From the NCBI GenBank assembly GCA_016215025.1, contig JACRMI010000010.1:12331-76330 (forward strand): DNA of 64,000 nucleotides, read 5' to 3'. A program made the translations under genes and the position numbers. The notes beneath the pieces were generated by a model. The model was not told the origin of the DNA, made no database searches, and worked only from the letters and a program-made list of their open reading frames with translations. How positions within the stretch are numbered: the stretch's first letter is position 1; each line of letters starts with the position of its first letter. Positions 1 through 64,000 of this stretch are shown here, piece by piece. The DNA comes from Chloroflexota bacterium. Its GTDB lineage: Bacteria > Chloroflexota > Anaerolineae > UBA4142.

Positions 1-1368
1 TCTCTTGGCTTTTTCTAGTCCCTCTGCAATCTGCGCGTTGATCGCAGCGAGCGATTCAGTGCGCGGGTCTTCGGCGGTCACGACGATTTGATCTGCGAGT
101 TTTCCCGCAACTTGTCCCATCATCGCGCGCTTGGCCACATCGCGCAAACCCGCGCAGCCAAACACGACGATGACTCTGCCACGAGTAATTTCGCGCGCGG
201 TCTCCAATGCAACGCGGAGCGCATTCGGCGTGTGCGCGAAATCGACCATGACGCCGAATGGTTCACTTTGCATCGTCTGCATTCTGCCGACGACGCCTTT
301 AACCTTTGCTACGCCTTCGCGCATTGCGTCGAACGGTACGCGCCGCGCCATGCCCACCCCAATCGCTGCGAGAATGTTCGACACATTAAAGCGTCCGATC
401 ATGGAACTGGTAATTGGTAATTCGCCGTGCGGCGTCGCGACGGTAAAGCGCAGTCCGTTAATCGAGTGCTCAATGTTGCGAGCGATTGCAAATTCGTAAT
501 TAGAAATTGGACGCGAAGCGTGGAGATTGGAGATTGGACGCGCAGCGTGGAAGTTGGGATTTATGCTATAGACGATTTGTTGATCCGCAGGAATCTCTCG
601 CAAGTATTCAAACGCCCCGCGCTCATTATCGTCCGCGTTCAGCACGGCGACTTTAGCGGTACGCGGTTTGCGAAACGACGTGGCAAGCGAACGAAAAAGC
701 ATCGCCTTAGCGTCGCGATAATTCTCCCAGGTCTTGTGAAAGTACAAATGCTCGTGGGTGATGTTCGTAATCGCGGCAATATCGAACTCGACCGCATCAA
801 GCCGATGTTGCGCCAACCCTTCCGACGTCGCTTCGATCACGGCATACTGCACCCCGGCATCGACCATTTGCGCGAGGTAACGTTGAATCTCCGGCGCATC
901 GGGCGTTGTCGTGTGCAAACCGGTGTCGATGTGTTGATCGCCGATGGTTGCGGCAACAGTCGTGATCGTTCCGACTTTGTGCCCGGCCGTTGCTAGGATC
1001 GATGCGGCGAGCGTACAAGTCGTCGTCTTGCCATCCGTGCCCGTGATGCCAATCACGCGCAGCTTACGCGATGGAAAATCGTGCCAGGCGGCGACGAGAT
1101 GGGCGAGGGCAGAACGCGCGTCTGAAACGAGAATATGTGGGACAGAGTACGGGAGTGCGGGAGCGGTGTGAGAGACGATGGCAACTGCGCCGCGTTGAAT
1201 TGCATCAGAAATAAAGCGCGTGCCATCGACACTGACGCCGGGGTATGCGACGAACAACGCGCCGGGCGTAACCTGGCGCGAGTCGGCAGTGATTTGCGTG
1301 ATGTCTACATCGTGCGCGTTGTGGATTTGGTAGGTGGGCAGCGCGCGCAAGAGCGAGTCTAGTTTCAT
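1..1368 (-). CDS. murE: UDP-N-acetylmuramoyl-L-alanyl-D-glutamate--2,6-diaminopimelate ligase MurE (partial; C-terminus runs off the window start)
   Basis: Manual reverse-complement translation from the ATG at 1368 gives MKLDSLLRALP...RVIGITGTDGKTTTCTLAASIL...DAKAML..., i.e. the Mur-ligase P-loop GITGT(D/N)GKTTT. It is absent from the ORF track only because there is no stop codon inside the window. It overlaps the upstream gene by ATGA. Confidence 0.9.
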   Translation of the reverse strand, partial: MKLDSLLRALPTYQIHNAHDVDITQITADSRQVTPGALFVAYPGVSVDGTRFISDAIQRGAVAIVSHTAPALPYSVPHILVSDARSALAHLVAAWHDFPSRKLRVIGITGTDGKTTTCTLAASILATAGHKVGTITTVAATIGDQHIDTGLHTTTPDAPEIQRYLAQMVDAGVQYAVIEATSEGLAQHRLDAVEFDIAAITNITHEHLYFHKTWENYRDAKAMLFRSLATSFRKPRTAKVAVLNADDNERGAFEYLREIPADQQIVYSINPNFHAARPISNLHASRPISNYEFAIARNIEHSINGLRFTVATPHGELPITSSMIGRFNVSNILAAIGVGMARRVPFDAMREGVAKVKGVVGRMQTMQSEPFGVMVDFAHTPNALRVALETAREITRGRVIVVFGCAGLRDVAKRAMMGQVAGKLADQIVVTAEDPRTESLAAINAQIAEGLEKAKR

Positions 1369-3449
1369 TTTGGAATGTTTATTTCAGTCGGCTGAGGGGT
1401 CGGCTGCGGATGCCATTGCGTTGCCAGCGCACTCAACGAGCCATCGACCGGATTTCCATCGATGTCCACCAGACTGAATTCGCTCACGAGCAAGCGCAGT
1501 GGATCGTACGGATTCGGCGCTTTGGGATTTGGTTGATCGGGTCCGTAGACGTAGACAAAGCCACCAATCGACGAAACCTGCTGAACCGTGTTCCACATCA
1601 TCGCGTATTGCGCCGGGCGTTCGCTGCGCGCCATCCCAAACGGCGCAAACTCGCCAACGATGAGCGCGACCCCCAATCGCTCTTCTACGCTCTGCCGCGT
1701 GACGTGCAAAACCTGGGAGATGCCCTCCGGCTTGCCGTACGTGTTCGCCGCGAAAATGAAATACTTGCTGGGATCGACCGGGGGCGCAGGTTTTTGCACG
1801 CGCACGCGTCGAAGCGATTCCTCAAAATAAGGCACATACAAATCGCGCGGCTCTTTGACAATGCTGACGCGATTGGGATCGAGCGTGGACGCCAGCGTGG
1901 ACAGCTCCATCAAAAAGTCGGATGCCATTTGAAGTTTGTCCGGCGTGCGATGATTTTCGATCTCCATCCGATGGAGCAGTTCGTCGCCGCCTGGATTCCA
2001 ACCCCAAACCGCTGGTGAGTCTTTGTATTCCAACACAAACTTGCGAAATTGCTCTTTAAGCTGCTCGCGGTAATTTTTGTTTTCGAATGCGCCTTGGGCA
2101 TCCAACTCGAACGGCATAATCACGCCGATGCCATGGTGGTGCGCGATGTCTAGCGTGACGTGATCGTACACGCCCCAGCCGATGATGGCATTCACGCCGG
2201 CATTTTTCATGATCTGAAAATCACGTAGATGGAATTTGCGTTTCACCTCATCGGGCAGCGCCGTGTAGTTGACGTTATAGTTAATGCCTTTGAGGTAAAC
2301 GGGACGATCATTGACGACGAGCGAGAATTTGTTATTCGTTCTTTTCAATTCGACGATGCGCTGGCGGACCTGGGTCGGCGCGGGCGTTGCGGTGGCCGTG
2401 GGCGTGGGTAGAGGCGTTGGTGTAAGTGATGGCGTTGCCACAGTCACTTGCATCGATTTTGGCACCGTCGTCGGAGCGGACACTGTAACGGTTAGTATCG
2501 CAGTGGGTGTTGGCAGCTCCGGTGTGACCGCTTGCACTTGTGTGACAATCTGCGCGACCTTGACTCTCGGCGTGTAAAGCGTGGTGTCGGCGATCCCGAA
2601 AAATCGAGGTGAGACGAATGAAACGAGAAGCAATGGCGAGAGTGCGAGCGCGAGATTGGTTTTGCGCAGGACGCGCGCGGAGAATGATCGTTTGAGTCTT
2701 TCCGGTTGCTTGCTCAATCGAGATTGAATGCCGTCGAAAATTTTGCAAATCAACCACGCCGTGTCAATCGCCGCGAGCACCAACAGGGTTGGGATCAAGA
2801 GTGGCAGCGCTTGATCCATCAGCCAGTTGTAGCTTTGTTTATCGAGTTGCAGCCACAGCGAAAATCCCACGCCAATTCCGGTTTCGCGCAGACCCGCAAG
2901 CGCAGGCGACATCGTCAATCGAAATGCGATGCAGATGCCTTGCGCGGCGATAAATAATCCGACGATCACACTCAGCGTTTGTCGGATGGGCGCGGTCAGC
3001 AGCGCGTTGCGCAGCGGTTGTTTTTTTAGACTGAATCGAAAGAGGAGAAGACCGAAGACAATAACGATAAATTCGCTGACGGCTTGCGTTACGAAAAATC
3101 CCAGCACTGTGCTGTTCTCGCTGATGATGGAATTGATCCACCCTGAAAGTGAAATGACGCTGGCATCGACAAATAGTGCGGGGAAGAGCGAGTGCAAAAG
3201 CTGCCCCGGTATCCCTGCGACCGCAATTCCAATGGCGTCGATGCCACCCAGCGTTTCGACCATGATCTTGGCGTGGATAGGGCTGGCGAGAAATTGCTTG
3301 ACGATTTGATAGAGGAAATCGGCGTTCGCGATGGAGTTGACGAATGTTGCGACGGTGACGACGACAAGTTCGTGTATGAGTGCGAGGAAGGGTTGAATCA
3401 GGACAAACGCGATCAGAATTTTGATCGCGCGGTTCGATAATGCATTCAT
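1365..3449 (-). CDS. Polytopic membrane domain (about 7 TM) - Pro/Thr linker - glycoside-hydrolase-like (GH clan-A/GH5-like TIM barrel) domain
   Basis: 694-aa ORF. The N-terminal 330 aa are hydrophobic helices. A PT-rich linker (TPELPTPTAILTVTVSAPTTVP...TPTPLPTPTATATPAPT) follows. The C-terminal domain carries NAGVNAIIGWG, GWNPGGDEL and VGEFAPFG motifs, and is paralogous to 3655..5022. Confidence 0.6.
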   Translation of the reverse strand: MNALSNRAIKILIAFVLIQPFLALIHELVVVTVATFVNSIANADFLYQIVKQFLASPIHAKIMVETLGGIDAIGIAVAGIPGQLLHSLFPALFVDASVISLSGWINSIISENSTVLGFFVTQAVSEFIVIVFGLLLFRFSLKKQPLRNALLTAPIRQTLSVIVGLFIAAQGICIAFRLTMSPALAGLRETGIGVGFSLWLQLDKQSYNWLMDQALPLLIPTLLVLAAIDTAWLICKIFDGIQSRLSKQPERLKRSFSARVLRKTNLALALSPLLLVSFVSPRFFGIADTTLYTPRVKVAQIVTQVQAVTPELPTPTAILTVTVSAPTTVPKSMQVTVATPSLTPTPLPTPTATATPAPTQVRQRIVELKRTNNKFSLVVNDRPVYLKGINYNVNYTALPDEVKRKFHLRDFQIMKNAGVNAIIGWGVYDHVTLDIAHHHGIGVIMPFELDAQGAFENKNYREQLKEQFRKFVLEYKDSPAVWGWNPGGDELLHRMEIENHRTPDKLQMASDFLMELSTLASTLDPNRVSIVKEPRDLYVPYFEESLRRVRVQKPAPPVDPSKYFIFAANTYGKPEGISQVLHVTRQSVEERLGVALIVGEFAPFGMARSERPAQYAMMWNTVQQVSSIGGFVYVYGPDQPNPKAPNPYDPLRLLVSEFSLVDIDGNPVDGSLSALATQWHPQPTPQPTEINIPK

Positions 3450-3572
3450 GCGAGCTCTTTACAATTTCGTGATTAGGATGGTTTCGATTTTACCATGACC
3501 ACGCGATTGCGACAAATCCTTTGTTACCCTGAGACACTCATGCCCGCGAGGGCATGTTTACGGAAAGAAACT

Positions 3573-3641
3573 TGTCATTCTGAGCGCAGCGAAGAATCCC
3601 GTCCCGCGAAATGAGACCCTTCGCTTCGCTCAGGGTGACAC
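3573..3641. repeat. Hairpin repeat, GTCATTCTGAGCGCAGCGAAG...CTTCGCTTCGCTCAGGGTGACA family, copy 1
   Basis: Imperfect inverted repeat in the 3450-3654 intergenic gap. Related copies lie at 30925, 44614, 53284 and 53668. Confidence 0.85.
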
Positions 3642-3654
3642 TTTGTTTGACGAT

Positions 3655-5022
3655 TTAAGGATTGACAGTCGGCGTGGGCGTGGCAAATGCGTGCCACTTG
3701 GCGGCCAACGCCGCGAGTGAATCGTCGACCGGCACGCCGTTCATATCGAGGAGCGAATATTCGCTGGGCAAAAGTGTGAGTGGATCGTAGGGATTCGGGA
3801 CCTTGGGATTGGGCTGATCGGGACCAAACACATAGACCAAGCCGCCGATGGTTGAGTTGCGCGCGACGACATCCCAAATGTCGGCATAATCGATTGGGCG
3901 TTCCTCGCGCTGCGAATTGAACGGGCCAAATTCGCTGACCATCATCGCTAAACCCAGTTGTCCTGTCAACGTGAGTCGAGCGTTGCCCAATGCCAACTGA
4001 ATGTCATCCGTCCGACCGTAGACGTTGACGCCATAAACGAGCGACGAACTCACGTCGCGATAGTTCGGCTGGGTCTTGGCTTGATGCAACGACGTGTTGA
4101 GATATTTGATGTACCAATCGCGCGGCTCTTTGATAACGTTGATGTGGTTGGGGTCAAGCGCATACGCCATCTGCGCTAATTCAAATTCTAGATCACAGGC
4201 AACTTGCAATTTGTCAGCGGTTCTTCCTTCTTCGCCTCTCATTCGATACAATAATTCATCGCCGCCGGGATTCCACCCCCAGACGGCAGGGAAATCCTTA
4301 AAGCGCTTGACGTATTCGCGAAAATTCGATTTGATTTCGTTTCGATATGCCTCGCTTTCAAATGAGCCAGAAGGATCCAACTCAAACGGCATAATGACGC
4401 CGATGCCAAATTCTTGTGCGACTTGAAGAGTGATTTCATTATAGATACCCCAACCGATGATGGCATTGACGCCGGCGTCGCGCATGATTTTGAAATCGCG
4501 CCGCTGCATCTTGAACTGTATATCTTCTGGGAGATTGGTGTAGCTGACGTTGTAATTCATGCCCGTGATATACGTCGGGTGACCATTGACCATCAGCGTG
4601 AATTGATCGCCGTTACGTGCAACAGTCACGTGCGATGGTTTACTTGGCGGCGAAGAAGAGCCAAACGGTGATTGAGTTGGAGTCTCAAGTGGGATGCCCC
4701 GAATCGGCAGAATCGTCCGTGCGACGGTTGGGCGAACCGGCGTGACGCGCAATGGCGTGCGGGTAGGGCGCGGAGATCGGGTTGAAGATGGCGCAATGGT
4801 GTCGGTGCGGGTGACGGTCGATGTTAATTTGGAGGTGATTGTGCTAGTAACCGTGGCAATAGCAACTTGCGTTGGAGGAATTGGCGTGGTTCCGTTCGCA
4901 CGCGCACACGCCAGCGTCGAAAGTAAAATAAAAAAGGCAGGTACGAAGGAGAAACCAGCGATCAGACGTTTGAGCATGAAGAAATTGGTCATTCTCTTAT
5001 CCTGAGAATTATGTCGGCACAA
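3655..5022 (-). CDS. Secreted/membrane-anchored glycoside-hydrolase-like protein (paralog of the C-terminal domain of 1365..3449)
   Basis: N-terminal signal anchor (FSFVPAFFILLSTLACA), a Thr-rich linker, then GMNYNVSYTNLPED...NAGVNAIIGWGIY...GWNPGGDELL...VSEFGPFN, which aligns with the upstream paralog. Confidence 0.6.
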   Translation of the reverse strand: MCRHNSQDKRMTNFFMLKRLIAGFSFVPAFFILLSTLACARANGTTPIPPTQVAIATVTSTITSKLTSTVTRTDTIAPSSTRSPRPTRTPLRVTPVRPTVARTILPIRGIPLETPTQSPFGSSSPPSKPSHVTVARNGDQFTLMVNGHPTYITGMNYNVSYTNLPEDIQFKMQRRDFKIMRDAGVNAIIGWGIYNEITLQVAQEFGIGVIMPFELDPSGSFESEAYRNEIKSNFREYVKRFKDFPAVWGWNPGGDELLYRMRGEEGRTADKLQVACDLEFELAQMAYALDPNHINVIKEPRDWYIKYLNTSLHQAKTQPNYRDVSSSLVYGVNVYGRTDDIQLALGNARLTLTGQLGLAMMVSEFGPFNSQREERPIDYADIWDVVARNSTIGGLVYVFGPDQPNPKVPNPYDPLTLLPSEYSLLDMNGVPVDDSLAALAAKWHAFATPTPTVNP

Positions 5023-5090
5023 TCCGTGCCAGCAATCTCTTCGATGAGTTGCGCGATCACGTCGCTGTGGTCAGAACAATATTCGCTAAT

Positions 5091-5360
5091 TCAGGCTTGG
5101 GTTAGCTGCTTGCTCAACCACAAGTTGACGAGTGTTTCAGTGGATACGCCCATCGCGTGCGAACGCTTGACAAGCTCTTGCATTAGCGTTGGCTCGACGG
5201 CGACCAAATTCGTCCGGCTGCGAAGATCGACGTCGAAGTGAGCATCTTGGAATACATCGTCATAGTCCGCGATGCTATGAGTGTCCCAGAACTCTTGTAG
5301 TTCTTCGACGGATTTAAAGTTTTGTGGAATTGGATCACGACGTTTCTTATTTTTTGCCAT
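5091..5360 (-). CDS. BrnA-like (CopG/RHH-type) antitoxin
   Basis: 89 aa with EELQEFWDTHSIADYDDVF. It overlaps the upstream toxin gene by 14 bp, and the order is toxin first then antitoxin, as in brnTA. Confidence 0.55.
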   Translation of the reverse strand: MAKNKKRRDPIPQNFKSVEELQEFWDTHSIADYDDVFQDAHFDVDLRSRTNLVAVEPTLMQELVKRSHAMGVSTETLVNLWLSKQLTQA

Positions 5361-5631
5361 ACGTTCTACGCTCCTTGTTGTCCATATCTCTTCCGCTGAG
5401 TATCAGCGCTTCTCGATTCGGTTTATAGATAAACCATACGGCGATGTAACGCCCTTCATCAGTTTGACCTAAAGCTACATAAACATCTTCGCCACGATGT
5501 CGTCCGCGTTCAGCAAACTTGAATCGAGGTGAGTTAGCTAGCATTTGCTCAACTTCTACAGTGGCAAGATGATGTTTCCATGCTAACTTGTCTACTATGT
5601 CGGGTAGCCAAATGACTTTGTAAATCTTCAT
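5347..5631 (-). CDS. BrnT-like ribonuclease toxin (DUF497-like)
   Basis: 94 aa. The C-terminal ...ILSGRDMDNKERRTY resembles the conserved BrnT tail (ISAR.AtkkErk.Y). It is paired with a small RHH gene. Confidence 0.55.
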   Translation of the reverse strand: MKIYKVIWLPDIVDKLAWKHHLATVEVEQMLANSPRFKFAERGRHRGEDVYVALGQTDEGRYIAVWFIYKPNREALILSGRDMDNKERRTYGKK

Positions 5632-5670
5632 AGAGGTTACTCCAATTTCATTTTACCACGATTCATGCGC

Positions 5671-5704
5671 AAAAAAAAGGGCTTGGCAATTTATTACCAA
5701 GCCC
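5671..5704 (-). terminator. Rho-independent terminator after the ATPase gene (minus strand)
   Basis: Stem GGGCTTGG / CCAAGCCC followed on the minus strand by an 8-T run (the A8 at 5671-5678 on the plus strand). Confidence 0.55.
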
Positions 5705-5719
5705 CATTGTTCTTTGCTG

Positions 5720-7051
5720 TTACGATGGCTTTATCAGACTCTTGATAAAGCCAACTGCCGTTTTTATAACATCAGGCGGAATTTTGCTGGCGATGTCTTT
5801 AATCTTTGCGATTTCATCGCGCGTTAACGGTCCCAAGAATTCCATGCCTCTGACTGCATCGAAATCTTTGGTGCTCCGCAAACCTACAACGATATTTTCC
5901 ATTAGCCAGGTTACCACGCCTGCAGATGCGACACGCCAGTTCTCGTCGTTCCATGCAACTGCGTTCGGTGCTGTATCTGATTCAACTACGCCTAACTCGC
6001 GCAGGTGGCGCAGTTCAGGCGCAAAGCGATCTAGCTTGCCGAGTTGCTGCATATCAAATGAACGACCGTCAACATAGCCGCGATATTCTGCAAGCGCGAG
6101 AAGGAATAGCGCGCGTTTTTCATCATCGGTGAGGGATCGCCAAAAATCCGCAAAGTGCGCGGCGGCGCGTTGGTGGAAGATTGCGGTCGCGTTGATGTAA
6201 CGCTTGTCGCCAGCGTCACCATTTGCAATGGCATCATAGAGCGATGCGCCCGCAACCTGGACGAGAAACGGTTGCTTTCCTGCAAGCGAAAAGAGCCAGT
6301 CGTAATCTTCAGACGAAAAACGAATTTTGCCATTGTTGCGCGCCAGCGTCGTTTCAATCAGGTTTTGTGCATCTTCGCGCGCGAATGGGAGCAAACGAAC
6401 TTCAATACTATTGTTGAAGAACGGCGAGCCATAAGGATTGAGTTCTGCGCTTTTGCGATTCATTTGTGTAACTGACGATCGACTTGCGGTGATGACTGCC
6501 AAGCCGTCAGTGCGTGTGGCGAACGAACGGAGTGCGCCAAAGAATTCTGCATGGTTGAAATTAGGGTGATTGAGAAGTGAGTCAAATTCATCAATCAACA
6601 AGACAACGCGGCGTTCCTGTTTGGCGAGCAATTTGAACAATGCTTCAAGCGTGAAGGATCCGAAATTGTTTTCCGTGACGATCTTGCATTGCTTTTTAAT
6701 TGCATCATTAGCAGTTTCGAGAATTACGGTGAGAATTGTCTGCCAAAAATCGTTCGTAGTGAAAGTCGTGGACAGTATTTGGCAATCAATTTCAATACAC
6801 ACTTGTTGCTCGGAGATTTTACCCAGCCACTCACTCCGTGCGACTTCATCCGCGAGGTAGCGCAGAAGCGATGATTTGCCAATATGAGGCTCACCAACAA
6901 TCGCCGTGCTTTCGCCGTTAGCAAGGCGTGAGAAGAGCGTGCGAATTTCGATGCGGCGCCCGATGTGCTGGGCGGGCGGAACGGGTTTGCCATATAGGAA
7001 GGGATTGAGATTGGCCATATTACGACATATCCTTCGAGTTGCTCGTTTCAA
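5720..7051 (-). CDS. STAND/AAA-type P-loop ATPase (paralog 1), with a helical/winged-helix C-terminal extension
   Basis: NPFLYGKPV...FIGRR motif, Walker A GEPHIGKSS, Walker B VVLLIDEFD. It is paralogous to the N-terminus of 7083..11285 and to 25737..27068. Confidence 0.7.
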   Translation of the reverse strand: MKRATRRICRNMANLNPFLYGKPVPPAQHIGRRIEIRTLFSRLANGESTAIVGEPHIGKSSLLRYLADEVARSEWLGKISEQQVCIEIDCQILSTTFTTNDFWQTILTVILETANDAIKKQCKIVTENNFGSFTLEALFKLLAKQERRVVLLIDEFDSLLNHPNFNHAEFFGALRSFATRTDGLAVITASRSSVTQMNRKSAELNPYGSPFFNNSIEVRLLPFAREDAQNLIETTLARNNGKIRFSSEDYDWLFSLAGKQPFLVQVAGASLYDAIANGDAGDKRYINATAIFHQRAAAHFADFWRSLTDDEKRALFLLALAEYRGYVDGRSFDMQQLGKLDRFAPELRHLRELGVVESDTAPNAVAWNDENWRVASAGVVTWLMENIVVGLRSTKDFDAVRGMEFLGPLTRDEIAKIKDIASKIPPDVIKTAVGFIKSLIKPS

Positions 7052-7082
7052 GACTTTCAGCTATACGATACCCATTCTTTCG

Positions 7083-10000
7083 TTAAAGATCATCCTTCAG
7101 TTTTTGCTGCAAACAGGTCATTGCCATCGCCACGAGTGCAAATCCGCCAAGCAGGAACCAACGACTCACTAGGTGTAGAACGGTGTGTCCATAATTGATT
7201 GACAACTCTGTGGGTGGTATGGGCACTCCATTCACTCTCTCAAGAGTTTGCAGGTACCGCATATCTATGATTGAACCGAGCGCATCCATTGTCCAATTCG
7301 TGGTGGTTATCCAAGATAACGGCTGTGCAATTTTTGGCAAAACGAAGATTGCGCCAGCGAAAAGAATCTCGATGAACAATACGAGCAAGATTGCATAGAT
7401 TACAACATCCTCGCTACGCGCAAGCGAAGAGATAAGAAGCCCTAGTCCAACACTTGCCAACGTCGCCAACACAAGTGTGATGTATATCTCCAACGGCGCT
7501 GGTAAGAATACGCCTTTTTCTGGTAACGTCACTCTGAACCCGATTACAAGTAGGAAAAAAGTCGATTGGATCAAGCTGAAGAAAAATAGAACGCCAACCT
7601 TGGAAAAGATGTACGGCAGGACGCCGAGATTCACCATTCGCTCGCGTTTGTAGATGTGTTGTTCGCGCACGATTTCATAAGCCGACGCGAAAATTCCGAG
7701 GAATACGGGGACAAGACTGACGATGAAAAGTAGCTTTTGTGCATCACCAACCTTGGCATAGTTCGCCATCATGGCGATCACCGCGACGTTTTCGCCTACG
7801 AGATCATTTGGATTCGCGATAGCCAACACCAAAATGGCAATGAGCGGCATGAGTGCTAGCAAGATAAAGAGTGTTACACGGTCGCGCACGATCAATTCAA
7901 AATACCGTTGCGAAAGAACCCACCATTGCCAGAATGGCGACCCTCTTGCCCGGCTAGGCGAAGCGGCGTGTGGAGTGTGCGTTGCGAGGTTCACGTTTTG
8001 CAATGGCATAGCAATGAACTGCTGATAGTACGGCGATTGTTTGAATTGTTGTTCCCAGTATTGCGGAGATTGATCGGGATTGTTTGGGTCATTCAATCGC
8101 GCGAGTTCTGAGTATATATCAGAAAAATCACTTTTCCGAAAGAATGCTAGGGCTTCGTCCGGTGGTCCGTAGAAAACCAACCGCCCGTTTGCCATAAATG
8201 CAACCTTGTTACACCGATATATATTCTGCGTCGCGTGTGCTACGAGAATAATCGTGTGGCCACGATCCGCCAACTGTTGTAACATGTGCATCATTCTCTT
8301 TTCCAAGCTTGGGTCAAGTCCCGAGGTTGGTTCATCAAGAAAAAGTAGCAAGGGGGCTGCCAGAAGTTCGATTGCGATGCACACGCGCTTAAGTTGTCCG
8401 CCACTCAATCGCCCAACGAGTTGATGACGTTGGTGCTCGATTTCAGTGACTTGCATTACTTCCTGAATGCGCTGTTCGATCTGTGCGCTTAACCAGTCTG
8501 AAGGTAAACGCAATCTTGCGGCATAGCGCAAATTACTTTCTACTGTCAATCCATGGTAAATAATATCAGCTTGCGGCACAATACCGAGCATCGCACGATA
8601 GATTTCGTAGTCGTGATAAAAATCTGTGCCGTTGATGAGTACCATTCCGTCCGCGCGTGTGAAACCGCTCAGTGCGCTCATCAGTGTAGACTTGCCCGAA
8701 CCGCTCGCTCCGACGAGTGCGACAAATTCGCGTGGCTGAATGGACAGCGACACATCGTTCAATATTAATCGCGCGCCGCTCTTTGTTGGCTCACGGCGAA
8801 CAAGATGCAGTGCATCGAATCGTACATTACCGAGAATGTTGAACTGCGACAATCCCGCGCGATCGTACGTCAATTGAAAGGGACCGATCTGCACGACATC
8901 GTTCGGGCGCAAAACGTGTTGTTGTATGCACACGCCGTTTACGAATGTGCCATTCGTTGAATTGAGATCGGTGAGCGTGTGCATGTTGCCGTCGAAATCG
9001 ACACGCGCATGATGCCATGATACCATTGGCGCGTTAAGCGGTATCGTCGTGTTCGGGTCGCGACCAATCAGCGTGGTCGGCGCAGAAAGATTCATGCGCA
9101 TCATTGCGACGGTTGATGCCGCACCTGTATCGACATAAGTGAGGCTGACCGAATTGCCGAACGCATCGCCAATACGGATCACGTCGTTGTGATTCAAGAG
9201 ATGATTGTTGACTCGTTGACCGTTCAGTAACAAACCGTTCGTACTAACGAGATCAACGATGCGATAACTCGCGCCGACACGTTCAAGTCGCGCGTGGTTC
9301 GCCGATACGAACAGATGATTAATGACGATGTCGTTCGTCGGTGAGCGCCCCAGGGAGTAAACCAGCTTGTCGAGAGGCACTTCAATTGGGCCTTTCCCGG
9401 CGATATGGATGACCAACTTACGTGCGCTCGTGGTCGTTTGTGGGGCAGTATGCTGTCTGATTGTAGATGGATTGAGAATCAGAGTTGCCCTTGTTAGCAA
9501 TTCAGACGCATCTTTGTAATGAGGACGAATTTCTATCACATCGGTGAATGCCCTTTGTGCCTCAGCCCACTGACCTTGTTTGAAAGCTTCCAGTCCCTCT
9601 ACATATCGGCCTGCAATTTCTCTACCTTGTTCTGCTTTTGTAAGGGCGTCTTTCAAGGTTTCGTTCTCAGAATCTTGGTGCATCAGCTGCTTTATTAATT
9701 CAATGGCATCATCCCATCTTTCCTGATATAGCAAGTCATATGCCGAGTCTATTTGTTGTCCAGATCGGAGTTCCTCTTGCAGGAGTGTGGCTTTTTCGTT
9801 TGCTCTCATGTTGCCCGGAGAAATTTCCAGTATACGAGAATAATCTTTGAGGGCGGCGTCGGTCTGATACCCTTTCTCCAATGAACTGGCTCTGTTGAAT
9901 AGCGTTTCCTCAAGTAGCTGTTTTCCTTCTTCTCGGTCTATCTCATATAAGGTTTCAAACTCGCGTATCGCATCATCAAACCTATCTTGTGCGCGATAAA

Positions 10001-11285
10001 CCTCGCCGAGCAATAGTCGTGCTTTGAGATGATTCGGGTTTACGTTGAGTGCGCTCTGCAATTGCGTGATCGTGCGTTCCAAATCGCCGCGCCGATAAAA
10101 TCCGTTCGCGCCTTGATATAGCGTGTCGGCAAGCGGCACGACGCGATCCAATTCGTCTTTGACTTTGTCCATCGGCTTACGCGCAACGACCCAGCGGCGC
10201 AGTAACTCGACAAAGAATCTGTAGCCGCCATCAGTTTGCTTTAGCATCTCCCATTCGACGAGCGTTTTCGGCGCAGGTTCCAATTCGCGGATTAAGATAC
10301 GGATACCTTGCGTTTGCAGAATCGAGATCAAGCGTTCGTCGGTGACGACGGTTTGCTCGTCTGTACCAGATGCTATTGCGGAGAAGATCACGCGCTCGGC
10401 GGGTGGTAAGCCATCCCAAATCCATTCAAATTGCGCTTCGCCTGCTTCCAACACTTTTAGAACAATCTCGTCTACGTCAACGGGTGTGATTTCAATTCGG
10501 GGTGGTTCGTTTACGTAGGCACGCTCGAAGAGAAGTTGGCAGGTCAGTTGTGTAAAGTATGGATGTCGCGCGCTCAAATCCAATACCCGTGTTACTGCAT
10601 CGTCGCTGAAATGCAATAGGTCATTGCGCTCGGCAGTGCGAACGAGCGTGTGTGCCGCTTCGTCGTCCAAAACTGAGACGCGCGCAAAGCGCGATGACTT
10701 GAATGCAGATTTGAACTCGATACCTAGCTCTTCAGCTTTGCGCCCAACTACAAACACGAAACCCAAACGAGGTTCGTTTATCATCAAATCGCGTAAGTAA
10801 GGAAAGAATGCGAACGCAGCAGAGGTTGGCGCAAGTTTTTCTTCTGTGCCGACGTTCAGCACGTCAAATTCGTCAAAGAGCAAAACCAAGCGATTATCGC
10901 TAAGCGCGGTGTAAACCGTCGGCAAAAACTTGTCGCGGAAGCCACGCCCTTCGTCGTCAAAATCAGTTCGCGTAGGTTGCGGCAACTTCAATTCTTGTGC
11001 AATCGTCGCAGCAAGTTCAAATGATACTTGCGCGAGCGATTTGCGGGCTCGATCCATCAGATCGAAATAGACAGAGATAAATGGAGGTGAGGGGAGTTGC
11101 GTGCGGAGATTGAGCAGAATTGACGTTTTGCCAATGCGTCGCTGACCAAAGAGGACAACCGAGTTTTGATCGGGTGACGACAGCGTGGTATGCACGAGGC
11201 GGAACACATCCTCGCGTCCAAAGAAACCGCGTGAATCGCCGAGTGCTTTGCCTGCAATGTACGGATTGCGGGGTGGAGTGGGCAT
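7083..11285 (-). CDS. Multidomain fusion: STAND ATPase - TPR repeats - FHA - FHA - ABC transporter ATPase - ABC-2 (ABCG-like) permease
   Basis: Single uninterrupted ORF. The likely start is the ATG at 11285 (MPTPPRNPYIAGK), with GGAG 6 nt upstream. Domain evidence: Walker A GQRRIGKTS and LLFDEFD (STAND ATPase); TPR-like helical repeats; two FHA signatures (LGRSPTNDIVI...ARLE...STNGLLLNG and IGRDPNTTIPL...ARVD...STNGTFVNG); ABC Walker A GASGSGKST, signature LSGGQLKRV, Walker B LLFLDEPTSGLD; six C-terminal TM helices. Confidence 0.8.
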   Translation of the reverse strand: MPTPPRNPYIAGKALGDSRGFFGREDVFRLVHTTLSSPDQNSVVLFGQRRIGKTSILLNLRTQLPSPPFISVYFDLMDRARKSLAQVSFELAATIAQELKLPQPTRTDFDDEGRGFRDKFLPTVYTALSDNRLVLLFDEFDVLNVGTEEKLAPTSAAFAFFPYLRDLMINEPRLGFVFVVGRKAEELGIEFKSAFKSSRFARVSVLDDEAAHTLVRTAERNDLLHFSDDAVTRVLDLSARHPYFTQLTCQLLFERAYVNEPPRIEITPVDVDEIVLKVLEAGEAQFEWIWDGLPPAERVIFSAIASGTDEQTVVTDERLISILQTQGIRILIRELEPAPKTLVEWEMLKQTDGGYRFFVELLRRWVVARKPMDKVKDELDRVVPLADTLYQGANGFYRRGDLERTITQLQSALNVNPNHLKARLLLGEVYRAQDRFDDAIREFETLYEIDREEGKQLLEETLFNRASSLEKGYQTDAALKDYSRILEISPGNMRANEKATLLQEELRSGQQIDSAYDLLYQERWDDAIELIKQLMHQDSENETLKDALTKAEQGREIAGRYVEGLEAFKQGQWAEAQRAFTDVIEIRPHYKDASELLTRATLILNPSTIRQHTAPQTTTSARKLVIHIAGKGPIEVPLDKLVYSLGRSPTNDIVINHLFVSANHARLERVGASYRIVDLVSTNGLLLNGQRVNNHLLNHNDVIRIGDAFGNSVSLTYVDTGAASTVAMMRMNLSAPTTLIGRDPNTTIPLNAPMVSWHHARVDFDGNMHTLTDLNSTNGTFVNGVCIQQHVLRPNDVVQIGPFQLTYDRAGLSQFNILGNVRFDALHLVRREPTKSGARLILNDVSLSIQPREFVALVGASGSGKSTLMSALSGFTRADGMVLINGTDFYHDYEIYRAMLGIVPQADIIYHGLTVESNLRYAARLRLPSDWLSAQIEQRIQEVMQVTEIEHQRHQLVGRLSGGQLKRVCIAIELLAAPLLLFLDEPTSGLDPSLEKRMMHMLQQLADRGHTIILVAHATQNIYRCNKVAFMANGRLVFYGPPDEALAFFRKSDFSDIYSELARLNDPNNPDQSPQYWEQQFKQSPYYQQFIAMPLQNVNLATHTPHAASPSRARGSPFWQWWVLSQRYFELIVRDRVTLFILLALMPLIAILVLAIANPNDLVGENVAVIAMMANYAKVGDAQKLLFIVSLVPVFLGIFASAYEIVREQHIYKRERMVNLGVLPYIFSKVGVLFFFSLIQSTFFLLVIGFRVTLPEKGVFLPAPLEIYITLVLATLASVGLGLLISSLARSEDVVIYAILLVLFIEILFAGAIFVLPKIAQPLSWITTTNWTMDALGSIIDMRYLQTLERVNGVPIPPTELSINYGHTVLHLVSRWFLLGGFALVAMAMTCLQQKLKDDL

Positions 11286-11402
11286 TGTCGCTCCAATTTT
11301 ACCGAGTCTAATACGAACTTGTGCAATGACTATTCTACCACGAATGACTTGCCAATACAAAAGACCTGACAGGTCTCCGAAGACCTGTCAGGTTTGTCCC
11401 TC

Positions 11403-11603
11403 TCAAAACGAAAACTTGGTCCAATCGGTGCCGCCGATGATTCCGCACGCGAACAGAATGAACAGAATCAGAAAAATGATTCCACAGCCACAGCCGCTGC
11501 ATCCGCGTCCGAATCCGAAATTCTTTTGCAGCCAGTCGAACAAGGTGTTGAGCAGGAACATTTCGAGCAGTCCTGCCAAACAGCCACGACGACCATCACC
11601 CAT
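11403..11603 (-). CDS. Cys/Gly-rich small membrane protein (66 aa), function unknown
   Basis: The ATG at 11603 has a perfect AGGAGG 8 nt upstream. Product: MGDGRRGCLAGLLEMFLLNTLFDWLQKNFGFGRGCSGCGCGIIFLILFILFACGIIGGTDWTKFSF, with a CxxCxC motif and a C-terminal TM helix. It lies immediately upstream of the FHA-ABC fusion gene. Confidence 0.5.
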   Translation of the reverse strand: MGDGRRGCLAGLLEMFLLNTLFDWLQKNFGFGRGCSGCGCGIIFLILFILFACGIIGGTDWTKFSF

Positions 11604-11708
11604 TTGAATACCTCCTGAGAATGAGACCGCCGACAATCGACCGCTGACCGCTGAATGAATGCGCGGTGGGCGGTCAGTTGTCGGCGGTCAATCGACTACA
11701 CCAAACGT

Positions 11709-13190
11709 TTACGGCGTTGCGACTCCGAACATGCCCATCGACCAAGCGGCGATGTTGACCACGGGATCGGGATATATCGCGAACGCAAGCACCAGCGCGC
11801 CAGTGATAACGAGCGAGAGCGTGACGAGCGGCGCAATGCGAATCGGCGTTGGGTCTTTCGGCGCTTCAAAGAATGCTTGGCGCACAACGCTGAAATAGTA
11901 GAAAACGGAGATGACGCTGTTGATGACGCCAATCGCGGCAAGTACAATGTAACCTTCGCGCAAGGCAGCGCCGAAAACAAAGAACTTGCCGATAAAGCCA
12001 GCCGTCGGCGGAATGCCGGCGAGCGAGAGGAAGAAGATGACGAACAGCGCAGCCACTAACGGAGCGCGTTTTACCAACCCGGCATACTCTGGAATCTCGA
12101 CGATGCCGGTTGTGTTTTCGATGGCGATCACGCAGATGAACGCGCCCAGGTTTGTAAACAGATAGGCAAAGAGATAGATCAAGATACCGTTCAAACCGGA
12201 GAAGGTAGGAGATGCTGTGAGGTTGACGGCGATCACACCGATGAGCATATAGCCCGCTTGCGCAATCGACGAGTAGGCGAGCATACGTTTGACGTTGGTT
12301 TGCTGCAACGCGGTGAGATTGCCGAGCGTCATCGTCAAAATCGAAATGACGACGAGCAGCGGAATCCACCCTTCTTTGTACGCAGGCAATGCGATGATGG
12401 CGAGTCGAAGCAGAACGGCAAAGCCCACCGCTTTCGGCCCGACCGAGAGGAAGGCCGTGACCGGCGTTGGCGCGCCTTCGTATGCGTCGGGAGCCCATTG
12501 ATGGAATGGGACGAGCGAAATCTTGAAACCCAGTCCAGCCAGCACGAGTGCTGTCGAGACCAGCCCGACCATGCGAACGGACGCATCGACAGTGTTGGTG
12601 AAGGTAGCGGCGATGTCGCTCAGGTTGAGCGAGCCACTGATGCCGTAGAGCAGCGAAAGACCGTAGAGCATCGTGGCGCTCGTAATCGCGCCGTAGAGGA
12701 AATACTTGATGGCTGACTCGTTCGATTTTTTATCGTCGCGCAAAAAGCCTGTGAGCAGATAGGACGTGTAACTCAAGAATTCAATCGAGAGATAGACCAT
12801 CAACAAGCTGCCAGAGCTGGCTGTCATCGTCATCGCCAGCACGGCGAACGTAAATATCGAGTAGAACTCGCCTTTGTAAGGTGTTCGATTTTTGAGATAA
12901 TCGATTGAGACCAACGTAAGGATGATGCCGGTGATGGCGGCAATCATCTTGAAGAACAGTGAGAACGTGTCGATGTAATACATTCCGGCGAATCGAGTTA
13001 CGTCCGATCCCCAAATGTAAAACGTTGCGCCAAGCGCGAGTGCGAATCCGAGAATCGTAATCCATGGCAAAATGCCCTGGCTTTTTTCGCGCCAGATCAC
13101 GTCGATCAGCAAAATGAGAATCCCGAAAATCGATAACACCAGTTCGGGTGAAATCAGAATCAGTGTTTGAGCATCAGGCATAATAGTCAC
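11709..13190 (-). CDS. nuoN: NADH-quinone oxidoreductase subunit N
   Basis: 493 aa, 14 TM, typical NuoN/ND2 antiporter-like fold; last gene of the nuo block. Confidence 0.9.
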   Translation of the reverse strand: MTIMPDAQTLILISPELVLSIFGILILLIDVIWREKSQGILPWITILGFALALGATFYIWGSDVTRFAGMYYIDTFSLFFKMIAAITGIILTLVSIDYLKNRTPYKGEFYSIFTFAVLAMTMTASSGSLLMVYLSIEFLSYTSYLLTGFLRDDKKSNESAIKYFLYGAITSATMLYGLSLLYGISGSLNLSDIAATFTNTVDASVRMVGLVSTALVLAGLGFKISLVPFHQWAPDAYEGAPTPVTAFLSVGPKAVGFAVLLRLAIIALPAYKEGWIPLLVVISILTMTLGNLTALQQTNVKRMLAYSSIAQAGYMLIGVIAVNLTASPTFSGLNGILIYLFAYLFTNLGAFICVIAIENTTGIVEIPEYAGLVKRAPLVAALFVIFFLSLAGIPPTAGFIGKFFVFGAALREGYIVLAAIGVINSVISVFYYFSVVRQAFFEAPKDPTPIRIAPLVTLSLVITGALVLAFAIYPDPVVNIAAWSMGMFGVATP

Positions 13191-13307
13191 CTAGTCAGTT
13201 AGTCGGATAGTTGGATAGTCAGGTAGTCAGATAGTTGGGTAGTCTCGTCGTGGAAAACGACTCATTGACTAGACAACTGCTCGACTAGGTGACTATCGAC
13301 TACTGGA
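13191..13307. repeat. Simple-repeat palindrome: TAGTC units on the left arm, GACTA units on the right arm
   Basis: TAGTCACCTAGTCAGTTAGTCGGATAGTTGGATAGTCAGGTAGTC...GACTAGACAACTGCTCGACTAGGTGACTATCGACTACTGGACTA fills the nuoM-nuoN gap. Confidence 0.85.
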
Positions 13308-14840
13308 CTACTTGACGAATGTACCAAGCAGCGCGACCGAAATCGTGTTGAGCGTATTCAGAATGACCGATGGCACGATGCCGATGAGAACCATCAAGAC
13401 CAGCAGCGGTGCCAGCGTTACAATCTCGTAAGTTTCCATGTCTTTCAAGCCTGCCCACTTTTCATTGAACGCGCCGAGGAGTACGTTCTGAATAACTTTC
13501 CACAACAGCAGGGCTGCGCCGAACACCACGCCGATTACGGCGAACGTCGCGATGACAGGCATAGTGGCGAACGAACCACGGAAGACCAGGAACTCGCTGA
13601 TAAACCCGGCGAGACCGGGCAAGCCGAGCGATGCAAACGAGGCGACGACCAGAATCGCGCCATAGACCGGAATCTTTGCGCCCAATCCGCCGAACTGTTT
13701 CAGCTCGCGGGTGTGCGTGCGTTCGTACAGCATACCGACGATAAAGAACAGCGCGCCCGTGATGACGCCGTGATTGAACATTTGGAGCGTTGCGCCGTTC
13801 AGCGCGATGCTGCGGTCTTCAAGCGTTGCACTGCCAAACGCGACAGCGGCTGCGATGCCGAGAATCACATAGCCCATGTGGTTCACGGACGAGTAAGCGA
13901 TCAACCGCTTAAAGTCCGTTTGCGCCATGGCGACGAGTGCGCCGTACACAATCGAGATGGCGGCGAGAACGGCGATAAGCGGCGCACTGGCTTGGAACAC
14001 TTGCGGGAAGATCGGGATCAACACGCGCACGATGCCGTACGTTCCGAGTTTTAGCAGAATGCCAGCCAGGATGACGGAACCCGCGGTCGGCGCGGCGGTA
14101 TGAGCATCAGGCAACCAAGTGTGGAACGGGAAGAGCGGAACCTTGATCGCAAAGGCGATAAAGATTGCCCAGAACGCAAGCGTCGCAAAACCGAAATCGT
14201 TGGCGAACGGTCGTCTGGCGGCAAGATCAATAATGTCGAATGTGCCGGGGGTGTTCGCGGTACTGGTGTTAATGTACATCGCGATGATCGCCAGAAGCAT
14301 AAAGACGGAACCGGCAAGCGTGTAGAGAAAGAACTTGATCGACGAGTACAGCGGGCGGTCTTCTTTGTGTCCCCAGATCGCGATGAGAAAGTACATTGGA
14401 ACCAAGCCCAGTTCCCAGAAAACGTAGAACAGGAAAAAGTCCAGCGAGATGAACACGCCGAGCATACCGACCTGAAGCAGCAGGAACATGAAAAAGAATT
14501 CGCGCACGCGTTCGTGAACCACCCGCGACGAGTAGTACAGCGAAAGCGTCGTGAGCAACGTTGTGAGCCAGATGAGTGGAATGCTCAAACCGTCCACGCC
14601 GACGTGATAGTTCACGTTGAGTGTCGTAATCCAGGGATACACTTCTTCAAGCTGCATCTTGGCCAGGTTGGGATTGAACATCCAGAACCATAGGTACGAT
14701 GCGAGCGCGAGTGGGATCAAGCTCCACACAATCGAAAAGCGCTCGATGAGTTTGTCATTTCCCTTGGGCAGCAACAGCACAATGATTGCGCCGATAAGGG
14801 GCAGTGCGACAAGAATCGACAAGTAAGGAATGGTCGTCAT
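13308..14840 (-). CDS. nuoM: NADH-quinone oxidoreductase subunit M
   Basis: NuoM/ND4 family. The start is trimmed to the ATG at 14840 (MTTIPYLSIL), which has GGAGGA 9 nt upstream. The longer ORF-track N-terminus is encoded by the adjacent hairpin. Confidence 0.9.
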   Translation of the reverse strand: MTTIPYLSILVALPLIGAIIVLLLPKGNDKLIERFSIVWSLIPLALASYLWFWMFNPNLAKMQLEEVYPWITTLNVNYHVGVDGLSIPLIWLTTLLTTLSLYYSSRVVHERVREFFFMFLLLQVGMLGVFISLDFFLFYVFWELGLVPMYFLIAIWGHKEDRPLYSSIKFFLYTLAGSVFMLLAIIAMYINTSTANTPGTFDIIDLAARRPFANDFGFATLAFWAIFIAFAIKVPLFPFHTWLPDAHTAAPTAGSVILAGILLKLGTYGIVRVLIPIFPQVFQASAPLIAVLAAISIVYGALVAMAQTDFKRLIAYSSVNHMGYVILGIAAAVAFGSATLEDRSIALNGATLQMFNHGVITGALFFIVGMLYERTHTRELKQFGGLGAKIPVYGAILVVASFASLGLPGLAGFISEFLVFRGSFATMPVIATFAVIGVVFGAALLLWKVIQNVLLGAFNEKWAGLKDMETYEIVTLAPLLVLMVLIGIVPSVILNTLNTISVALLGTFVK

Positions 14841-14857
14841 TGAAGAGTTCCTCCGAG

Positions 14858-14943
14858 CCTCACCTCTCACCCCTCAGTCCCCTCTCCCCTCTCCCGACTG
14901 AACTTCGTCGGGAGAGGGGAGAGGGTAAGGGGAGTGGGGTGAG
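14858..14943. repeat. Long polypyrimidine/polypurine hairpin (CCTCACCTCTCACCCCTCAGTCCCCTCTCCCCTCTCCCGAC / GTCGGGAGAGGGGAGAGGGTAAGGGGAGTGGGGTGAGG)
   Basis: Inverted repeat of about 38 bp per arm with a 9-nt loop, exactly in the nuoL-nuoM gap. Confidence 0.85.
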
Positions 14944-14944
14944 G

Positions 14945-17128
14945 TTATTTAATCAAGAATAGGAATGCAAAGAGTGCCACGCCGGCAATGGCGATGAGCA
15001 GATAATTTTGCACGCGTCCGGTTTGGATCAGCTTGATCGCATCGCCGACCATATCGGTAAAGATGCCGACCACGTTGACCAGTCCATCGACGATCGTATG
15101 GTCGATCCAGCCGCTGATGGCGCTGAACAATCGACCAATCGCAGCGGCGAGATTGACCAAGCCATCCACAATCGCTTTATCGAATGCAGCACTCACATCG
15201 GCGATCCAACCGATAAACCGGATAAACAAGCCGGGCTGAACGCGGACCGAATCGGCGGTACCGGTCTTGCCTTCGGATCCCGACTTTTGCGCGATGACGA
15301 GACCGTACAGTTCATCGGCATAATATTTGTTGCGCAAAACTTGCCAGATCAAAGGTATGCGGCTGAGCGGATCGCGTTGTCCATGCTTGAGCGGCTTCCA
15401 ACCGTAAATCAACCAGCCCAGCACGATACCCGCCACCGCGAGTCCGGTCGATGTGAGAGCAACAGTTGGATTGAATGGACCCGCTTCAAATTCCTCGCCC
15501 GCATGAGCAATGCCCATCCAGCCTTCGCCGACAAAGTGTTCAAAGAAGTTTATGCCGAGTGGCGTCGCGTTGATGAAACCGATTGTGGCGGCAAAAACGG
15601 CGAGTACGGCGAGAGGAGCCCACATCACGGTTGGCGATTCATGTGCGTGATCGTAGGCGTGATGATCGCGACCTTCGCCAAAGAAAGTAAGGAAGATTTG
15701 GCGTGTCATGTAGAATGCGGTGAAGAACGCTGCAATCGCCAGGAAGATAAACACGATGGTGCCGACCGTTTCGCCATGTTGCATTTGCTCAAAGGCATGC
15801 GCGATAATTTCGTCCTTGCTCCAGAACCCTGCGAGTGGTGGAATACCTGCAAGCGCCAGCGCGCCGATAATAAAGACGGTGGTCGTGATCGGCATTTTCT
15901 TGCGCAAGCCGCCCATGTTCATCATGTCGTTCGTGCCGACGCCATGAATGACCGAGCCAGCGCTCATGAACAACAATGCTTTGAAGAATGCGTGGGTGAT
16001 AAGATGGAACGCGCCTGCAACGTATGCGCCAATGCCGAGCGCCGCGACCATGAATCCCAACTGCGATACAGTCGAATAAGCGAGGACGCGTTTGATGTCG
16101 TCTTGCGCGACGCCGATGGTTCCGGCGAACAATGCGGTGAATGCGCCGACAATTGCGACTGCGGTCATTACAGGTCCGCCCGTTTCGGCGGCGGTGATGA
16201 ACAGGGGATACGTTCGCGCGATGAGGAACACGCCCGCCGCGACCATCGTCGCCGCGTGGATCAACGCGCTAACGGGGGTTGGACCTTCCATCGCGTCGGG
16301 CAACCAGACGTGCAATGGGAATTGCGCCGACTTGCCAATCGTGCCGCCGAGAATCAGCAGCGCGATCAACGTAACCCAGGGAAGACCGGGCAATGCTTGC
16401 GCTTCAGCGAGATGTTCGAGATTTTCTGCGGTGAAGATTTTTGGAAAGTTCAAGTCGCCGGATTGGATATAGAGGAAAACCAAGCCAACAAAGAAAATCG
16501 TATCGCCGACGCGTGTGGTGAGGAAGGCTTTGAGCGATGCAAACTTGGCGCGCACTGTTTGCGCATCATCGATGTGGTGTTCGTTTGGCTTGCGAATCGA
16601 CCAGAATCCGATGAGGAGGTACGAGCACAAGCCCATGATTTCCCAGAACAAGAAGAACTGGAACAAGTTCGACGAAATCACGAGACCCAACATGCCGCAC
16701 GCAAACAGCGAGATGTAGGCAAAGAAACGAGCATAGCGGGGATCATCGGTGACATGATGATGACCATGCTCGTCGGTGTGGCTGTGCTGCATGTAACCGA
16801 TGCTGTAGATAAAGATCATCAAGCAGACGGTGGTGACCATGAACAGCATCATCGCGACAATCGGATCGATCAAGACGCCGACTTGAAACTGAATCGCCCC
16901 AGTCGGCAACTGCAAGAACAGCGGCAGTGTTTGGAAGAACGGATGCTGGGCGAGTTCACCGCCTTTTGAAATCGCTTCAAACAGCACGAGGTAAGCGACG
17001 ACGCCTGCGGCAAAAATTCCCGCGACGGCGGTCAGCGCACTGACGCGGTTGTTGCGATTCAGAAAGAATACAATCAGCACAAACGCCAGCAGTGGAAAAA
17101 TGGGAATCAAAAATGCGTAATTGAACAT
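14945..17128 (-). CDS. nuoL: NADH-quinone oxidoreductase subunit L (long form with His-rich insertion)
   Basis: NuoL/ND5 family. The start is trimmed to MFNYAFLIPIF at 17128. It contains the insertion HSHTDEHGHHHVTDD. Confidence 0.9.
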   Translation of the reverse strand: MFNYAFLIPIFPLLAFVLIVFFLNRNNRVSALTAVAGIFAAGVVAYLVLFEAISKGGELAQHPFFQTLPLFLQLPTGAIQFQVGVLIDPIVAMMLFMVTTVCLMIFIYSIGYMQHSHTDEHGHHHVTDDPRYARFFAYISLFACGMLGLVISSNLFQFFLFWEIMGLCSYLLIGFWSIRKPNEHHIDDAQTVRAKFASLKAFLTTRVGDTIFFVGLVFLYIQSGDLNFPKIFTAENLEHLAEAQALPGLPWVTLIALLILGGTIGKSAQFPLHVWLPDAMEGPTPVSALIHAATMVAAGVFLIARTYPLFITAAETGGPVMTAVAIVGAFTALFAGTIGVAQDDIKRVLAYSTVSQLGFMVAALGIGAYVAGAFHLITHAFFKALLFMSAGSVIHGVGTNDMMNMGGLRKKMPITTTVFIIGALALAGIPPLAGFWSKDEIIAHAFEQMQHGETVGTIVFIFLAIAAFFTAFYMTRQIFLTFFGEGRDHHAYDHAHESPTVMWAPLAVLAVFAATIGFINATPLGINFFEHFVGEGWMGIAHAGEEFEAGPFNPTVALTSTGLAVAGIVLGWLIYGWKPLKHGQRDPLSRIPLIWQVLRNKYYADELYGLVIAQKSGSEGKTGTADSVRVQPGLFIRFIGWIADVSAAFDKAIVDGLVNLAAAIGRLFSAISGWIDHTIVDGLVNVVGIFTDMVGDAIKLIQTGRVQNYLLIAIAGVALFAFLFLIK

Positions 17129-17185
17129 TGAAACCTCAAATGTGCCAAACTTGGCCAATGGATGTGCGAAGTTCTGCACAGTCAT

Positions 17186-17250
17186 GCCAAATCGCCAAAT
17201 TTAATTCTTTTGGCGCGTTTGGCATGTTTGGCTTATTTGGCATATTTTGC
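17186..17250. repeat. Simple-repeat palindrome: GCCAAAT x2 / TTTGGC x4
   Basis: GCCAAATCGCCAAATTTAATTCTTTTGGCGCGTTTGGCATGTTTGGCTTATTTGGCAT in the nuoK-nuoL gap. Confidence 0.8.
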
Positions 17251-17251
17251 T

Positions 17252-17569
17252 CTACCATTTCATCAAATTGACTTCTTCGACATTTACCGTATCGCGTGAG
17301 CGGTAGATCGCAATGACGAGCGCGAGACCAATCGCAGCTTCGGCGGCAGCCAGCGTGATGACGAACAACGCAAAGACCATGCCCGCGAGTTCCATGCCTT
17401 TGGCCGGTGTAATATAGCGCCAGAATGCGACCAGGTTGATGTTTACGGCGTTCAGCATCAACTCGATGCCGATCAAGACGCCGATAGCGTTGCGTCGCGC
17501 CAATGCGCCAAACAATCCGATGCAGAACAAAGCGGCGGCAAGTATGAGATAAAATTCCAATGGAACCAT
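17252..17569 (-). CDS. nuoK: NADH-quinone oxidoreductase subunit K
   Basis: 105 aa, 3 TM, NuoK/ND4L. Confidence 0.9.
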
Positions 17570-17578
17570 ATTTACTCC

Positions 17579-17634
17579 AGTGAACAGTGAACAGTGAACA
17601 GTGGAGGTTCTTACTGATTACTGTTCACTGTTCG
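17579..17634. repeat. Simple-repeat palindrome: GTGAACAG x3 / CTGTTCAC x2
   Basis: AGTGAACAGTGAACAGTGAACAGTGG...TACTGTTCACTGTTCGC in the nuoJ-nuoK gap. The same motif family recurs at 27950 and inside hypF. Confidence 0.85.
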
Positions 17635-17644
17635 CTTCGCGTGA

Positions 17645-18157
17645 TTACTGATTTTCTTCCCGTGCGATCACAATTGCGCCGACAAGCGCGGCGAGCAACA
17701 AGAGTGAGATTGCTTCAAACGGCAAAAGGTACGTCGTGAGTAACTCGGTGCCAAGTTTGGGAATCATGTCGCCGACGGTGGTGCGGGATGCGTCGATGTG
17801 CCAGTTCGCGCCAAGTGAGACGGCGGCGAGGATTGTAAAGAGCAAGAGCGCGATACCGGCGGCGGCCATCCATTGGGTGTTATGCGCGCTATTGCGACCT
17901 TGCATCAAACCGCGCGTGAGCATTACGGCGAACAGAATCAGCACCGAGATCGCACCGACGTAGATGAGAATTTGCACGACGCCGACGAACTCGGCTTCGA
18001 GCATGAAATAAATGCCCGCAACGCCGAGGAATGCCAGAATCAAGCCGAGCGCTGCGCGTAATAAATTCTGCTGGCTCACTGCGATCAGCGCGCCCGCCAC
18101 GGCTAGCACGCCCATCACAAAGAAACCCAGATTCGATAAAAAGAGTTGAGTGGTCAT
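17645..18157 (-). CDS. nuoJ: NADH-quinone oxidoreductase subunit J
   Basis: 170 aa, NuoJ/ND6-like membrane protein. Confidence 0.85.
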   Translation of the reverse strand: MTTQLFLSNLGFFVMGVLAVAGALIAVSQQNLLRAALGLILAFLGVAGIYFMLEAEFVGVVQILIYVGAISVLILFAVMLTRGLMQGRNSAHNTQWMAAAGIALLLFTILAAVSLGANWHIDASRTTVGDMIPKLGTELLTTYLLPFEAISLLLLAALVGAIVIAREENQ

Positions 18158-18169
18158 GGCTATGCCTTG

Positions 18170-19282
18170 TTAATACTGAAATAACCCAAATTGTTTCAGA
18201 GCGGGAATTGCATACGTGACAAAGAGACTCGCGAGGATGATGTTGACCAGTCCGATGGGAACGAGCACTTTCCACGCAAAACCCATCAATTGATCGACAC
18301 GGAAGCGGGGCCACGTCATGCGAATCCACATGCCCAGGATGACGAGCGCGTACACTTTGATGATGAACCAGACGTAAGGCGGAAGGAATGGTCCTTGCCA
18401 TCCGCCCAAAAACAGCGTGACGGCGACACAGCAGACGAGGAAAAAGTTAAAATATTCGGCGACGTAGAAAAAGCCCCACTTGAGTCCGCTGTATTCGGTG
18501 TGGTATCCCGCAACAATTTCAGATTCAGCTTCGGGGAGATCGAACGGTGCGCGGACGACTTCCGCCAGCGCGCTGATATAGTAGATGACGAATGCAATCG
18601 GTCCGACCGGAATCGCGAAGATGTACCAACCCAAGCCACCGGCTCCACCTTGCGCTTCGACGATCTTGTTCAGCGACAGTGAGCCAGCCATTAGGGCGAT
18701 GACGGCAATCGTGAGGACTTGGGGGATTTCGTAACTGACAATTTGCGCCACCGCGCGCATACCGCCGAGAAGTGAGAACTTGTTGTTCGAGCCATAGCCC
18801 GCCATAAATGCGCCGATGGTTCCAATCGATGCGATGGCGACGATCCACAATAGTCCAATGTTCAAATCGACGGGAGCCATTCCTTTGCCCCAGGGAATCA
18901 CTGCGAAGGCGAGAACGGCGGGCGCAGCAGCAACCATCGGCGCAAGCAGATGCACCAAACGATCGGCATTCGTCGGAGTGATGTCTTCTTTGATGAACAT
19001 CTTGATCGTGTCGGCGACGGGTTGCAGCAAACCCCAAGGTCCAACGCGATTCGGACCGACGCGATCTTGAACGCGCGCCGCTACCTTACGCTCAAGCCAA
19101 ATCATGACGAGCACCATGAGCACTAGCCACAAAAGCAAAACGACGACGACGATGATCGTCATGATTGCGGCGACAATCGCGTTCTCTGCGTCCTTGACCA
19201 GATTGAGGCCGGACAAGAGCGCATGCAGTGAACCCGCAAGCCAATCGTACAAATTCGGGAACAGATTGTAGATGAATTCCAT
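18170..19282 (-). CDS. nuoH: NADH-quinone oxidoreductase subunit H
   Basis: NuoH/ND1 family. The start is trimmed to the ATG at 19282 (MEFIYNLF), so that the TAGTC palindrome lies between the genes. Confidence 0.9.
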   Translation of the reverse strand: MEFIYNLFPNLYDWLAGSLHALLSGLNLVKDAENAIVAAIMTIIVVVVLLLWLVLMVLVMIWLERKVAARVQDRVGPNRVGPWGLLQPVADTIKMFIKEDITPTNADRLVHLLAPMVAAAPAVLAFAVIPWGKGMAPVDLNIGLLWIVAIASIGTIGAFMAGYGSNNKFSLLGGMRAVAQIVSYEIPQVLTIAVIALMAGSLSLNKIVEAQGGAGGLGWYIFAIPVGPIAFVIYYISALAEVVRAPFDLPEAESEIVAGYHTEYSGLKWGFFYVAEYFNFFLVCCVAVTLFLGGWQGPFLPPYVWFIIKVYALVILGMWIRMTWPRFRVDQLMGFAWKVLVPIGLVNIILASLFVTYAIPALKQFGLFQY

Positions 19283-19285
19283 ATC

Positions 19286-19350
19286 TAGTCCTGTAATCAA
19301 ATAGTCATCTAGTCGGATAGCCAAGCGAGGATCAAGTGACTATCAGACAA
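19286..19350. repeat. Simple-repeat palindrome, TAGTC family
   Basis: CTAGTCCTGTAATCAAATAGTCATCTAGTCGGATAG...GTGACTATCAGAC. The 18-mer CAAATAGTCATCTAGTCG recurs at 48705. Confidence 0.8.
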
Positions 19351-19367
19351 CGCGACCATACGATCAA

Positions 19368-19787
19368 TTAAACCCACTTTAGCTGATCCTTGCGCCAAGC
19401 ATAGACCAATGCCACGACGAGGATGGCGAGGAAAATGACCATCTCTACAAGCGCGAAAATTCCGAGCGCATTGTAAGCGACGGCCCATGGGTACAGGAAA
19501 ATGACTTCGACGTCAAAGACGACGAAGATCAACGCGTAGATGTAATACTGGACGCGGAACCTGACCCAGACTTGTTGTGCTGCTTCGGGAAAATCTTCAA
19601 ACTCGAGGCCACATTCATACGTGGAGAGTTTGGATTTGTTCGGCTTTTTCGGATGGACGAGCCATGACATGAATAAGCCGATTGGGGGAAATAGTGCTGC
19701 AACCAGAGCAAAGAGGGCAACTATGCCATATCGATCAAGCACGTTGGCTACTCCTTTGTAGAAAGATTGGGCTTGAGTCGAACACAA
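19368..19787 (-). CDS. nuoA: NADH-quinone oxidoreductase subunit A
   Basis: NuoA/ND3 family (ECGLEFEDF...). It is followed directly by nuoH, with no nuoB-G in between. Confidence 0.85.
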   Translation of the reverse strand: MCSTQAQSFYKGVANVLDRYGIVALFALVAALFPPIGLFMSWLVHPKKPNKSKLSTYECGLEFEDFPEAAQQVWVRFRVQYYIYALIFVVFDVEVIFLYPWAVAYNALGIFALVEMVIFLAILVVALVYAWRKDQLKWV

Positions 19788-19935
19788 ACATTATATCACA
19801 CTCGTTGTGTTTTGACAAAATTTTCGCGCCCGAAGCATTATATCCATTCCGATTTGAAATGCAAGAGCAACGCGCTTTGGAAAACATGCGTCCTCCGAAA
19901 TTTCATCTAGCGCCGCGCTGTGTTATAATCGGCGC

Positions 19936-20952
19936 GTGAATACTCAACCAAGCATCATCGACCAACCCGACGCGCGCACGTGGAACGATTTTATCGCATC
20001 GCAACGCGGTCACATTTTGCAATCCGCCGAGTGGGGCGAACTCAAATCTCAATTCGGCTGGAGCGTCCAGCGATTCATTTTGACGCGCGCTGAAAAAATG
20101 ATGGCGGGCGCGCAAATTCTTTTCCGATCTATGCCGCTTGGCTTGCGCTTGGCATACATCCCGCGCGGTCCCGTGGTCGATTTCAACGATAATAACACCG
20201 TCAGTCAACTTTTCGATGCGACCTTCCGAATTGCAAAATCGCGCGGCGCATTCGCGTTGAAACTCGAACCGAATGTGCTTGCGACGACCAAATTGCAACT
20301 TGAAACGTGCAACCTGCAACCTGCTTCGAGTATCCAACCGCGTACGACTATTCATCTCGATCTCACGCGCAACCTTGATACGATTCTCGCGCAGATGAAA
20401 CCCAAGTGGCGCTACAACATTCGACTCGCGGATCGCAAAGGCATTGTCGTGCGCCCAGGCAGCCGCGATGACGTATCGACTTTTTATCACTTGATGCAAA
20501 TCACGAGCGAACGTGACAAGTTTGCTGTCCACTCGATGGATTATTATAGCACGGCCTTTGATCTTTTTACCGCACGCGACTATGCGCGCCTTTTCGTCGC
20601 CGAATACGAGCATGAGCCACTCGCAATGATTTTTGTGACGGCGTTCGGCGGCGAAGCCATTTATCTTTACGGCGCATCGTCGAACGCGCATCGCGAGCGT
20701 ATGCCCAATCATGCCTTGCATTGGTCGGCGATTCAATGGGCGAAGGAGCGTGGCTGTGTGCGTTATGACTTGTGGGGGCTGGGTGCAACCACAGACGCAG
20801 ATGCGCAAACGGCACATGGTCTCTATCAATTCAAGCAGGGCTTTGGGGGAGAGATGGTGCAATACATAGGCGGATATGATGCAGTTTTTTCACGTTGGCG
20901 ATATAAAGTATATCGCCAAGCACTATCATGGCGACGTGGAATGTTAGGATAA
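19936..20952 (+). CDS. FemAB-family peptidoglycan aminoacyl (interpeptide bridge) transferase
   Basis: 338 aa, FemAB/GNAT-like signature region (KPKWRYNIR...AIYLYGASS...HWSAIQWAKERG). GTG start. A TATAAT lies 7 nt upstream, so the mRNA may be leaderless. Confidence 0.7.
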   Translation: MNTQPSIIDQPDARTWNDFIASQRGHILQSAEWGELKSQFGWSVQRFILTRAEKMMAGAQILFRSMPLGLRLAYIPRGPVVDFNDNNTVSQLFDATFRIAKSRGAFALKLEPNVLATTKLQLETCNLQPASSIQPRTTIHLDLTRNLDTILAQMKPKWRYNIRLADRKGIVVRPGSRDDVSTFYHLMQITSERDKFAVHSMDYYSTAFDLFTARDYARLFVAEYEHEPLAMIFVTAFGGEAIYLYGASSNAHRERMPNHALHWSAIQWAKERGCVRYDLWGLGATTDADAQTAHGLYQFKQGFGGEMVQYIGGYDAVFSRWRYKVYRQALSWRRGMLG

Positions 20953-20955
20953 GAT

Positions 20956-21000
20956 AAAAACCTTCGAGGATCAAAGCCGAACCTCGAAGGTTTTGTTTTT
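20956..21000 (+). terminator. Rho-independent terminator
   Basis: AAAAACCTTCGAGG...CCTCGAAGGTTTTGTTTTT, directly after the FemAB stop. Confidence 0.7.
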
Positions 21001-21130
21001 GGGCAGGCGTATCCGTCACAAAAAATATGACAGCATGCTCAGCCCCAGTCCTATCTGGCTTTCCTAGTTTGCCCTATAGGATGTATCACCACTCTGGCAT
21101 ATCCTGAAACAGATATCGAGTTTAATCTTA

Positions 21131-23062
21131 ATGGGAACATTTACGAGTTGGTTCATTCAGATGGTGACTAAAAAATTCAAATTCCTAATCATTGCAAGTG
21201 TGTCAGCGTTAATCATGACCACATTATCTAATCAGCCAGTCCAAGCCAATCAAAATTCCTTACCAAGTGAATCTAATAAATCGGTGTTGACAGTTCCACC
21301 GGATGCACTACCGATCTACTCCTCATTCGACTTTATGAGTGGGTACCTGACCAATCGTACTTCGCCCATCATTGTCGAAGGCAAGCCCTGGAGCTTTGGT
21401 TCGACCAACATCTTTCAATTGCAGCAACCTGGCGAAGGAACATCTTATTGGGATTATTGGACTGCAACCGAAAGCTGGGGTTCTCCGAATCACCTGTGGT
21501 TTGATGACCAGGGAAAATCGCATACCTACAAAACTGAGAAAGTCAAAGACGCATTGGGGAATTTATACACGGGCTATGTTTTGTTCGAAAAGAATGGTCC
21601 CGGTGTCATGGACAAACTTTGGTTTACCCAGGATTGCACCACTTCATTTCTCAGTGTTCTGCCGGCGCAAAATCCACTAAGTTTCTTGATGGTCTTTGAT
21701 CCGCCAGAATTGATGGAATGGGGCAACCTGGCTCAAATCGGTAATCTACGGATAGAAGTTGATAAGCGAATTGTCTTTGATGGTCCAGTCCAAAGCTGGT
21801 TTGAAGGTGATGCGCAAAATCTCGAGGACCCATTGAAAGACCTTGTCGTGTGGCGGTACCGTCAATTCGGTTCGAACGGCAACATTATTCCCATCACCTA
21901 CCAAAATCACATCAAGGTTACCGTCTATGGTGGGACCGCTAAACCCAAGTGGTTCATGGCGACTGGGATGACCTTGCCTGCGAATTCTTTGGTACGCTCT
22001 TACACTGGTAGTGCCGATGATCTCCCCATGGATGAAATGACGCGTCTAGTGGATACGGTTCTCAAGCCAGAAAATCACATCGACACGTTGGAAAGTCAGA
22101 GTTATTCGTTGACCGTTCAGCCCAGCATTGCATCGACTATTTCTTTCGATGGCTCGGGTACCGTTCAAGCGATGCAATTCCGATTGGCAAAGCAATATGA
22201 TCCGCGCCGCTTATGGCTCCGCGTCACGTATGGAAATGATATCGGAATCGATCTGCCGCTTCTCGCATTTTTCAGCGAGCCAGACCAAATCTCACTTCAT
22301 CATTCAACCCCGATTGGCTTGCTCGACGTTGGCGACGCGTACCAATTTTACAGCAACTTGCCCTTGCCCTTTCAAAATGGGATTCAAATTCAATTGCTCA
22401 CCGATAGCCCATTCGCAATTCCGATGCAGGCGCAGGTAGCGGTTACGACCGCGGAGAACTTGAATACGCAGCTCCGCGTTCTATACAAGCCAGTCGAAAA
22501 GCTTCAAGTGTTTGGTCCGAATTATATGGTCGATATTCCTGGGAATGGCAAAATCGTGGGGCTAGTGCTCGTGACCAAAGATCAAAAGTTTGATGACGTT
22601 CCGACGTACATGGATAAAAACACCGGGCAACAAGCGAGCGACAAAACCAAATGGCCCATGGGCTATCTCGAAGGAAACTTGACCATCTCCGACGGTGAGG
22701 GGAATCGACGTTTTTATAGCGGGCAAGAAGACTGGGCGGAAGGCGGATACTATTTCAATTCCAATTACACGCTGCCATCCGGTGGTTCCAATCGTCCCTT
22801 TGGCGGAATACTGCGATACAAAGGTGGCAAGGATGGCTATGCAACGTTGTTCCGCTATTTCAACGATCTGTCGGCGTTTCGTTTCAAGAATAGCGTGCAT
22901 CTTGCGTTTCAGCATGGAACTTGGAATAACAATTTTCCAGTTAGCTATGGCATAACGGTTTTCTATTATTCCAAAGTTCCCGGATTCGACACCACAATAT
23001 TACCTGCATCGCAATACATTCCGATCCAGTCGCCTGCGATGACCAGAAAAATAGAGCAATAA
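21131..23062 (+). CDS. Secreted protein of unknown function (signal peptide; beta-rich); AT-richer than surroundings
   Basis: 643-aa ORF. The N-terminus KKFKFLIIASVSALIMTTLSNQPVQA is signal-like. No family is confidently recognised. Confidence 0.5.
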   Translation: MGTFTSWFIQMVTKKFKFLIIASVSALIMTTLSNQPVQANQNSLPSESNKSVLTVPPDALPIYSSFDFMSGYLTNRTSPIIVEGKPWSFGSTNIFQLQQPGEGTSYWDYWTATESWGSPNHLWFDDQGKSHTYKTEKVKDALGNLYTGYVLFEKNGPGVMDKLWFTQDCTTSFLSVLPAQNPLSFLMVFDPPELMEWGNLAQIGNLRIEVDKRIVFDGPVQSWFEGDAQNLEDPLKDLVVWRYRQFGSNGNIIPITYQNHIKVTVYGGTAKPKWFMATGMTLPANSLVRSYTGSADDLPMDEMTRLVDTVLKPENHIDTLESQSYSLTVQPSIASTISFDGSGTVQAMQFRLAKQYDPRRLWLRVTYGNDIGIDLPLLAFFSEPDQISLHHSTPIGLLDVGDAYQFYSNLPLPFQNGIQIQLLTDSPFAIPMQAQVAVTTAENLNTQLRVLYKPVEKLQVFGPNYMVDIPGNGKIVGLVLVTKDQKFDDVPTYMDKNTGQQASDKTKWPMGYLEGNLTISDGEGNRRFYSGQEDWAEGGYYFNSNYTLPSGGSNRPFGGILRYKGGKDGYATLFRYFNDLSAFRFKNSVHLAFQHGTWNNNFPVSYGITVFYYSKVPGFDTTILPASQYIPIQSPAMTRKIEQ

Positions 23063-23169
23063 AGCAACTGTTTAGCGAGGAATGCTAAGTTTTCGTTATA
23101 GTACTGTAGGTTGATTTGTCGATTTCGTTAATTTGACATTAAAGAGAAGCGATGACATAATCCGCCGCG

Positions 23170-24483
23170 TTGAAGCCACATTTTCTCCTTCGGCGGTTGG
23201 CTGCATCGCTTTTCCTCTTTTGCTCGCTCATTCTACTCATCTCCAGTCGTCCGCTACCCTCAGACCTTGACGGTATTCCGTTATCTGTTACTCCGAGCGC
23301 TACCATTGCGCCCTCTTGGATTGAATCCAAGCAGGCAAATGAGTCAATGGTCGCCAGCGCTAGTTCATCGCGCCCTGTCATCGTGACGGCGCGTGCAAGC
23401 AAAGTGTCTCAGCTTGTTGGCGATATTGATTTTGAACGAAAGCAGCCCACGCTAAATCTGACCACAAGTCGATACAAATTACTCGCGACCGATCTTGGCA
23501 TTCCCTTTTGGCACAAAGACCGCACCTATCTTCTCTTTGGTGATTCGCATGGCGGCGGCAGTGGCGATGCAATTGGCTATACGTTTGATGCGATCGCAGA
23601 CAAAGATCTTCGGCTCGATTTCATTCACGATAGTACGGGAACTTATCAGCCGCTAACCATTCCCGGAATCCAGCTCGGCGATTATGAAGTGCCGACAGAA
23701 GGCGTCAGTGTCGATGGTCGCATGTACGTTTACGCGACAACCGATTCAATTCATGGCGAAGGTTGGGCAGTCATGGGGCGGTCGGTGCTCGCTGTGTCTG
23801 ACGACGATGGACAATCGTTCAAGTCCATCTACGATCTTTCGAAAGAGACCTTTATCAATGTTTCGATCGAGCAAGTCAATTCAGCCGATTGGAAGGGGTT
23901 ACCTGTCAAATCTGAGGACGGCTTGGTCATCTTTGGTTCGGGAAAATATCGCAAGAGTAATGTCTATCTCGCTTTTCAATCCGCAAAAGATATCGAGTAT
24001 TCGCCCGCGATTCGATATTGGTCCGGTCTCGATTCCGCCGGACAACCGATGTGGAGCACCTTTGAAAATAAATCGCAGCCGTTGTTCGATCAGCCATGTG
24101 TCGGCGAATTCTCGGTGACGTACAATCGCTTTATCGATAAATGGATCATGCTCTACAATTGCGACCTGCCGAATTTGCGCGGCATCATTCTGCGGACGGC
24201 CGACCAACCCTGGGGTCCATGGTCGTCAGCGCAAATTATTTTTCATCCTTGGGACGACCAGGGCTATTGCCATTTTATGCATGCCAGTTGGCTCTTCCGC
24301 CAATGCGATCAAGTGAATGATCCGGTGAGAGAAAATGTTTGGGGCGGTGAGTATGGTCCTTATCAATTTAGCAACTTTGCCACCGGCGACTCGTCGTCCA
24401 CGATGATTTATTTTACAATGTCGACGTGGAATCCATACACGGTCGTCTTAATGAAAGCAGAGTTAGGGCTAACAGCGGATTAG
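23170..24483 (+). CDS. Secreted protein, possible glycosidase/sialidase-like beta-propeller fold (unverified)
   Basis: 437 aa. Non-ATG (TTG) start, so the start is uncertain. N-terminal hydrophobic signal, then LLFGDSHGGGSGDAIGYTFD. Confidence 0.45.
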   Translation: MKPHFLLRRLAASLFLFCSLILLISSRPLPSDLDGIPLSVTPSATIAPSWIESKQANESMVASASSSRPVIVTARASKVSQLVGDIDFERKQPTLNLTTSRYKLLATDLGIPFWHKDRTYLLFGDSHGGGSGDAIGYTFDAIADKDLRLDFIHDSTGTYQPLTIPGIQLGDYEVPTEGVSVDGRMYVYATTDSIHGEGWAVMGRSVLAVSDDDGQSFKSIYDLSKETFINVSIEQVNSADWKGLPVKSEDGLVIFGSGKYRKSNVYLAFQSAKDIEYSPAIRYWSGLDSAGQPMWSTFENKSQPLFDQPCVGEFSVTYNRFIDKWIMLYNCDLPNLRGIILRTADQPWGPWSSAQIIFHPWDDQGYCHFMHASWLFRQCDQVNDPVRENVWGGEYGPYQFSNFATGDSSSTMIYFTMSTWNPYTVVLMKAELGLTAD

Positions 24484-24517
24484 CAACGGTTCGCTTGCTG
24501 TTCGAAATCGTTCTAAC

Positions 24518-25543
24518 TTAATCTAACTCCGACCTTGCTGCGCGCGTCATCAAGTCCATCACGGCTTGGCGCGGCTCTTTGTTTTCATACGCCACTGCGT
24601 ACACTTGTTCCGTAATCGGCAATTCGATGCCGAGTGGCTGCGCCATTTGTAATGCGGCCTTCGCCGTCGGCACACCCTCTGCGACCATCTTCATCGATGC
24701 TTTGATCGCTTCGATATTTTCTCCGCGCGCTAATCTCTCTCCGACTTGATGATTTCGTGAATGCGGACTTGCGCACGTTGCAATCAAGTCTCCCATCCCC
24801 GCCAGTCCTGCCAACGTCAACGGATTTGCTCCGGCGGCAACTGCCAGTCGCGTCATTTCCGCTAAGCCGCGAGTCAGTACCGTCGCTTTGGTGTTGTCGC
24901 CGAAACCGAAACCATCGACCGCACCAGCCGCAATCGCGATAATATTTTTCAGCGCGCCGCCTAGCTCGACGCCAACCACATCGTCATGCGTGTAAAGCCG
25001 AAAGCGCGGCGTCATGACAATTTCCTGCACCTTGCGCGCAACGTCAATTCCGTCCGCTGCAACGACCCCAGCCGCAGGCAAGCCATTTGCAATTTCGCGA
25101 TGCAGATGCGGACCCGACATCACCGCGATTTTGTCGGCGTGCGATGGCAACTCCTCCGCGATGACTTGCGACATTCGTCGGGTCGTCCCAATCTCCAAGC
25201 CCTTTGAGCAACTCAATACGATTGCGTCGCGCGGCAAAAATTCGCGGACGTGAGAAAGGTTCTCGCGCAGCGTTTGCGCTGGCACGACAATCAGCGCAAG
25301 TTTGCATTCATCGAGTGCCTGGTCGAGCGCGTGCGTGACGGACAGCCCTGGCGGAAATTTCAAGCCAGGCACAAAGTCACGATTCTCGCGCTCGGTCTGC
25401 AATCGTGCAGCTTGTTCCTCTGTGTGTGACCACAACGAAACGCGTAATCCTTTTTGCGATAGCAGCACCGCCAGCGTTGTGCCCCACGATCCCGTGCCGA
25501 TGACGGCAATGCACGGCAAATCGGATAAATTGGGTGAAATCAA
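24518..25543 (-). CDS. gpsA: NAD(P)H-dependent glycerol-3-phosphate dehydrogenase
   Basis: IAVIGTGSWGTTLAVLL Rossmann motif and overall GpsA architecture. Confidence 0.9.
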   Translation of the reverse strand: MISPNLSDLPCIAVIGTGSWGTTLAVLLSQKGLRVSLWSHTEEQAARLQTERENRDFVPGLKFPPGLSVTHALDQALDECKLALIVVPAQTLRENLSHVREFLPRDAIVLSCSKGLEIGTTRRMSQVIAEELPSHADKIAVMSGPHLHREIANGLPAAGVVAADGIDVARKVQEIVMTPRFRLYTHDDVVGVELGGALKNIIAIAAGAVDGFGFGDNTKATVLTRGLAEMTRLAVAAGANPLTLAGLAGMGDLIATCASPHSRNHQVGERLARGENIEAIKASMKMVAEGVPTAKAALQMAQPLGIELPITEQVYAVAYENKEPRQAVMDLMTRAARSELD

Positions 25544-25736
25544 GGGTCATCCACCTTCTAGAATGGATTGTTCATCCACCAGTAACAACACTGTAAGCCC
25601 TACGACGATATGGTCGATTATGCCCGCCGTCACACTGTACTCCTCAGGACGTTTTTAGACTTGGACAAATAATCGTGCTATATTTGTTGCCTGAAAATGA
25701 TAATGACTAGGATTCGTTTCTCTTCAGGAGAATGAA

Positions 25737-27068
25737 ATGGATTTACTCTACACCTTGATTGGTCGATCCGCAGATGTGGCTGCAATTCATAAACTGGCTG
25801 GACGCGGGCACTCGGTTTCCGTCGTCGGCGTCAGTAATATCGGCAAGTCGGCTTTGCTGCGCCGCTTGTGTCAGAATGCGCCGAATGGAACCTTCGTCTA
25901 TGTCGATTGCAACCAGATGGGCGAGCGTTCGGCGCGCGCGTTCTTTACTTCGATCTGGTTTGCGATTTTGCAACTCATTCAAGCGCGTTCGTTATCGAAT
26001 GAGATCAAAGCGCGCGCGGCTGCACTCTACGATGAAATCATTCATGCAAGCAACACCGAATTTGTCACGCCGCAATTCGACGAGGGTTTTACGCTCGCGA
26101 TGGCAAACTTACCGCGTCCACTCGTCCTCTGCTTTGATGAATTTGACGAAGCCTACAAGCACCTCGAGCCGCAAACGTTTCTCAACTTGCGCGCGCTCAA
26201 AGATCGCTATGGCGAGGCGCTTGCCTATGTTGTGGCGACGGAACGCGAAATCACGCGGCTGCCTGCTACGCGCGAGCAAGGTGAATTTCTCGAATTGATT
26301 GCATCACACGTTCACTTTATGCATTTTATGGAACCTGCCGATACGCGTGTTTTTTGCAATCAATTTGCCGCCCAAGAAGGCGTGACGTTTAGCGAATCTG
26401 ATCTCGCATTTATTATCGACAATGCCGATGGTCATCCCGGTTTGGCGCAAGCTGTGTGTTGCGCGCTCGGTGCGGTGACGGGCGCGCCCAAGCGCGACAA
26501 AGACCAAGACCGCGTCATACACCAGATGGTGCAGTTGAATTTGACGACGGATTCCAACGTGCGTTCCGAGTGTGAAAAGGTATGGGATGATCTCGATCAA
26601 GATGAGCGCGAGGCGCTTCAAGTGTTGCACCCGACGAGCGATCAAGCCCAAATTGCGCAACGCAGTCTGCGCCACAAGTTTATCATTCGCGAGAGCAAAG
26701 ACGAAGTGATTATTTTCTCACGGCTCTTTGCCGAATTTATCCGCCAGCAAAAAATCAAACAGCAGCCCAGCGCCGGCGGCGTGTTTATCGACGTTGGCTC
26801 TGAGCGGGTTTGGGTCGATGGCAAAGAGATTGAAGGTCTGACGGATTTGGAATATCGCTTGCTGTTGTTTTTCTACGGTCGCATCGATCACGTTTGCGAC
26901 AAGTACAAAATCGTCGAATCGGTGTGGGGCGAAGATTACATTGACAAAGTCGACGACGCGCGCATAGAAAAACTCGTCAGCCGTGTGCGCCAAAAAATCG
27001 AACCGGACGCGACCAAGCCAAGATACTTGATTAGTGTGCGAGGACGGGGATACAAACTCGTCCGATAG
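25737..27068 (+). CDS. STAND/AAA-type ATPase (paralog 3) fused to a C-terminal OmpR/PhoB-type winged-helix DNA-binding domain
   Basis: Walker A GVSNIGKS, Walker B LVLCFDEFDE. The C-terminus (VWVDGKEIEGLTDLEYRLLLFF...ISVRGRGYKLV) matches the trans_reg_C signature. Confidence 0.75.
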   Translation: MDLLYTLIGRSADVAAIHKLAGRGHSVSVVGVSNIGKSALLRRLCQNAPNGTFVYVDCNQMGERSARAFFTSIWFAILQLIQARSLSNEIKARAAALYDEIIHASNTEFVTPQFDEGFTLAMANLPRPLVLCFDEFDEAYKHLEPQTFLNLRALKDRYGEALAYVVATEREITRLPATREQGEFLELIASHVHFMHFMEPADTRVFCNQFAAQEGVTFSESDLAFIIDNADGHPGLAQAVCCALGAVTGAPKRDKDQDRVIHQMVQLNLTTDSNVRSECEKVWDDLDQDEREALQVLHPTSDQAQIAQRSLRHKFIIRESKDEVIIFSRLFAEFIRQQKIKQQPSAGGVFIDVGSERVWVDGKEIEGLTDLEYRLLLFFYGRIDHVCDKYKIVESVWGEDYIDKVDDARIEKLVSRVRQKIEPDATKPRYLISVRGRGYKLVR

Positions 27069-27140
27069 TCTTGAAGTCAAATAGTCTTGTGATCAATTCG
27101 TCCGGCTATGAGACTATTTGATTATCAGACTACGAGACTG
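27062..27140. repeat. Simple-repeat palindrome, TAGTCT/AGACTA variant
   Basis: TAGTCTTGAAGTCAAATAGTCTTG...GAGACTATTTGATTATCAGACTACGAGACT. Confidence 0.75.
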
Positions 27141-27263
27141 GAACCGTCAGCCGGTTGTCAGGATTTTCAATTCATCAAGTGCTAGAATGCGCTCAGATTA
27201 ATCGATGACGATAAACGCACGTCACACGACACGCGCCACTCGTCACATTTTGAGGAGGACCCA

Positions 27264-27941
27264 ATGGCAAATCTATTAGAAAAAGTTCAAACCTTGATCG
27301 CGGCAAATTTGCACGCCTTGCTCGATCAGGCACTCAAAGCCAATTCGCTCGCCGTAATCGACGAGTACATTCGTCAGGTCGAGAACAATCTTGAAGACCT
27401 CGAAGATGCTACGGCGACGATTGGCGGCGAAGCGAAAACGCTCAAGCGCAAGTACGACGATTTTTCGTCCAAAGCCGCCGAGCTAGACCGCAACATCGAT
27501 TTGATGTTGAAAGAAGGCAAGGAAGAACTTGCGGTTGCGGCGCAGAGCAAACTGAACTCGACCGCGCGCTTGGCGGAAACGTACAAGCAGCAGTTCGATC
27601 GCCAGCAAAACGAGTATCAGAAATTGCTCGACGCGAAACTCAAGCTCGAAGCGAAATTGACGACGGTCAAGCAAGAGCGCGAAGAGATGCAGGCGCTGCT
27701 CGATCTCGCCAAATCGAAAGAACTCACCGCGCGCACGATGCAGTCGCTCGACAATTTGCTTGGCTCTGGCGATCAGGACATTGCCCGCATGGCGGAATCT
27801 ATTCGCGCCCGGCTCGACAAAGCGCAAGCGCGTTCCGAAATGCAAGCGTCGCGTCTCGACGTGCAGATGGACGAACTGCTCGAACGCCATACGCTCGATA
27901 CGCAGCTTGCAGAGCGCAAGAAGAAACTAGGCCTCGCGTAA
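27264..27941 (+). CDS. pspA: PspA/IM30 (phage-shock protein A / Vipp1 family)
   Basis: 225-aa all-coiled-coil protein. N-terminus MANLLEKVQTLIAANLHALLDQA is like the E. coli PspA N-terminal amphipathic helix. GAGGAGG RBS. Confidence 0.85.
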   Translation: MANLLEKVQTLIAANLHALLDQALKANSLAVIDEYIRQVENNLEDLEDATATIGGEAKTLKRKYDDFSSKAAELDRNIDLMLKEGKEELAVAAQSKLNSTARLAETYKQQFDRQQNEYQKLLDAKLKLEAKLTTVKQEREEMQALLDLAKSKELTARTMQSLDNLLGSGDQDIARMAESIRARLDKAQARSEMQASRLDVQMDELLERHTLDTQLAERKKKLGLA

Positions 27942-27949
27942 ACGCAGTA

Positions 27950-28017
27950 AGCAGTCAACAGTCAACAGTGAACAGTTTTCGGTTTTCTACTGATTACTGT
28001 TCACTGATTACTGTTTA
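27950..28017. repeat. Simple-repeat palindrome (CAGTCAACAG / CTGTTCACTG family)
   Basis: AGTCAACAGTCAACAGTGAACAG...TACTGTTCACTGATTACTGTTTAC after the pspA stop. Confidence 0.8.
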
Positions 28018-28034
28018 CTTTCTAGGATGTTCCT

Positions 28035-29231
28035 ATGAATCGAACTCGTATCATTTTCTTCGCCGTCATCATCCTTGCGCTGGTTATTGTCGGCGTTTCA
28101 TTTTTGGCGACGCAATTGAGCGGCGATATTCCGGACCCAATGGCGCAGCCCATTCAAGTTCGGATCGTCAGTGCGCTGCCGGTTGAACCATGGGTCAGCG
28201 ATGCCGCGAAAAAGTTTAACGCTGAAAAACGTACGCAAGACGGTCGCACGATTGTCGTGACGGTAACGCCGATGGACAGCGTGACCGCCCTCGGCAAATG
28301 GGATCGCGGCGAATTTACACCGAGCGATGGTCGAGGTGCGGTGCCGACGGTGTGGATTCCCGATAGTCGCTATCTGGTCGAACTGGTGAACTCGACGTAC
28401 AGCGCCAAGCTAGGGCGCGACATTTTTCTGACCGATGGTGAATATCGCGCGCGTCCGCTTGTAACGTCGCTTTTCTCGTGGGGCATTTACGACAGTCGCT
28501 ACAAAGTCCTCAACGACAAATTCAAGACCGTTGATTGGAAAACGATCCACGATGCGGCGATTGCAAAAGGCGGCTGGCCCGAACTCGGAGGACAATCGTC
28601 GTGGGGTTATTTCAAGTTGATCGTACCGAACCCGCGCAAGAATGCGGCAGGTTTGCTCGCAATGGTTTCGGCGGCGGGCGAGTACTATGACAAGGCGTCG
28701 ATCACAACCGACGATGTGACGAATCCGCAATTTCAAAAGTGGCTCAAAGAGTTGATGAGTTCGGTCACCGATTTTTCGTCGCTGTCGTCGTACACGGTTG
28801 AAGACCTGGGACTCTTTGGATATTCGGTCGGCGATGGCGGACAATTGCTCGAAAGCGATCTGCTCGTGAACATGCAAGGTATTCAGACGCGCTGGGTCGA
28901 ACCGCTCCGTATCGTTTATCCAAAATATCTGACATGGTTTGATTTCCCGTTCACAACTTGGATGGGACCCGAGACGAGCGCATCGGAAAAAAATGCGGCA
29001 TTGCAATTTGAAAAATATTTGCTCACTGCACCGATCCAAGCGGATGCGGCAGCGCGCGGTTTTCGACCTGCTAACACTGAAGTGTCGATTTCGGGCAACG
29101 AGAGCTTGTTTATCAAATGGCAAGGTCAAGGCGCAAAAGCGATTGTTCCATCGACGGCTCGAATGCGTTCCCCGGATCGTGACACGTTGCAAGCACTCTT
29201 GCGCTGGTTCGATCTGAACGTGGCGAAATGA
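28035..29231 (+). CDS. Membrane-anchored extracytoplasmic protein with a periplasmic-binding-protein-like domain
   Basis: N-terminal TM (IIFFAVIILALVIVGVSFL), then a 370-aa soluble domain. It is paralogous to the N-terminal domain of the next gene, and its stop overlaps the next start. Confidence 0.55.
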   Translation: MNRTRIIFFAVIILALVIVGVSFLATQLSGDIPDPMAQPIQVRIVSALPVEPWVSDAAKKFNAEKRTQDGRTIVVTVTPMDSVTALGKWDRGEFTPSDGRGAVPTVWIPDSRYLVELVNSTYSAKLGRDIFLTDGEYRARPLVTSLFSWGIYDSRYKVLNDKFKTVDWKTIHDAAIAKGGWPELGGQSSWGYFKLIVPNPRKNAAGLLAMVSAAGEYYDKASITTDDVTNPQFQKWLKELMSSVTDFSSLSSYTVEDLGLFGYSVGDGGQLLESDLLVNMQGIQTRWVEPLRIVYPKYLTWFDFPFTTWMGPETSASEKNAALQFEKYLLTAPIQADAAARGFRPANTEVSISGNESLFIKWQGQGAKAIVPSTARMRSPDRDTLQALLRWFDLNVAK

Positions 29232-30916
29232 GGCGCACGATGAAGAAAAATAAACGCAATCCCGCTTTTAATCGGGCAAACGGATGTGCGCTTCTGGTCG
29301 TGCTGGCAGTCGTCCTGGGAATGTTTGCCGTCTTGTGCGGTATTACGATATTTGCCTCAAACTTGAATTCGCTGACGGATGCGACGCCCGCGCCGACGAG
29401 CGCAACGCTCGATCTAGCGTACTCGCCCGAAAAAGACGCGCTAATGCAAGACATTGTCGCGCGCTTCAACAAATCGAATTTCAAAACGCCGGCGGGCTTG
29501 CCGATGAAGATCAACGCGACGAAGATGGACGCCGGCGACATTGTCGATGCGGCGCGCGCGGGCAGGTTTACGGCGGTCAGTCCAGACTCGTCATTGTGGC
29601 TTGCACAAATCGATGCAGGACGCGCTACGCCATTGGTTGGTGAATCGACGCGCTTTGCCGTGACGCCAGTCGTCATCGCGATGTGGAATGATGTCGCGCA
29701 ATCGCTCGGCTATCCGCAAAAGCAAATCGGTTGGCAAGACTTGTTGAACAAAGCAAAGAGCGATCCGAATTTCAAGTGGAGTCATCCATCGTCCACGACG
29801 GCGAGCGGCTTGCTGGCAACGCTGGCGGAGTTTTACGCGGGCGCAAACAAGACGCGCAATTTGACCGAAGATGACTTGAACAATCGCGCGGTGCTCGACT
29901 ATGTGGCGGCGCTCGAAAAAACGGTGCGTTATTATGGCGAGGGCGAACAGGCGACCGTCGATCAAGTGCTGGCGAAGGGACGCAGCTACATCGATGCGTT
30001 CGTCGTGTCGGAACGCATGGTGATCTTTTTCAATAGCAAGTCATCGCAGAAACTCGTCGCGATTTACCCTGCCGAAGGGACGCTGTGGCAAGACCATCCG
30101 CTCGCATTGCTTGAGCAAACAAATCTTACCGATGATCAGCGTTTGACGTATCGACGATTCCGAGATTTCTTGCTCTCGTCCGATATTCAGAAATTGGTTT
30201 TGCAATCGGGCTATCGCCCCGTCGATTTGAAATTGCGTCTCGACGATCCTGCATCGCCAATCAAAACAGGAAATGGCGTTGATCCATCGCAGCCCCAAAC
30301 GACGTTGCAGATGCCAAGTTCGGCGGTGATGGACAAGGTTGTAGCGTCGTGGTATTTGTCTAAGCGACCGGCGAACATTTATCTCGTCGCCGACACGTCG
30401 GGCAGCATGGCAGAACAAAACAAGCTCAAGCAAGCCCAAGATGCGCTCAATACCTTTCTCGATCAAGTGCAAGGTGATCGTGATCGTGTGGGACTCGTTC
30501 CGTTTGCGGATCGGGTCTATAACGTAGTTCAGTTAAAGGAAATTGGACCGCAGCGCGCGAGCTTGAAAAATAGTGTTAATCAACTTGGCGCAAATGGTCG
30601 CACCGCATTGCTGGATGCGGTGTCGTATGCATACGACGATTTGCAAAAGCGCAATGAGCGGGATCGCATCAACGCTATCGTCGTCATGACCGACGGTATC
30701 GAGAATGCATCGTCGACCAATTTGAACGCGCTGACGCAAAAGGTCAAACGCCAAAACGCAAGCGGCGTGCCGGTGTTAGTTTTCGCTATCGGCTACGGTA
30801 GCGATGCTGACTTTGATGTGCTGAATTCCCTGGCGGATGCAACGGGTGGTTTGTCGCGTCGCGCTGATCCAGAGACGATTCAGAAACTGTACAAGATTTT
30901 GTCGACGTATTTCTAA
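29228..30916 (+). CDS. Membrane-anchored PBP-like domain fused to a C-terminal von Willebrand factor A (vWA) domain
   Basis: TM anchor; PBP-type-2-like region (SHPSSTTASGLLA); C-terminal vWA with MIDAS DTSGSM...T...D (IYLVADTSGSMAE...VMTDGIEN). Confidence 0.65.
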   Translation: MRRTMKKNKRNPAFNRANGCALLVVLAVVLGMFAVLCGITIFASNLNSLTDATPAPTSATLDLAYSPEKDALMQDIVARFNKSNFKTPAGLPMKINATKMDAGDIVDAARAGRFTAVSPDSSLWLAQIDAGRATPLVGESTRFAVTPVVIAMWNDVAQSLGYPQKQIGWQDLLNKAKSDPNFKWSHPSSTTASGLLATLAEFYAGANKTRNLTEDDLNNRAVLDYVAALEKTVRYYGEGEQATVDQVLAKGRSYIDAFVVSERMVIFFNSKSSQKLVAIYPAEGTLWQDHPLALLEQTNLTDDQRLTYRRFRDFLLSSDIQKLVLQSGYRPVDLKLRLDDPASPIKTGNGVDPSQPQTTLQMPSSAVMDKVVASWYLSKRPANIYLVADTSGSMAEQNKLKQAQDALNTFLDQVQGDRDRVGLVPFADRVYNVVQLKEIGPQRASLKNSVNQLGANGRTALLDAVSYAYDDLQKRNERDRINAIVVMTDGIENASSTNLNALTQKVKRQNASGVPVLVFAIGYGSDADFDVLNSLADATGGLSRRADPETIQKLYKILSTYF

Positions 30917-30924
30917 TTTGAGAA

Positions 30925-30987
30925 TTGTCATTTCGAGCGAAGCGAGAAATCTGATTTCTCACTTGCTTCGCTCGTTCGAAATGACAT
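30925..30987. repeat. Hairpin repeat, TGTCATTTCGAGCGAAGCGAGAAATC...GATTTCTCACTTGCTTCGCTCGTTCGAAATGACA (family copy 2)
   Basis: Near-perfect palindrome between the vWA gene and the flotillin gene. Confidence 0.85.
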
Positions 30988-31013
30988 GGTGTATGTGTTG
31001 GTAAAGGAGGCGT

Positions 31014-32987
31014 ATGTCTAACGTAATTCTTTCGCTCACAATGTTGTTCTTTGTATCCCTGGGCATCATTGCCATTTTGATTGCGCTTTCTGGTTTTCGA
31101 TTCATACCGAACAATCGTATCGGCATCGTCGAAAAAAGAGTCAGTGGCAAAGGTTCGATCAAGTCCGGTTTTATCGCGCTGAACGGCGAAGCGGGTTATC
31201 AGCCGAATGTGTTGCGGGGTGGTTTGCATTACCTCATGCCGATTCAGTACCATGTGCATGTTGTTCCGCTCGTGACGATCACGCAAGGCAAGATCGGTTA
31301 CGTGTTTGCCCGCGACGGTAAGCAGCTTGATCCGACCCAGGTGCTGGCGTCGAATGCGACCGTCAACGATTTTCAAGATGTCGAAGCGTTTCTGGCGAAT
31401 GGTGGACAGCGTGGACCGCAGCGCCGCATTTTGCGTGAAGGTACGTATGCGATCAATCTCGTCCAGTTCGTCGTCATCACCGAAGAGCGCGTCTTTTCGT
31501 TGCCGCTCAACCGCGACGAAGCAGAGACCATTCGCAAAATGGCAGATGTTATTGCCGAACGCAACGGTTTTCGTCCAATCGTGATCAAAGATACGGATGA
31601 TCTTGTTGGGATTGTCACAGTCCATGATGGTCCGTCGCTCGCGCAAGGCGAAATCATCGCACCAATTGTCGGGACGACCGTGGCAAGTGCCGATACGTAT
31701 CACAATAATTTTCAAGATGCCGACAAGTTCTTGGCGGCGAATGGATCACGCGGTCGCCAGTTGCAGGTGTTGGTCGAAGGCACGTACTATATCAATCGAC
31801 TCTTTGCAACCGTGGAGATGATCAAAAAGACGATTGTCGAAGTGGGCACAGTTGGCGTGGTCGTGTCGTACACCGGCGAACAAGGCGTGGATTTGTCCGG
31901 CAAGGAATATCGGCATGGCGAGATGGTCGAAAAAGGCAAGCGCGGCGTGTGGAGTGAAGCGCTGATGCCGGGCAAGTACGCCTTCAACACGTATGCCGGC
32001 AAAGTGATTATCGTGCCGACGACGAACATCATCCTAAAGTGGATTCGGAGCGAGGTGGGTTCGCATCGCCTCGACGAAAACTTGTCCGAAGTTTCGCTCA
32101 TCACGAAAGATGCATTTGAGCCATCGTTGCCGCTGTCGGTTGTGATTCACATCGATTATCAAAAAGCGCCACTCGTCATTCAACGCTTTGGCGATATTAA
32201 ACGGCTCGTCGAGCAAACGCTCGATCCGATGGTGTCGGCGTACTTTAAGAATATCGGACAGACCCGGACGCTGATTCAACTCATCCAAGAACGCAGTATG
32301 ATTCAGAAAACCGCGAGCCAGGAGATGCAAGAAAAATTCGCCCATTACAATCTGCAACTCGAAGAAGTGCTGATCGGCACGCCCGCGCCGCCCGTGGGCG
32401 ACACTCAAATCGAAACGATCTTGACCCAGTTGCGCTCGCGTCAAGTGGCGACGGAACAGGTCGAAACGTATGGGCGACAAGAAACCGCCGCGGTCAAGGA
32501 ACGCGAATTGCGCGAAGCGCAAGCACGTGCCGAGATGCAAAAACATATCACCGAATCTGAGTTGAGCATCACGGTTCAATCGAACCAAGGCAAGGCGGAG
32601 TATCAACGCGCGGTCCAGCAAGCGGCACAGATTCGCACGCTTGCCGAAGCCGAATCCGAAAAGGTGGCGCGTATTGGTATCGCGCAAGCATTGGCGACGG
32701 AAGAGCAAGTCCGTGCGTACGGCGGACCGCAATTCCAAGTTACGCAGACCGTCCTTAATCGGTTCGCCGAAGCGATTCAACAATCGCAGGTGGATGTTGT
32801 GCCGCGTGTGATGATCAGTGGTGATGGTAAGCAAGGTGGTTCTGGTAATGTGATGGAAGGATTGCTCGCGCTCTTGTTGTCAGAACGAATGGGTGTGCAA
32901 GCGACGGAGGATCGTCAGCGCTCGCCTGAAGCCGAAGCGCTGCGCGAACAAGTGCGCGCAAGTTTGAAGACAGATAAACCCATGTGA
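31014..32987 (+). CDS. Flotillin / SPFH (band-7) family membrane protein (YqiK/FloT-like)
   Basis: N-terminal TM, an SPFH-like region, and a long Glu/Ala/Gln-rich coiled coil (EAQARAEMQKH...AEAESEKVARIG), as in FloT. Confidence 0.7.
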   Translation: MSNVILSLTMLFFVSLGIIAILIALSGFRFIPNNRIGIVEKRVSGKGSIKSGFIALNGEAGYQPNVLRGGLHYLMPIQYHVHVVPLVTITQGKIGYVFARDGKQLDPTQVLASNATVNDFQDVEAFLANGGQRGPQRRILREGTYAINLVQFVVITEERVFSLPLNRDEAETIRKMADVIAERNGFRPIVIKDTDDLVGIVTVHDGPSLAQGEIIAPIVGTTVASADTYHNNFQDADKFLAANGSRGRQLQVLVEGTYYINRLFATVEMIKKTIVEVGTVGVVVSYTGEQGVDLSGKEYRHGEMVEKGKRGVWSEALMPGKYAFNTYAGKVIIVPTTNIILKWIRSEVGSHRLDENLSEVSLITKDAFEPSLPLSVVIHIDYQKAPLVIQRFGDIKRLVEQTLDPMVSAYFKNIGQTRTLIQLIQERSMIQKTASQEMQEKFAHYNLQLEEVLIGTPAPPVGDTQIETILTQLRSRQVATEQVETYGRQETAAVKERELREAQARAEMQKHITESELSITVQSNQGKAEYQRAVQQAAQIRTLAEAESEKVARIGIAQALATEEQVRAYGGPQFQVTQTVLNRFAEAIQQSQVDVVPRVMISGDGKQGGSGNVMEGLLALLLSERMGVQATEDRQRSPEAEALREQVRASLKTDKPM

Positions 32988-32989
32988 GT

Positions 32990-33044
32990 GAGTATGGGGG
33001 TGAGGGAGTGAATTACTCTTCCTCACTCCCATACTCCCATACTC
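32990..33044. repeat. Palindromic element GAGTATGGGGGTGAGGGAGTG...CTCACTCCCATACTCCCATACTC
   Basis: Inverted repeat immediately after the flotillin stop. Confidence 0.8.
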
Positions 33045-33050
33045 TTACTA

Positions 33051-33872
33051 ATGCCTATGTCAAAAAATAACACCTCTATCCGCTCCCGCGCGTGGTCTGC
33101 TATTCTCTCGTATGCGATTTTTCGTTTCGAGAGTGCGGCGACCATTGCGCTCACCATCTTGCTTGCGTACTTTGTGCCGCGCCCGTTCGATTGGTGGCAG
33201 TGGTGGTACTGGATCATCGTCGGTTTGATTGCGGAAGCGCTTATCGTGTGGAGCAGCATCGGCGATGTGAACACGGGCGCGCAAGTCGTCGCCGATATGT
33301 TTCGGCAGGAATTCAATCCTGGGATGATCCAGAGCCAAAAGTATCGCGCCGAAGTGGAACGTGCGTTGGACTATCGCACGCGCATCGAAGAACTGATTCG
33401 CAGCAGTGAAGCAGGCGTTTTGCGCGACCACTTGCAATCGTCGACGGCAGGCATCTCGGATTGGATCGCGCAAATCTTTCGATTGGCGCAGCGCTTGGAT
33501 GCGTTCAGCCGCGATGAGATCATCAAGCAAGATGCGGTCGAAGCGCCGAAGGAAATAAGGGAACTAAAGGAAAGGTTGCTCCGCACAACCAGCGATGCGG
33601 TCCGCCAGCAGGCGCAGCGCACGCTCGAATCGAAAAAGGAACAGTGGGCGAATATCGAAAAGCTGACGAGCACGATGGAGAACGCCGAGCTGCAACTCGA
33701 CGCGACGATGACGGCGTTGGGCACAGTTTACTCACAGTTGATGCTCATCCACTCGAAAGACGACATTGAGGACAGTCGCTCACAGCGATTGCAAAAAGAC
33801 ATCGCCGAGCAAGTAACGCAATTGAATGAGATGCAAGGGGCGATGGATGAAGTGTATGAACGTAAAAGCTAA
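33051..33872 (+). CDS. Two-TM membrane protein with a long cytoplasmic coiled coil, unknown function
   Basis: 273 aa; two N-terminal TM helices and a heptad-rich C-terminus. It is co-oriented with the psp/flotillin block. Confidence 0.5.
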   Translation: MPMSKNNTSIRSRAWSAILSYAIFRFESAATIALTILLAYFVPRPFDWWQWWYWIIVGLIAEALIVWSSIGDVNTGAQVVADMFRQEFNPGMIQSQKYRAEVERALDYRTRIEELIRSSEAGVLRDHLQSSTAGISDWIAQIFRLAQRLDAFSRDEIIKQDAVEAPKEIRELKERLLRTTSDAVRQQAQRTLESKKEQWANIEKLTSTMENAELQLDATMTALGTVYSQLMLIHSKDDIEDSRSQRLQKDIAEQVTQLNEMQGAMDEVYERKS

Positions 33873-33902
33873 AAGCTGAAAGTGCAAAGTGATACGTGAT
33901 GC

Positions 33903-34286
33903 GTGAATCGTGAAGGCATAACACGAGGTCAATCGCCGATGAAATGGTTGGCGCAATTGTTTCAAAAAAGCCAGTCTGTATCGCAAGTCGATGAGGTCAA
34001 GAGCAGGGCGTATGTTGCATTCACGGCTTGGGGTCCCGATGGGGTGAAACATCGCGAGAGCAAATTGGCGGATGTTTTTCCCGATGTGCCGGAGGCAACG
34101 CGGTTGCTTTGGAGCGCCGAATTCAAAAAGATCGATAGTGAAATTTGGAATATTGTTCAGCGTGGGATCAGGGAAGGCAGCCAAAGACGATTTGCTCGCG
34201 AATTGCAGAGCAAATTTCCATTTATGAACAAACAAGCTCTAGATTGGGCTTGGTCATTAGCGAGTTATTACGCGATTCATGGATAG
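33903..34286 (+). CDS. Hypothetical protein
   Basis: 127-aa ORF with no recognised motifs; start uncertain. Confidence 0.35.
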   Translation: MNREGITRGQSPMKWLAQLFQKSQSVSQVDEVKSRAYVAFTAWGPDGVKHRESKLADVFPDVPEATRLLWSAEFKKIDSEIWNIVQRGIREGSQRRFARELQSKFPFMNKQALDWAWSLASYYAIHG

Positions 34287-34322
34287 TAGACTCGTCACTG
34301 ATTTGTCGATGGAGAATCGAGG

Positions 34323-34877
34323 ATGACTATGAAATGCCCTGTGTGCAAAGACAATCTTTTGCAAGCAACCGTTTTGGACTGGGAAATGCCAGCGTACAAG
34401 TGTGATCGCTGCGAAGGCGTTTGGATTCCCGCCAATGATTATTTGGCTTGGCTAAAGGATCAAGGCGCGCACGCGCATTTGGATCATGCCGCCGCAACAG
34501 CGTCGCCTATGGATGTTCCATCGCCCAAGTTTTGCCCAAATTGCAGCAAGGTCATGCGCCGTTTCAAAGTTTTGCCCAACGTCGATCTCTACTTGGATCG
34601 CTGTTCGCAATGCAACGGCGTGTGGTGCGACCAGAACGAATGGGGCTGGCTCGTCGCGAACAACTTGCAAGACAAGATCAACTTGCTGTTCACGCAACCC
34701 TGGCAAACGCGCTTGCGCGAGCAAGAAACGAAAACCGCATTGGAAAAAGTGTACTTGGAACGATTTGGAGAGGTGGATTATTCCAAACTCAAGGAAATCT
34801 GGATATGGCTAAGATTTCATCCGCAGCGCGGCATGTTGTTGGCATACCTGCAAGCAGAGAATCCGTACAAGATGTAA
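34323..34877 (+). CDS. Tandem zinc-ribbon (zf-TFIIB-like) protein
   Basis: Two CPxC...C(D/S)xCxGVW units (CPVCKD...CDRCEGVW; CPNCSK...CSQCNGVW). Confidence 0.6.
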   Translation: MTMKCPVCKDNLLQATVLDWEMPAYKCDRCEGVWIPANDYLAWLKDQGAHAHLDHAAATASPMDVPSPKFCPNCSKVMRRFKVLPNVDLYLDRCSQCNGVWCDQNEWGWLVANNLQDKINLLFTQPWQTRLREQETKTALEKVYLERFGEVDYSKLKEIWIWLRFHPQRGMLLAYLQAENPYKM

Positions 34878-34902
34878 AGGGTTTGCCAATTGACGCCATT
34901 CG

Positions 34903-34930
34903 TTGAAACGAACGGCTGTTGAGTACGAAA
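34903..34930. repeat. 28-bp direct repeat ACGCCATTCGTTGAAACGAACGGCTGT (copy 1; extended imperfect hairpin to about 34975)
   Basis: An identical 28-mer occurs again at 35541. Confidence 0.85.
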
Positions 34931-34995
34931 CCCGTTTCGCGGGTTTGCCGCAGAGTAGCCGTCGGTTTCAACCGATAGCACGCTGAAAGATACCT

Positions 34996-35514
34996 ATGAA
35001 GAAAATCGCAGAGTTGATCGGTCGTGAATTAAAGTGGGAACAGCCCAGCACGCTTAAGATGGAATATGAATTGCGTGCGGATGAGGAATTGGCTGCGACG
35101 TTGTGTTTCAAAAACTCGTTTGGATCCTTTGCGACGGCGGCAAGCGCGGATGGGACCTGGACGTTCAAGCGGGTTGGATTTTGGCAAACGCGAGCCACAA
35201 TTCGCTCGATTGGTGCAAACATCGATTTGGCTGTCTTTAAAAACAATACCTGGAGCGGCGGCGGCACGCTAGAGTTTCCCGACGGGCGGAAATATTTGGC
35301 AAACACTAACTTTTGGCAGACCCATTACGAATTCAAGACCGAAGCGGGCGAGAGCTTGTTTGCATATCGAAACATTGGCGGCGTGCTTCATGCATCCAGT
35401 CACGTCAGAATTGAGCCGTGTGCTGCCGCCATTGCCGAATTGCCGTGGGTGGTTATGCTTGGATGGTACCTCATTGTGATGATGCAACAGGATGCGGCTG
35501 TCGCTGCGGTGTGA
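34996..35514 (+). CDS. Hypothetical protein
   Basis: 172 aa, bracketed by the two 28-bp direct repeats. Confidence 0.4.
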   Translation: MKKIAELIGRELKWEQPSTLKMEYELRADEELAATLCFKNSFGSFATAASADGTWTFKRVGFWQTRATIRSIGANIDLAVFKNNTWSGGGTLEFPDGRKYLANTNFWQTHYEFKTEAGESLFAYRNIGGVLHASSHVRIEPCAAAIAELPWVVMLGWYLIVMMQQDAAVAAV

Positions 35515-35540
35515 TGTGCGAAACGATGCTAGTCCAATAA

Positions 35541-35568
35541 ACGCCATTCGTTGAAACGAACGGCTGTC
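35541..35568. repeat. 28-bp direct repeat ACGCCATTCGTTGAAACGAACGGCTGT (copy 2)
   Basis: Identical to the copy at 34903. Confidence 0.85.
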
Positions 35569-35599
35569 GATCTCGAAGTCGTCATGTGGAGGTCTTTTT

Positions 35600-36808
35600 A
35601 TGCAAAATATAGACATTTATTATGAGTCTATTCGGCAAGTTTACGAACAAATCATGAAATGGCCGAGACGAAAACAGCCCATACAAGAAAAAATTATTGA
35701 CCTAATACTTAGTGTGGTTGGTGGGCTCTTTACATTATCTGTCATTCCTATCTTGCCTGTTCTTCTAGTTGTTTTTGGTAGTCGGTTAGGTGGATCTCTC
35801 GGCACATTTACCTTAGTCGGTGCGGGCATAAAGACTTTCCTTGTTGTCTGGGGAGTTATGTTCGCAGGAGGGCTACTTCTATTCGTCCTTCTGTTATGGT
35901 TCAATGATAAAGTTGATTCACGCGCAGAAAAACCTACTGGACCACCACAAACTCTTTCTCCCGAACAACTGACGTTTATTGCAATTTACGAATCGTGGAA
36001 AGAGCTAAAGATTTATTTCGTAAGTCACGTTGAACAGCATGTGAAAAATTCCTTAACGGCATTAAGGCGTGTATTACAAAATAGACATGATCGGCTTTTT
36101 CGAGAGATACGTGGGGGAGAATTAGCATTAAGACGCGCCACCATCCAAGAATATCAAAGAGAAGAAGGGCTAATAGCAATATCTATGTCCGAGGATTTGC
36201 CGGCCTATATTTCGGAGTCCATTCATCCTAGCTTCCGTGGTCAAGTAGAAATTGCTCGGACATTTCTCCAAACCTTTGAAAAATATTCTTGGTTTCAAAT
36301 AGATTCTAATACTAGAGCAACCCTCCAAGCCTTGATATCGTTCTCGGAAAAAATCCCCTATCGTTTGAAGCAAAAAGAGGATTTACCTGTTGTGCTAAGC
36401 GTATTGGAAAATTTGAGCAAGTTCACTTATGCGTATTTACCCGAGCACAAAACTTATATGGACACAACAACTCTAGAGAAATTGCGGATGGATGGAGCCC
36501 AATGTCTGCAACAATTCGTTGTCGAAGTAAATAACGTCACTCCACCTTCGCGATTACAAAAACCTGATGAGCCCAAGACTCAATCACTACCATTTAGAGA
36601 AAAAATGGTGAGCTTCTTCTACGGTAACATTTTCCTGCGGTTTACTGCTTGGTTTGCTCTCATTTTAGTTCTTACTGGAATGGCTATATTTATCATCAAT
36701 CAACGCATCAATTTATCACCTGACGCAATGGTTACCCTAGTTATTGGTTCAAGTGTGACAGGTGCGGCGGCGCTGGCGGCTTTCTTGCCCGTCATTTCCA
36801 AAAAATAG
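35600..36808 (+). CDS. Four-TM membrane protein of unknown function, compositionally atypical (low GC)
   Basis: 402 aa. Two TM helices at the N-terminus, two at the C-terminus, and a cytoplasmic helical domain. The gene is about 42% GC against about 57% in the flanks. Confidence 0.5.
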   Translation: MQNIDIYYESIRQVYEQIMKWPRRKQPIQEKIIDLILSVVGGLFTLSVIPILPVLLVVFGSRLGGSLGTFTLVGAGIKTFLVVWGVMFAGGLLLFVLLLWFNDKVDSRAEKPTGPPQTLSPEQLTFIAIYESWKELKIYFVSHVEQHVKNSLTALRRVLQNRHDRLFREIRGGELALRRATIQEYQREEGLIAISMSEDLPAYISESIHPSFRGQVEIARTFLQTFEKYSWFQIDSNTRATLQALISFSEKIPYRLKQKEDLPVVLSVLENLSKFTYAYLPEHKTYMDTTTLEKLRMDGAQCLQQFVVEVNNVTPPSRLQKPDEPKTQSLPFREKMVSFFYGNIFLRFTAWFALILVLTGMAIFIINQRINLSPDAMVTLVIGSSVTGAAALAAFLPVISKK

Positions 36809-36832
36809 AATGTACCGATTGGAGATACCCAT

Positions 36833-37970
36833 GAAGAAAGTTTTTCTTACACTCGCACTAATTGCACTTCTCGCTATCACCTCATGCTCCGGCGCATCGC
36901 CCAGCAAAGGCGAAGTCCTCGTCTACGTCGTCGCGCCGCTGTCGGGCTGGCAAGCGAACGGCGGTCAGACCGTGCTGGGCGGCGTACGCACGATGGCAGA
37001 CCAGATCAATCGCGCCGGCGGCTTGCTCGGCTATAAGGTCACCGTCAACGGCTTGGATGACACCGCCGATGACGACACAGCGAAATCGCAAGCCGAAGAA
37101 ATCGCGAGCCAGATCAAACAAGGCAAAAAAGTCATCGGCGTCATCGGACACTTGAACAGCGGACAAACCCTCGCCGCGATGGAAATCTACAAAGACTTGC
37201 CGCTCGTCGTCATCACGCCCACTGCATCCGAAGTGTCGTTGACCAAGCAGGGCTATCGCAATTTCTTTCGCGTGAATGCAACCGATGCCGCGCAAGGACC
37301 GGCGCTAGCCAAGTACATTGTCGAGCAGATGAGTGGCAAACGCATTGCCGTTGTTCATGCGGACAATGAATATGGCAACGGCTTGCGCGATCAGATCAAC
37401 AATGCGTTCAAGTCGATGAATGTGACGCCGGTCGCAACGGTGAAAATTCCCGAAGCGCAGACGACGTACGCGAAATTTATTCCGTCAATCAAGGACGCAA
37501 ACCCCGATGTGGTGTTCCTGGCTGGGTATGAAACCGAAGGCATGGTGCTTGCTCCCGAATTGCGCGCGGCGGGGATGTCGGCAAAATTTATTTGCTCGGA
37601 TGGCTGCTTCAATTCGACGTACGTCGACGAAGCTGCGCCTGCCAGCGAGGGTACGTTCGTCAGCGCCATCTCCCCCGATCCGAAGATTGTTGGCGACAAA
37701 CAATGGTGGTCAGACTATCAAAAAGTCGAATCGCGCAACCCAGACACGTACAGTGTCCCTGGGTACGCCGCCATGTCGGTCTTATCGGAAGGTGTGAAAA
37801 AAGCGAACACGTTTGATGTTATCAAAGTTGGTGATGCAATTCGCTCGCTCGACATCACGACGTTGGTTGGCAAGGTCAACTACGATACCAACGGCGATTT
37901 GAAAGACCAGCGGGTGTATATTTTCACAGTAAAAGATGGTGGATTTGTCCAGGTATTTCCCAAGCCGTAG
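36833..37970 (+). CDS. ABC transporter substrate-binding lipoprotein, branched-chain amino acid (LivJ/LivK) family
   Basis: Start MKKVFLTLALIALLAITSCSG (lipobox). The ligand-binding Leu/Ile/Val-binding fold is conserved (VIGVIGHLNSG, VVFLAGY). Confidence 0.8.
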
Positions 37971-37996
37971 GGCAATTTTCCAAAGTGCCTACCAAA

Positions 37997-38031
37997 TCGC
38001 CGCTAGGGCAAACGCTCTGGCGGCTTTTTTT
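37997..38031 (+). terminator. Rho-independent terminator
   Basis: GCCGC...GCGGC stem followed by TTTTTTT after the binding-protein gene. Confidence 0.6.
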
Positions 38032-38211
38032 GTCTGGCGCCGCAATTTGGAAAATTGCGCTACGGCAATGGCTTTAGTCATCCTGATACGTTTGTATCTC
38101 GAAATGACCCGATTGCCCCTTATATCGGATTAACATACGTGCTACAATTGTGACCAAACCCGATGGACTTTATCCGGTGCTGATGATGGCACTGGAATCG
38201 ATGCAAGGGGT

Positions 38212-38254
38212 GACGAATGCCTCTGGCATACTTTGTATGTTAGAGGCATTCGTC
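38212..38254. promoter_or_regulatory. 13-bp perfect inverted repeat GACGAATGCCTCT-N17-AGAGGCATTCGTC upstream of hyaA
   Basis: Seen directly. It lies about 50 bp upstream of the hydrogenase small-subunit start codon and is a candidate operator or 5'UTR structure. Confidence 0.5.
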
Positions 38255-38305
38255 TATTCTGCGCTGTCCCGCTAATCTCTCAAGGAAGGAGAGGAGGTTG
38301 TCCTC

Positions 38306-39418
38306 ATGCATGATTTCCCCAATGGCTTGGAAAGCGAACTCGAACGAAAGGGTGTGACCCGCCGAGATTTCCTCAAATTTTGTTCGGCGATGGCGGCAAC
38401 ACTTGTTCTTCCCCCGCGTTACGTTGATCGAATTGCAAATGCACTCGCTGCAGCTCCCCGTCCTCCGCTCGTCTGGCTCGAATTTCAAGATTGCGCCGGT
38501 AACACCGAAGCACTTTTGCGCACGAGTCGCCCCACCGTTGGCGATATCGTCCTCAACACGCTCTCGGTTGATTATCACGAAACGATCATGGCTCCCGCCG
38601 GTAAAGCCGCAGAAAAATCCTTGTATGATACGATCGAAAAAAACAAGGGCAAATATCTTTGCGTCGTCGAAGGATCGATTCCGATGAAGGATGGCGGCGT
38701 CTATTGCACCATCGGTGGCAAGACCGCGCTCGATTTGGCGAAGCAAGTCTGCGGTTCAGCCGCTGCAACGATTGCGATTGGTGCATGTTCATTTTCCGGT
38801 GGCTGGCCCGCCGCATCGCCGAATCCGACCGGCGCGGTCGGCGTGAAAGACGCTGTGCCAGGTATCACTTTGATTAACTTGCCTGGCTGTCCTGCGAACG
38901 CCGCAAACATTACGGCGACGGTCGTTCACTATTTGACTTTCGGCGCGTTGCCCGCAACCGATCAACTCGGTCGTCCATTGTTTGCATATGGCAAACGCAT
39001 CCACGACAATTGTGAACGCCGCGCGCATTTCGACGCCGGTCAATTTGTCGAAGAGTGGGGCGACGAACATCATCGCCAAGGTTGGTGCTTGTACAAGATG
39101 GGCTGCAAAGGTCCAGCGACATATCACAACTGTCCGACCGTTCGCTACAACGATGGTATGAGTTGGCCTGTCGGTTCCGGTCATGGCTGCGTGGGTTGCA
39201 GCGAGCCAGCTTTCTGGGACACAATGTCGCCATTTTATCGCCGCTTGCCCAACGTCGATGGTTTTGGCGTGGAATGGCAAGCCGATCAAATCGGGCTGGG
39301 AATTGTCGGCGGTGTGACGGCCGCGTTTGCGGCACACGGCGTCATCAGTGCAGTTCGCGCTCGACAGAATCCCATCGCTGCGCACCAAGATGAATCGACC
39401 GCGAAGAAGGAGAGCTAA
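38306..39418 (+). CDS. hyaA: [NiFe] uptake hydrogenase small subunit (Tat signal)
   Basis: RRDFLKFCSAMAATL twin-arginine signal; Cys clusters of a group-1 small subunit. AGGAGG RBS. Confidence 0.9.
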   Translation: MHDFPNGLESELERKGVTRRDFLKFCSAMAATLVLPPRYVDRIANALAAAPRPPLVWLEFQDCAGNTEALLRTSRPTVGDIVLNTLSVDYHETIMAPAGKAAEKSLYDTIEKNKGKYLCVVEGSIPMKDGGVYCTIGGKTALDLAKQVCGSAAATIAIGACSFSGGWPAASPNPTGAVGVKDAVPGITLINLPGCPANAANITATVVHYLTFGALPATDQLGRPLFAYGKRIHDNCERRAHFDAGQFVEEWGDEHHRQGWCLYKMGCKGPATYHNCPTVRYNDGMSWPVGSGHGCVGCSEPAFWDTMSPFYRRLPNVDGFGVEWQADQIGLGIVGGVTAAFAAHGVISAVRARQNPIAAHQDESTAKKES

Positions 39419-39421
39419 GCC

Positions 39422-41128
39422 ATGCCCAAGATTGCAATCGATCCGGTTACCAGAATCGAAGGACACTTGCGCATCGAAGTTCAAATCGATGGTGGCAAAG
39501 TCACCGATGCTTGGAGTTCCAGCACGATGTTTCGCGGCATGGAAATCATTCTCAAGGGGCGCGACCCGCGCGATGCCTGGGTCTTTACGCAGCGCATCTG
39601 CGGCGTTTGCACGACAGTTCATGCCGCCACGTCGGTGCGTGCCGTCGAAAACGCGCTCGGTATTACGATTCCGCTCAACGCGCAAATCATCCGCAACATC
39701 ATCGAAGGTATTCAGTTCGTCCAAGATCACGTCATTCATTTTTATCATCTGCACGCGCTCGACTGGGTTGACATCGTCAGCGCGTTGAAAGCCGATCCGG
39801 CCGGTACTTCAAAACTCGCGCAGTCGATTTCCGATTGGCACAATTCCTCCGAATCGTATTTCAAAGGCGTGCAAAACAAGATCAAGGCGTTTGTCGATTC
39901 CGGCCAGCTGGGTCCATTCGCGAATGGATACTGGGGACATCCCGCATACAAGTTGCCGCCCGAAGCGAACTTGATGGCGGTCGCGCACTATCTCGAAGCG
40001 CTCGATTGGCAGCGTGAAGTCATTCGCGTTCATGCGATTCTCGGCGCAAAGAATCCGCACTTGCAGACGTACCTCGTCGGCGGCATGTCGGTTCCCATCG
40101 ATCCAAACAGTCAGAACGCGATCAACGCCGACAAACTTGCGCTCATCAAAGGATGGCTCGCGCAAGCGCGTCAGTTTGTCGAAAAAGTTTACATTCCCGA
40201 TTTGCTCGCCGTCGCGCCGTTCTATAAAGACTGGGCGGGCTATGGCGCAGGACTAGGGAATTTCCTCGCGTACGGTGAGTTCCCGCAGGCACCTGATAAT
40301 TCGGACTTGTTTCTCAAGCGCGGTGTTATCTTGGGCAAAGACCTCACCAAAGTTCTACCCATGGATCACCAAAAAGTCGCCGAGTACGTCGCGCACTCGT
40401 GGTACGATTACGGCGCTGGCGATGCCAAAGCGCTGCATCCCTGGGACGGCGAAACGCAGCCGCATTACACCGGACCCAAGCCACCCTATGAATCGATGGT
40501 GGGCGACAATCCGAAATATTCCTGGCTCAAAGCGCCGCGCTACGACGGCAACGCAATGGAAGTCGGTCCGCTCGCGCGTATGCTCGTGTCATACGCTTCC
40601 GGCGTCAAGCCCGTCGTCGATACGGTCAATCTCGTTTTGAAAACGCTCGGCGTTGGTGCGGAAGCATTGTTCTCGACCCTCGGTCGAACGGCAGCACGCG
40701 GAGTTGAAACACTCGTGCTAGCGCAGCAACTTGAGGGCTGGGTCGATGCATTAGCAGCGAATATCAAGCGCGGCGATTTAAAAGTTCACAATGGCGAAAA
40801 ATGGGACCCCAGCAAGTGGCCCGCCGAAGCAAAGGGCTGGGGTTTTCTCGAAGCGCCACGCGGCGCACTGGGACACTGGGTCAGCATCAAGAACGGCGCG
40901 ATCAACAATTATCAATGCGTCGTGCCATCGACGTGGAACGGCTCGCCGCGCGATGCGAACGGCAAACGCGGCGCGTGGGAAGAAGCGCTCATCGGAACGC
41001 CGGTCGCCAATGTCGATCAACCGGTCGAAATCTTGCGCACCGTTCACTCGTTCGATCCGTGTATGGCGTGTTCGGTGCATGTCGTCGATACAAGCGGGCG
41101 CGAGTTGACGAAGGTGCGGGTAATGTGA
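39422..41128 (+). CDS. hyaB: [NiFe] uptake hydrogenase large subunit
   Basis: N-terminal RICGVC and C-terminal DPCMACSVH nickel-binding motifs. Confidence 0.92.
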   Translation: MPKIAIDPVTRIEGHLRIEVQIDGGKVTDAWSSSTMFRGMEIILKGRDPRDAWVFTQRICGVCTTVHAATSVRAVENALGITIPLNAQIIRNIIEGIQFVQDHVIHFYHLHALDWVDIVSALKADPAGTSKLAQSISDWHNSSESYFKGVQNKIKAFVDSGQLGPFANGYWGHPAYKLPPEANLMAVAHYLEALDWQREVIRVHAILGAKNPHLQTYLVGGMSVPIDPNSQNAINADKLALIKGWLAQARQFVEKVYIPDLLAVAPFYKDWAGYGAGLGNFLAYGEFPQAPDNSDLFLKRGVILGKDLTKVLPMDHQKVAEYVAHSWYDYGAGDAKALHPWDGETQPHYTGPKPPYESMVGDNPKYSWLKAPRYDGNAMEVGPLARMLVSYASGVKPVVDTVNLVLKTLGVGAEALFSTLGRTAARGVETLVLAQQLEGWVDALAANIKRGDLKVHNGEKWDPSKWPAEAKGWGFLEAPRGALGHWVSIKNGAINNYQCVVPSTWNGSPRDANGKRGAWEEALIGTPVANVDQPVEILRTVHSFDPCMACSVHVVDTSGRELTKVRVM

Positions 41129-41205
41129 CGAGTGTCAAGTGACAAGGTAAGTAACACGTAAGACGTGACACCTCCCTTGTCACACGTCACATGTCACTTG
41201 TCACA
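41129..41205. repeat. Palindromic element (GTGACAAG / CTTGTCAC and ACGTGACAC / GTCACACGTCAC motifs)
   Basis: AGTGTCAAGTGACAAGGTAAGTAACACGTAAGACGTGACACCTCCCTTGTCACACGTCACATGTCACTTGTCAC in the hyaB-hyaC gap. Confidence 0.8.
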
Positions 41206-41216
41206 TTGGAGGAATT

Positions 41217-41903
41217 ATGTTGCGGCGCATGTATGTTTGGGAAATTCCGGTTCGGCTAACGCATTGGGTCAACGTGTTGGCGATTGTTGTGCTATCGCTC
41301 ACCGGTTACTATATCGGCAATCCGTGGATTCTGGTCAGCTCGCGCGAATGGTATGGTCCCTTTTTTATGGGTAACGTTCGCTTTGTTCACTTTTTGTTCG
41401 CGTTCATTTTCGTTGCGAGCTTGCTCTTGCGCACGTATTGGGCATTTGTCGGCAATGAGTGGGCAAGCTGGCGTGGATTGTTTCCATTTTTGACGGCCGA
41501 AGGCAGAAAAGGAATCGTCAACGCAATCAAGTACTATTTGTTCCTGCGCCGCGAGCCACCCGAAGTCGTCGGACACAATGCGCTCGCCGGCATGACGTAC
41601 GCGGTGATCGTGTTCCTGTACTTTATGCAGGCGCTCACCGGCTTTGCGCTCCTCGGCGAAGTGAATCCGGCGGGCATCTGGCATCCGCTCACCGGTTGGA
41701 TCTTTCGCTTTGTGACTAACCAGGAATTGCGCTTGGTGCATCATCTCATCATGTGGCTGCTCTTTGCGTTTGTGATTCACCACGTCTATGCCGCGATCCT
41801 GATCGACAACGAAGAGGGCAATGGATTGTTGTCGAGCATCTTTAGCGGATTCAAATTCGTCAGCTCAAAACTCCATGATCGCGTGATGGGAAGCAAAGGT
41901 TAA
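41217..41903 (+). CDS. hyaC: Hydrogenase b-type cytochrome subunit
   Basis: 228 aa, 4 TM, His ligands; it follows hyaAB. Confidence 0.85.
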   Translation: MLRRMYVWEIPVRLTHWVNVLAIVVLSLTGYYIGNPWILVSSREWYGPFFMGNVRFVHFLFAFIFVASLLLRTYWAFVGNEWASWRGLFPFLTAEGRKGIVNAIKYYLFLRREPPEVVGHNALAGMTYAVIVFLYFMQALTGFALLGEVNPAGIWHPLTGWIFRFVTNQELRLVHHLIMWLLFAFVIHHVYAAILIDNEEGNGLLSSIFSGFKFVSSKLHDRVMGSKG

Positions 41904-42012
41904 AAAACAGCAAAACCGACGAAGGGCGACAAGAACTCGTCCTCCGTTTTTGACTTGTCTGATCGCCATTGCAGTAAAGCAAATTTTTAATTTGCTAATT
42001 CAAGGAGCTGGG

Positions 42013-42726
42013 ATGGGCAAGCATTTTGTGTTGATTCACGGCGCGTGGCATGGTGGATGGTGCTGGGAGGGGATTATCCAGGAACTAGAGAGAGCAGGGC
42101 ATACCGCCGAAGCGCCGACGATGCCAGGGCACAATCCTAGCGACCAACGTGCTGGAATCACATTGGATCATTACGTGCAAGCGATTGCGGCGGTGCTGAA
42201 TCGACAAACGCAGCCGGTTATCTTGGTTGGGCATTCGAGCGCGGGATTTCTTTTGCAAGTGTCGGCTCCCTGCGCGCCACAAAAAATCGAACGACTTGTG
42301 TTTCACAACGCGTTTATTTTGCCGGAAGGTAAGAGTCAATTCGATCTGGTGCCGCCCGAAGCTGCGCAAGGTATGACGATGGCGGCGAATGCATCGCCGG
42401 ATCAGAGTGTTCCCGTGATCGAGGATTTCGTTCGCAGCGCGTTGATGGCGGGCGAATCGGTCGAAATGCAGAACGCACTCATCGCGCGGTTGGTCCCGCA
42501 ACCGCTGGCGCTTTTCACTACGCCGGTCAGCTCGCAGGCGTTTAGCTTGTTGACGATCCCCAAGTCAGTGCTGTTCTGTCGCGATGATGCGTCGCTTCCG
42601 CCGGGCGCATTCCTGGGCATGGCGCAAGCTCTGGGCGAGTTCAAGCTGGCGGAAATCCCCGGTGGACACGAATCGTTATTCACCAATCCGTCAGCGGTCG
42701 CCAAAGGTTTGCTAGAAATCATCTAG
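42013..42726 (+). CDS. Alpha/beta-hydrolase (methylesterase/SABP2-like)
   Basis: The MGKHFVLIHGAWHGGWCW start is preceded by AGGAG. GHSSAG nucleophile elbow. Confidence 0.75.
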   Translation: MGKHFVLIHGAWHGGWCWEGIIQELERAGHTAEAPTMPGHNPSDQRAGITLDHYVQAIAAVLNRQTQPVILVGHSSAGFLLQVSAPCAPQKIERLVFHNAFILPEGKSQFDLVPPEAAQGMTMAANASPDQSVPVIEDFVRSALMAGESVEMQNALIARLVPQPLALFTTPVSSQAFSLLTIPKSVLFCRDDASLPPGAFLGMAQALGEFKLAEIPGGHESLFTNPSAVAKGLLEII

Positions 42727-42826
42727 CGATTGTTGAAAGCTGCATGAGTACAAATCGATCAAGGTCAAGCCCGAAGAAGATTAGCCAATTCTTCGGGCTA
42801 GAGTTGTTTTTTCGGAGGAGAGCATC

Positions 42827-43162
42827 ATGGGCAAAGTTGACTGCCCAGCGGAATGGAAGCCGCATCCACATTTTCCGCGCGTGTTTTTGAAACCGCTCAT
42901 CACGAGCGAAATAAATCCAGAGTTGACGTTGTCACTCGTGCGGCTGGAACCGGGCGGCGAAATTCCTCCACACACTCACGCGCAATCGACCGAGACGGTC
43001 TACGTTCTCTCAGGACGCGGAATGTGCCGGATCGGCTCTGAGGAATTTAATCTCGAACCTGGCGTATGCTGTTACGCTCCACCGGACATGACGCACTTGG
43101 TTTGCAACACGGGCGACTCGGTTCTCGAAGCGATTTCAATTTTCAATCCGCCGCTGACGTGA
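42827..43162 (+). CDS. Cupin-domain protein
   Basis: 111 aa with a conserved-barrel His motif (GGEIPPHTHAQSTETVYVLSGRG). Confidence 0.7.
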   Translation: MGKVDCPAEWKPHPHFPRVFLKPLITSEINPELTLSLVRLEPGGEIPPHTHAQSTETVYVLSGRGMCRIGSEEFNLEPGVCCYAPPDMTHLVCNTGDSVLEAISIFNPPLT

Positions 43163-43172
43163 AATCATATCG

Positions 43173-43658
43173 ATGAAAACTCTCATTCTTGGTCTCGGAA
43201 ATATTTTGTTGCAGGATGAAGGCGTGGGCGTGCGCGTCATCGAACACTTGCAAGCGAATTACGTTTTTCCCGACGATGTTTTGGTTCTCGATGGCGGTAC
43301 GCTTGGACTCGATCTGCTCGCGTACATCGAGGACTCGTCGCACATCCTCATCGTCGATGCGGTCAAGGCGGACAAGGAGCAGGGCGCGTTGATTCGACTC
43401 GTCAACGACGAAATTCCAGCGTTCCTGGGTCCCAAAGTTTCGCCACATCAAGTGGGCTTGCAAGATTTGCTCGCGCTCGCCAAATTGCGTGGACATTTCC
43501 CCGACGAAGTAATTCTGTGGGGCGTGCAAGCTGACATCTTTGAACCGGGTTTGGAATTAAATCCAAAAATCAGTGCGCAAGTTGAACCGGTTGCGAAGCA
43601 TGTGCTGGAAGAATTGGCGCGGTGGAATGTGACGGTGCAGCGTGAAGTGCCGGCGTAA
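43173..43658 (+). CDS. hyaD: Hydrogenase maturation endopeptidase (HyaD/HybD family)
   Basis: The MKTLILGLGNILLQDEGVGVRV N-terminus is typical of the HyaD/HybD/HycI proteases. Confidence 0.85.
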   Translation: MKTLILGLGNILLQDEGVGVRVIEHLQANYVFPDDVLVLDGGTLGLDLLAYIEDSSHILIVDAVKADKEQGALIRLVNDEIPAFLGPKVSPHQVGLQDLLALAKLRGHFPDEVILWGVQADIFEPGLELNPKISAQVEPVAKHVLEELARWNVTVQREVPA

Positions 43659-43705
43659 TCGATTGCAGCATATGAATCGCGATGGGTGAAAGGAGTAAAC
43701 GGACC

Positions 43706-44143
43706 ATGACAATTGTCGCGCAGGTTCTACAGGTTAAAGGAAATACCGTCTGGACGATAGCACCCGATGCGACGGTGTATGCAGCACTTGAGTTGATGGC
43801 AGTCAAAGACGTCGGCGCGCTACTTGTGCTTGAACAAAATGAGCTGGTTGGGATTTTATCGGAGCGAGACTATGCGCGCAAAGTCATCTTGAAAGGCAAG
43901 TTTTCCAAGGACACCCAGGTTCGAGAAATCATGACGGATGTCGTGTTTTTCGTTCGCCCTGACCAAACCATCGAAGAGTGCATGACGTTGATGACGGCTA
44001 AGCGTGTTCGCCATCTGCCAGTCATCGCGCAAGGTAAATTGGTCGGAGTGATTTCAATTGGCGATGTGGTCAAGTCGCTAATCTCTGATCAAGAATTGCT
44101 GATCCGCGATCTCGAAAATTATATCACGGGGAGCCGTGGCTAA
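43706..44143 (+). CDS. CBS-domain pair protein
   Basis: Two CBS repeats. The start is trimmed to MTIVAQ, which has AAAGGAG upstream. Confidence 0.7.
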   Translation: MTIVAQVLQVKGNTVWTIAPDATVYAALELMAVKDVGALLVLEQNELVGILSERDYARKVILKGKFSKDTQVREIMTDVVFFVRPDQTIEECMTLMTAKRVRHLPVIAQGKLVGVISIGDVVKSLISDQELLIRDLENYITGSRG

Positions 44144-44576
44144 CTCGAAGATGCGACGGCTTGGCTTTTGGCTCATCCTCATTTTGGCGATCGTCGGCGC
44201 ATGGCTCACTCTGCCGCGTACCGAAAATCGGCTGCCGAACGATTATGCATCGCTCACGCCGCCCACGAATTTCGATTCGGTTGACAGCATTGCCGCGGGG
44301 CGAGAAATTTTTCTAGCGAGTTGCGCGGCTTGTCACGGCGTCAATGGCAACGGGCAAGGCGCGGTCAAGCCGACGTTTGGACTCAAGCCAAGCGATTTCA
44401 CCGATCGCACGCAAACTCAACGTCGCACACCGCAATATCTTTTCTGGCGCATGAGCGAAGGCGGACAGAGCGAGCCGTTCCGTGCGCAAGGTTCGATTAT
44501 GCCGGCGTGGAAATTTCAATTGAGCGAACAACAGCGTTGGCAAATGGTTGCTTATCTATTGACCTTGGCGCGATAG
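44136..44576 (+). CDS. Class I c-type cytochrome (single CxxCH)
   Basis: Signal/TM anchor plus a CAACHG heme-binding motif. Confidence 0.75.
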   Translation: MANSKMRRLGFWLILILAIVGAWLTLPRTENRLPNDYASLTPPTNFDSVDSIAAGREIFLASCAACHGVNGNGQGAVKPTFGLKPSDFTDRTQTQRRTPQYLFWRMSEGGQSEPFRAQGSIMPAWKFQLSEQQRWQMVAYLLTLAR

Positions 44577-44613
44577 TTCATCCGCGAATCACGCGAATAA
44601 AACCGGACTTGCT

Positions 44614-44694
44614 TGTCATTCTGAGCGGAGCGGTTTTTGCGGAGCGAAGAATCTCGCTCTGCAAAGCGAGACCCTTCGCTTCGCTCAGGGTGAC
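44614..44694. repeat. Hairpin repeat TGTCATTCTGAGCGGAGCGG...CTTCGCTTCGCTCAGGGTGACA (family copy 3)
   Basis: Related to the copy at 3573 and sharing its right arm CTTCGCTTCGCTCAGGGTGACA; lies between the cytochrome c gene and fdnG. Confidence 0.85.
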
Positions 44695-44806
44695 AAACAA
44701 AAATTCGCGCGATTCGCGGATAAATAAAGGGAGGTGATGGAACAAAACAGCAAACGATTTGACGGGTTGGTAAAACGCTCGAAATTCAAAGGGAGGAGAA
44801 AGTATC

Positions 44807-47800
44807 ATGTCTGTTTCGCGACGCGATTTTCTCAAACTCGGCGGCGCAGCGGCAGGTGGGCTAGTTCTGGGAACTGGCTTGCCGCATCAAGCTTCGGCGA
44901 GTGGCGAAGATCAAAATTTCTTGCTCCACAAAAAAGTGGGCGAGGTCACGACGATCTGCACGTACTGCGCCGTGGGCTGCGGTCAGGTTGTTGGTGTCCA
45001 AGGCGGCAAGGTGGTCAACATCGAAGGCGATCCCGATCACCCGATCAATCGCGGCACGCTGTGCAGTAAAGGCGCAGCCAACTGGCAACTTATCTACAGT
45101 CCCGAACGTGTCACCAAGGTCCAATACCGCGCACCCGGTTCGGACAAGTGGGAAGAAAAATCATGGGACTGGGCGCTCGATCGCATCGCGCAAAAAATCA
45201 AAGAGACGCGCGACAAGAGCTTTATCGAAAAAGACAAGGACGGCGCGACCGTCAATCGACTCGAAGCGATTGGCTATTTGGGCGGCGCGCAACACACCAA
45301 CGAAGAAGTCTATTCCTGGGTCAAAGCCGCACGCGCTCTCGGTATCGTTTACCTAGAGCATCAGGCCCGGATCTGACACTCCAGCACCGTCGCCAGTTTG
45401 GCGGCAGCGTTTGGACGTGGTGCGATGACAAATCACATCTCCGATTTCGGCAACTCGGATGTGATTTGGATTATGGGCGGCAATCCCGCCGAAAATCACC
45501 CGGTCGCTTTCAAGTGGGTGACCAAAGCGATGGAAAAAGGCGCAAAGCTGATCGTGGTCGATCCGCGCGTGACGCGCAGCGCCGCATCGGCAACGCTTTA
45601 TGCGCCGATTCGGTCCGGCACCGACATTGCGTTTATGGGTGGGTTGATCAGTTACATTCTGCAAAACAAATTGTACCAAGAAGAGTACGTGCGCGAGTAC
45701 ACCAACGCGGCACTCCTCGTCAACTCCAAGTTCGATTTTAGCGAGGGTCTCTTTAGCGGCTACAATCCAACCACTAAAGCGTACGACAAATCGACTTGGA
45801 CGTATCAGCTTGACGACAAGGGCATTCCCAAGCGCGACTCAACCATGAGCGATCCACAATGCGTTTTGCAGTTGATGCAAAAACACTATTCGCGGTACAC
45901 GCTCGACAAGGTTTCGCAGATCACCGGTACGCCGAAAGATTTGCTGGAACAAGTCTACAGGATGTATTCGGAAACAGGCAAGCCCGACAAAGCCGGCGCG
46001 ATCATCTACGCGATGGGGCAGACGCAGCATACGTACGGCACGCAAAATGTCGAATCGCTTGCGCTCGTGCAATTGCTTTTGGGCAATGTCGGCGTTGCCG
46101 GTGGCCAAGTCGCGGCGATGCGCGGTTTGCACAACGTTCAGGGATCGACCGACATGGCGGCGCTCTATGGCAACTTGCCGGGTTATCTTGCCGCGCCTAC
46201 GGTCAAGGACCAGTCGGTTGCGGATTACACCAAGCGCGTTGTTCCGACGACGAACGATCCCAAGAGTTTGAACTGGTGGAAGAACTATCCCAAGTACATC
46301 GTGAGTCAACTCAAAGCCTGGTTCGGCGATGCGGCAACCAAGGACAATGATTTCGCGTTCAATTGGTTACCCAAGATGGCAGCGGGCAAGGATTACTCGC
46401 ACATTCCGCTCTTTGAAGCGATGAATGCCGGCGACATGAAAGGATTCCTCTGCATCGGACAGAATCCGGCCGTGGGTGGGCCTAATGCCAGCATGGAACG
46501 CGAAGCACTGTCCAAGCTCGATTGGATGGTTGTATCGGAACTGTGGGAAACGGAAACGGCGGCGTTCTGGAAACGCCCCGGCGTCAAGTCGGCCGACATC
46601 AAGACCGAAGTGTTCTTGCTCCCCGCCGCTTCCTGGGTCGAACGCGAAGGTAGCGTGACGAACACCGGTCGCTGGGTGCAGTGGCGCAACAAAGCTATCG
46701 ATCCCGTGGGTGATAGTAAGCCCGATTTGTGGATCGTCAATCAAATTATGAATCGCGTGCGCGCACTGTACAAAAACGGCGGCGCATTCCCCGATCCCAT
46801 CGTCAAGCTCGATTGGAACTATGGCGACGGTTTGCCGAGCGCGCAGACCATTGCGAAAGAAATCAACGGCCGCGCTGTGGTCGATGTGAAAGACGATAAG
46901 GGTACGGTGTTGATCGCGCAAGGCAAACAAGTTCCCGCATTCGCGTCTCTGCGCGATGATGGAACGACGACGTGCGGCAATTGGATTTACTGCGGGTATT
47001 ACACCGATGCAGGCAATATGTCGGCGCGGCGCGATAACAGCGATCCGACCGGTCTGTATCTCTACTCCGGTTGGGCGTGGAACTGGCCTGTCAATCGCCG
47101 CATCCTCTACAATCGTGCCTCGGTTCGACCCGATGGAACACCCTGGGATCCGAAACGCGCGCCGTTGAAATGGAACGCTGCCACATCGACGTGGAGCGGC
47201 GACGTGATCGATGGCGGGGGCAATCCCGGCGCGATCTATCCATTCATCATGAACAACGAAGGTGTCGCGCGATTGTTTGCGGCAGGTCTCGCGGACGGTC
47301 CGTTCCCCGAACACTATGAACCCTGGGAAAGTCCAGTGCAGAATCTGCTCTCCAAGCAGCAGATAAATCCCATCGCCAAGATCTACGAGTCGAACTTGAA
47401 CAAGCGCGGCGAAGCGAGCAAGTATCCGATTATCGGCACGACGTATCGTCTGAGCGAACACATGCAAGCGGGCGCGATGACGCGCAACTTGCCGTGGCTC
47501 AACGAAGTCCAGCCCGCGCCATTCGTCGAAATGAGCGAGCAGCTTGCAACGGAAAAAGGCATCAAGAATGGCGACCGAGTGGTTGTCGAAAATACGCGCG
47601 GTAAAGTCGAAATGGTCGCACTCGTGACCAAGCGTTTCAAGCCGTTCAAGATCGGCGACAAGACGGTGCACCAAGTCGGCATCCCTTGGCACTGGGGCTA
47701 TGAAGGTCTGGCGACCGGTGACAGCGCGAACAATCTGACACCGCACGTCGGCGATGCGAACACCACGATCCCAGAATACAAAGCGTGGCTCTGTGATGTG

Positions 47801-47812
47801 AGGAAGGCATAA
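44807..47812 (+). CDS. fdnG: Formate dehydrogenase-N alpha subunit, selenocysteine-containing (in-frame UGA at 45374-45376), Tat signal
   Basis: The ORF track splits it at the TGA. The flanking sequence ...EHQARI[U]HSSTVASLAAAFGRGAMTNH matches the E. coli FdnG ...QARVUHGPTVASLAPTFGRGAMTNH. N-terminus RRDFLKLGGAAAG. Confidence 0.92.
45377..45425 (+). promoter_or_regulatory. Putative bacterial SECIS element downstream of the UGA
   Basis: Hairpin-capable CCGTCGCCAGTTTGGCGGCAGCG begins about 11 nt after the UGA. Its position is as expected, but no structure was computed. Confidence 0.4.
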
Positions 47813-47887
47813 GTCCCCCTGAGTTCCACTAGTTCCCTTATTTCCTTTGGAAGAAGGAACTGAGGGAACTCGGAGGAACTCTGGGAA
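47813..47887. repeat. Simple-repeat palindrome (GTTCC units / GGAAC units)
   Basis: GAGTTCCACTAGTTCCCTTATTTCCTTTGGAAGAAGGAACTGAGGGAACTCGGAGGAACTC in the fdnG-fdnH gap. Confidence 0.8.
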
Positions 47888-47918
47888 TTGAGACTTTCGC
47901 AAAGGATTATGACGATGA

Positions 47919-48712
47919 TAAAATCAATGTTAATTGACACTTCCGTCTGTATCGGTTGCAAGGGTTGCCAGGTGGCATGCAAAGAATGGTGGAACCTCGC
48001 GGCGACGCCGACGACCCAGATCGGTACGTACGAAAATCCACTCGATCTGAACGCGAACACGTTAACACGCATTCGGTTCAATGAGTACGAATCGAACGGC
48101 AAAGTGCGTTGGCTCTTTTTGAAATGGGGCTGTATGCACTGCACGGACGCCGCCTGCGTCGATGTGTGTCCGACGGCTGCGCTCAAGAAAAATTCGCTCG
48201 GTTTCGTTTCGCTCGAACGCGAACTATGCAACGGCTGCGGCTATTGTTCGCAGGCGTGTCCGTTCAACATCCCGCGCATGGACACAAGCGATGCGTTGAC
48301 CGGCGCAGCCAAAGCGACCAAGTGTACGTTCTGCCAAGATCGGGTGTCGAACGAACTGACGCCGGCGTGCGTCAAGACGTGTCCTGCGACCGCGCTTAGC
48401 TTTAATGATCGTGACAAGGTGCTCGCCACCGCGAAATCCCGCGTCGAAGATTTGAAGAAGCTGGGTTATGCCGAAGCACGTGTCTACGGCGAAACCGAAC
48501 TCGGTGGACTCGGTCGTGTCTATGTGCTGACTGCGCCCGCAGCCGCATACGGCTTGCCAGAGAAACCGGAATATCCGGCGCTGGCGGGCTTGTGGCAAAA
48601 TGTCGTTCAGCCGTTCGGCTATGTTGCAACGGGTCTCGTCGCCGCAGGTCTGGCGATCAACTGGTTCGCCACGCGTCGCGCGCACCTCGGCGATGTAGAA
48701 ACAGTCAAATAG
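47919..48712 (+). CDS. fdnH: Formate dehydrogenase-N iron-sulfur (beta) subunit
   Basis: Four CxxCxxCxxxCP ferredoxin motifs plus a C-terminal TM anchor. Confidence 0.9.
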
Positions 48713-48825
48713 TCATCTAGTCGTATAGTCGGAGAGTCAATTAGTCAGGTCGTCACAAGAAAACTGACTAACTGGCAAGTGACTATTTGACTATTTGACT
48801 ACTCGACTATAAGACTCGGAGAATA
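48705..48825. repeat. Simple-repeat palindrome, TAGTC family (largest copy)
   Basis: CAAATAGTCATCTAGTCGTATAGTCGGAGAGTCAATTAGTCAGGTCGTC...GTGACTATTTGACTATTTGACTACTCGACTATAAGACTCGG in the fdnH-fdnI gap. Confidence 0.85.
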
Positions 48826-48828
48826 AAA

Positions 48829-49521
48829 ATGTCAACAATCGTATCCGATCTGAGGACGCGCACGCGTCAAGTGCTGGTGCTGCGATTCACCGGCGCAGAG
48901 CGCACCGCGCATTGGGTTCACTTTGTCGCGTTCACCGTTCTGCTTGGCACCGGCTTGTTCATCTATGTTCCCTGGTTCAAGCCATTCACCATCGGTGAAG
49001 CAGGGGAAGCGGCGCGACTGGCGCATCGCGCGGCAGCCGTCGCGTTCATGATCGCGCCCATCATCTATCTCGTCTTTTCACCGCGCGAGTTTTTCTACTC
49101 GCTCAAAGAATCGTTTACCTGGGGCAAAGACGATTGGAGCTGGCTGCAAAATGCGTGGCACTATTACTCCCGCGGTCATAATGGCAACATGACACCGCAG
49201 GGCAAGTACAACGCCGGGCAAAAATTCAACGCGCTGACCCAAATCGTCACGTTCGTCTTGTTCGTCATCACGGGCTTTGTGATGTGGTTTGGTAAAGGCA
49301 GTGTCTCCCCTGATGTTTTCATGTGGAGCGTTCTCGTCCACGATCTCTCGGTTATCGCGACGGTGTTGCTGTTCATGCTGCATCTCTATCTCGTCGCGGT
49401 GCATCCGCTGATGCGCGAATCCATCACCGCGATGTTTGAAGGCACGGTGACGGAAGAGTTCGCCAAAGAACATCACGGCAAGTGGTTGGTCGAACGAGTG
49501 TATCGAAAGAGAGAAAAGTAG
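48829..49521 (+). CDS. fdnI: Formate dehydrogenase-N cytochrome b556 (gamma) subunit
   Basis: 230 aa, 4 TM, His ligands; GGAGA RBS. Confidence 0.85.
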   Translation: MSTIVSDLRTRTRQVLVLRFTGAERTAHWVHFVAFTVLLGTGLFIYVPWFKPFTIGEAGEAARLAHRAAAVAFMIAPIIYLVFSPREFFYSLKESFTWGKDDWSWLQNAWHYYSRGHNGNMTPQGKYNAGQKFNALTQIVTFVLFVITGFVMWFGKGSVSPDVFMWSVLVHDLSVIATVLLFMLHLYLVAVHPLMRESITAMFEGTVTEEFAKEHHGKWLVERVYRKREK

Positions 49522-49529
49522 AGTAAAAC

Positions 49530-49578
49530 GCAAAACGTGAAGCGTGATGTGTCATGCACATTGCGCTTCACGTTTTGC
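49530..49578. repeat. Perfect 15-bp-stem hairpin GCAAAACGTGAAGCG-N19-CGCTTCACGTTTTGC
   Basis: Directly after the fdnI stop. The loop is itself palindromic (ATGTG...CACAT). No T-run follows. Confidence 0.8.
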
Positions 49579-49621
49579 ATAGTTGTAGCGCGGGCGACTT
49601 GCCCGCCCATCGGAGATTTGT

Positions 49622-50389
49622 TTGATCGAAAAAGAAACTTTAGCTGTCTTGCGAGTGCAGCGCGCGCGCCATCTCGACATTGCCGATACTATCGACTTGC
49701 ACATTGCGATTCTCGGAGCGAGCGCGTCTCTCGAAATTTCCGTACCTCCTCCTCCGCACGATGCAAACGAAAGATTGTCACTTGGACAGCCGCTCTTACG
49801 CGCGGACGAGTTGTCGATTGATTGGACTGCGGCGACCAAGTTTTTGCAAAACCTCTGCGCGATCTTTGCACATAATTATCCGAATTTGGCCACTGACCTC
49901 GAAGAAATCGCACGTGAATTCGCAACGCCGACGGCGACGGAAGAAATCGTGCGCGAATGGTGGATCGACCCGGAGCGAAAATCCTTGACGTCGGTTGTGC
50001 TTTACAATGTGATGCGCCCGGTCTTGTCGGCGTATGCGCGCGCGTGGGTAGCGTGCGTAGGCGAGTGGCAGCATTCGACGTGTCCTATTTGCGGCGGCGT
50101 AACCGATTTTGCGGCGTTAGCCGTCAGTTCAGGTGCGCGACGTATGCTTTGCTCGCAGTGCAACTTTGAATGGGACTCGACACGCGTGGGGTGTCCATTT
50201 TGCGATGCAGACCAGCTCGCGTATTTTGCAACGCGCAGCGGGGCGTATCGATTGTATGTGTGTGATCGATGTAAGCGATATTTAAAGACCATCGATCTGC
50301 GCGAACTGGCGCGCGACGCGAATTTACCCGCCGAACGCGTTCTGACAATTGCGCTCGATCGGGCTGCACATCAAGCTGGGTATCGTTAG
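49622..50389 (+). CDS. fdhE: Formate dehydrogenase accessory protein FdhE
   Basis: Four CxxC pairs (CPICGG, CSQCNFEW, CPFCDA, CDRCKRYLK) in FdhE spacing. Confidence 0.85.
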   Translation: MIEKETLAVLRVQRARHLDIADTIDLHIAILGASASLEISVPPPPHDANERLSLGQPLLRADELSIDWTAATKFLQNLCAIFAHNYPNLATDLEEIAREFATPTATEEIVREWWIDPERKSLTSVVLYNVMRPVLSAYARAWVACVGEWQHSTCPICGGVTDFAALAVSSGARRMLCSQCNFEWDSTRVGCPFCDADQLAYFATRSGAYRLYVCDRCKRYLKTIDLRELARDANLPAERVLTIALDRAAHQAGYR

Positions 50390-50424
50390 TTTGTCCAACA
50401 GGTCATTATGGATATAATCAAATC

Positions 50425-50766
50425 ATGCATGAATTAGGAATCGCCCAAGAAATGCTCAAGGTCGCGCTTGAATATGCGACCAAAAATAATGCGTCGCACA
50501 TCACGCAATTCAGCGTCGCCATGAGCGCTGCCGCCGACGAGAGCGAAGAGTCGCTGAAATTTCATTTCGAACATGTGACGCGCGGTACCATCGCCGAAGG
50601 CGCGCGCGTCGACATCACGCGTGTCCCTGTTCCTGTCAAATGTTTGGAATGTGGAAACGATTTTGAGTGGACACCGGAATTGATCGCTTGTCCCAAATGC
50701 GCCAGTCCACGCATTCGCGCATTGCCTCAAGATGAGTTCAAGTTAACGAGCATCGAAGTAGAATAG
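50425..50766 (+). CDS. hypA: Hydrogenase nickel-insertion protein HypA
   Basis: 113 aa. MHELGIAQEML N-terminus and a CxxC...CxxC zinc site. Confidence 0.9.
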   Translation: MHELGIAQEMLKVALEYATKNNASHITQFSVAMSAAADESEESLKFHFEHVTRGTIAEGARVDITRVPVPVKCLECGNDFEWTPELIACPKCASPRIRALPQDEFKLTSIEVE

Positions 50767-50775
50767 GAAGAATGA

Positions 50776-53250
50776 ATGCCGATTCGCAAGATTCACGTGA
50801 CCGGCATTGTTCAAGGCGTTGGGTTTCGCCCCTTCGTCTACCAAATCGCGACGCGTGCCAAGTTGCATGGCTGGGTCGTGAATACCTCTGCCGGCGTCGA
50901 AATTGAAATTGAAGGCGATACGGCGACGCTGGACGATTTCCTCCGTGCGCTCACCCACGATAAACCGCCTCTTGCTCGAATCGATTCAATCAACGTCGTA
51001 GACCTCCCCACAAATGGTCATGAGCGATTTGATCGATTTGAAATCCGCGAGAGTGTTGCGCTCGCTGGTGCGTTCCAGCCCATCTCGCCCGATATTTCGA
51101 TTTGCCCCGATTGCCTCCGCGAGCTTTTCGATCCGAACGACCGCCGCTATCTTTATCCGTTTATCAACTGCACCAATTGTGGCCCGCGCTTTACGATCAT
51201 CGAAGACATTCCGTATGACCGTCCCAAGACGACGATGAAGACATTTCCGATGTGCGATGATTGCGCACGCGAATACCACGACCCACTGAATCGACGTTTT
51301 CACGCGCAGCCGGTCGCGTGTCCGAAATGTGGTCCAAAAGTTTGGCTGGAAAACAATTCTCAATCCCAGACGGCGGATTACGTTCTACGTTTTACGCATC
51401 ACGCATCACGTGTTACGAATCACGATGCAATCGCCGCAACACAGGAGTTGCTGAATGACGGAGCGATCGTCGCCATCAAAGGTCTCGGCGGCTTTCATCT
51501 CGCCTGCGATGCGACGAATGCCAACGCGGTTTCCGAACTGCGTCGCCGAAAACTTCGCGTCGATAAACCCTTTGCGCTAATGATGCCGGACCTTGCGACC
51601 GTTGAGCAGCATTGCTTTGTCGACGCCGATGAGCGCGCATTGCTCGAATCACACGAACGACCGATTGTACTCTTGCACCGCCGTCCCGATTCTCTTATCG
51701 CCGACCAAGTCGCGCCGAACAATCATTTCCTGGGTGTGATGCTGCCATACACGCCACTGCATTACCTGCTGATGAATAATTCGCCATCAGCTACCAGCTA
51801 TCAGCTATCCGCTTTGGTCATGACCAGCGGCAACCTCAGCGAAGAACCTATCGCTAGCGACAACGACGATGCGCGCGAACGTCTGTCATCGCTCGCTGAT
51901 GCTTTTCTCATGCACGACCGCGACATCCGTACTCGCTGCGACGATTCCGTCATGCGTGTACTCTCTGTTCCGCTTAATGTTCGTTCAGCCACAGAGAACA
52001 CCGAGATCACAGAGAAAACAAATCAACTGAACACTGAAAACTGTTCACTGAATACGGTTCACCGTTCACTGTTCACTGCCCGAAGGGACTATCCACTAAG
52101 ACGTTCTCGCGGCTACGCTCCGTTCCCAGTCCATCTTCCTTTCGATGCGCCGCCCATGCTTGCGACCGGCGCAGAACTCAAGAATACGTTTTGCATCACG
52201 CGTGACCGCTATGCTTTTCTCAGTCATCACATTGGCGATTTGGAAAATTACGAAACGCTGAAATCGTTTGAGGATGGCGTTGCACATTTCGAGCGGTTGT
52301 TCCGCGCGCAGCCGCAACTCATCGCGTACGACTTGCATCCGAACTATCTCGCTACCCGCTATGCGCTTGACCGTGCCGAACGAGAGCGAGTGCCTGCGAT
52401 TGGCGTTCAACATCATCATGCGCACATCGCCGCCTGCATGGTCGAGAACGGCTTGAGCGGTGAGCGTTCCGTGATCGGCGTTGCATTCGATGGCACGGGT
52501 TACGGCGACGATGGCGCAATTTGGGGCGGCGAATTCCTAATTGCCGATTACCGAAATTACCGCCGCGCTTTTCATCTTGATTACGTTCCCTTGCCCGGCG
52601 GTGATAAAGCTGTGCGCGAACCCTGGCGCATCGCTTTGGCTTGGTTACACAAGGCGAAAATCGAATGGTCGAACGATTTAGCGTGCGTGTGCGCCGCCGA
52701 CGAACAGACGCGACACGTTGTACGCAACCAAATCGAACGTAGCACGAATGCGCCGTTGACATCGAGCATGGGACGATTGTTTGATGCGGTCGCGGCACTC
52801 GCGGGCGTACGGGAGACAGTCAACTATGAAGCGCAAGCCGCTATCGAATTTGAAAATCAGTATTCAGTAATCAGTAATCAGTTTTCAGATCAAGAGGACA
52901 ATTACCAATTACCAATTACCAATTCAAGAACCATCGATCCCATTCCAATGATTCAATCTGTCGTCGCGGATGTCCGTGCGGGCGTGACTATCGGCGAAAT
53001 ATCGGCGCGGTTTCATGGCGGTGTTGCGGCGATGGTGCATGATGTCTGCGTAACGTTGCGTGAGCGCGAGGAATTGAACGAGGTCGCGTTGAGCGGTGGC
53101 GTGTGGCAGAACATGACGCTGCTCGCAAAAACAATTGAGTTGTTGCAGGGCGACGGTTTCACGGTTTACATCCATCGCCAAGTTCCAACGAACGACGGCG
53201 GCTTGGCGCTGGGGCAAGCGGCGATTGCAGCAAAGAAATTCATGATTTAG
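50776..53250 (+). CDS. hypF: Carbamoyltransferase HypF (with three in-frame simple-repeat insertions)
   Basis: Acylphosphatase, two zinc fingers, and YrdC and Kae1-like domains are all present. The protein is 824 aa, compared with about 750 aa for E. coli HypF. Confidence 0.9.
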   Translation: MPIRKIHVTGIVQGVGFRPFVYQIATRAKLHGWVVNTSAGVEIEIEGDTATLDDFLRALTHDKPPLARIDSINVVDLPTNGHERFDRFEIRESVALAGAFQPISPDISICPDCLRELFDPNDRRYLYPFINCTNCGPRFTIIEDIPYDRPKTTMKTFPMCDDCAREYHDPLNRRFHAQPVACPKCGPKVWLENNSQSQTADYVLRFTHHASRVTNHDAIAATQELLNDGAIVAIKGLGGFHLACDATNANAVSELRRRKLRVDKPFALMMPDLATVEQHCFVDADERALLESHERPIVLLHRRPDSLIADQVAPNNHFLGVMLPYTPLHYLLMNNSPSATSYQLSALVMTSGNLSEEPIASDNDDARERLSSLADAFLMHDRDIRTRCDDSVMRVLSVPLNVRSATENTEITEKTNQLNTENCSLNTVHRSLFTARRDYPLRRSRGYAPFPVHLPFDAPPMLATGAELKNTFCITRDRYAFLSHHIGDLENYETLKSFEDGVAHFERLFRAQPQLIAYDLHPNYLATRYALDRAERERVPAIGVQHHHAHIAACMVENGLSGERSVIGVAFDGTGYGDDGAIWGGEFLIADYRNYRRAFHLDYVPLPGGDKAVREPWRIALAWLHKAKIEWSNDLACVCAADEQTRHVVRNQIERSTNAPLTSSMGRLFDAVAALAGVRETVNYEAQAAIEFENQYSVISNQFSDQEDNYQLPITNSRTIDPIPMIQSVVADVRAGVTIGEISARFHGGVAAMVHDVCVTLREREELNEVALSGGVWQNMTLLAKTIELLQGDGFTVYIHRQVPTNDGGLALGQAAIAAKKFMI

Positions 53251-53283
53251 GATTTCTGATTTATGATTTACTCATCTTGCGGG

Positions 53284-53357
53284 TTGTCATTTCGAGCGAA
53301 GCGAGAAATCTCACCAGACGTACAGATTTCTCCTCACTCCGTTCGTCGAAATGACAC
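53284..53357. repeat. Hairpin repeat TGTCATTTCGAGCGAAGCGAGAAATC...GTTCGTCGAAATGACA (family copy 4), nested inside a GATTT/AAATC palindrome
   Basis: In the hypF-hypC gap. The flanks GATTTCTGATTTATGATTT ... AAATCATAAATCATAATTCAGAAATC are themselves inverted. Confidence 0.85.
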
Positions 53358-53409
53358 TGTACGAACAAAATCATAAATCATAATTCAGAAATCTGAAATT
53401 GGAGGATAT

Positions 53410-53667
53410 ATGTGTCTAGGCGTTCCGGGTAAGGTCGTTGAAATATACGAAGCCGGCGGCTTGAAAATGGGCAAGGTCGATTTTGGCGGTGTGACGCGCG
53501 AGGCATGTCTTGCCTACGTGCCCGATATTCAAGTCGGCGAATATACTGTCATCCATGTCGGCTTTGCGATCAATCGGCTCGACGAAGCCGAAGCGCAAGA
53601 GTCGCTCGCACTGTTGCAAGAGATTATAAATCTCGAAGATGAATTGGGACCTAGCGAATCTTCTTGA
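53410..53667 (+). CDS. hypC: Hydrogenase maturation factor HypC
   Basis: MCLGVPGKVVEI N-terminus. Confidence 0.9.
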   Translation: MCLGVPGKVVEIYEAGGLKMGKVDFGGVTREACLAYVPDIQVGEYTVIHVGFAINRLDEAEAQESLALLQEIINLEDELGPSESS

Positions 53668-53783
53668 TTGTCATGCTGAGCGGAGCGAAGCATCTCTCAA
53701 TTTAGCGTGGCGAGATGCTTCGTCGCAATCCTTCGACTCCGTCGTTCTGCGACTTTGCTCAAGATGCTCCTCAGCATGACAAG
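53668..53783. repeat. Hairpin repeat TTGTCATGCTGAGCGGAGCGAAGCATCTC...GATGCTCCTCAGCATGACAA (family copy 5, longest)
   Basis: Begins the nucleotide after the hypC stop and ends about 20 nt before the hypD start. Confidence 0.85.
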
Positions 53784-53801
53784 ACCTAGATGGGAGATGG
53801 C

Positions 53802-54896
53802 ATGAAGTACGTCACCGAATATCGTGACGCAAAGCTCGTGCAAGGTGTCATCGAAGAAATAAAGCGCATCGTTACGCGCCAATGGGTCATCATGGAAATT
53901 TGCGGCGGGCAGACCCACGCGATTGTTCGTCACGGCATCGATCAACTCTTGCCGAAAGAAATCGAACTCGTGCATGGACCCGGCTGTCCCGTTTGCGTCA
54001 CGCCATTGGAATTGATCGACAAGGCGCTGGCGATTGCATCGCGCTCTGATGTCATCTTCACTTCGTATGGCGATATGCTGCGCGTGCCCGGTAGCGGTCG
54101 CGATTTGTTTTCGGTGCGTGCGTCCGGCGGCGATGTGCGCGTCGTTTATTCGCCTCTCGACGCGGTGAAAATCGCGCAGCAAAATCCCGACAAGCAAGTG
54201 GTCTTCTTTGCGATTGGATTTGAGACGACCGCGCCGCCCAATGTGATGAGCGTGATGCAAGCGAAACAACTCGGCGTCAAGAATTATTCGGTCTTGGTCT
54301 CGCATGTGTGCGTGCCACCAGCGATGCACGCCATCCTGGGTTCGCCATCCAATCGCGTGCAAGGATTTTTGCTCGCGGGTCACGTCTGCGCGGTGATGGG
54401 CTATTGGGAATATCCGCCGCTCGCAAAAAAGTACGGCGTGCCGATGGCGGTCACGGGATTCGAGCCGCTCGACATTGCGCAAGGCATTTTGACGGTGACG
54501 CGCGCGCTCGAAGAGGGACGCATCGAAGTTGAAAACGCGTACCCGCGTACCGTGACATTCGATGGAAACAAGCCCGCGCAGCAAATGATCGACAAGGTGT
54601 TTATGCAATGCGACCGCAAGTGGCGCGGCATCGGCGCAATTCCGATGAGCGGTTGGTGTCTGCGTCCCGAGTTCGCCGCGTTCAACGCGGAGAAACGTTT
54701 TGACGTGGGCGAGATTCAGACGAACGAATCGCCGCTGTGCATCGCGGGGAAAATTTTGCAGGGACTGAGCAAGCCACACGATTGTAGCGCGTTTGGAACG
54801 CAATGTACGCCCGAACGTCCACTCGGCGCGACGATGGTTTCCGCGGAAGGAGCGTGCGCGGCGTACTACAAGTATGGAAGGCATGAGATTGCCTGA
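53802..54896 (+). CDS. hypD: Hydrogenase maturation factor HypD
   Basis: MKYVTEYRD start with [21 protein letters not shown] and FETT motifs. Confidence 0.9.
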
Positions 54897-55131
54897 AACA
54901 AAAACGGCGCGGGAAATGCTCCCGCGCCGTTTCAATTCATATGCCGACAGCAGAGCTAGATCACGGTTTAACTGTCGGCGTCGCGCGTGGAGGGTTTATC
55001 AATTCAGGCGTGGGAGCAAGATTTTGCTTGGGCGTGGCAAATGCTAGAAAATGCCGCACGTGCGAAGCGCAGTCCCGTCAGTTCAGGTACACGCTTTGTT
55101 GGGCGGTGGCCGGTTGCAGACCAGTCATCGA

Positions 55132-55646
55132 CTAGCAGTCGAACACCGACCAGCAGATGTCGTTTCGCAGTCGCTGATCATCCAGGACAAGGTCGCGGAT
55201 CGCTGCCGGCAGCTGCTCGCGCTGCCACTGGCATTCCCGACGACCGGTGGACTCGCTCTCCCCCTCTGGCGCGGCTGCCCGCACAGCCTTGATTGCGTAA
55301 GCCGCAGCGCCGAGCTCGTGGGCGGCGACATGCGCCACGACTGCCGCCTGACCGGCAGCAAATGCGCATGCCGAGCGGCTCCGCTCAGCTCTCTTGCCGC
55401 AGCCATGGCATGTCCACCCGCCGCGCGGGACTGAGACATCGTGATCTTACCTCGCGTCCAAGCGCGTGCCAATTCGATGGCTCGACGCGGTCGGTCGTCA
55501 TGGGGTTGGATTTCTTCGAACAAGTGCAACACATGCTGTGCGCAATCGGCCGCCCATACCGCAAGCAGGTGATGATCGGAGTCTTGGAGGGTGCCGCCGC
55601 GACGCACCGTGATGAACCTGGGGTCTCGCTTCTTTGGTAATATCAT
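55132..55646 (-). pseudogene. Frameshifted helical (HEAT-like, putative immunity-protein-family) gene remnant in a high-GC patch
   Basis: The N-terminal part (55646 to about 55400, ...LLAVWAADCAQHVLHLFEEIQPHDDRPRRAIELARAWTRG...) and the C-terminal part (55338..55132, ...AHVAAHELGAAAYAIKAVRAA...LPAAIRDLVLDD) are in different frames of the same strand. The tail of the long ORF is low-complexity. Confidence 0.4.
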
Positions 55647-55911
55647 TCGTCAGTTCCTACGCGTTCCCTCTGCCCAACTATTGCTTATACGGAAAGATTC
55701 CGTATAATACGCCGTACAGGGATGTTTTGCGGAAACTTTCCACCTAATTGCTTTTATCTGAAAACAGTATAAGCCAAAGCACTTCACTGTCAAATCTTTT
55801 CCTGGGAGAATACCCTGGAACAACATCCTCCGCGACTCATGGACCAGGTTCGCAAAGTATTCTCGCTCTATCATTATTCCTCCGAAACCGACAGGAAAAG
55901 TTTTCCAAACT

Positions 55912-56973
55912 ATGAAAAATCTTCCTCTCGTCGATTCGCATCTCGACCTAGCAGAAAACGTGACGCTGTTTGGATGCGACCTCACGTTAAGCGTGGCTGA
56001 ACGCCGCGCGCGAGAAAAACGCTCGACGGGTCAAGCGACCGTTTCGTTGCCCGAACTTGAGCGCGGCGGTATCGCCGTTGTCATTGCCACTGTGACCCCA
56101 GGTTTCCTTGCGGCAGATGTCGGCGCAGACTTTGAGCCGCGCTCGGCGCTTTACCATACCGCAGAGCAAGCCGAAGCGCAGGCGCTGTCTCAAATCGATT
56201 TGTACGAGTCGTGGGAAAAGCAAGGACGCGTCCGCTTGCTCAAATCGGTGATCGATCTAGAGCATCACTTGCAATTGTGGCAAGCTGATCGCAAGCCAGG
56301 ACTCGTCATGCTCATGGAAGGCGCAGACCCCATCGTTCACGTTGGCGATTTGCCGAAATGGTGGCAGCGCGGTCTGCGCATGATCGGGTTGACGTACGGC
56401 GATACAAAATATGGCGCAGGCGTCCGCGGCGGCAGTTTGAATTTTCGACACGGTGGATTGACGCCGGACGGTTTTGAGTTGTTGAAGAGCATGGCTGACC
56501 TGGGATTCATCTGGGACATCTCGCATCTCGCCGAAGAGGGCATATGGCAAGGGTTGGACATGAACTTTCCGCGCGTTTGCGCGTCCCATGCAAATGTTCG
56601 CGCGTTGACGCCCACCGACCGCCATTTGAGCGATGATGTCATTCGCGCTATCGGTCAATGCGGTGGCGTAATTGGTCTCGTGCTTTATAACAGCTTTATC
56701 GAGCCGCGCTGGAAGCAAGATAAATCGATCGTCGTCACGCTCAACGACCTGGCACGGCATGCGAACCATATGGCAAGCGTCGGCGGCTGGAACCATGTTG
56801 GTATTGGATCGGATTTGGATGGCGGCTTTGGTCGAGAAGAATGCCCAATCGAAATCGATACAGTGGCTGACTTGAACAAGGTTGGCTCTGTTGTGCCGAC
56901 AGAATTTCGCGACGCGATTCTTAGCACGAACTGGCTAGATTTTCTCCGAGGCTCATTGCCAAATACTCCATAG
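55912..56973 (+). CDS. Membrane dipeptidase (peptidase M19 / renal dipeptidase family)
   Basis: GLTYGDTKYGAGV...GFIWDISHLAEE...HVGIGSDLDG motifs of the M19 amidohydrolase fold. Confidence 0.75.
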   Translation: MKNLPLVDSHLDLAENVTLFGCDLTLSVAERRAREKRSTGQATVSLPELERGGIAVVIATVTPGFLAADVGADFEPRSALYHTAEQAEAQALSQIDLYESWEKQGRVRLLKSVIDLEHHLQLWQADRKPGLVMLMEGADPIVHVGDLPKWWQRGLRMIGLTYGDTKYGAGVRGGSLNFRHGGLTPDGFELLKSMADLGFIWDISHLAEEGIWQGLDMNFPRVCASHANVRALTPTDRHLSDDVIRAIGQCGGVIGLVLYNSFIEPRWKQDKSIVVTLNDLARHANHMASVGGWNHVGIGSDLDGGFGREECPIEIDTVADLNKVGSVVPTEFRDAILSTNWLDFLRGSLPNTP

Positions 56974-57078
56974 TGATTCATATGCCAAAGATGATTTTCT
57001 TGCTGATTATTTCCTTTTCGATTATCAGCTGCTCACGAATCATGAATCACGAATTACGATTTGGAAAAAGGAAGATCA

Positions 57079-58149
57079 ATGTCTGAAATAACGCAACCCA
57101 TCGAAATGGAAGGTCCCGTTTGCCCGCTACCTCTTTCGCACGATGAGCAGATCGTGATGGGACACGGCAGCGGCGGAAAAATGTCGCATGACCTCATCGC
57201 CAAATATTTTGCGACCGCATTCGACAACCCCGCTTTGCGTGCAGGCGACGATGGCGCGGTGGTCAAGCCGAACGTTTGCGCGCGACTTGCCATCAGTACC
57301 GATTCGCATGTGGTCGCGCCGCTCTTTTTTCCCGGTGGCGACATCGGACGCTTGTCAGTTTGTGGCACTGTCAACGATGTAGCGATGATGGGCGCAACGC
57401 CACAGTTCTTGTCGGCGGGATTTATTTTGGAAGAAGGTCTCCCGCTGCAAACGCTCGCGCGTGTGATCGAATCGATGCGAGCGGCGGCGGAAGAAGCGGG
57501 GGTGCAAATCGTCGCGGGCGATACCAAGGTCGTGCAAAAAGGCAAAGCCGATGGTCTGTACATCAACACGACCGGCGTTGGTATGGTTGCCGATGGAATT
57601 GACATTCGTGGCGCAAATGCCAAGCCAGGCGATGTCGTCATTCTGTCGGGACCGATTGGCGACCACGGCATCGCGGTGTTGAGCGCGCGCGGCGAGCTGG
57701 GATTTGAAGCGGATGTGCAAAGCGATATTGCGCCGCTCAATCATCTCATCGAAAAAATCGTCAATACGACGGAGCACATTCACGTCCTGCGCGATCCTAC
57801 GCGCGGCGGCGTCGCCACGACGTTGAACGAAATCGCGCGCCAGTCGAAAGCCGGCATCGTCATTCAAGAAGATGCGATTCCAGTGCGACCAGCGGTCGCG
57901 GCGGCGTGCGAGATGCTCGGTTTCGATCCGCTCTATGTGGCGAACGAAGGCAAGGTCATCGTCATCGTCGCGCGACCAGATGCCGGCAAGGTGTTGAAAG
58001 CGATGCGCGCAACGCGCTATGGCGAAGAAGCGGTTGTCATCGGCGAGGTGCGCGCGGAGCCGGTGAATCGCGTGCTGATGAAAACACGCATTGGCAGCAC
58101 GCGCGTGGTCGATGTGTTGATGGGCGAAATGCTGCCGAGGATTTGTTGA
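57079..58149 (+). CDS. hypE: Hydrogenase maturation factor HypE
   Basis: PurM-like fold. The C-terminal ...MLPRIC is the conserved HypE cysteine tail. AAGGAAG RBS. Confidence 0.9.
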   Translation: MSEITQPIEMEGPVCPLPLSHDEQIVMGHGSGGKMSHDLIAKYFATAFDNPALRAGDDGAVVKPNVCARLAISTDSHVVAPLFFPGGDIGRLSVCGTVNDVAMMGATPQFLSAGFILEEGLPLQTLARVIESMRAAAEEAGVQIVAGDTKVVQKGKADGLYINTTGVGMVADGIDIRGANAKPGDVVILSGPIGDHGIAVLSARGELGFEADVQSDIAPLNHLIEKIVNTTEHIHVLRDPTRGGVATTLNEIARQSKAGIVIQEDAIPVRPAVAAACEMLGFDPLYVANEGKVIVIVARPDAGKVLKAMRATRYGEEAVVIGEVRAEPVNRVLMKTRIGSTRVVDVLMGEMLPRIC

Positions 58150-58267
58150 AAGTGTGTCGCACATGAAAATCGATTTGTGCATATGTCGCTTTATGGTATA
58201 ATCTTTTCGCCATTTTCCGTGAGCATCCCCTTGGCTCGCATGTCAGCTTTTAGGAGATCGAACCCGA

Positions 58268-58945
58268 ATGCAATTTAGAAATCTGGCGGCGCGATTCGCG
58301 CTTGGCTTGGTGCTTTTATCTGGCGCGCTAGCCTGTCGTATTACCGATGAGTTTATCGCCTCAAGTGCGCCAACACCCACTCGCACGCGCACACCTCGTC
58401 CCACCTTTACACCGATACCTTTACCAACTGAAACCTTTACGCCCGTACCCACGGTACCACCTCCGCCAACAAGTGCGCCCGTGCCAACGCGAACTCCGAC
58501 CCGTCGTCCAGCAACCGCTGTTCCCCGTCCACCGACGGCGGTGCCAGTGGTGGTCCAACCGACCGCAGTTCCAGGACCGACATCTTCTCCTTATCAATGG
58601 CACGCTAATCCTCCGGGTTGTGAACATGCCGGTGGCGTTTTTGTCAAAGCGCGCGTCTATGGCGACAAGAACAATCCCGATAGCGGTATGGAAGGAGTCA
58701 AGGTTGTGCTGGGTGGCAAAGACGGTGGACGATTTGATATTCCGCCAGTCACCACGTCGTGGGATGGCACATACTCGTTTACGCTTTCAGCGGACGGTGC
58801 GCCACCTTTCAAAGGCACGGTCTATGTCTGGCTGATCGATGGAAGCGGTAATCGTATGTCCGATATCGGCGGACCGATCAACTTTAATGGTTTGGGTCCC
58901 GATAATGGCGGGTGCTGGCACGGTTGGGTCGACTTTTGGCGTTAG
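58268..58945 (+). CDS. Secreted protein: signal peptide - Pro/Thr linker - beta-sandwich (CarboxypepD_reg-like) domain
   Basis: [44 protein letters not shown] linker. The C-terminal domain (GVKVVLGGKDGG...) is paralogous to 59551..60261. Confidence 0.55.
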   Translation: MQFRNLAARFALGLVLLSGALACRITDEFIASSAPTPTRTRTPRPTFTPIPLPTETFTPVPTVPPPPTSAPVPTRTPTRRPATAVPRPPTAVPVVVQPTAVPGPTSSPYQWHANPPGCEHAGGVFVKARVYGDKNNPDSGMEGVKVVLGGKDGGRFDIPPVTTSWDGTYSFTLSADGAPPFKGTVYVWLIDGSGNRMSDIGGPINFNGLGPDNGGCWHGWVDFWR

Positions 58946-58963
58946 CGATTTATGGAGGTCTCA

Positions 58964-59509
58964 ATGATGAGTACTCCTCAAACCCATCATCCCTTTGTCG
59001 AATTGGCGCGCCGTGCGGTTGAACTCTATGTGTTGGAACGCCAATATCTGCAAACGTCCGACGACCTCGAGCCTGAACTGCGCGCGCGCGCCGGCGCGTT
59101 CGTTTCAATTCACATGCTTGATGGCGAACTGCGCGGCTGTATCGGCACGATTGAGCCGTTGCGTGCGAACCTCGCTCAAGAAATTATCGATAACGCGATC
59201 AGTGCCGCTACCCGCGATCCACGTTTCCCTCCGGTCGAGCCGAGCGAACTAAGTCAACTCACCTTCTCCGTCGATGTGTTGACCGTGCCCGAACCCATCG
59301 ATTCGATCAAAGATCAAGACCCAAAAATTCACGGCTTGATCGTGCAATCGTTGCGTAACGAATGGAAGCGGGGATTGCTCCTACCCGATCTGGAAACGAT
59401 TAACACACCGGAAAAACAACTCCACTATACGCGAGTCTATAAAGCGAATATCACCGACCCGAAGGAACCGGTGCAACTCTACCGCTTTCGGGTCACGAGA
59501 TACCATTAA
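58964..59509 (+). CDS. AMMECR1-domain protein
   Basis: GCIGTIEP motif. The start is trimmed to MMSTPQ, with GGAGG 6 nt upstream. Confidence 0.75.
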   Translation: MMSTPQTHHPFVELARRAVELYVLERQYLQTSDDLEPELRARAGAFVSIHMLDGELRGCIGTIEPLRANLAQEIIDNAISAATRDPRFPPVEPSELSQLTFSVDVLTVPEPIDSIKDQDPKIHGLIVQSLRNEWKRGLLLPDLETINTPEKQLHYTRVYKANITDPKEPVQLYRFRVTRYH

Positions 59510-59550
59510 TGCCGACAATTTGATTTGACATTGTCGCGAGGGAGACCCGC

Positions 59551-60261
59551 TTGCGCCAATCAGTTTCAGCGCGGATGATTACTCTCGTTAGTTTTTTCTG
59601 GCTGATCGTGCTGAGTTGCCGCACCAGCGATTTGATCGCGCAAAACAGCCCACCGACGGCGACCAAAACGAGTACGGTTATGCGCACGGCTACCGTGCGC
59701 CCCACGTTCACGCCTGCCCCTCCAACTTTGCCTCCCACGGATACGCCGGTTCCGGTTGTCTTGAACCAACCCTTGCCCACGGTTCCGCTCATCGTGCCTA
59801 CGCGTCAACCAACAGCTCGTCCGGTCACACGCGCGCCCACGCCCTTTCGTTCTCCGATCCCAGCGCCCCCTGCGCCGACGGCGGATCTCTTCGGCGGATT
59901 TTATTATCGACCGGTGAACAAGGGTTGCGCGGATGCGCCGAACACCCGCATTCAAGGAATCGTTACGGAGAACGGCGTACCCAAGAACGGCGTCCGTGTT
60001 CGCGTCTCAGATTCAGACGGGGGTGGCGATACAAACGGTTTCGGAGATTTCATCACCGGCAATGATCCGAGTGATCCGAACCACACTTGTCCGGAATGCG
60101 CCGGCAAATATCGAATCAGTCCGTCAGAGGGTAGCCGTGTCGATGGTAACTGGTGGGTGTTTGTGATCGACAATGCTGGGAATCCTTTATCAAAAGGGGT
60201 TTTTATTCACACGCAAGATGGTCCCGGCTGCAATACGGCAACGGTTGATTTTGTGCACTAA
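59551..60261 (+). CDS. Secreted/lipoprotein paralog: Pro/Thr linker - beta-sandwich domain
   Basis: TATKTSTVMRTATVRPTFTPAPPTLPPTDTPVP linker. IQGIVTENGVPKNGVRVRVSDSDGG resembles a CarboxypepD_reg-like repeat. Confidence 0.55.
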   Translation: MRQSVSARMITLVSFFWLIVLSCRTSDLIAQNSPPTATKTSTVMRTATVRPTFTPAPPTLPPTDTPVPVVLNQPLPTVPLIVPTRQPTARPVTRAPTPFRSPIPAPPAPTADLFGGFYYRPVNKGCADAPNTRIQGIVTENGVPKNGVRVRVSDSDGGGDTNGFGDFITGNDPSDPNHTCPECAGKYRISPSEGSRVDGNWWVFVIDNAGNPLSKGVFIHTQDGPGCNTATVDFVH

Positions 60262-60285
60262 CAAAAACAAGGCCCAATCACATGG

Positions 60286-60654
60286 TTGACATTCAAAATG
60301 CAGTCGTCACCACCGCCGGAGCATATGTCTGCGTCGATGGTTTATATGTGTTTGCGATTGGGACTGAGACCCATAGTAGCGGCTTATCGTCGTGAGAAAA
60401 GAACGTTGTTGTCACTCATGTATCTTGCGCATGTCGATGAAATTCCTACTCCGTCTGGTGAGGTCAAAGGTTTGCTATTACTCAATACGGAAAATGTGCA
60501 TCGATTATGCCGAGAATCGCTCACGCTGGGACAATATTTGAGTAGCGGCGGCAAAGCCATATTGAACTATGAATTCGACTTGGGGCTTGTGCTAGAACCT
60601 TTCATACAACTTCGCTTGCTATCGAGACTATTGGTCGCACAATTTGGGGAATAA
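60286..60654 (+). CDS. Hypothetical protein (AT-richer ORF)
   Basis: 122-aa ORF with no recognised motif. Confidence 0.3.
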   Translation: MTFKMQSSPPPEHMSASMVYMCLRLGLRPIVAAYRREKRTLLSLMYLAHVDEIPTPSGEVKGLLLLNTENVHRLCRESLTLGQYLSSGGKAILNYEFDLGLVLEPFIQLRLLSRLLVAQFGE

Positions 60655-60674
60655 AAAAATTCGTTGTTTTGTCT

Positions 60675-61379
60675 TTACGTTCCTTGCGCTACCACCAGCG
60701 CACCTTCGATTACGATTCTCCGAAACGCTTCCGCATAGTCCATCCCAATCGCCCTGCCATTTTCGCGCGCTTGATTTTCGATGAACGCGCGCGCGGCTTG
60801 GTCCCACACGGTGGTCTGACTGCGATGCTGTTCCAACGCATGACGCTGCATCTCCATCGTCGCACTCACGTCGATAAAATGATTCGGCGCATCCGCGTTG
60901 AACAGCCATAGTTCGCCGATTGCCCATGCGGCAAGACCTTGCTCGCGCGCATCCGGATAGAACAGCGGCATCTTGGCGGCGATGCGCGCATCGACGGCGG
61001 CGCGCCCGGCGGCGAGATGATCGGGATGCAATTCATACCGCTTCCACGGATCGAATGCGAGCAAGAGATCGGGCTGGTATTTTCGATAGATCAGCGCAAG
61101 TTGCTTTCGCAATCCGAGGGTCGGCTGCAATTCGCCATCGGCATAACCAAGAAAGATGATCTCGCTGACGCCAAACTCTTTCGCCGCGTTGCCCTGTTCG
61201 ATGCGGCGTTGTGCGGCAAGCTGGGCTGAATCTGTTTGCGGATCGTAACTCCCCTTGTCGCCGTCGGTGCAAATCAAAAAAATGATTTCCGCGCCTTCAC
61301 GAGCAAATTTGCCGATGGTTCCCCCGGCATACCATTCCAAGTCGTCGGGATGCGCGCCAACACCTAATACTCTAGTCAT
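60675..61379 (-). CDS. LmbE/PIG-L family N-acetylglucosaminyl deacetylase
   Basis: VLGVGAHPDDLE motif. The start is trimmed to MTRVLGV at 61379, with GGAGGA 6 nt upstream. Confidence 0.8.
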   Translation of the reverse strand: MTRVLGVGAHPDDLEWYAGGTIGKFAREGAEIIFLICTDGDKGSYDPQTDSAQLAAQRRIEQGNAAKEFGVSEIIFLGYADGELQPTLGLRKQLALIYRKYQPDLLLAFDPWKRYELHPDHLAAGRAAVDARIAAKMPLFYPDAREQGLAAWAIGELWLFNADAPNHFIDVSATMEMQRHALEQHRSQTTVWDQAARAFIENQARENGRAIGMDYAEAFRRIVIEGALVVAQGT

Positions 61380-61390
61380 CGGTTCCTCCA

Positions 61391-61635
61391 AGTCGTCGTA
61401 GCGCGAGCGGCTCGCTCGCGACTCAAGTCAGCGTAGCACAAGCGGCTCGCTCGCGACTCAAGTCAGCGTAGCACAAGCGGCTCGCTCGCGACTCAAGTCA
61501 GCGTAGCACAAGCGGCTCGCTCGCGACTCAGGTCATCGTGGCACAAGCGGCTCGCTCGCGACTCAAGTCATCGTAGCGCGAGCGGCTCGCTCGCGACTCA
61601 AGTCAGCGTAGCACAAGCAGCTCGATCGCGTCTGA
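61391..61635. repeat. 35-bp tandem array, 7 copies, each carrying the 19-bp perfect palindrome CGCGAGCG-GCT-CGCTCGCG
   Basis: Units AGTCAGCGTAGCACAAGCGGCTCGCTCGCGACTCA at exact 35-bp phasing (61391, 61426, 61461, 61496, 61531, 61566, 61601). There are no unique spacers, so it is not CRISPR. Confidence 0.9.
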
Positions 61636-61778
61636 TCGTACGCCAGTTCTCATCGAAATGCAAAATTGATACGCAATCGTAACTCAACGGTTACCCAATC
61701 GTTACTTTTCTTTTCTAGCTAGTATGATATAATGCGGTTGTCGTTCCACAGAAACTATGACGACAACATAGAGGTCTT

Positions 61779-62891
61779 GTGAAGTCGTTTGCGCTAATAA
61801 CTGTGCCGCGGATTGGCATCGTTTTCTTGATCGGTATCGTTTTGGTCTTGGCAAGTTGTCAGCAGGTGGCAAATACTTTGCCTGCCAATCCCACATTGTC
61901 GGTACCGACTAGCACGCTTATCCCCTCCATCATCTCTGTGCCTACTGTTACGCCGACTTTTCCTCCCCCGCCTAAATCGCCGACTCTAACTGCTTCGCCC
62001 ATACCCTCGCTGGCATTCGCTCCGCCCTTGACGCGTCTGCCGACGGAGGCGCCCGAAATGATCGATGGTCGCGTCGGATACAGACCGATTCGCACGCCCG
62101 TAGCTCCTCAACCCACGCGTGCTTCGGTGCGACTCTTCAAAGATTCCGATCTCTATATCCATCTGCCACCCCAAGTTGATCAACGTCAACCTTTGCGTGT
62201 CCTTTTCGTTTTGCATGGTATGGGCGCGCGCGGGGATGCTTTTGCTCAATCACTCATTGCCGATGCGGACCGCAACAACTGGGTAATCGTCGCGCCAACC
62301 ATGGCGTTTCAAGATTACATGCAGCCCGCACTTGTCGTGGAAGACGATTTGAAAATTTCGCAGATGCTGATCGATACACTTGAGGTATTGCCAACGCGCC
62401 TCAACCTCAAATTGAATCGACGCGTATTGGTGTATGGATTTTCGCGCGGTGCGCAGTTGGCACATCGCTTTGCGTTGCTCCATCCCGAACGAGTTTCCAC
62501 GGTCGCTACGATGGCGGCAGGATCATATACGTTGCCGGTGGAATATCCCAAGGGTGACAATGTGAATCCTCTGCCGTTCCCGTATGGCGTCGGCGATTTC
62601 AAAAAGAACCTGGGTCATCCGCTCGACACGACCAATTTTTGCAAGGTGTCCTTTTGGATTGCGGTGGGCGAACGCGATAATCATCCGGGTGACGTTCCCC
62701 GCGCCTTCGATCCTTACGTCGGCCAAAATCGCATTGACCGCGCGCGCGCGTTTGCTAATGCGCTAAGTGGACTGGGGATGGATGCGCGGTTGATGATCTT
62801 TCCCAACACCGGGCACGAGATCACGAACGAAATGCGCAAAGGGGCCATCCAGTTTTTGCGTGAGGGCGATCTCAAGCTGAATTCGAATTAA
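61779..62891 (+). CDS. Secreted alpha/beta-hydrolase esterase (PHB-depolymerase/esterase-like) with Pro/Thr linker
   Basis: Signal/TM anchor, a PT linker, [12 protein letters not shown] and [10 protein letters not shown] (GxSxG). Confidence 0.7.
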
Positions 62892-62896
62892 GCCGG

Positions 62897-64000
62897 ATGA
62901 AGATTCCACTTGGCTTGACAATCCCTCTGAGAAACCCGTTTTCTCGACAGCTCTTGCGTCGCTCAGAAAACGGGTTTTTCGCTTGTCTCGTTGTTTTGTC
63001 GTTGACGAGTGCTTGCGCTCTCATCCAGCCCACTCCAACGCCAACCATAATTCCGACTCTGATTCCAACGAGTACGCCGATTCCAACGTCTACTGCGACA
63101 CCTCGTCCGACCAATACACTCGCTCCTGGCGTGACTCCGCCTACGCCGACCCGAACTCGTACGCCATCGATGACGCCGCTGCCCACATCAACCATTACGC
63201 GGACGACGGTTCCATCGCCGACGATGACACCTAGCCCGACTTTGTTTCCTCGCCCGACCGGCAAAATCAATCGCATCGATACGCGCTTTCGCAGCGTGTC
63301 GCTCAACATGGACCGACGCATTCTGATTTACTTGCCGCCCGGTTATGATCAGCAAGCCAAGCGGCGGTATCCCGTCCTGTATTTGCTGCACGGCTACGGC
63401 GGATTCGATCTTCCAACGACGACGCAATTGGAACAATGGGGACTGAAAGACCTTAGCGAATCCATGATGCTGTCCGGACAAATGCCGCCTGCTATCATCG
63501 TCCAACCCGATGGATTTATGCCCAGCCCTCAGGTTGGCGTGTGGGCATCGTACTGGTTCAATCATTCGCCGAATTCTGACAATCTCAAATGGGGCGATTA
63601 CGTTTGGAAGGACGTAGTCAATTTCGTCGATACGAATTATCGCACGATTCCCGACCGCGACCATCGCATCATCGCCGGATTTTCATTGGGTGGGACCGGC
63701 GCGTTGTCGATTGCGTTGCTGCACCCCGACCTGTTCAAGGTCGTTGGCGCACACAGTCCGACGTTTCGCGGAGCCGATGGATCGATTCCGTTCTTTGGCG
63801 ATGAAGCGTGGTATAATCAATTCGATCCGATCTGGCTCACCCAAAATACCAACGCGATCAAACAACTCGACATCTGGCTCGACGTTGGTACGGACGATAC
63901 CAACGTGCGCCGATGCGGTCCTGAGTCGGATCGCTGTGTCGAAGCATACGAAGTACTGCTCGTATCGAAGAATATCCCGCACATCTATCACGGCGAATGG
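62897..64000 (+). CDS. Secreted esterase-family protein (esterase D / enterochelin-esterase-like), partial at window end
   Basis: Frame-2 ORF absent from the track because it has no stop in the window. Contains a signal peptide ([14 protein letters not shown]), a TP-rich linker, then [12 protein letters not shown]...[10 protein letters not shown]. The start is uncertain: ATG at 62897 or TTG at 62954. Confidence 0.65.

Follow-up and report, generated by a model that had tools for sequence, protein, structure and literature searches.

A STAND NTPase-TPR protein with an FHA-FHA-ABC exporter at its C-terminus: a rare domain swap inside a two-gene STAND system

Why should a single bacterial polypeptide combine a STAND-type signalling ATPase, a solenoid of TPR repeats and a complete ABC exporter? 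The question is raised by a gene on the minus strand of a 64-kb stretch of Chloroflexota DNA (64,000 nucleotides, referred to here as the window), whose 1400-residue product, the giant protein, had been regarded in a sequence-only reading as a possible new export or defence module. Our analysis leads to a narrower answer: what looks like a new type of system is a widespread two-gene STAND system in which one protein has undergone a rare domain swap.

One polypeptide with two parent families

The giant gene occupies positions 7083..11285 (minus strand; 1400 aa plus stop) and is deposited at NCBI as MBI5029165.1, annotated as an 'FHA domain-containing protein'. An uninterrupted single reading frame spans 7083..11360 of the same strand, and the ATG at 11285 is the likely start, because GGAG precedes it and the predicted N-terminus MPTPPRNPY is common to the homologues. 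The order of domains is NOD-type NTPase, TPR, disordered linker, two FHA domains, ABC ATPase and ABCG-type permease. The HMM searches that had been proposed for both STAND genes support this order: Pfam matches to AAA_16/AAA_22/ATPase_2 (aa 21-185), TPR (aa 390-590), FHA (aa 635-707 and 738-801; E 9e-37), ABC_tran (842-988; E 4e-29) and ABC2_membrane (1120-1332; E 1e-16) are far beyond chance, and the downstream gene is matched by nSTAND2. According to the alignments, both halves of the protein retain every family-invariant catalytic residue.

The exact protein is present in the NCBI MAG and in the Logan contig SRR12113407_665972, and the Logan assembly of SRR12113407 agrees with 100% DNA identity over 8417 bp, which include the whole giant gene and both flanks. 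At the fusion junction the reading frame is open and both non-coding frames are interrupted by stops. Since the Logan assembly is identical and the other two frames are closed, the giant ORF is genuine and encodes one polypeptide without a frameshift, as had been claimed.

The junction and linker (aa 603-621, LILNPSTIRQHTAPQTTTS..; 9423..9479, minus strand) are Thr-rich and predicted to be disordered, with pLDDT < 50 for model residues 1-19. Homology of the N-terminal half stops at aa ~602 and that of the C-terminal half begins at ~611, and in the alignment the counterpart of the linker in stand-alone homologues is the 'TQ' linker behind a zinc ribbon. The junction coincides exactly with the variable boundary of both parent families.

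One could argue that an indel or a chimeric path through the contig has merged two genes, one for a STAND-TPR protein with a membrane anchor and one for a zinc-ribbon-FHA-ABC protein. The fusion forms a cluster of one, from one contig at NCBI; for either half the closest relatives lack the fusion, and the NCBI and Logan assemblies may share the same reads. However, the Logan contig was produced by a different assembler, the join is in frame at natural domain boundaries with a disordered linker between them, and no repeat of at least 16 nt involves the junction (none of its 16-mers recurs elsewhere in the 64-kb window). Moreover, the flanks, with nuoN and a micro-protein gene upstream and the gene that we call stand2 downstream, match those of an orthologous locus (L019), so that a chimera would require two breakpoints in one gene. 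We consider an assembly or sequencing artefact highly improbable.

Besides the giant protein, none among 5.8 billion clusters or 1.84 billion representatives contains both halves. In agreement with the sequence-only reading, the architecture does not form a named or widespread family; within the databases searched it is unique. Because only one population is known to carry the exact fusion, selection on the fusion itself is not demonstrable.

A widespread STAND pair with a variable C-terminal module

The N-terminal part of the giant protein is a NOD-type (STAND) NTPase module (aa 1-385; 10131..11285, minus strand), in which an N-terminal NPYxxG, Walker A (GQRRIGKTS, aa 47-55) and Walker B (LLFDE, with D138 and E139) are followed by helical and winged-helix parts. 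Both motifs from which the STAND assignment had been made, GQRRIGKTS and LLFDEFD, are thus confirmed, and GQRRIGKTS and LLFDE are invariant across 58 homologues of the module. Structure comparison points to a P-loop domain with a helical and winged-helix arrangement resembling NB-ARC or PF01637, the best matches being PF01637 (2qen, 2fna) and the NB-ARC NODs of NLRs (CED-4, plant resistosomes). The module does not reach the Pfam nSTAND2 model, but precomputed matches to PF20702 exist for several homologues of the module. C-terminal to the NOD lies a repeat-type sensor domain, the TPR solenoid (aa 386-602; 9480..10130, minus strand), which is delimited by Pfam TPR matches, by helical repeats in the AF2 model and by the alignment of N-half homologues; its last repeat has the family-conserved consensus RP(D/H)YKDA..LL.

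This half belongs to a large family that occurs for the most part in Chloroflexota, with further members in other bacteria, most of them filamentous or aggregating. Its members follow the scheme of NOD NTPase, TPR and a highly variable C-terminal module, which can be a TM anchor, TIR with EAD7, a kinase, a histidine kinase, FHA alone or WD40; at least one TM helix, with or without an ectodomain, follows the TPRs in 50 of the 72 complete family ORFs. The closest relatives (P0002, P0003, P0004 and L019) carry small TM anchors at the exact position of the exporter. Among these, L019 is the orthologous locus (nuoN, micro-protein, STAND-TPR-X, stand2), and it has a multi-TM anchor where the giant protein has its exporter. 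In the lineage of the giant protein, the C-terminal module has been replaced, at this orthologous position, by an intact FHA-FHA-ABCG-type half-transporter of the Rv1747 kind. The exporter had been thought to sit in the slot of a nuclease or other effector; in close relatives, that slot is held by a TM anchor with or without an ectodomain.

The second gene of the pair, stand2 (5720..7018, minus strand; 432 aa plus stop), encodes an nSTAND2/AAA_35/NACHT-like ATPase that scores 41.8 bits against Pfam nSTAND2 (PF20702; cutoff 24). Its Walker A (GEPHIGKSS) and Walker B (LLIDEF) are each at least 90% conserved in 50 homologues. The start is most likely the ATG at 7018, giving the 432 aa called in two other assemblies, and the gap to the giant gene is then 64 nt instead of the 32 bp first reported. 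A stand-alone STAND ATPase is indeed present downstream, as had been noted, but its description as a paralog needs to be revised. The NTPase domains of the two proteins share 22% identity (E 8e-6), which rules out a recent paralog; stand2 is, on this comparison, a distant relative of the giant protein's N-terminal module. Examination of gene neighbourhoods, which had also been suggested, revealed that a co-oriented stand2 homologue adjoins the STAND-TPR gene in 34 of the 50 well-flanked loci of the family, as well as in L002, L107 and L001; the fusion itself was not found elsewhere in the databases searched. As such, stand2 is the conserved operon partner within a two-gene system.

Two strong intrinsic terminators delimit the operon, which contains the giant gene and stand2 only. 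The first (11364..11393, minus strand; 13-bp stem and T-tract) lies upstream of the giant gene and ends the transcript of nuoN and the micro-protein; the second (5678..5705, minus strand; 12-bp stem and T8) ends the two-gene operon. The 66-aa CxxCxC micro-protein with its AGGAGG (11616..11611) exists as described, but it does not belong to the operon. The distance from its stop at 11403 to the giant ATG at 11285 is 117 nt, where 74 bp had been given, and it includes the terminator. In relatives the micro-protein follows nuoN whether STAND genes are present or not, and it is missing from the other STAND loci examined. Because of the intervening terminator, the association with nuoN and the absence at other STAND loci, the Cys-rich micro-protein is placed, by sequence context, outside the STAND system.

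Beyond the operon terminator lies a BrnT/CopG-antitoxin pair (5347..5631 and 5091..5360), as had been reported. The locus as a whole lies in a variable stretch between nuoN and murE that includes toxin-antitoxin genes, and in relatives the STAND pair has decayed to scars; therefore the module is dispensable.

The exporter and its possible coupling to the NOD

The first FHA domain (aa 622-719; 9129..9422, minus strand; Pfam FHA/Yop-YscD_cpl) has G646, R647, S661, H664 and N683 in invariant or nearly invariant columns of the family alignment, and phmmer matches it to the FHA domain of Rv1747 (6cah, E 5e-7). In the second (aa 730-815; 8841..9098, minus strand; Pfam FHA 738-801), G741, R742, S756, H759, N778 and G779 are likewise invariant or nearly so, and its matches include the FHA domains of GarA and Rv0020c. 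A linker of ~20 aa (YVDTGAASTVAMMRMNLSAPTT) connects the two. In the ABC nucleotide-binding domain (aa 823-1062; 8100..8819, minus strand; ABC_tran), Walker A GASGSGKST (K865), Q905, LSGGQ (960-964), Walker B (D984, E985) and H1017 all occupy family-invariant columns, and the ABC-2/ABCG-type permease (aa 1117-1400; 7086..7937, minus strand; ABC2_membrane) has about six TM helices by hydropathy. Foldseek of the AF2 exporter model returned ABCG2 and ABCG5/G8 as top matches (target-normalised TM-score ~0.82), and this half also has a partial match to TIGR00955. Alignment, phmmer, Pfam and the modelled structure agree with the earlier assignment: the C-terminal half is an intact, Rv1747-like FHA-FHA-ABC exporter whose fold is of the ABCG type. 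The comparison with stand-alone homologues indicates that it lost its own N-terminal zinc ribbon during the swap. By motif, the catalytic residues are kept at all three ATPase sites, the two of the giant protein and the one of stand2.

We lean, with some reserve, towards the explanation that the locus is a two-gene STAND pair in which an Rv1747-like exporter has replaced the membrane anchor and NOD oligomerisation is coupled to dimerisation of the half-transporter. NOD oligomerisation is established for STAND/NLR proteins, and in ABCG-type transporters the two composite ATP sites and the translocation path arise only when two half-transporters pair. The TPRs would bind a cytoplasmic ligand or protein, and nucleotide-dependent oligomerisation of the NOD, probably together with stand2, would bring the fused half-transporters together. 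Since such half-transporters must dimerise, oligomerisation could switch or cluster export activity. The two FHA domains may add a phospho-threonine-dependent input, with the Thr-rich linker at the junction as a candidate acceptor. Such STAND-gated export would be plausible.

A simpler alternative would be that the FHA-FHA-ABC part only tethers the STAND-TPR part to the membrane: the exporter would keep its kinase-regulated job, and the STAND pair would signal in another way, for example via stand2. A plain membrane anchor is indeed what most often fills this slot in the family, small ones are found at the same position in the closest relatives, and the stand-alone FHA-FHA-ABC relatives are complete systems adjoining Ser/Thr kinases. 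However, an ATP-driven transporter of 790 aa is a costly anchor, all catalytic and pThr-binding residues of the exporter are kept, and a covalent link to an oligomerising NOD almost unavoidably affects half-transporter dimerisation. Additionally, an independent fusion of this kind exists in other samples. We regard the mere tether as unlikely.

That second fusion, P0020 (1096 aa; JGI samples 3300028549, 3300033512 and 3300033564, and ENA), is a STAND-TPR-ABC protein followed by a fragment of a stand2-like gene, and we found no description of such proteins in the literature searched. It shares with the giant protein (P0001) 38% identity in the NOD-TPR part and 37% in the ABC NBD and ABC-2 permease. 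The nearest relative of its N-half, P0341 (85% identity), carries no fusion, and the fusion therefore arose independently; a second fusion in turn argues that coupling of a NOD to an exporter is selectable. A bolder proposal, which we hold to be rather doubtful, is that NOD oligomerisation serves as a membrane-transport switch, in which NOD-TPR modules that have bound their ligand would, with the help of stand2, assemble the half-transporters into active exporters, and that this coupling arose at least twice independently, with FHA in P0001 and without FHA in P0020. If true, both the way in which the ABC transporter is regulated and the output of the STAND protein would be of a type that has not been described before.

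Relation to known systems

A counter-invader function has been predicted for a two-gene nSTAND2 operon (Kaur, Iyer, Burroughs, Aravind 2021, eLife, PMC8195603, Fig. 6C). As in that operon, the STAND NTPase genes are adjacent and co-oriented here, one of them is fused to variable modules, and the downstream gene as well as several homologues of the giant N-terminal module match Pfam nSTAND2. Unlike the published pair, in which the NTP-binding motifs are eroded in one partner, the one that bears GT4 or HEPN effectors (PMC8195603), Walker A and B are kept in both NTPases, the giant protein's own module falls short of the nSTAND2 model, and the variable module follows the TPRs and is usually a TM anchor. 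One could accordingly read the locus as an anti-invader (conflict or abortive-infection) system, whose TPRs would sense a phage or foreign protein and whose ABC permease would be the effector, for example by pumping out an essential metabolite or by perturbing the membrane. The TIR and EAD7 modules of some family members are typical of conflict systems (Kaur et al. 2020, 2021; PMC7159879, PMC8195603), and the variable, toxin-antitoxin-containing setting and the scars in relatives fit this reading as well. Against it, no PADLOC model matches the STAND-TPR module (0 families for aa 1-600), stand2 has only a weak generic match there (mad8, E 2e-4), the giant protein lacks an N-terminal effector, both NTPases are of the active type by motif, the family's C-terminal modules are mostly anchors, repeats, ectodomains or signalling domains and not toxins, and the exporter looks like any other working member of a family of the housekeeping type. 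Thus we find a defence role improbable, and return to the replacement of an anchor by an exporter as the preferred reading.

The likeness to Avs proteins that the sequence-only reading had seen does not hold. Avs proteins carry an N-terminal effector (nuclease, protease, SIR2, TIR and others), for which the giant protein has no room, because the conserved NPYxxG starts at residue 7. Its variable domain is C-terminal to the TPRs, it is embedded in the membrane, and a second ATPase accompanies it; the topology and the absence of any Avs match in PADLOC speak against membership. Compared with PF01637 (2qen, 2fna) and NB-ARC proteins, the fold of the N-terminal module matches at a sequence identity of 12-15%, but this module continues into TPRs and a membrane transporter and has no N-terminal effector or CARD/TIR domain. 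The P0020-type protein combines the same NOD-TPR family with an ABC NBD and ABC-2 permease and differs by the absence of FHA.

For the exporter half the closest counterpart is Rv1747 of Mycobacterium tuberculosis, whose linker between the FHA domains is the longer one. The giant protein resembles it in the order FHA-FHA-NBD-permease, in the pThr-binding Gly-Arg, Ser, His and Asn of both FHA domains and, as far as sequence tells, in competent ATPase motifs and an ABC-2/ABCG-type permease forming a half-transporter in one chain. Exporters of this type are positively regulated by phosphorylation. Rv1747 is described as regulated by the kinase PknF (PMC3138270, PMC8339232), which targets the threonines T152 and T210 of the non-structured inter-FHA linker (PMC8339232). 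In the giant protein this linker is short, and a Thr-rich disordered stretch precedes the first FHA domain instead. No cognate Ser/Thr kinase is encoded in its operon, and a search for the HRDxKxxN motif, the only kinase criterion applied, gave none among the window's ORFs of 100 aa or more. Where Chloroflexi homologues have the N-terminal zinc ribbon, the giant protein has 600 aa of NOD-TPR, and its operon partner is a STAND ATPase.

A single fused polypeptide

ORF calling in the window gives the giant gene a single minus-strand frame without interruption (7083..11360), in which the ATG at 11285, with GGAG 6 nt upstream, is the biologically sensible start. The resulting N-terminus, MPTPPRNPYIAGK, is also present in relatives, and the 1400-aa product is the form called in two public assemblies. 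Two promoter candidates were set aside: a predicted one (11325..11296) is unconvincing and too near the ribosome-binding site, and a hand-read TTGTAT-17-TGgTAGAAT (11360..11332) falls below promoter-prediction criteria. The Pfam matches comprise AAA_16/AAA_22/ATPase_2 (aa 21-185), many TPR models (aa 390-590), two FHA domains (aa 635-707 and 738-801, E 9e-37), ABC_tran (aa 842-988, E 4e-29) and ABC2_membrane (aa 1120-1332, E 1e-16). Together with the ORF they show to be real the architecture proposed in the sequence-only reading, a STAND ATPase with TPR repeats fused to an FHA-FHA-ABC exporter. NCBIfam yielded partial, sub-threshold likeness only, to TIGR00955 (ABCG/White-type) and to generic ABC ATPases, and PDB sequence searches, dominated by generic TPR and ABC matches, were of no help as a classifier.

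The NOD Walker motifs are kept with all family-invariant residues, both FHA domains keep their pThr-binding residues at all family-invariant positions, and the ABC domain keeps Walker A, Q-loop, LSGGQ, Walker B and H-loop. In its fold and its motifs, the N-module matches oligomerising switches that depend on NTP and carry a TPR sensor; the C-module is predicted to fold like ABCG half-transporters, at a target-normalised TM-score of ~0.82 to ABCG2 and ABCG5/G8.

Several lines of evidence indicate that the fusion is genuine. The identical 1400-aa protein is recorded in an NCBI MAG (MBI5029165.1, 117-kb contig) and in the Logan assembly of run SRR12113407, whose contig matches window 3614..12030 at 100% identity with no gaps. 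The halves join in frame, with stops in both other frames, and none of the 16-mers around the junction recurs elsewhere within the window. By BLASTP, homology to the N-half stops at aa ~602 (P0002, a close relative, 69% identity) and homology to the C-half begins at aa ~611 (P0121, 66% identity). The join immediately follows the final conserved TPR of the N-family (RPxYKDA..LL) and lies at the exact point where stand-alone FHA-FHA-ABC proteins pass from an N-terminal zinc ribbon to the 'TQ' linker preceding FHA1, and the AlphaFold pLDDT is <50 for 19 residues at the join, with confident domains on either side. The Logan identity, the in-frame join, the natural domain boundaries and the invariant residues retained in both halves bear out the claim of one fused polypeptide, and a chimeric assembly is very unlikely.

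The partner ATPase and the limits of the operon

The giant gene and stand2, the STAND ATPase gene downstream of it (5720..7018, minus strand), are bracketed by two strong intrinsic terminators on the same strand, one upstream of the giant gene (11393..11364, 13-bp stem) and one after stand2 (5705..5678, 12-bp stem, T8), and stand2 is a dedicated second ATPase co-transcribed with the giant gene. Its best start is the ATG at 7018, which gives 432 aa matching nSTAND2, AAA_35 and NACHT in Pfam. The earlier description of a downstream STAND paralog holds as to the adjacent STAND ATPase; the likeness is only 22% identity to the NTPase of the giant N-module, with Walker A and B conserved in both lineages, and stand2 is a partner gene conserved across loci.

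A search of genome contigs with the single 432-aa sequence gave no matches, and the family alignment was used for the scan instead. The scan for the STAND-TPR family covered a single genome from each GTDB species and yielded 274 relatives, from which 80 loci were kept; most are from Chloroflexota, and the others include Myxococcota, Acidobacteriota, cyanobacteria, and Beggiatoa-like and Desulfobacterota MAGs. Gene neighbourhoods show the pairing to be conserved. Of the 50 loci flanked by 1.4 kb or more on each side, 34 carry a stand2 homologue as the immediate same-strand neighbour, either downstream at gaps of -8 to about 100 nt or directly upstream. The closest relative (L002) and a locus with a STAND-TPR-FHA protein (L107) share the pairing, and P0020, a STAND-TPR-ABC protein, has it as a contig-end fragment. 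Two proteins considered as 'Rosetta stone' fusions of stand2 with a STAND-TPR protein (P0089, P0317) were resolved by BLAST as tandem duplications of the STAND-TPR-type NTPase, both copies being nearer to the giant N-module than to stand2.

A 66-aa Cys-rich micro-protein (11403..11603, minus strand; GCSGCGCG, single TM) had also been counted to the system. It lies upstream of the 11393..11364 terminator, 70 nt after nuoN. It also occurs at L019 (7684..7884) and at L086-L106, and its homologues on 21 metagenome contigs (57-89% identity) form a conserved family; nine of the 21 have it directly after nuoN, whether STAND genes are present or not, and it is found without nuoN as well. L019 excepted, none of the other STAND-family loci examined carries it, and it has no match in Pfam, NCBIfam or PADLOC. 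The intervening terminator, the association with nuoN independent of STAND genes and the absence from other STAND loci rule it out as a component; it is a small membrane protein unrelated to the STAND system and may belong to the NADH dehydrogenase operon, as a small accessory subunit or a tail gene.

The interval from nuoN and the micro-protein to murE (1..1383, minus strand) is variable, about 10 kb in the window and about 2 kb in the metagenome locus L102. In L093 and L101-L103 it holds only antitoxin-like genes and scars, in each of which the initial ~54 aa of a STAND-TPR gene, as far as the Walker A GQRR, run into the final ~45 aa of stand2; as these scars record, the two-gene STAND module is undergoing loss in close relatives. 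L102 has two scars (5585..5888, 6375..6671), mixed with a CopG-antitoxin-like gene and an ORF resembling aspartyl proteases, and shorter ones occur in L094 and L095. Two large minus-strand ORFs in the interval of the window match no family: one of 455 aa (3655..5022), which begins with a TM helix and contains a Thr/Pro-rich linker, and one of 697 aa (1368..3458). The toxin-antitoxin pair noted past the operon terminator was recovered beyond 5705..5678 as a BrnT-like toxin and a CopG-type antitoxin, BrnA (5091..5631, minus strand, 14-nt overlap); the BrnT match scores 33.8 bits, just below the Pfam gathering score of 34.5, and the antitoxin passes with 32.8 bits against 28. In L102, a related antitoxin gene flanks the STAND scars on the opposite side.

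The variable slot after the TPRs and the rarity of the fusion

The region after the TPRs varies widely among family members, and in the family of the N-half promiscuous fusion at the C-terminus is the rule: extra TPRs, WD40 propellers, FGE-sulfatase domains, DUF1566, LysM, Ser/Thr kinases, histidine-kinase domains, a Ras-like GTPase, a Band-7 domain, TIR with EAD7 and a single FHA domain. Among proteins with the NOD-TPR chassis, the set P0401, P0420 (from L107), P0376/P0409, P0399/P0425, P0059 and P0005 displays TIR with two EAD7, single FHA, histidine-kinase, Ser/Thr kinase, Ras-like GTPase and Band-7 modules, and for the single-FHA P0420 the next gene downstream encodes an AAA_35 partner. 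A simple hydropathy test places one or more TM helices after the TPRs in 50 of 72 complete family ORFs, and in the closest relatives (P0002, P0003, P0004) the C-terminus is a small multi-TM anchor. Most members (L006-L085) resemble membrane receptors, with a cytoplasmic NOD-TPR part, one TM helix and a C-terminal region of 250-350 aa that is presumably extracytoplasmic, a topology not stressed in the nSTAND literature searched.

The slot thus holds anchors, ectodomains, kinases or TIR/EAD7, and rarely transporters. L019 (Candidatus Aquidulcis) has the order nuoM, nuoN, micro-protein (71% identical), STAND-TPR with a six-TM anchor, stand2, which is the synteny of the window with a plain anchor in place of FHA-FHA-ABC; therefore, the exporter entered a slot that normally serves membrane attachment. 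It could be that one anchor was simply swapped for another, with no coupling between switch and exporter, which we regard as rather unlikely.

Neither the full protein nor the C-half, used as query in a word-indexed search across 5.8 billion clusters, retrieved a second protein with both halves. Scanned exhaustively by HMMER with aa 1-1200 as query, 1.84 billion representatives likewise gave no double match, the top score (839 bits) belonging to a protein matching the N-half only and the top C-half-only protein reaching 806 bits. The exact fusion has been seen in one population, as a singleton in an uncultured organism. P0020, recovered from three JGI samples and an ENA assembly, is the one other STAND-TPR-ABC protein found, of 1096 aa and without FHA domains (NOD 43-264, TPR 402-478, ABC_tran 539-683, ABC2_membrane 804-1070), with 38% identity to the N-half and 37% to the C-half. 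P0341, the protein nearest to its N-half (85% identity), is not fused; therefore, P0020 and the giant protein are independent NOD-exporter fusion events. No description of a STAND-ABC transporter fusion was found in the literature searched, a statement confined to that literature. The giant protein is a real, rare new domain architecture within a known, notoriously modular protein class, and we hold this identity of the locus to be highly probable.

Possible function and relation to known systems

ABCG half-transporters function only as dimers. The NOD modules would assemble in response to ligand and nucleotide, probably as a hetero-oligomer with stand2, and such assembly may join or cluster the fused half-transporters and so gate export; the FHA domains might add phospho-threonine-dependent interactions, with the Thr-rich linker at the junction as a candidate site. 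We propose this gating mechanism tentatively; for locus identity and mechanism taken together we lean slightly in favour. Practical weight is limited by the exact fusion occurring in one uncultured population and by its function being entirely inferred; the hypothesis can be tested, given the recurrence of NOD-exporter fusions and a well-defined two-gene context.

A conflict or abortive-infection system with the permease as effector seems improbable. PADLOC contains no model matching the STAND-TPR module, and gives a weak generic match for stand2 (mad8) and generic ABC-ATPase matches for the exporter half. The conserved NPYxxG motif begins at residue 7, and therefore there is no N-terminal effector domain. 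The N-half thus belongs with the STAND NODs and not with Avs, and the Avs-like reading is abandoned.

In the mobile two-gene operon described by Kaur et al. (2021; PMC8195603, Fig. 6C), which encodes two nSTAND2 NTPases, one NTPase is inactive and carries fused GT4 or HEPN effectors. The operon in the window resembles that one but lacks two of its defining features and does not fit it. The more solid result is the family itself, a large NOD-TPR-X group, mostly membrane-anchored and with an obligate-looking second ATPase gene, which the published nSTAND2 description covers only in part.

The FHA-FHA-ABC family is very large in Anaerolineae and Chloroflexota (6982 matches at E<=1e-20 among scored candidates), and the two members closest to the giant protein adjoin Ser/Thr kinases. 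Stand-alone homologues (L004, L005; P0122, P0123, P0128) start with a zinc ribbon followed by the conserved 'TQ' linker, and some carry three FHA domains, the extra one being N-terminal; among the proteins encoded next to them are Pkinase-FGE-sulfatase, Pkinase-zinc-ribbon and double-zinc-ribbon proteins and a separate FHA protein. The giant C-half has the structure of the Rv1747 type, but lacks its long inter-FHA phospho-acceptor linker and its linked kinase; a motif scan found no kinase motif in the window.

Known outputs of STAND/NLR proteins are nucleases, proteases, NADases, pores and transcription. A fused ATP-driven exporter in this role would, if true, extend this list, and induced proximity of half-transporters would be a new upstream switch for ABC transporters.

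Follow-up and report, generated by a model that had tools for sequence, protein, structure and literature searches.

The operon gaps of the 64,000-nt stretch of DNA analysed here (the window) hold STRR-like simple-repeat palindromes. In each, a single unit of 7-9 nt, with a fixed core of 4-6 nt and a variable spacer of 2-3 nt, forms two arrays in inverted orientation. Elements of this kind are not a new class: they have long been known as STRR in filamentous cyanobacteria and occur in Xanthomonas as well, and what is new is their occurrence in Chloroflexota. We do not claim strict STRR membership, since the host is not a filamentous cyanobacterium; the closest relatives of its NuoL and HypF proteins come from Anaerolineae/Chloroflexota MAGs. 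What is established below is their structure, periodicity and placement, their turnover between relatives and the absence of MITE hallmarks. The reading that we favour as a whole, and hold to be rather probable, is that these STRR-like palindromes turn over in place by slippage and are retained between a stop codon and the next ribosome-binding site.

Repeat architecture of the palindromes

According to Pfam assignments, the minus-strand genes (19742..11709) run in the order nuoA-H-J-K-L-M-N. Hairpins of tandem 7-9-nt units against their reverse complements lie in five of the six nuo junctions and in the gap after nuoN. The first-pass annotation had every nuo gap occupied, each by a different element; this held for five junctions, the 12-nt nuoH/J junction being empty, and the elements are not all different: four sites have TAGTC, three have CAGT. 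Folds of the nuo elements, computed with corrected gene boundaries, are given in brackets.

11625..11689, minus strand: hairpin separating nuoN from a small ORF of 67 aa, GACCGCC-type 7-nt units on the arms (folded 11615-11700: -46.5 kcal/mol, z -6.8)
13182..13310, minus strand: nuoM/N element, TAGTC-N3 (period 8) against GACTA-N3 units (13180-13307: -39.8 kcal/mol, z -3.9)
14856..14944, minus strand: nuoL/M element, pyrimidine arm of CCTCACC/CTCTCCC heptamers against a purine arm of GGGAGAG/GGTGAGG (14850-14944: -70.2 kcal/mol, z -5.9)
17133..17250, minus strand: nuoK/L element, GCCAAA-N3 (period 9) against TTTGGC units (17129-17251: -42.8 kcal/mol, z -4.3)
17576..17640, minus strand: nuoJ/K element, CAGTGAA/CAGTAAT heptamers against CTGTTCA x3 (17570-17644: -28.2 kcal/mol, z -4.8)
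19294..19366, minus strand: nuoA/H element, short, TAGTC against GACTA, weakest hairpin of the set (19283-19367: -25.7 kcal/mol, z -2.6)

Such hairpins occupy eight further 3' or intercistronic gaps, at loci that include hya, fdn, hypF, pspA and flotillin. The same element style had been noted at the hya, fdn and hyp gaps and at the pspA and flotillin 3' ends, and folding bore this out (z -3.4 to -8.7).

27061..27135, plus strand: TAGTC/GACTA hairpin, beginning at the TAG stop of gene 25737-27068
27945..28022, plus strand: pspA 3' element, CAGTCAA/CAGTGAA heptamers against ACTGATT/ACTGTTC (site 27942, z -6.6)
32990..33044, plus strand: flotillin (Band 7) 3' element, purine arm against ACTCCCAT x2.5 (site 32988, z -7.0)
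41121..41208, plus strand: hyaB/hyaC element, GTGAC-N2 heptamers against GTCAC-N2, hyaB stop TGA in the first unit (site 41129, z -3.4, among the weaker)
47816..47887, plus strand: fdnG/fdnH element, AGTTCC units against GGAACT-N2-4 units (site 47813, z -4.8)
48702..48826, plus strand: fdnH/fdnI element, TAGTC-N3 against GACTA-N3, the fdnH stop TAG being the first unit (site 48713, z -4.7)
49530..49578, plus strand: fdnI 3' near-perfect palindrome, about two CGTGAWG units per arm (site 49522, z -8.7)
53237..53400, plus strand: hypF 3' element, GATTT-N2 heptamers against AAATC-N2, hypF stop inside a unit (site 53251, z -4.9)

The loop of the hypF 3' element carries a nested copy (~53285-53365) of a different, dispersed palindrome family. 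Upstream of it, tandem 7-9-mer arrays run in frame through the hypF coding sequence (51786..52924, plus strand):

51786-51813, plus strand: ATCAGCT array
51990-52078, plus strand: CACAGAGAA plus ACTGAAC/GTTCAC array
52855-52924, plus strand: AATCAGT plus CAATTAC array

HypF contains a 26-aa insertion derived from an array and absent from nine relatives; comparison with PDB 3vth showed more array-linked insertions.

TRF found tandem periods of 7, 8 or 9 nt with 2.5-7 copies in every arm, and higher-order periods of 16 and 24 nt in the nuoM/N arm too. The distance from one TAGTC to the next is exactly 8 nt in 33 of 34 cases. Within the window TAGTCN2-3TAGTC has 12 matches (0.03 expected) and CAGT x3 likewise 12 (0 expected). 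As with STRR, a unit is dispersed over several loci within the 64 kb: TAGTC arrays at four (13183-13310, 19294-19366, 27061-27135 and 48702-48826) and CAGT-type units at three (nuoJ/K, the 3' end of pspA and within hypF). Purine arms pair with pyrimidine arms in the nuoL/M element and in the one 3' of flotillin; the nuoL/M purine arm fits a G-quadruplex motif and has mirror symmetry. In all, the window holds at least seven unrelated cores, in elements of 50 to 130 nt. A search of the whole window against Rfam at gathering score returned 0 matches. Three independent Logan assemblies were 100% identical over the element regions, which excludes an assembly artefact; no strain-level polymorphism in unit number was seen among these three.

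Most elements fold with z between -3.9 and -8.7 relative to shuffles, nuoA/H (-2.6) and hyaB/C (-3.4) being weaker; among 250 coding control windows of 90 nt the mean z was -0.12 and 0 fell below -4. Stems reach 20-35 bp and -25 to -70 kcal/mol. The description of long imperfect hairpins with arms of tandem short motifs was thus correct, and failure to fold, named beforehand as a possible refutation, did not occur: the arms are complementary and the listed sites fold. Two arms are present in most of the window's intergenic arrays, and these arms pair about equally well when the register is shifted by one period.

Turnover between close relatives

We compared the nuo operon with that of a single close relative, L001, the closest one (NuoL 84% identical). 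Presence/absence polymorphism, which the first-pass annotation had suggested looking for in orthologous operons, was found at nuoL/M, together with a difference in unit number at nuoM/N. At nuoL/M, the two genomes show a clean presence/absence of 89 nt with identical flanks, the insert following the TAA stop and preceding the SD; the filled and empty sites (flanks ATAA and CGGAGG) lack a target-site duplication. At nuoM/N, L001 keeps just TAGTC-ATTGC-GACTAG, one unit per side, so that the difference appears to be an expansion or contraction at unit boundaries, not a transposition. At nuoJ/K, GAACAGT in the window corresponds to GAACACT in L001, with one base different in every unit and only one arm in L001; one substitution in each unit is, judged from the two sequences, apparently concerted evolution in place. 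The nuoK/L junction of L001 carries an orthologous hairpin, CCAATG/CATTGG; both genomes share the CCAA core, with periods of 9 (window) and 8 (L001).

MITE-like mobile elements were among the possibilities first proposed; we regard MITE-like or REP-like elements, inserting as ready-made palindromes with their own repeat unit per family, as quite improbable. One family does recur across loci (four sites for TAGTC, three for CAGT), an 18-mer, CAGTGAACAGTAATCAGT, is identical at nuoJ/K and the pspA 3' end, a 13-mer, TAGTCATCTAGTC, is identical at nuoA/H and fdnH/I, and nuoL/M differs from L001 by a clean presence/absence. A different, truly dispersed palindrome family in the window has moreover inserted in one hairpin loop. 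However, the filled/empty pair has no target-site duplication, and copies share only a 4-5-nt core at fixed period: four aligned TAGTC elements are invariant only in their AGTC/GACT cores and differ in termini, loops and spacers. Element length ranges from 50 to 130 nt, the nuoM/N elements differ by whole units between a kept TAGTC and GACTA, and the orthologous nuoJ/K arrays bear the mark of concerted evolution in place.

We propose instead a DNA-level process by which the arrays originate and turn over where they stand. Its seed would be a short inverted repeat present locally (for instance TAGTC...GACTA at a stop codon), to which replication slippage may add, or from which it may remove, whole units in both arms; the likeness of the arms is probably maintained by fold-back or template switching. 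Perfect neighbouring copies, all at 100% in TRF (CAGTGAA x3.7, CAATTAC x3.7, ACTCCCAT x2.5), point to recent slippage, and copies at separate loci have only cores in common. The same process would place arrays in coding sequence, where stop-free in-frame units may survive in protein loops, as in HypF.

Some observations stand against slippage. Neutral decay should erode cores and spacers alike, and the retained core hints at an unexplained constraint. Of five TAG stops, three have TC directly after them and open a TAGTC array, which would be improbable under independent local seeding. L001 shows no visible seed for the nuoL/M element, and the prevalence of two-armed arrays calls either for a mechanism of inverted duplication or for selected folding. 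The window/L001 pairs (filled and empty, one and many units, one and two arms) form a compact system for studying palindrome growth; they also bear on whether the conserved cores point to a function, a question asked of STRR since 1990.

Placement in operons and possible functions

In the window, 13 of 31 co-directional gaps are occupied and 0 of 4 divergent gaps, the latter figure not being significant. Across 2.27 Mb we detected 35 elements, 32 of them outside ORFs, which cover 90.6% of those 2.27 Mb. Both in the window and across loci the elements are mostly non-coding, often between co-transcribed genes, and hairpin-forming, as STRR are. Stop codons fall within the first units at nuoM (TAG), gene 25737, fdnH, hypF, hyaB and nuoJ. 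Stems end upstream of the start codon by 9-17 nt, with the SD mostly just beyond the main stem; at nuoM/N the SD AGGTGA follows its 3' base. Intrinsic terminators were considered and rejected: no T-runs follow the stems, and 0 of 13 terminator-like matches in 11000-20500 overlap an element. The nuo operon is bracketed by one promoter-like and one terminator-like site, the latter at 11393-11364.

This placement has consequences for annotation. The starts of nuoH, nuoL and nuoM are over-called because longest-ORF starts enter the arrays, which is also why the first-pass gap coordinates were slightly off; stops can fall within repeat units, and proteins such as HypF are inflated by arrays that lie in frame.

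In the in-place reading, retention would be limited by selection on the flanking genes. An array would span from the upstream stop, often within its first unit, to just ahead of the downstream ribosome-binding site, and once folded would leave a stop-start distance of ~12-22 nt through the stem base, like that of hairpin-free junctions. The insert would be tolerated in tight operons because, folded on itself, it leaves stop and start near each other and the SD mostly outside the main stem. A secondary benefit is possible, in which the hairpins block 3' exonucleases and protect upstream cistrons.

REP stabilises upstream cistrons in E. coli malE-malF. Selection for such RNA elements, either intercistronic stem-loops blocking 3'-5' exonucleases or RNase III processing sites segmenting operon mRNA, could be the primary reason for the hairpins, an explanation that we judge possible, though distinctly the less likely one. 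The hairpins lie within one predicted transcription unit, carry no T-runs and occupy co-directional gaps but none of the four divergent ones (the divergent count again not being significant), and their stems would suit barriers or RNase III substrates in length and stability. Paired cores are conserved and the spacers, which form internal loops, vary; the position of the nuoK/L hairpin is kept in L001 despite its changed sequence. Like roles have been proposed for cyanobacterial STRR hairpins (PMC2670836). Yet the modelled folds lend no support to a stabilising or processing role: the sense strand has no advantage in nuo, where antisense folds better in four of six elements, nor among 19 co-directional elements from many loci (sense 7, antisense 11, p = 0.68). 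L001 copes although it lacks the nuoL/M and nuoM/N elements and has a one-armed nuoJ/K, and arrays also lie in the hypF coding sequence, where such a role is inapplicable.

The fixed cores might alternatively be sites for a DNA- or RNA-binding factor, or form non-B DNA (cruciform, G-quadruplex or triplex) affecting replication, supercoiling or the nucleoid. Such a factor would bind arrays such as (UAGUCNNN)n or (TAGTCNNN)n. In favour of this explanation, cores are conserved beside random spacers, and 33 of 34 spacings keep strictly to the 8-nt period; among the loci fetched, heptamers with CAGT/ACTG also turn up in phyla that are unrelated; Beggiatoaceae and cyanobacteria have TAACTGA, which contains ACTG (PMC4679880). 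The G-quadruplex fit and mirror symmetry of the nuoL/M purine arm belong here too, as does the better folding of the plus strand whatever the gene direction, in ~10 of 14 elements. We nevertheless find the explanation most improbable: at least seven unrelated cores in 64 kb would demand many factors, no candidate protein was found, and units at the same junction differ between close relatives. Moreover, the core information (1.2-1.7 bits in the cores of 43 TAGTC units, 0.02-0.29 bits in the spacers) is partly circular, owing to how units were selected.

It is doubtful, finally, that the cores (4-6 nt, at a strict 7-8-nt period) are themselves under selection, whether for an intercistronic stem that tolerates shifts of register or for putative factor sites, and constitute a general operon-punctuation device. 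If so, the stem would juxtapose stop and start codons and shield the 3' end of each cistron, and the device would recur independently in nuo operons of Chloroflexota, Acidobacteriota, Verrucomicrobiota, Planctomycetota and cyanobacteria.

Related repeat systems

The first-pass annotation did not recognise this element style as that of the cyanobacterial STRR hairpins. One STRR unit, in Mazel et al. 1990, was reportedly CAACAGT; CAGTCAA x2-3 at 27952-27969 is a cyclic permutation of that unit (reportedly STRR3), and most window units differ. In filamentous cyanobacteria, STRR hairpins of 7-bp repeats lie between hupS and hupL, and a role in transcript stability or translational coupling has been proposed for them (PMC2670836). 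The STRR of Anabaena, Nostoc and Lyngbya (hupS-hupL) share with our elements tandem units of ~7 bp, several unit families per genome, an intergenic position often between co-transcribed genes, hydrogenase genes included, and the capacity to form hairpins. Unlike them, our elements come from a MAG of Chloroflexota (Anaerolineae) and not from a heterocystous cyanobacterium, have periods of 8 and 9 as commonly as 7, combine a core with a variable spacer where STRR are near-perfect heptamers, and are nearly all inverted pairs.

In Xanthomonas, Rehm et al. (2015) described 70-75 convergent GGGAATC heptamer pairs per genome, capable of forming stem-loops, and polymerase slippage has been put forward to explain the heptamer excess (PMC4692102). 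These too are mostly intergenic, near the end of the upstream ORF and mostly between co-directional genes; length and sequence vary among close relatives while position is kept, and their G4 potential recalls the nuoL/M purine arm. They differ in having a single dominant unit per genome, against at least seven cores in the window, and that study stressed G-quadruplexes, whereas most window units are not G-rich.

TAACTGA direct repeats occur in Beggiatoaceae, cyanobacteria and some Bacteroidetes (MacGregor 2015, PMC4679880), and Chloroflexus aurantiacus has (GATAGRA)n satellites (PMC6749651). Like our arrays, the TAACTGA heptamers are intergenic, adjoin start codons, carry stops in forward orientation and contain ACTG/CAGT; copies within ORFs take only the stop-free orientation and encode SVIS-type peptides, comparable to ENQYSVISNQ in HypF. 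Almost all are one-armed, with one inverted case in 170 sets, whereas inverted hairpins are the rule in the window.

REP hairpins are mRNA 3' protectors, and our elements would be REP-like in action if they had any RNA role. With REP/BIME and MITEs they share the form of short extragenic palindromes in operon gaps. They differ in lacking a full-length consensus, a GTAG/CGTC head and target-site duplications, and in arms that are internally tandem-repetitive; assignment to REP/BIME was rejected, the folded and aligned window elements (50-130 nt) having no common GTAG or CGTC head or consensus.

The range of STRR-type hairpins, so far mainly filamentous cyanobacteria and Xanthomonas, is thereby extended to Anaerolineae, and comparable arrays in nuo gaps of several other phyla, among the loci fetched, suggest that it is broader than the literature indicates.

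Repeat hairpins at the operon junctions

The nuo genes of the window form one minus-strand cluster:

19742 to 11709, minus strand: nuoA, H, J, K, L, M and N (Pfam)

The first-pass annotation had proposed that every gap in this operon is filled by a different palindrome built from short tandem repeats. All of the sites it listed exist and fold, as computed with corrected boundaries: the nuo gaps gave -25.7 to -70.2 kcal/mol and z -2.6 to -5.9, with nuoA/H the weakest (z -2.6); a sixth element in the gap 3' of nuoN gave z -6.8; and the sites at 27942, 32988, 41129, 47813, 48713, 49522 and 53251 gave z -3.4 to -8.7. The control, 250 random coding windows of 90 nt each, had a mean z of -0.12, and none of the 250 fell below -4. 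Arm periods were 7, 8 or 9 by TRF. TAGTCN2-3TAGTC matched 12 times against 0.03 expected, and three CAGT spaced 7-8 nt apart matched 12 times against 0 expected. The observation holds and is statistically well founded; its description was slightly overstated: the nuo gaps hold elements except for nuoH/J, which is 12 nt long and has none, and the elements are not all different, as a few families recur (four loci have TAGTC units, three have CAGT-type units and two have purine/pyrimidine arms).

Across ~30 kb the window matches three Logan assemblies of one study at 100% identity, which shows that the sequence can be reproduced, and these independent assemblies rule out an assembly artefact. Exact-protein look-ups with NuoK, NuoJ, FdnI and HyaC returned solely 100%-identical contigs, from three runs of one study. 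The study of the source samples includes SRR12113394, SRR12113397 and SRR12113407. Logan gene calls revised the starts of nuoH (19282), nuoL (17128) and nuoM (~14843); the longest-ORF rule had placed several gene starts inside repeats. The closest relatives of NuoL and HypF are in Anaerolineae/Chloroflexota MAGs, the top NuoL relative, at 84% identity, being that of Anaerolineae bacterium H63_652 (locus L001); a metagenome scan with NuoL gave no match above 54% identity.

The cluster at 11709-19742 holds membrane-arm genes only: nuoH directly follows nuoA, and nuoB-G and nuoI are absent from the operon. A strong promoter-like site (19818-19790) and a terminator-like site (11393-11364), one each, flank it. 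Between nuoN and the operon terminator lies a small ORF of ~67 aa with its own Shine-Dalgarno (MGDGRRGCLAGLLEMFLL...GGTDWTKFSF; 11403-11606, minus strand), which looks hydrophobic and cysteine-rich. A 653-aa open frame antisense to nuoL (15008-16969, + strand) is probably a by-product of codon and composition bias, not a gene. Elsewhere, Pfam identified a hyaA/B/C [NiFe]-hydrogenase cluster, an fdnG/H/I-like formate dehydrogenase, hypA/hypF, a Band-7 flotillin and pspA. The fdnG-like gene has an in-frame TGA at 45374-45376 (context EHQARI*HSSTVA..FGRGAMTN), which is where formate dehydrogenase alpha subunits are expected to carry selenocysteine; 44807-47812 is therefore probably a single gene.

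An arm consists of successive units, each with a fixed core of 4-6 nt and 2-3 variable bases; among the unit types are TAGTC-N3, CAGT-N3, GCCAAA-N3, GTCAC-N2, GGAACT-N2-4 and GATTT-N2. Among 43 TAGTC units, 33 of 34 spacings were 8 nt, and cores carried 1.2-1.7 bits per position against 0.02-0.29 bits in spacers, a contrast made partly circular by the way units were selected. Predicted folds pair core with core and leave the spacers as small internal loops. Arms slid by one period pair about equally well, so the hairpins are register-tolerant; taken as a test for strict mirror copies, this result does not separate inverted duplication from independent arrays. The purine arm at nuoL/M (14858-14898; minus-strand sense GGGAGAGGGGAGAGGGGACTGAGGGG) matches the canonical G-quadruplex pattern of four tracts and has mirror symmetry, and so has the potential for a triplex, which could form in competition with the hairpin.

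The 5' edge of each element lies at the upstream stop codon or a few bases away; the TAG stop doubles as the first TAGTC unit at nuoM, at the gene at 25737-27068 and at fdnH, and the hypF, hyaB and nuoJ stops also fall within a unit. The 3' base of the stem is 9-17 nt upstream of the next start codon, the Shine-Dalgarno mostly sitting immediately outside the main stem, so the stop-to-start distance through the stem base is about that of hairpin-free junctions (nuoH/J, 12 nt; L001 nuoL/M, 15 nt). No T-run follows the stem at any element, and a reading of the elements as intrinsic terminators was therefore rejected. We also dropped the idea that arrays were seeded by Shine-Dalgarno sequences: GGAGGAACTC is common to the nuoM Shine-Dalgarno and the fdnG/H array, in two exact copies only, which chance could produce.

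Probable turnover in place and a possible RNA role

The window was compared with the orthologous operon of L001. At nuoL/M the window has 89 nt cleanly inserted after the TAA stop and before CGGAGGAACTCTTCAATG, with otherwise identical flanks, where L001 has no element; filled and empty sites show no target-site duplication. At nuoM/N, L001 has only TAGTC-ATTGC-GACTAGCTGAC, and the window has ~97 extra bases of units between the TAGTC and GACTA that L001 retains. At nuoJ/K a one-armed array of GAACACT-type units in L001 corresponds to GAACAGT-type units plus a complementary arm in the window, one substitution being present in every unit. Both genomes have nuoK/L hairpins with a CCAA core, of period 9 in the window and 8 in L001, and at nuoA/H the units are entirely different. 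Taken together, these junctions point to expansion and contraction by whole units and concerted change in place, as read from the aligned sequences, and not to insertion of a preformed mobile element. Aligning the four TAGTC elements gave the same picture, with only the cores in common. The MITE-like origin that had been suggested thus finds no support in the target sites or in the TAGTC copies.

The hairpins might instead protect or process mRNA, a role that their location within transcription units, stem strength and core conservation would allow. Against it, the antisense strand folds better in 4 of 6 nuo elements; of 19 co-directional elements drawn from many loci, 7 were more stable as sense and 11 as antisense (Wilcoxon p = 0.68), giving no folding bias as a test for RNA-level selection; and the close relative L001 manages without two of the elements. 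Given the lack of strand bias and the state of L001, we regard an RNA role as possible but unsupported. None of the four divergent gaps in the window has an element, a sample too small to weigh.

Arrays within hypF, in other genomes and beside other repeats

Similar arrays occur within the hypF reading frame (50776-53250):

51786-51813, + strand: in-frame tandem 7-9-mer array (TRF)
51990-52078, + strand: in-frame tandem 7-9-mer array (TRF)
52855-52924, + strand: in-frame tandem 7-9-mer array (TRF)

They extend surface loops, coinciding with insertions of 7 aa and ~39 aa relative to PDB 3vth. A 26-residue stretch, NVRSATENTEITEKTNQLNTENCSLN, is found only in this genome among 9-10 relatives compared (66-80% identity); the relatives' loops carry translated heptamer-type peptides such as NSKFVIQNSKFKIQ and YEFEIRNS. 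The arrays therefore come from a process that works on DNA at large, and it is selection that determines the places where they persist. In keeping with this, of the 35 elements detected in 2.27 Mb of nuo neighbourhoods, 32 lie in the 9.4% outside ORFs. The window is rich in such elements, with 10 in its 64 kb and 25 in 2.2 Mb elsewhere.

Like arrays occur in nuo-operon gaps of other fetched loci, among them other Anaerolineae (L014, L009), a Verrucomicrobiota MAG (L027, AATTGGT and GAACGTC hairpins), a Planctomycetaceae locus (L066), an Acidobacteriaceae locus (L071) and a number of metagenome contigs of no assigned taxon (L142, L145, L152, L153). Shorter versions are present in a HypF relative at 79% identity. 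At the junction 3' of a gene ending ...GSVDIVLGEVDR, four unrelated contigs (L142 2921-3081, L145 2825-2985, L153 3052-3201, L027 1026-1136) each have a different heptamer array, two as hairpins and two one-armed, which suggests that this operon junction is a recurrent array hotspot across phyla.

The window also holds unrelated repeats. A second dispersed palindrome family, with head GTCATTYYGAGCGRAGCGA, matched 7 times against 0.27 expected, every match within a long hairpin:

3574-3639: GTCATTYYGAGCGRAGCGA-head palindrome
30927-30990: GTCATTYYGAGCGRAGCGA-head palindrome
44615-44694: GTCATTYYGAGCGRAGCGA-head palindrome
53286-53365: GTCATTYYGAGCGRAGCGA-head palindrome
53670-53688: GTCATTYYGAGCGRAGCGA-head palindrome

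The loop of the GATTT-array hairpin 3' of hypF encloses one of the copies. The family was found in 0 of 169 fetched loci, its head had no match in a literature search, and it resembles a true REP/MITE more closely than the operon-gap hairpins do. A ~30-nt segment, GCCATTCGTTGAAACGAACGGCTGT, lies within hairpins in two neighbouring intergenic gaps (34895-34925 and 35540-35570) and may be a third small dispersed repeat. A divergent intergenic region (61389-61630) holds a highly self-complementary 35-nt tandem repeat (CAAGTCAGCGTAGCACAAGCGGCTCGCTCGCGACT; 6.9 copies, 92% identity).

Relation to known repeat systems

The elements failed the MITE, REP, terminator and Rfam criteria tested; a gathering-threshold Rfam scan of the whole window gave 0 matches. 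Among the closest known systems are the STRR (short tandemly repeated repetitive) elements found in filamentous cyanobacteria, whose tandem 7-bp units give hairpins in the hupS-hupL gap and at other places; a role in transcript stability or translational coupling has been proposed for them (PMC2670836). A literature search on STRR unit strings gave unrelated primer matches only. Each Xanthomonas genome has 70-75 convergent pairs of GGGAATC heptamers, most of them in intergenic DNA close to the upstream ORF, conserved in position and variable in length between species, and polymerase slippage was proposed as the cause of the heptamer excess in bacteria (PMC4692102). TAACTGA heptamers of Beggiatoaceae and cyanobacteria are mainly one-armed (PMC4679880), and Chloroflexus aurantiacus has (GATAGRA)n satellites (PMC6749651).

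We lean, with moderate confidence, towards STRR-like palindromes of simple repeats, evolving in place through slippage. Slippage would grow and shrink them where they stand, and they would be tolerated between the stop codon and the ribosome-binding site because the hairpin folds out of the way. This account leaves over the conserved cores beside free spacers, the recurring TAG-TC stops and the near-universal two arms. The window elements behave like STRR hairpins and share their defining structure, but their host phylum lies outside the STRR family as originally defined: they belong to an already known kind of repeat hairpin, of which the member from this host is new.

Follow-up and report, generated by a model that had tools for sequence, protein, structure and literature searches.

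In the 64,000-nucleotide stretch of Chloroflexota DNA analysed here (the window), a PspA/IM30 homolog is encoded in a conserved unit with three further proteins, PBP1, PBP-vWA and the 2TM helical-bundle protein CC2TM (Table 1). Unlike a variable island, the block behaves as a core locus that keeps its synteny throughout the class, and the module is widespread in Anaerolineae-type Chloroflexota. With moderate confidence, we read it as a Psp-type envelope-stress or membrane-maintenance module, in which outer PBP/vWA receptors would be coupled via CC2TM to PspA.

The conserved block and its proteins

The first-pass annotation had described five co-oriented genes with short or overlapping junctions, and all five reading frames were indeed recovered where it had placed them, on the plus strand. 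The spacers from pspA through CC2TM measure, in order, 93 nt, -4 nt, 97 nt and 63 nt; the -4 nt junction between PBP1 and PBP-vWA is an ATGA overlap, which becomes +8 nt with the NCBI start at Met5 (P0001, 558 aa). The PspA, vWA, SPFH and two-TM domain calls also held on analysis by Pfam, AF2 and TM topology.

Table 1. Features of the pspA block and its surroundings in the window
Feature	Position	Strand	Evidence
STAND-wHTH candidate regulator gene	25737-27068	+	Pfam, PDB chain matches
Candidate operator, GTCAG-N6-GTCAG direct repeat	27146-27161	+	Read from sequence
Inferred extended -10, TGcTAGAAT	27180-27188	+	Read from sequence
PspA/IM30 gene	27264-27941	+	ORF list
Stem-loop in pspA-PBP1 spacer	27942-28034	+	MFE -34.6 kcal/mol, z -6.1
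PBP1 gene	28035-29231	+	ORF list
PBP-vWA gene	29228-30916	+	ORF list
REP-like palindrome between vWA and flotillin genes	30927-30994	+	Hairpin -32.3 kcal/mol
Flotillin-like SPFH gene	31014-32987	+	ORF list
Hairpin, right edge of flotillin insertion	32988-33050	+	MFE -36.9 kcal/mol, z -7.5
CC2TM gene	33051-33872	+	ORF list
Orphan LivK-like lipoprotein gene	36762-37970	+	Peripla_BP_6

PBP-vWA relatives were confirmed at 298 places in species genomes, and the best 80 of these 298 loci, all from Chloroflexota save one MAG labelled Acidobacteriota, were compared. Among these 80, PspA and PBP1 are encoded upstream in 63 of the 68 testable loci and CC2TM downstream in 66 of the 67 testable ones, while a LivK-like lipoprotein follows downstream in 56/60. 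The PBP-like pair thus belongs with pspA, as had been suggested, and is conserved with it class-wide. Order and strand of the block are preserved down to about 35-60% protein identity between orthologs; synteny stops on either side, and the flanks vary by lineage. The CC2TM gene lies directly 3' of the vWA gene in most loci. Since insertions of 0.4-5 kb separate block genes in many loci, with unrelated genes found at every junction, strict co-transcription of the block is not guaranteed.

The first gene product matches Pfam PspA_IM30 (PF04012; 2e-16, 60.7 bits against a cut-off of 33.9) over residues 1-216 of 220, and phmmer aligned its residues 4-220 with the Synechocystis PspA/Vipp1 structures 8qbw and 6zvr (E 2e-8). 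Its orthologs are 58-91% identical in the related loci. It is a cytoplasmic member of the ESCRT-III-like PspA/IM30 family with a predicted role in membrane remodelling or repair. The spacer between pspA and PBP1 folds into a stem-loop that matched no family in an Rfam search; the z-score of this spacer is below -3 in 28/46 loci, and the sequence itself is not conserved. The stem-loop is a candidate attenuator or 3'-end stabiliser.

PBP-vWA consists of a TM anchor (residues 21-39), an SBP_bac_11 domain (PF13531; 2e-14, 54.4 bits, cut-off 25, residues 62-330) and a C-terminal vWA domain (PF00092; 4e-20, 73.2 bits) with a complete MIDAS, whose residues D389, S391, S393, T459 and D489 do not vary among 13 orthologs. 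Its closest PDB sequence matches are the extracellular vWA domains of ITIH4, CLCA1, TRAP and alpha2delta. In PBP1, a TM anchor at the N-terminus (residues 6-24) precedes a divergent solute-binding-protein fold of type II, and the protein is 59-87% identical across the 80 loci. No above-threshold Pfam match was found for PBP1; a sub-threshold SBP_bac_11 match (E 0.016, 15.4 bits) spans the whole model, and PBP1 orthologs match PF13531 or PF13416. Foldseek, run on a low-confidence model (pLDDT 61), returned 53 matches at E <= 0.001, headed by the sulfate-binding protein 1sbp (4e-7); the best 50 of the 53 are solute-binding proteins, except for one that is an SBP-scaffold design. The alignment of PBP1 with PBP-vWA (BLASTP E 4e-6; hhalign probability 97.4%, E 1e-11, 302 columns) marks PBP1 as a divergent paralog of the PBP-vWA binding domain. 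Furthermore, each of the two proteins has one N-terminal TM helix with K/R on its N-terminal side, which places the bulk of the protein outside. The earlier description of a paralogous, membrane-anchored and extracytoplasmic pair with a PBP-like fold, the second member ending in a complete MIDAS vWA domain, is thereby borne out.

The PBP1-type domain also occurs in fusions. It is joined to Hanks kinases in P0402 (Tengunoibacter), P0437 (with zf-HC2) and P0452, with a hydrophobic segment between the kinase and the binding domain, and elsewhere to a trypsin-like protease and to vWA. WP_126581181 of the Ktedonobacteria falls in the PBP1 binding-domain subfamily (hmmsearch E 3e-41). In other Chloroflexota, domains of this type make up the extracellular portion of receptor Ser/Thr kinases. 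Neither the conserved block nor its flanks, in the window or the other loci, contain genes for an ABC permease or ATPase, and LysM, PG_binding and SLH wall-binding domains were not found in any block component.

CC2TM begins with two short hydrophobic helices that a Trp-rich turn (PFDWWQWWYW) connects, followed by a helical bundle of about 190 aa; the two-helix hairpin and the bundle were modelled by AF2 with a pLDDT of 79. The protein has no Pfam match and no detectable homolog of known function, and we regard it as a new family. Its helical bundle is probably cytoplasmic, and from position and topology alone, we propose that CC2TM is the membrane adaptor of PspA. The LivK-like protein is a type I binding protein (Peripla_BP_6, 6e-51) with the lipoprotein signal LAITSC, and its gene, usually the last of the block, typically lies 90-300 nt past CC2TM. 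In the window, a four-gene insertion specific to it (33903-36808) pushes the LivK-like gene away from CC2TM. No conserved permease or ATPase genes were found after the LivK-like gene, which may be no more than a separate unit next door. Transporters whose genes lie elsewhere in a genome can be supplied by orphan binding proteins.

Flotillin and other accessory insertions

The five-gene unit had been built around a PspA-flotillin pair, but a flotillin ortholog is present in only 3/80 related loci (L004, L012, L014). Together with the palindromes on either side of the gene, this distribution indicates a lineage-specific insertion. The block as first drawn therefore stands in part: the PBP pair and CC2TM are conserved with pspA, whereas the flotillin gene in the window is a recent accessory add-on. 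We take the REP-like palindrome, whose first 25 nucleotides (30927-30951) recur exactly at 53286-53310, as the left edge of the insertion. For the hairpin at the right edge, Rfam gave only sub-threshold miRNA models, which were taken as chance.

The flotillin-like protein itself comprises an N-terminal TM helix, about 240 aa without an assigned domain, a Band_7 domain (PF01145; 1.6e-16, 61.3 bits, cut-off 23.6, residues 274-482) and an Ala/Glu-rich C-terminal region. No Flot-domain, NCBIfam or PDB sequence matches were found for it; by eye only, the TM helix and the Ala/Glu-rich C-terminus recall FloT/YqiK. Other loci carry a stomatin gene, with or without NfeD (L007, L038, L063), or a PLD/HKD-like gene (L002, L003) inserted in the block, and SPFH genes have entered it at least three separate times. 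These accessory insertions include known PspA partners (PMC11237479; PMC8581546; bioRxiv 10.64898/2026.02.06.704340). The window also encodes a soluble double zinc-ribbon protein downstream of the block, the gene of which is absent from all 80 of the 80 loci.

Promoter, operator and candidate regulator

The pspA promoter resembles a sigma-70 promoter and carries a direct repeat of the OmpR type. The GTCAG repeat has an 11-bp period and overlaps the -35 position, its promoter-proximal copy lying at about -38 to -34 from the inferred start site, and in the related loci TGnTAnAAT or TATAAT elements occur about 21 nt past the proximal repeat. The pattern GTC[AG][GT]-N6-GTC[AG][GT] is found upstream of pspA in 45/61 loci (coding strand, within 400 nt), at distances of 72-399 nt, or 72-230 nt in all loci but one; only 46 further matches occur elsewhere (1.28 Mb, both strands). 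In L034, the only locus in which genes on the opposite strand break up the block, a second copy stands 288-299 nt upstream of PBP1, and this re-creation of the repeat before PBP1 argues for co-regulation.

The first-pass annotation had passed over this conserved operator and promoter, the orphan LivK-like lipoprotein and the STAND-wHTH gene. Of the 52 testable loci among the best 80, 30 have an ortholog of the latter upstream of pspA and co-oriented with it. In one protein, it combines a P-loop NTPase of putative STAND type (Walker A GVSNIGKS, Walker B LVLCFDEFDE; AAA_16, 2e-11, 45 bits; nSTAND1, 8e-7, 29.4 bits, cut-off 27.1) with a C-terminal OmpR/PhoB-type winged helix (Trans_reg_C, 1.7e-15, 57.2 bits, residues 368-441), and its C-terminus matches the PDB chains VicR, RegX3 and PhoB. 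This short protein of 443 aa showed no sensor repeats, whether TPR, WD or others, and since it has no receiver domain, it is not a response regulator. We consider the STAND-wHTH protein a candidate regulator of the block through the GTCAG repeats; this pairing is tentative, as the gene is adjacent in only 30 of the 52 loci and the candidate operator occurs also in loci without it.

Known PspA systems and the proposed mechanism

The arrangement invites comparison with several known systems. In B. subtilis pspA-ydjGHI (samGHI), pspA likewise comes first and is followed by membrane-protein genes. There, YdjG combines zinc ribbons, an NTF2-like domain and a TM segment, YdjH has a TPM domain, and YdjI is an SPFH protein. 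In both cases partners have extracytoplasmic portions, and the window lineage also shares an SPFH gene within the block and, downstream of it, a double zinc-ribbon protein. However, no TPM-domain YdjH homolog or YdjG-type protein was found in the window block, SPFH is confined to the few loci given above, the core partners are two PBP-fold proteins and the unrelated CC2TM, and the regulator is of a different type. The membrane proteins of ydjGHI (samGHI) bring PspA to the membrane (PMC8581546; bioRxiv 10.64898/2026.02.06.704340).

The E. coli pspF/pspABCDE system shares a pspA-first operon with membrane partners and an adjoining candidate activator of NTPase type, as well as, in the proposed logic, membrane sensors that bind PspA and so free the activator. 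The regulator here, in contrast, is co-oriented with pspA instead of divergent, and joins a wHTH to a P-loop NTPase of putative STAND type, not of the sigma-54 type. Pfam and NCBIfam gave no match to PspB, PspC or Sigma54_activat in the 10 proteins encoded at 25737-36808, and the NCBIfam PspA equivalog scored 36 bits against a cut-off of 243. B. subtilis liaIH-GFSR also pairs a PspA homolog with a membrane anchor (there LiaI) and has a regulator binding upstream, for which the block offers a candidate; the lia operon carries a terminator or hairpin after its PspA-homolog gene. Homologs of LiaI/LiaF-TM, Toastrack (LiaG/LiaF) and LiaRS were not found by Pfam or NCBIfam (the LiaH equivalog reached 27 bits, with the cut-off at 380), and unlike in Lia, pspA comes first here, the anchor last, and extracytoplasmic PBP/vWA proteins are added.

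Mycobacterial clgR-pspA-pspM-pspN likewise joins PspA to an adjacent transcription factor and a lineage-restricted membrane partner, PspM being an integral membrane protein of this kind (PMC11237479). The parallel between PspM and CC2TM is functional only, no sequence relationship having been detected; ClgR has an XRE-type HTH, and extracytoplasmic PBP/vWA partners are absent there. A periplasmic-binding-protein fold is encoded with the PspA family in PspA/Snf7 operons that include an ABC transporter and a PBPB-OmpA protein (PMC11237479, section 18). Those operons have AAA+ ATPases, an ABC ATPase and permease, and OmpA, all absent from the block, whereas the binding domains here are of the SBP_bac_11 type, one of them fused to vWA. 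In the Ktedonobacteria receptor Ser/Thr kinases (WP_126581181), the PBP1 binding-domain subfamily occupies the same place after the TM helix, but the output there is a fused kinase, while here the binding domain stands alone or with vWA and the output would pass through separate proteins. In agreement with the initial view that the PBP/vWA pair lies outside the described Psp and Lia systems, the PspA neighbourhood surveys compared do not mention vWA or SBP_bac partners.

In the proposed mechanism, PBP1, PBP-vWA and the LivK-like protein would together make up a receptor or scaffold tethered to the outer side of the membrane, which may report a ligand or an envelope defect, with the MIDAS site binding a partner protein or a component of the wall in a metal-dependent manner. 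CC2TM would relay the receptor state across the membrane, and its cytoplasmic bundle would recruit or nucleate PspA at the affected site, a role like that of PspB/C, LiaI, PspM or YdjG/H. The STAND-wHTH protein, replaced by some other OmpR-type protein in loci that lack it, would bind the GTCAG repeats as a class-II-type activator, possibly restrained by PspA as PspF is, and the hairpin after pspA may keep PspA well in excess of its partners. The flotillin, stomatin-NfeD and PLD-like genes would be optional add-ons. More tentatively, the block may represent an undescribed kind of Psp system, with PspA linked through the membrane, via CC2TM, to a receptor complex outside the cell that consists of PBP1, PBP-vWA with its MIDAS and the LivK-like lipoprotein, and with STAND-wHTH as the counterpart of PspF. 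If so, membrane repair would be gated by ligand or contact, and not by membrane state alone.

Other readings of the block make different use of the same parts. PBP-vWA, with PBP1 and the lipoprotein, could serve as a structural tether that holds the membrane to the wall, a sheath or an S-layer through the MIDAS and does no signalling, with CC2TM and PspA strengthening the membrane where it is attached. We consider this unlikely, since the same type of binding domain serves as a Ser/Thr kinase ectodomain, a use that suggests signalling, a dedicated regulated promoter precedes the block, and no component has a LysM, PG_binding or SLH domain. The three binding proteins could also be orphan substrate-binding proteins for ABC transporters encoded elsewhere, with pspA in the same regulon only because the membrane, too, suffers under the nutrient limitation or ion stress concerned. 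In monoderm-type cells, binding proteins are normally anchored by a TM helix or a lipid, SBP_bac_11 and Peripla_BP_6 are families of transporter binding proteins, the top structural match of PBP1 is a sulfate-binding protein, and PspA operons with ABC transporter components and a PBPB-OmpA protein have been reported (PMC11237479). Such scavenging of nutrients or ions is nevertheless decidedly unlikely: permease and ATPase genes are missing in and beside the block in all loci, transporters are not built with such a binding domain fused to a MIDAS vWA, to kinases or to a protease, and CC2TM is left without explanation.

That the genes are independent neighbours, kept together by descent in one class and sharing no function, would fit the near-exclusive origin of the 80 loci from one phylum and the tolerance of unrelated insertions at every junction. 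Retention of order and strand down to 35-50% protein identity while both flanks differ by lineage, duplication of the operator before PBP1 exactly at the opposite-strand interruption in L034, and the repeated insertion of known PspA partners make this very improbable. An anti-phage or conflict system, in which an nSTAND NTPase and a vWA protein act with PspA as membrane effector or protector, is hardly credible, even though the STAND-wHTH protein scores above the nSTAND1 cut-off and a text search returned conflict-system papers on multicellular bacteria in which the term vWA is frequent (PMC7159879). PADLOC gave only weak coiled-coil PspA-JetC matches and a 0.005 CARF match, the vWA domain lies outside the cytoplasm, the NTPase is joined to a DNA-binding wHTH but to no effector domain, and the class-wide locus is not a variable island.

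The targeting of PspA/IM30/Vipp1 proteins in place and time is still being worked out system by system, for PspBC, LiaI, PspM and YdjGHI, and each known adaptor is lineage-specific. The block adds a fifth set of PspA partners, conserved over 80 Chloroflexota loci (the best 80 of 298), and most of its conserved partners are extracellular, with folds of the ligand-binding and adhesion types. It offers experimental handles in a defined operator candidate, a candidate NTPase regulator that is not of the sigma-54 type and a new candidate adaptor family. The textbook link between PspA and flotillin is here a repeated late addition and not part of the core, which helps in reading PspA neighbourhoods elsewhere. 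If the coupling to PspA is real, a cue from outside the cell, or contact with the envelope, could gate PspA-based membrane maintenance.

Domain content of the five-gene block

The first-pass annotation had described a PspA–PBP–PBP/vWA–flotillin–coiled-coil gene block as a candidate membrane-stress or remodelling system, and its five co-oriented open reading frames were recovered at the same positions in the window. The co-oriented, conserved block has one predicted promoter. Its products are a membrane-remodelling protein of the cytoplasm, three extracytoplasmic proteins of binding or adhesion type, all tethered to the membrane, and a hairpin-transmembrane (TM) protein. The junctions (93, -4, 97 and 63 nt) are short, as claimed; the 4-nt overlap at 29228/29231 depends on the start chosen for the third gene, which NCBI places four codons later.

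Features of the block and its surroundings, in window positions unless a locus is named
Feature	Positions	Strand	Content or match
DUF4185 gene and gpsA	23170-25543	+ and -	Secreted DUF4185 protein (+) and glycerol-3-phosphate dehydrogenase (-), upstream of the regulator
STAND-wHTH regulator	25737-27068	+	P-loop STAND-type NTPase with C-terminal OmpR/PhoB-type winged helix, upstream of pspA
TAGTCT/AGACTA cluster	27066-27139		Two forward, two reverse and one partial hexamer
GTCAG repeat	27146-27161		Candidate operator
pspA	27264-27941	+	Pfam PspA_IM30, 2e-16, full length
PBP1	28035-29231	+	No Pfam match above threshold
PBP-vWA	29228-30916	+	Pfam SBP_bac_11, 2e-14; VWA, 4e-20
GTCATTTCGAGCGAAGCGAGAAATC, two copies	30927-30951; 53286-53310		Exact 25-nt repeat
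Flotillin	31014-32987	+	Pfam Band_7, 1.6e-16
CC2TM	33051-33872	+	No Pfam match above threshold
Four-gene insertion	33903-36808		Co-oriented genes for proteins of 127, 184, 172 and 402 aa
LivK-like gene	36762-37970	+	Peripla_BP_6, 6e-51; lipoprotein signal
NiFe hydrogenase set	38306-43658		Small and large subunits, cytochrome b, HycI maturation protease
Alpha/beta-hydrolase gene	41950-42726		Interposed in the hydrogenase set
CBS-domain gene	43682-44143		After the hydrogenase set
PLD/HKD-like gene, locus L002	L002:4960-5997		PLDc_2, also NgoFVII N-terminal PLD domain
PLD/HKD-like gene, locus L003	L003:11987-12988		PLDc_2, also NgoFVII N-terminal PLD domain

The block holds a true PspA family member, which aligns over its whole length with solved Synechocystis PspA/Vipp1 chains. 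The complete MIDAS attributed to the third gene was borne out, with D389, S391, S393, T459 and D489 invariant in a 13-sequence alignment, and the nearest solved sequences to this vWA domain are the extracellular vWA domains of ITIH4, CLCA1, TRAP and alpha2delta. The second and third genes are indeed paralogous and PBP-like, as had been proposed (BLASTP E 4e-6; profile–profile comparison 97.4%, E 1e-11, 302 columns), and PBP1 is a divergent paralog of the PBP-vWA binding domain. Its SBP_bac_11 match is sub-threshold yet spans the whole model, and many of its orthologs match PF13531 or PF13416. Since the PBP1 profile gave nothing significant against PDB sequences, a structure model was needed; the AF2 model (weak, pLDDT 61) yielded 53 Foldseek matches with E <= 0.001, of which a sulfate-binding protein was the best, and the top 50 listed were all solute-binding proteins, save one design on such a scaffold. 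From hydropathy and the positive-inside rule, PBP1 and PBP-vWA are each predicted to have one N-terminal TM helix, with the bulk outside.

The AF2 model of CC2TM (pLDDT 79) consists of two short hydrophobic helices with a Trp-rich turn between them, followed by a helical bundle that is probably cytoplasmic. No homolog of known function was detectable for CC2TM, and its candidacy as a TM-bearing PspA/Snf7 relative was ruled out by hhalign (probability 0.5%). In the flotillin, the N-terminal 273 aa contain no assignable domain.

Conservation and inserted genes in related loci

We scanned the PBP-vWA alignment against one genome per species and confirmed relatives at 298 places, of which the best 80 were used: Chloroflexota MAGs labelled Anaerolineales, Caldilineales, Ardenticatenales or Thermoflexales, together with one labelled Acidobacteriota. 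All window proteins were then compared with these 80 loci by tblastn, counting as testable the loci with enough flanking sequence. As a result, pspA followed by PBP1 lies immediately upstream of PBP-vWA, in the same strand and order, in 63 of the 68 testable loci, and CC2TM lies downstream in 66 of 67, in most cases starting within about 250 nt of the vWA gene end, which leaves no room for a further gene there. The PBP/vWA pair and CC2TM are thus kept with pspA as the five-gene claim requires, whereas the flotillin member falls away, with orthologs in only 3/80 loci (L004, L012 and L014). A LivK-like gene follows CC2TM in 56/60 testable loci, and a STAND-wHTH gene precedes pspA in 30/52. Because the genes on the outer sides of the regulator and of the LivK-like gene vary between lineages, conserved synteny starts and stops with the block. 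The four core genes (pspA, PBP1, PBP-vWA and CC2TM) probably form one functional unit.

Complete blocks at 73-78% identity also occur in L008 (JBLMXX010000534.1, the Acidobacteriota-labelled contig) and L003 (DYJA01000052.1, labelled Candidatus Aquidulcis, Limnocylindria); these off-label contigs were probably binned or labelled wrongly and do not point to real spread of the block.

The block junctions accept inserted genes. The flotillin of the window and of L004, L012 and L014 is one such insertion, and a PLD/HKD-like gene occupies the same vWA–CC2TM junction in L002 and L003. Others are a TPR, zinc-ribbon, multi-TM protein (L038, L041, L056), a stomatin after CC2TM (L007, L038, L063; two of these loci add NfeD), a DUF4230 membrane protein between PBP1 and PBP-vWA (L047, L050, L069), a YbjQ-family protein between pspA and PBP1 (L021, L030, L046) and small toxin–antitoxin-like genes. 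The block has thus gained SPFH genes on at least three occasions, which involved two insertion positions and two SPFH subfamilies; by a rough estimate, some 100 random inserted ORFs would include about 0.1 SPFH genes. Outside this block, both SPFH and HKD genes have been reported next to PspA (PMC11237479), and the B. subtilis SPFH protein YdjI/SamI connects PspA with the membrane via YdjG/H (PMC8581546; bioRxiv 10.64898/2026.02.06.704340). This repeated SPFH entry supports the block being a Psp-type membrane system.

The four-gene insertion after CC2TM in the window has no counterpart in any of the 80 loci; its 184-aa protein carries two TFIIB-type zinc ribbons, which resemble the B. subtilis YdjG N-terminus at the domain level only, and its 402-aa protein is predicted to contain four to six TM segments, all hydrophobic. 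The LivK-like protein is an orphan binding protein: no permease or ATPase genes are conserved after it in other loci, and in the window the hydrogenase operon, which is outside the conserved block, follows directly. Neither the DUF4185 gene nor gpsA is kept beside the block in other loci.

Promoter, operator and RNA hairpins

Upstream of pspA, the window carries CCGTCAGCCGGTTGTCAGGATTTTC-N14-TGCTAGAAT, containing a direct repeat with an 11-bp period whose proximal copy sits at the expected -35 box position. Of 61 loci, 45 have the pattern GTC[AG][GT]-N6-GTC[AG][GT] on the coding strand in the 400 nt that precede pspA, at a distance of 72-399 nt (72-230 in all but one), with only 46 matches on both strands of the remaining 1.28 Mb. 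A direct repeat of such a period near the -35 box is the layout used by OmpR/PhoB-type winged-helix activators, as in pho boxes, and we infer that the STAND-wHTH regulator is paired with this operator. The operator is also found in loci without an adjacent STAND-wHTH gene. The gene directly upstream of pspA encodes a multi-GAF histidine kinase or a REC-HisKA-HATPase hybrid in 11 loci, suggesting a phosphorelay input to its promoter. Such kinase genes were seen in L048, L051, L055, L056, L057, L063 and L078, the multi-GAF ones being cytoplasmic, and in some cases lie between the STAND-wHTH gene and pspA.

The most telling case for regulation of the block is L034, in which a 5-kb insertion including opposite-strand genes parts pspA from PBP1. 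Here a second GTCAG-type repeat, accompanied by a separate TATAAT box, precedes PBP1 by 288-299 nt. L034 alone has such an additional operator before PBP1; none is present where the inserted genes run on the same strand. The TAGTCT/AGACTA cluster just past the regulator stop codon, which contains a 9-bp inverted repeat (AAATAGTCT...AGACTATTT), was dropped as an operator since it is not conserved in other loci, whereas the GTCAG repeat is; the cluster may act as a terminator or be a site particular to this lineage.

The pspA–PBP1 spacer of the window is filled by a long stable hairpin (-34.6 kcal/mol, z -6.1), and the z of the corresponding spacer falls below -3 in 28 of 46 loci, with differing sequence. 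A device that keeps PspA more abundant than its partners would fit this pattern. The hairpin matched no Rfam family, and an Rfam scan of 25000-38500 gave only sub-threshold miRNA-model matches on a hairpin, dismissed as chance. Strong palindromes flank the window flotillin on both sides. The repeat GTCATTTCGAGCGAAGCGAGAAATC is part of a long palindrome and looks like a dispersed REP-like element, one copy of which borders the flotillin insertion on its left side.

Proposed function and relation to known Psp systems

We searched the PBP1 profile against 1.84 billion representative proteins, of which 106 clusters scored E <= 1e-30. Some are stand-alone proteins of about 390 aa. The PBP1-type domain, of the SBP_bac_11 type, also forms the C-terminal ectodomain, behind a TM segment, of Hanks-type Ser/Thr kinases, in P0402 of the ktedonobacterium Tengunoibacter tsumagoiensis and in the JGI metagenome proteins P0437 and P0452; P0437 has in addition an N-terminal zf-HC2 (anti-sigma-type) domain. 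Further fusions join the PBP1-type domain to a trypsin-like protease (P0368) or a vWA domain (P0477), and it is found with zinc-ribbon or HEAT N-termini. Its use as a kinase ectodomain argues that the PBP1 subfamily serves in sensing and is more than a part of transporters; that the block encodes orphan binding proteins serving uptake is quite improbable. A structural tether rather than a sensor is unlikely. That the genes share synteny by inheritance and no function is very doubtful, and a conflict system, for which PADLOC returned no matches, is hardly credible.

With moderate confidence, we read the block as a Psp-type module in which an outside receptor or scaffold is coupled via CC2TM to PspA. 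The outside proteins would serve as that receptor or scaffold, the MIDAS site making a metal-dependent contact, and CC2TM would relay across the membrane and recruit PspA. STAND-wHTH would activate the pspA promoter, PspA may antagonise STAND-wHTH, as with PspF, and the pspA–PBP1 hairpin would tune stoichiometry. Each of these steps is less firm than the reading as a whole, and the four-gene functional unit is firmer than that reading.

The block lacks PspB, PspC and PspF, the defining partners of the proteobacterial Psp system, as well as LiaI/F, Toastrack and LiaRS, which define the Lia system. Unlike the B. subtilis ydjGHI set, it has no TPM domain, and its SPFH gene is not conserved. The first-pass view that the PBP/vWA components fall outside the described Psp and Lia systems agrees with two broad surveys of PspA neighbourhoods (PMC11237479 with its supplement; PMC9239133), which make no mention of vWA or SBP_bac partners, and a full-text literature search found nothing pairing either with PspA. 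In the nearest reported case, certain PspA/Snf7 operons encode a PBPB-OmpA protein together with AAA+ ATPases and an ABC transporter (PMC11237479), an architecture different from this one. We class the block as a lineage-specific set of Psp partners, including one new protein family.
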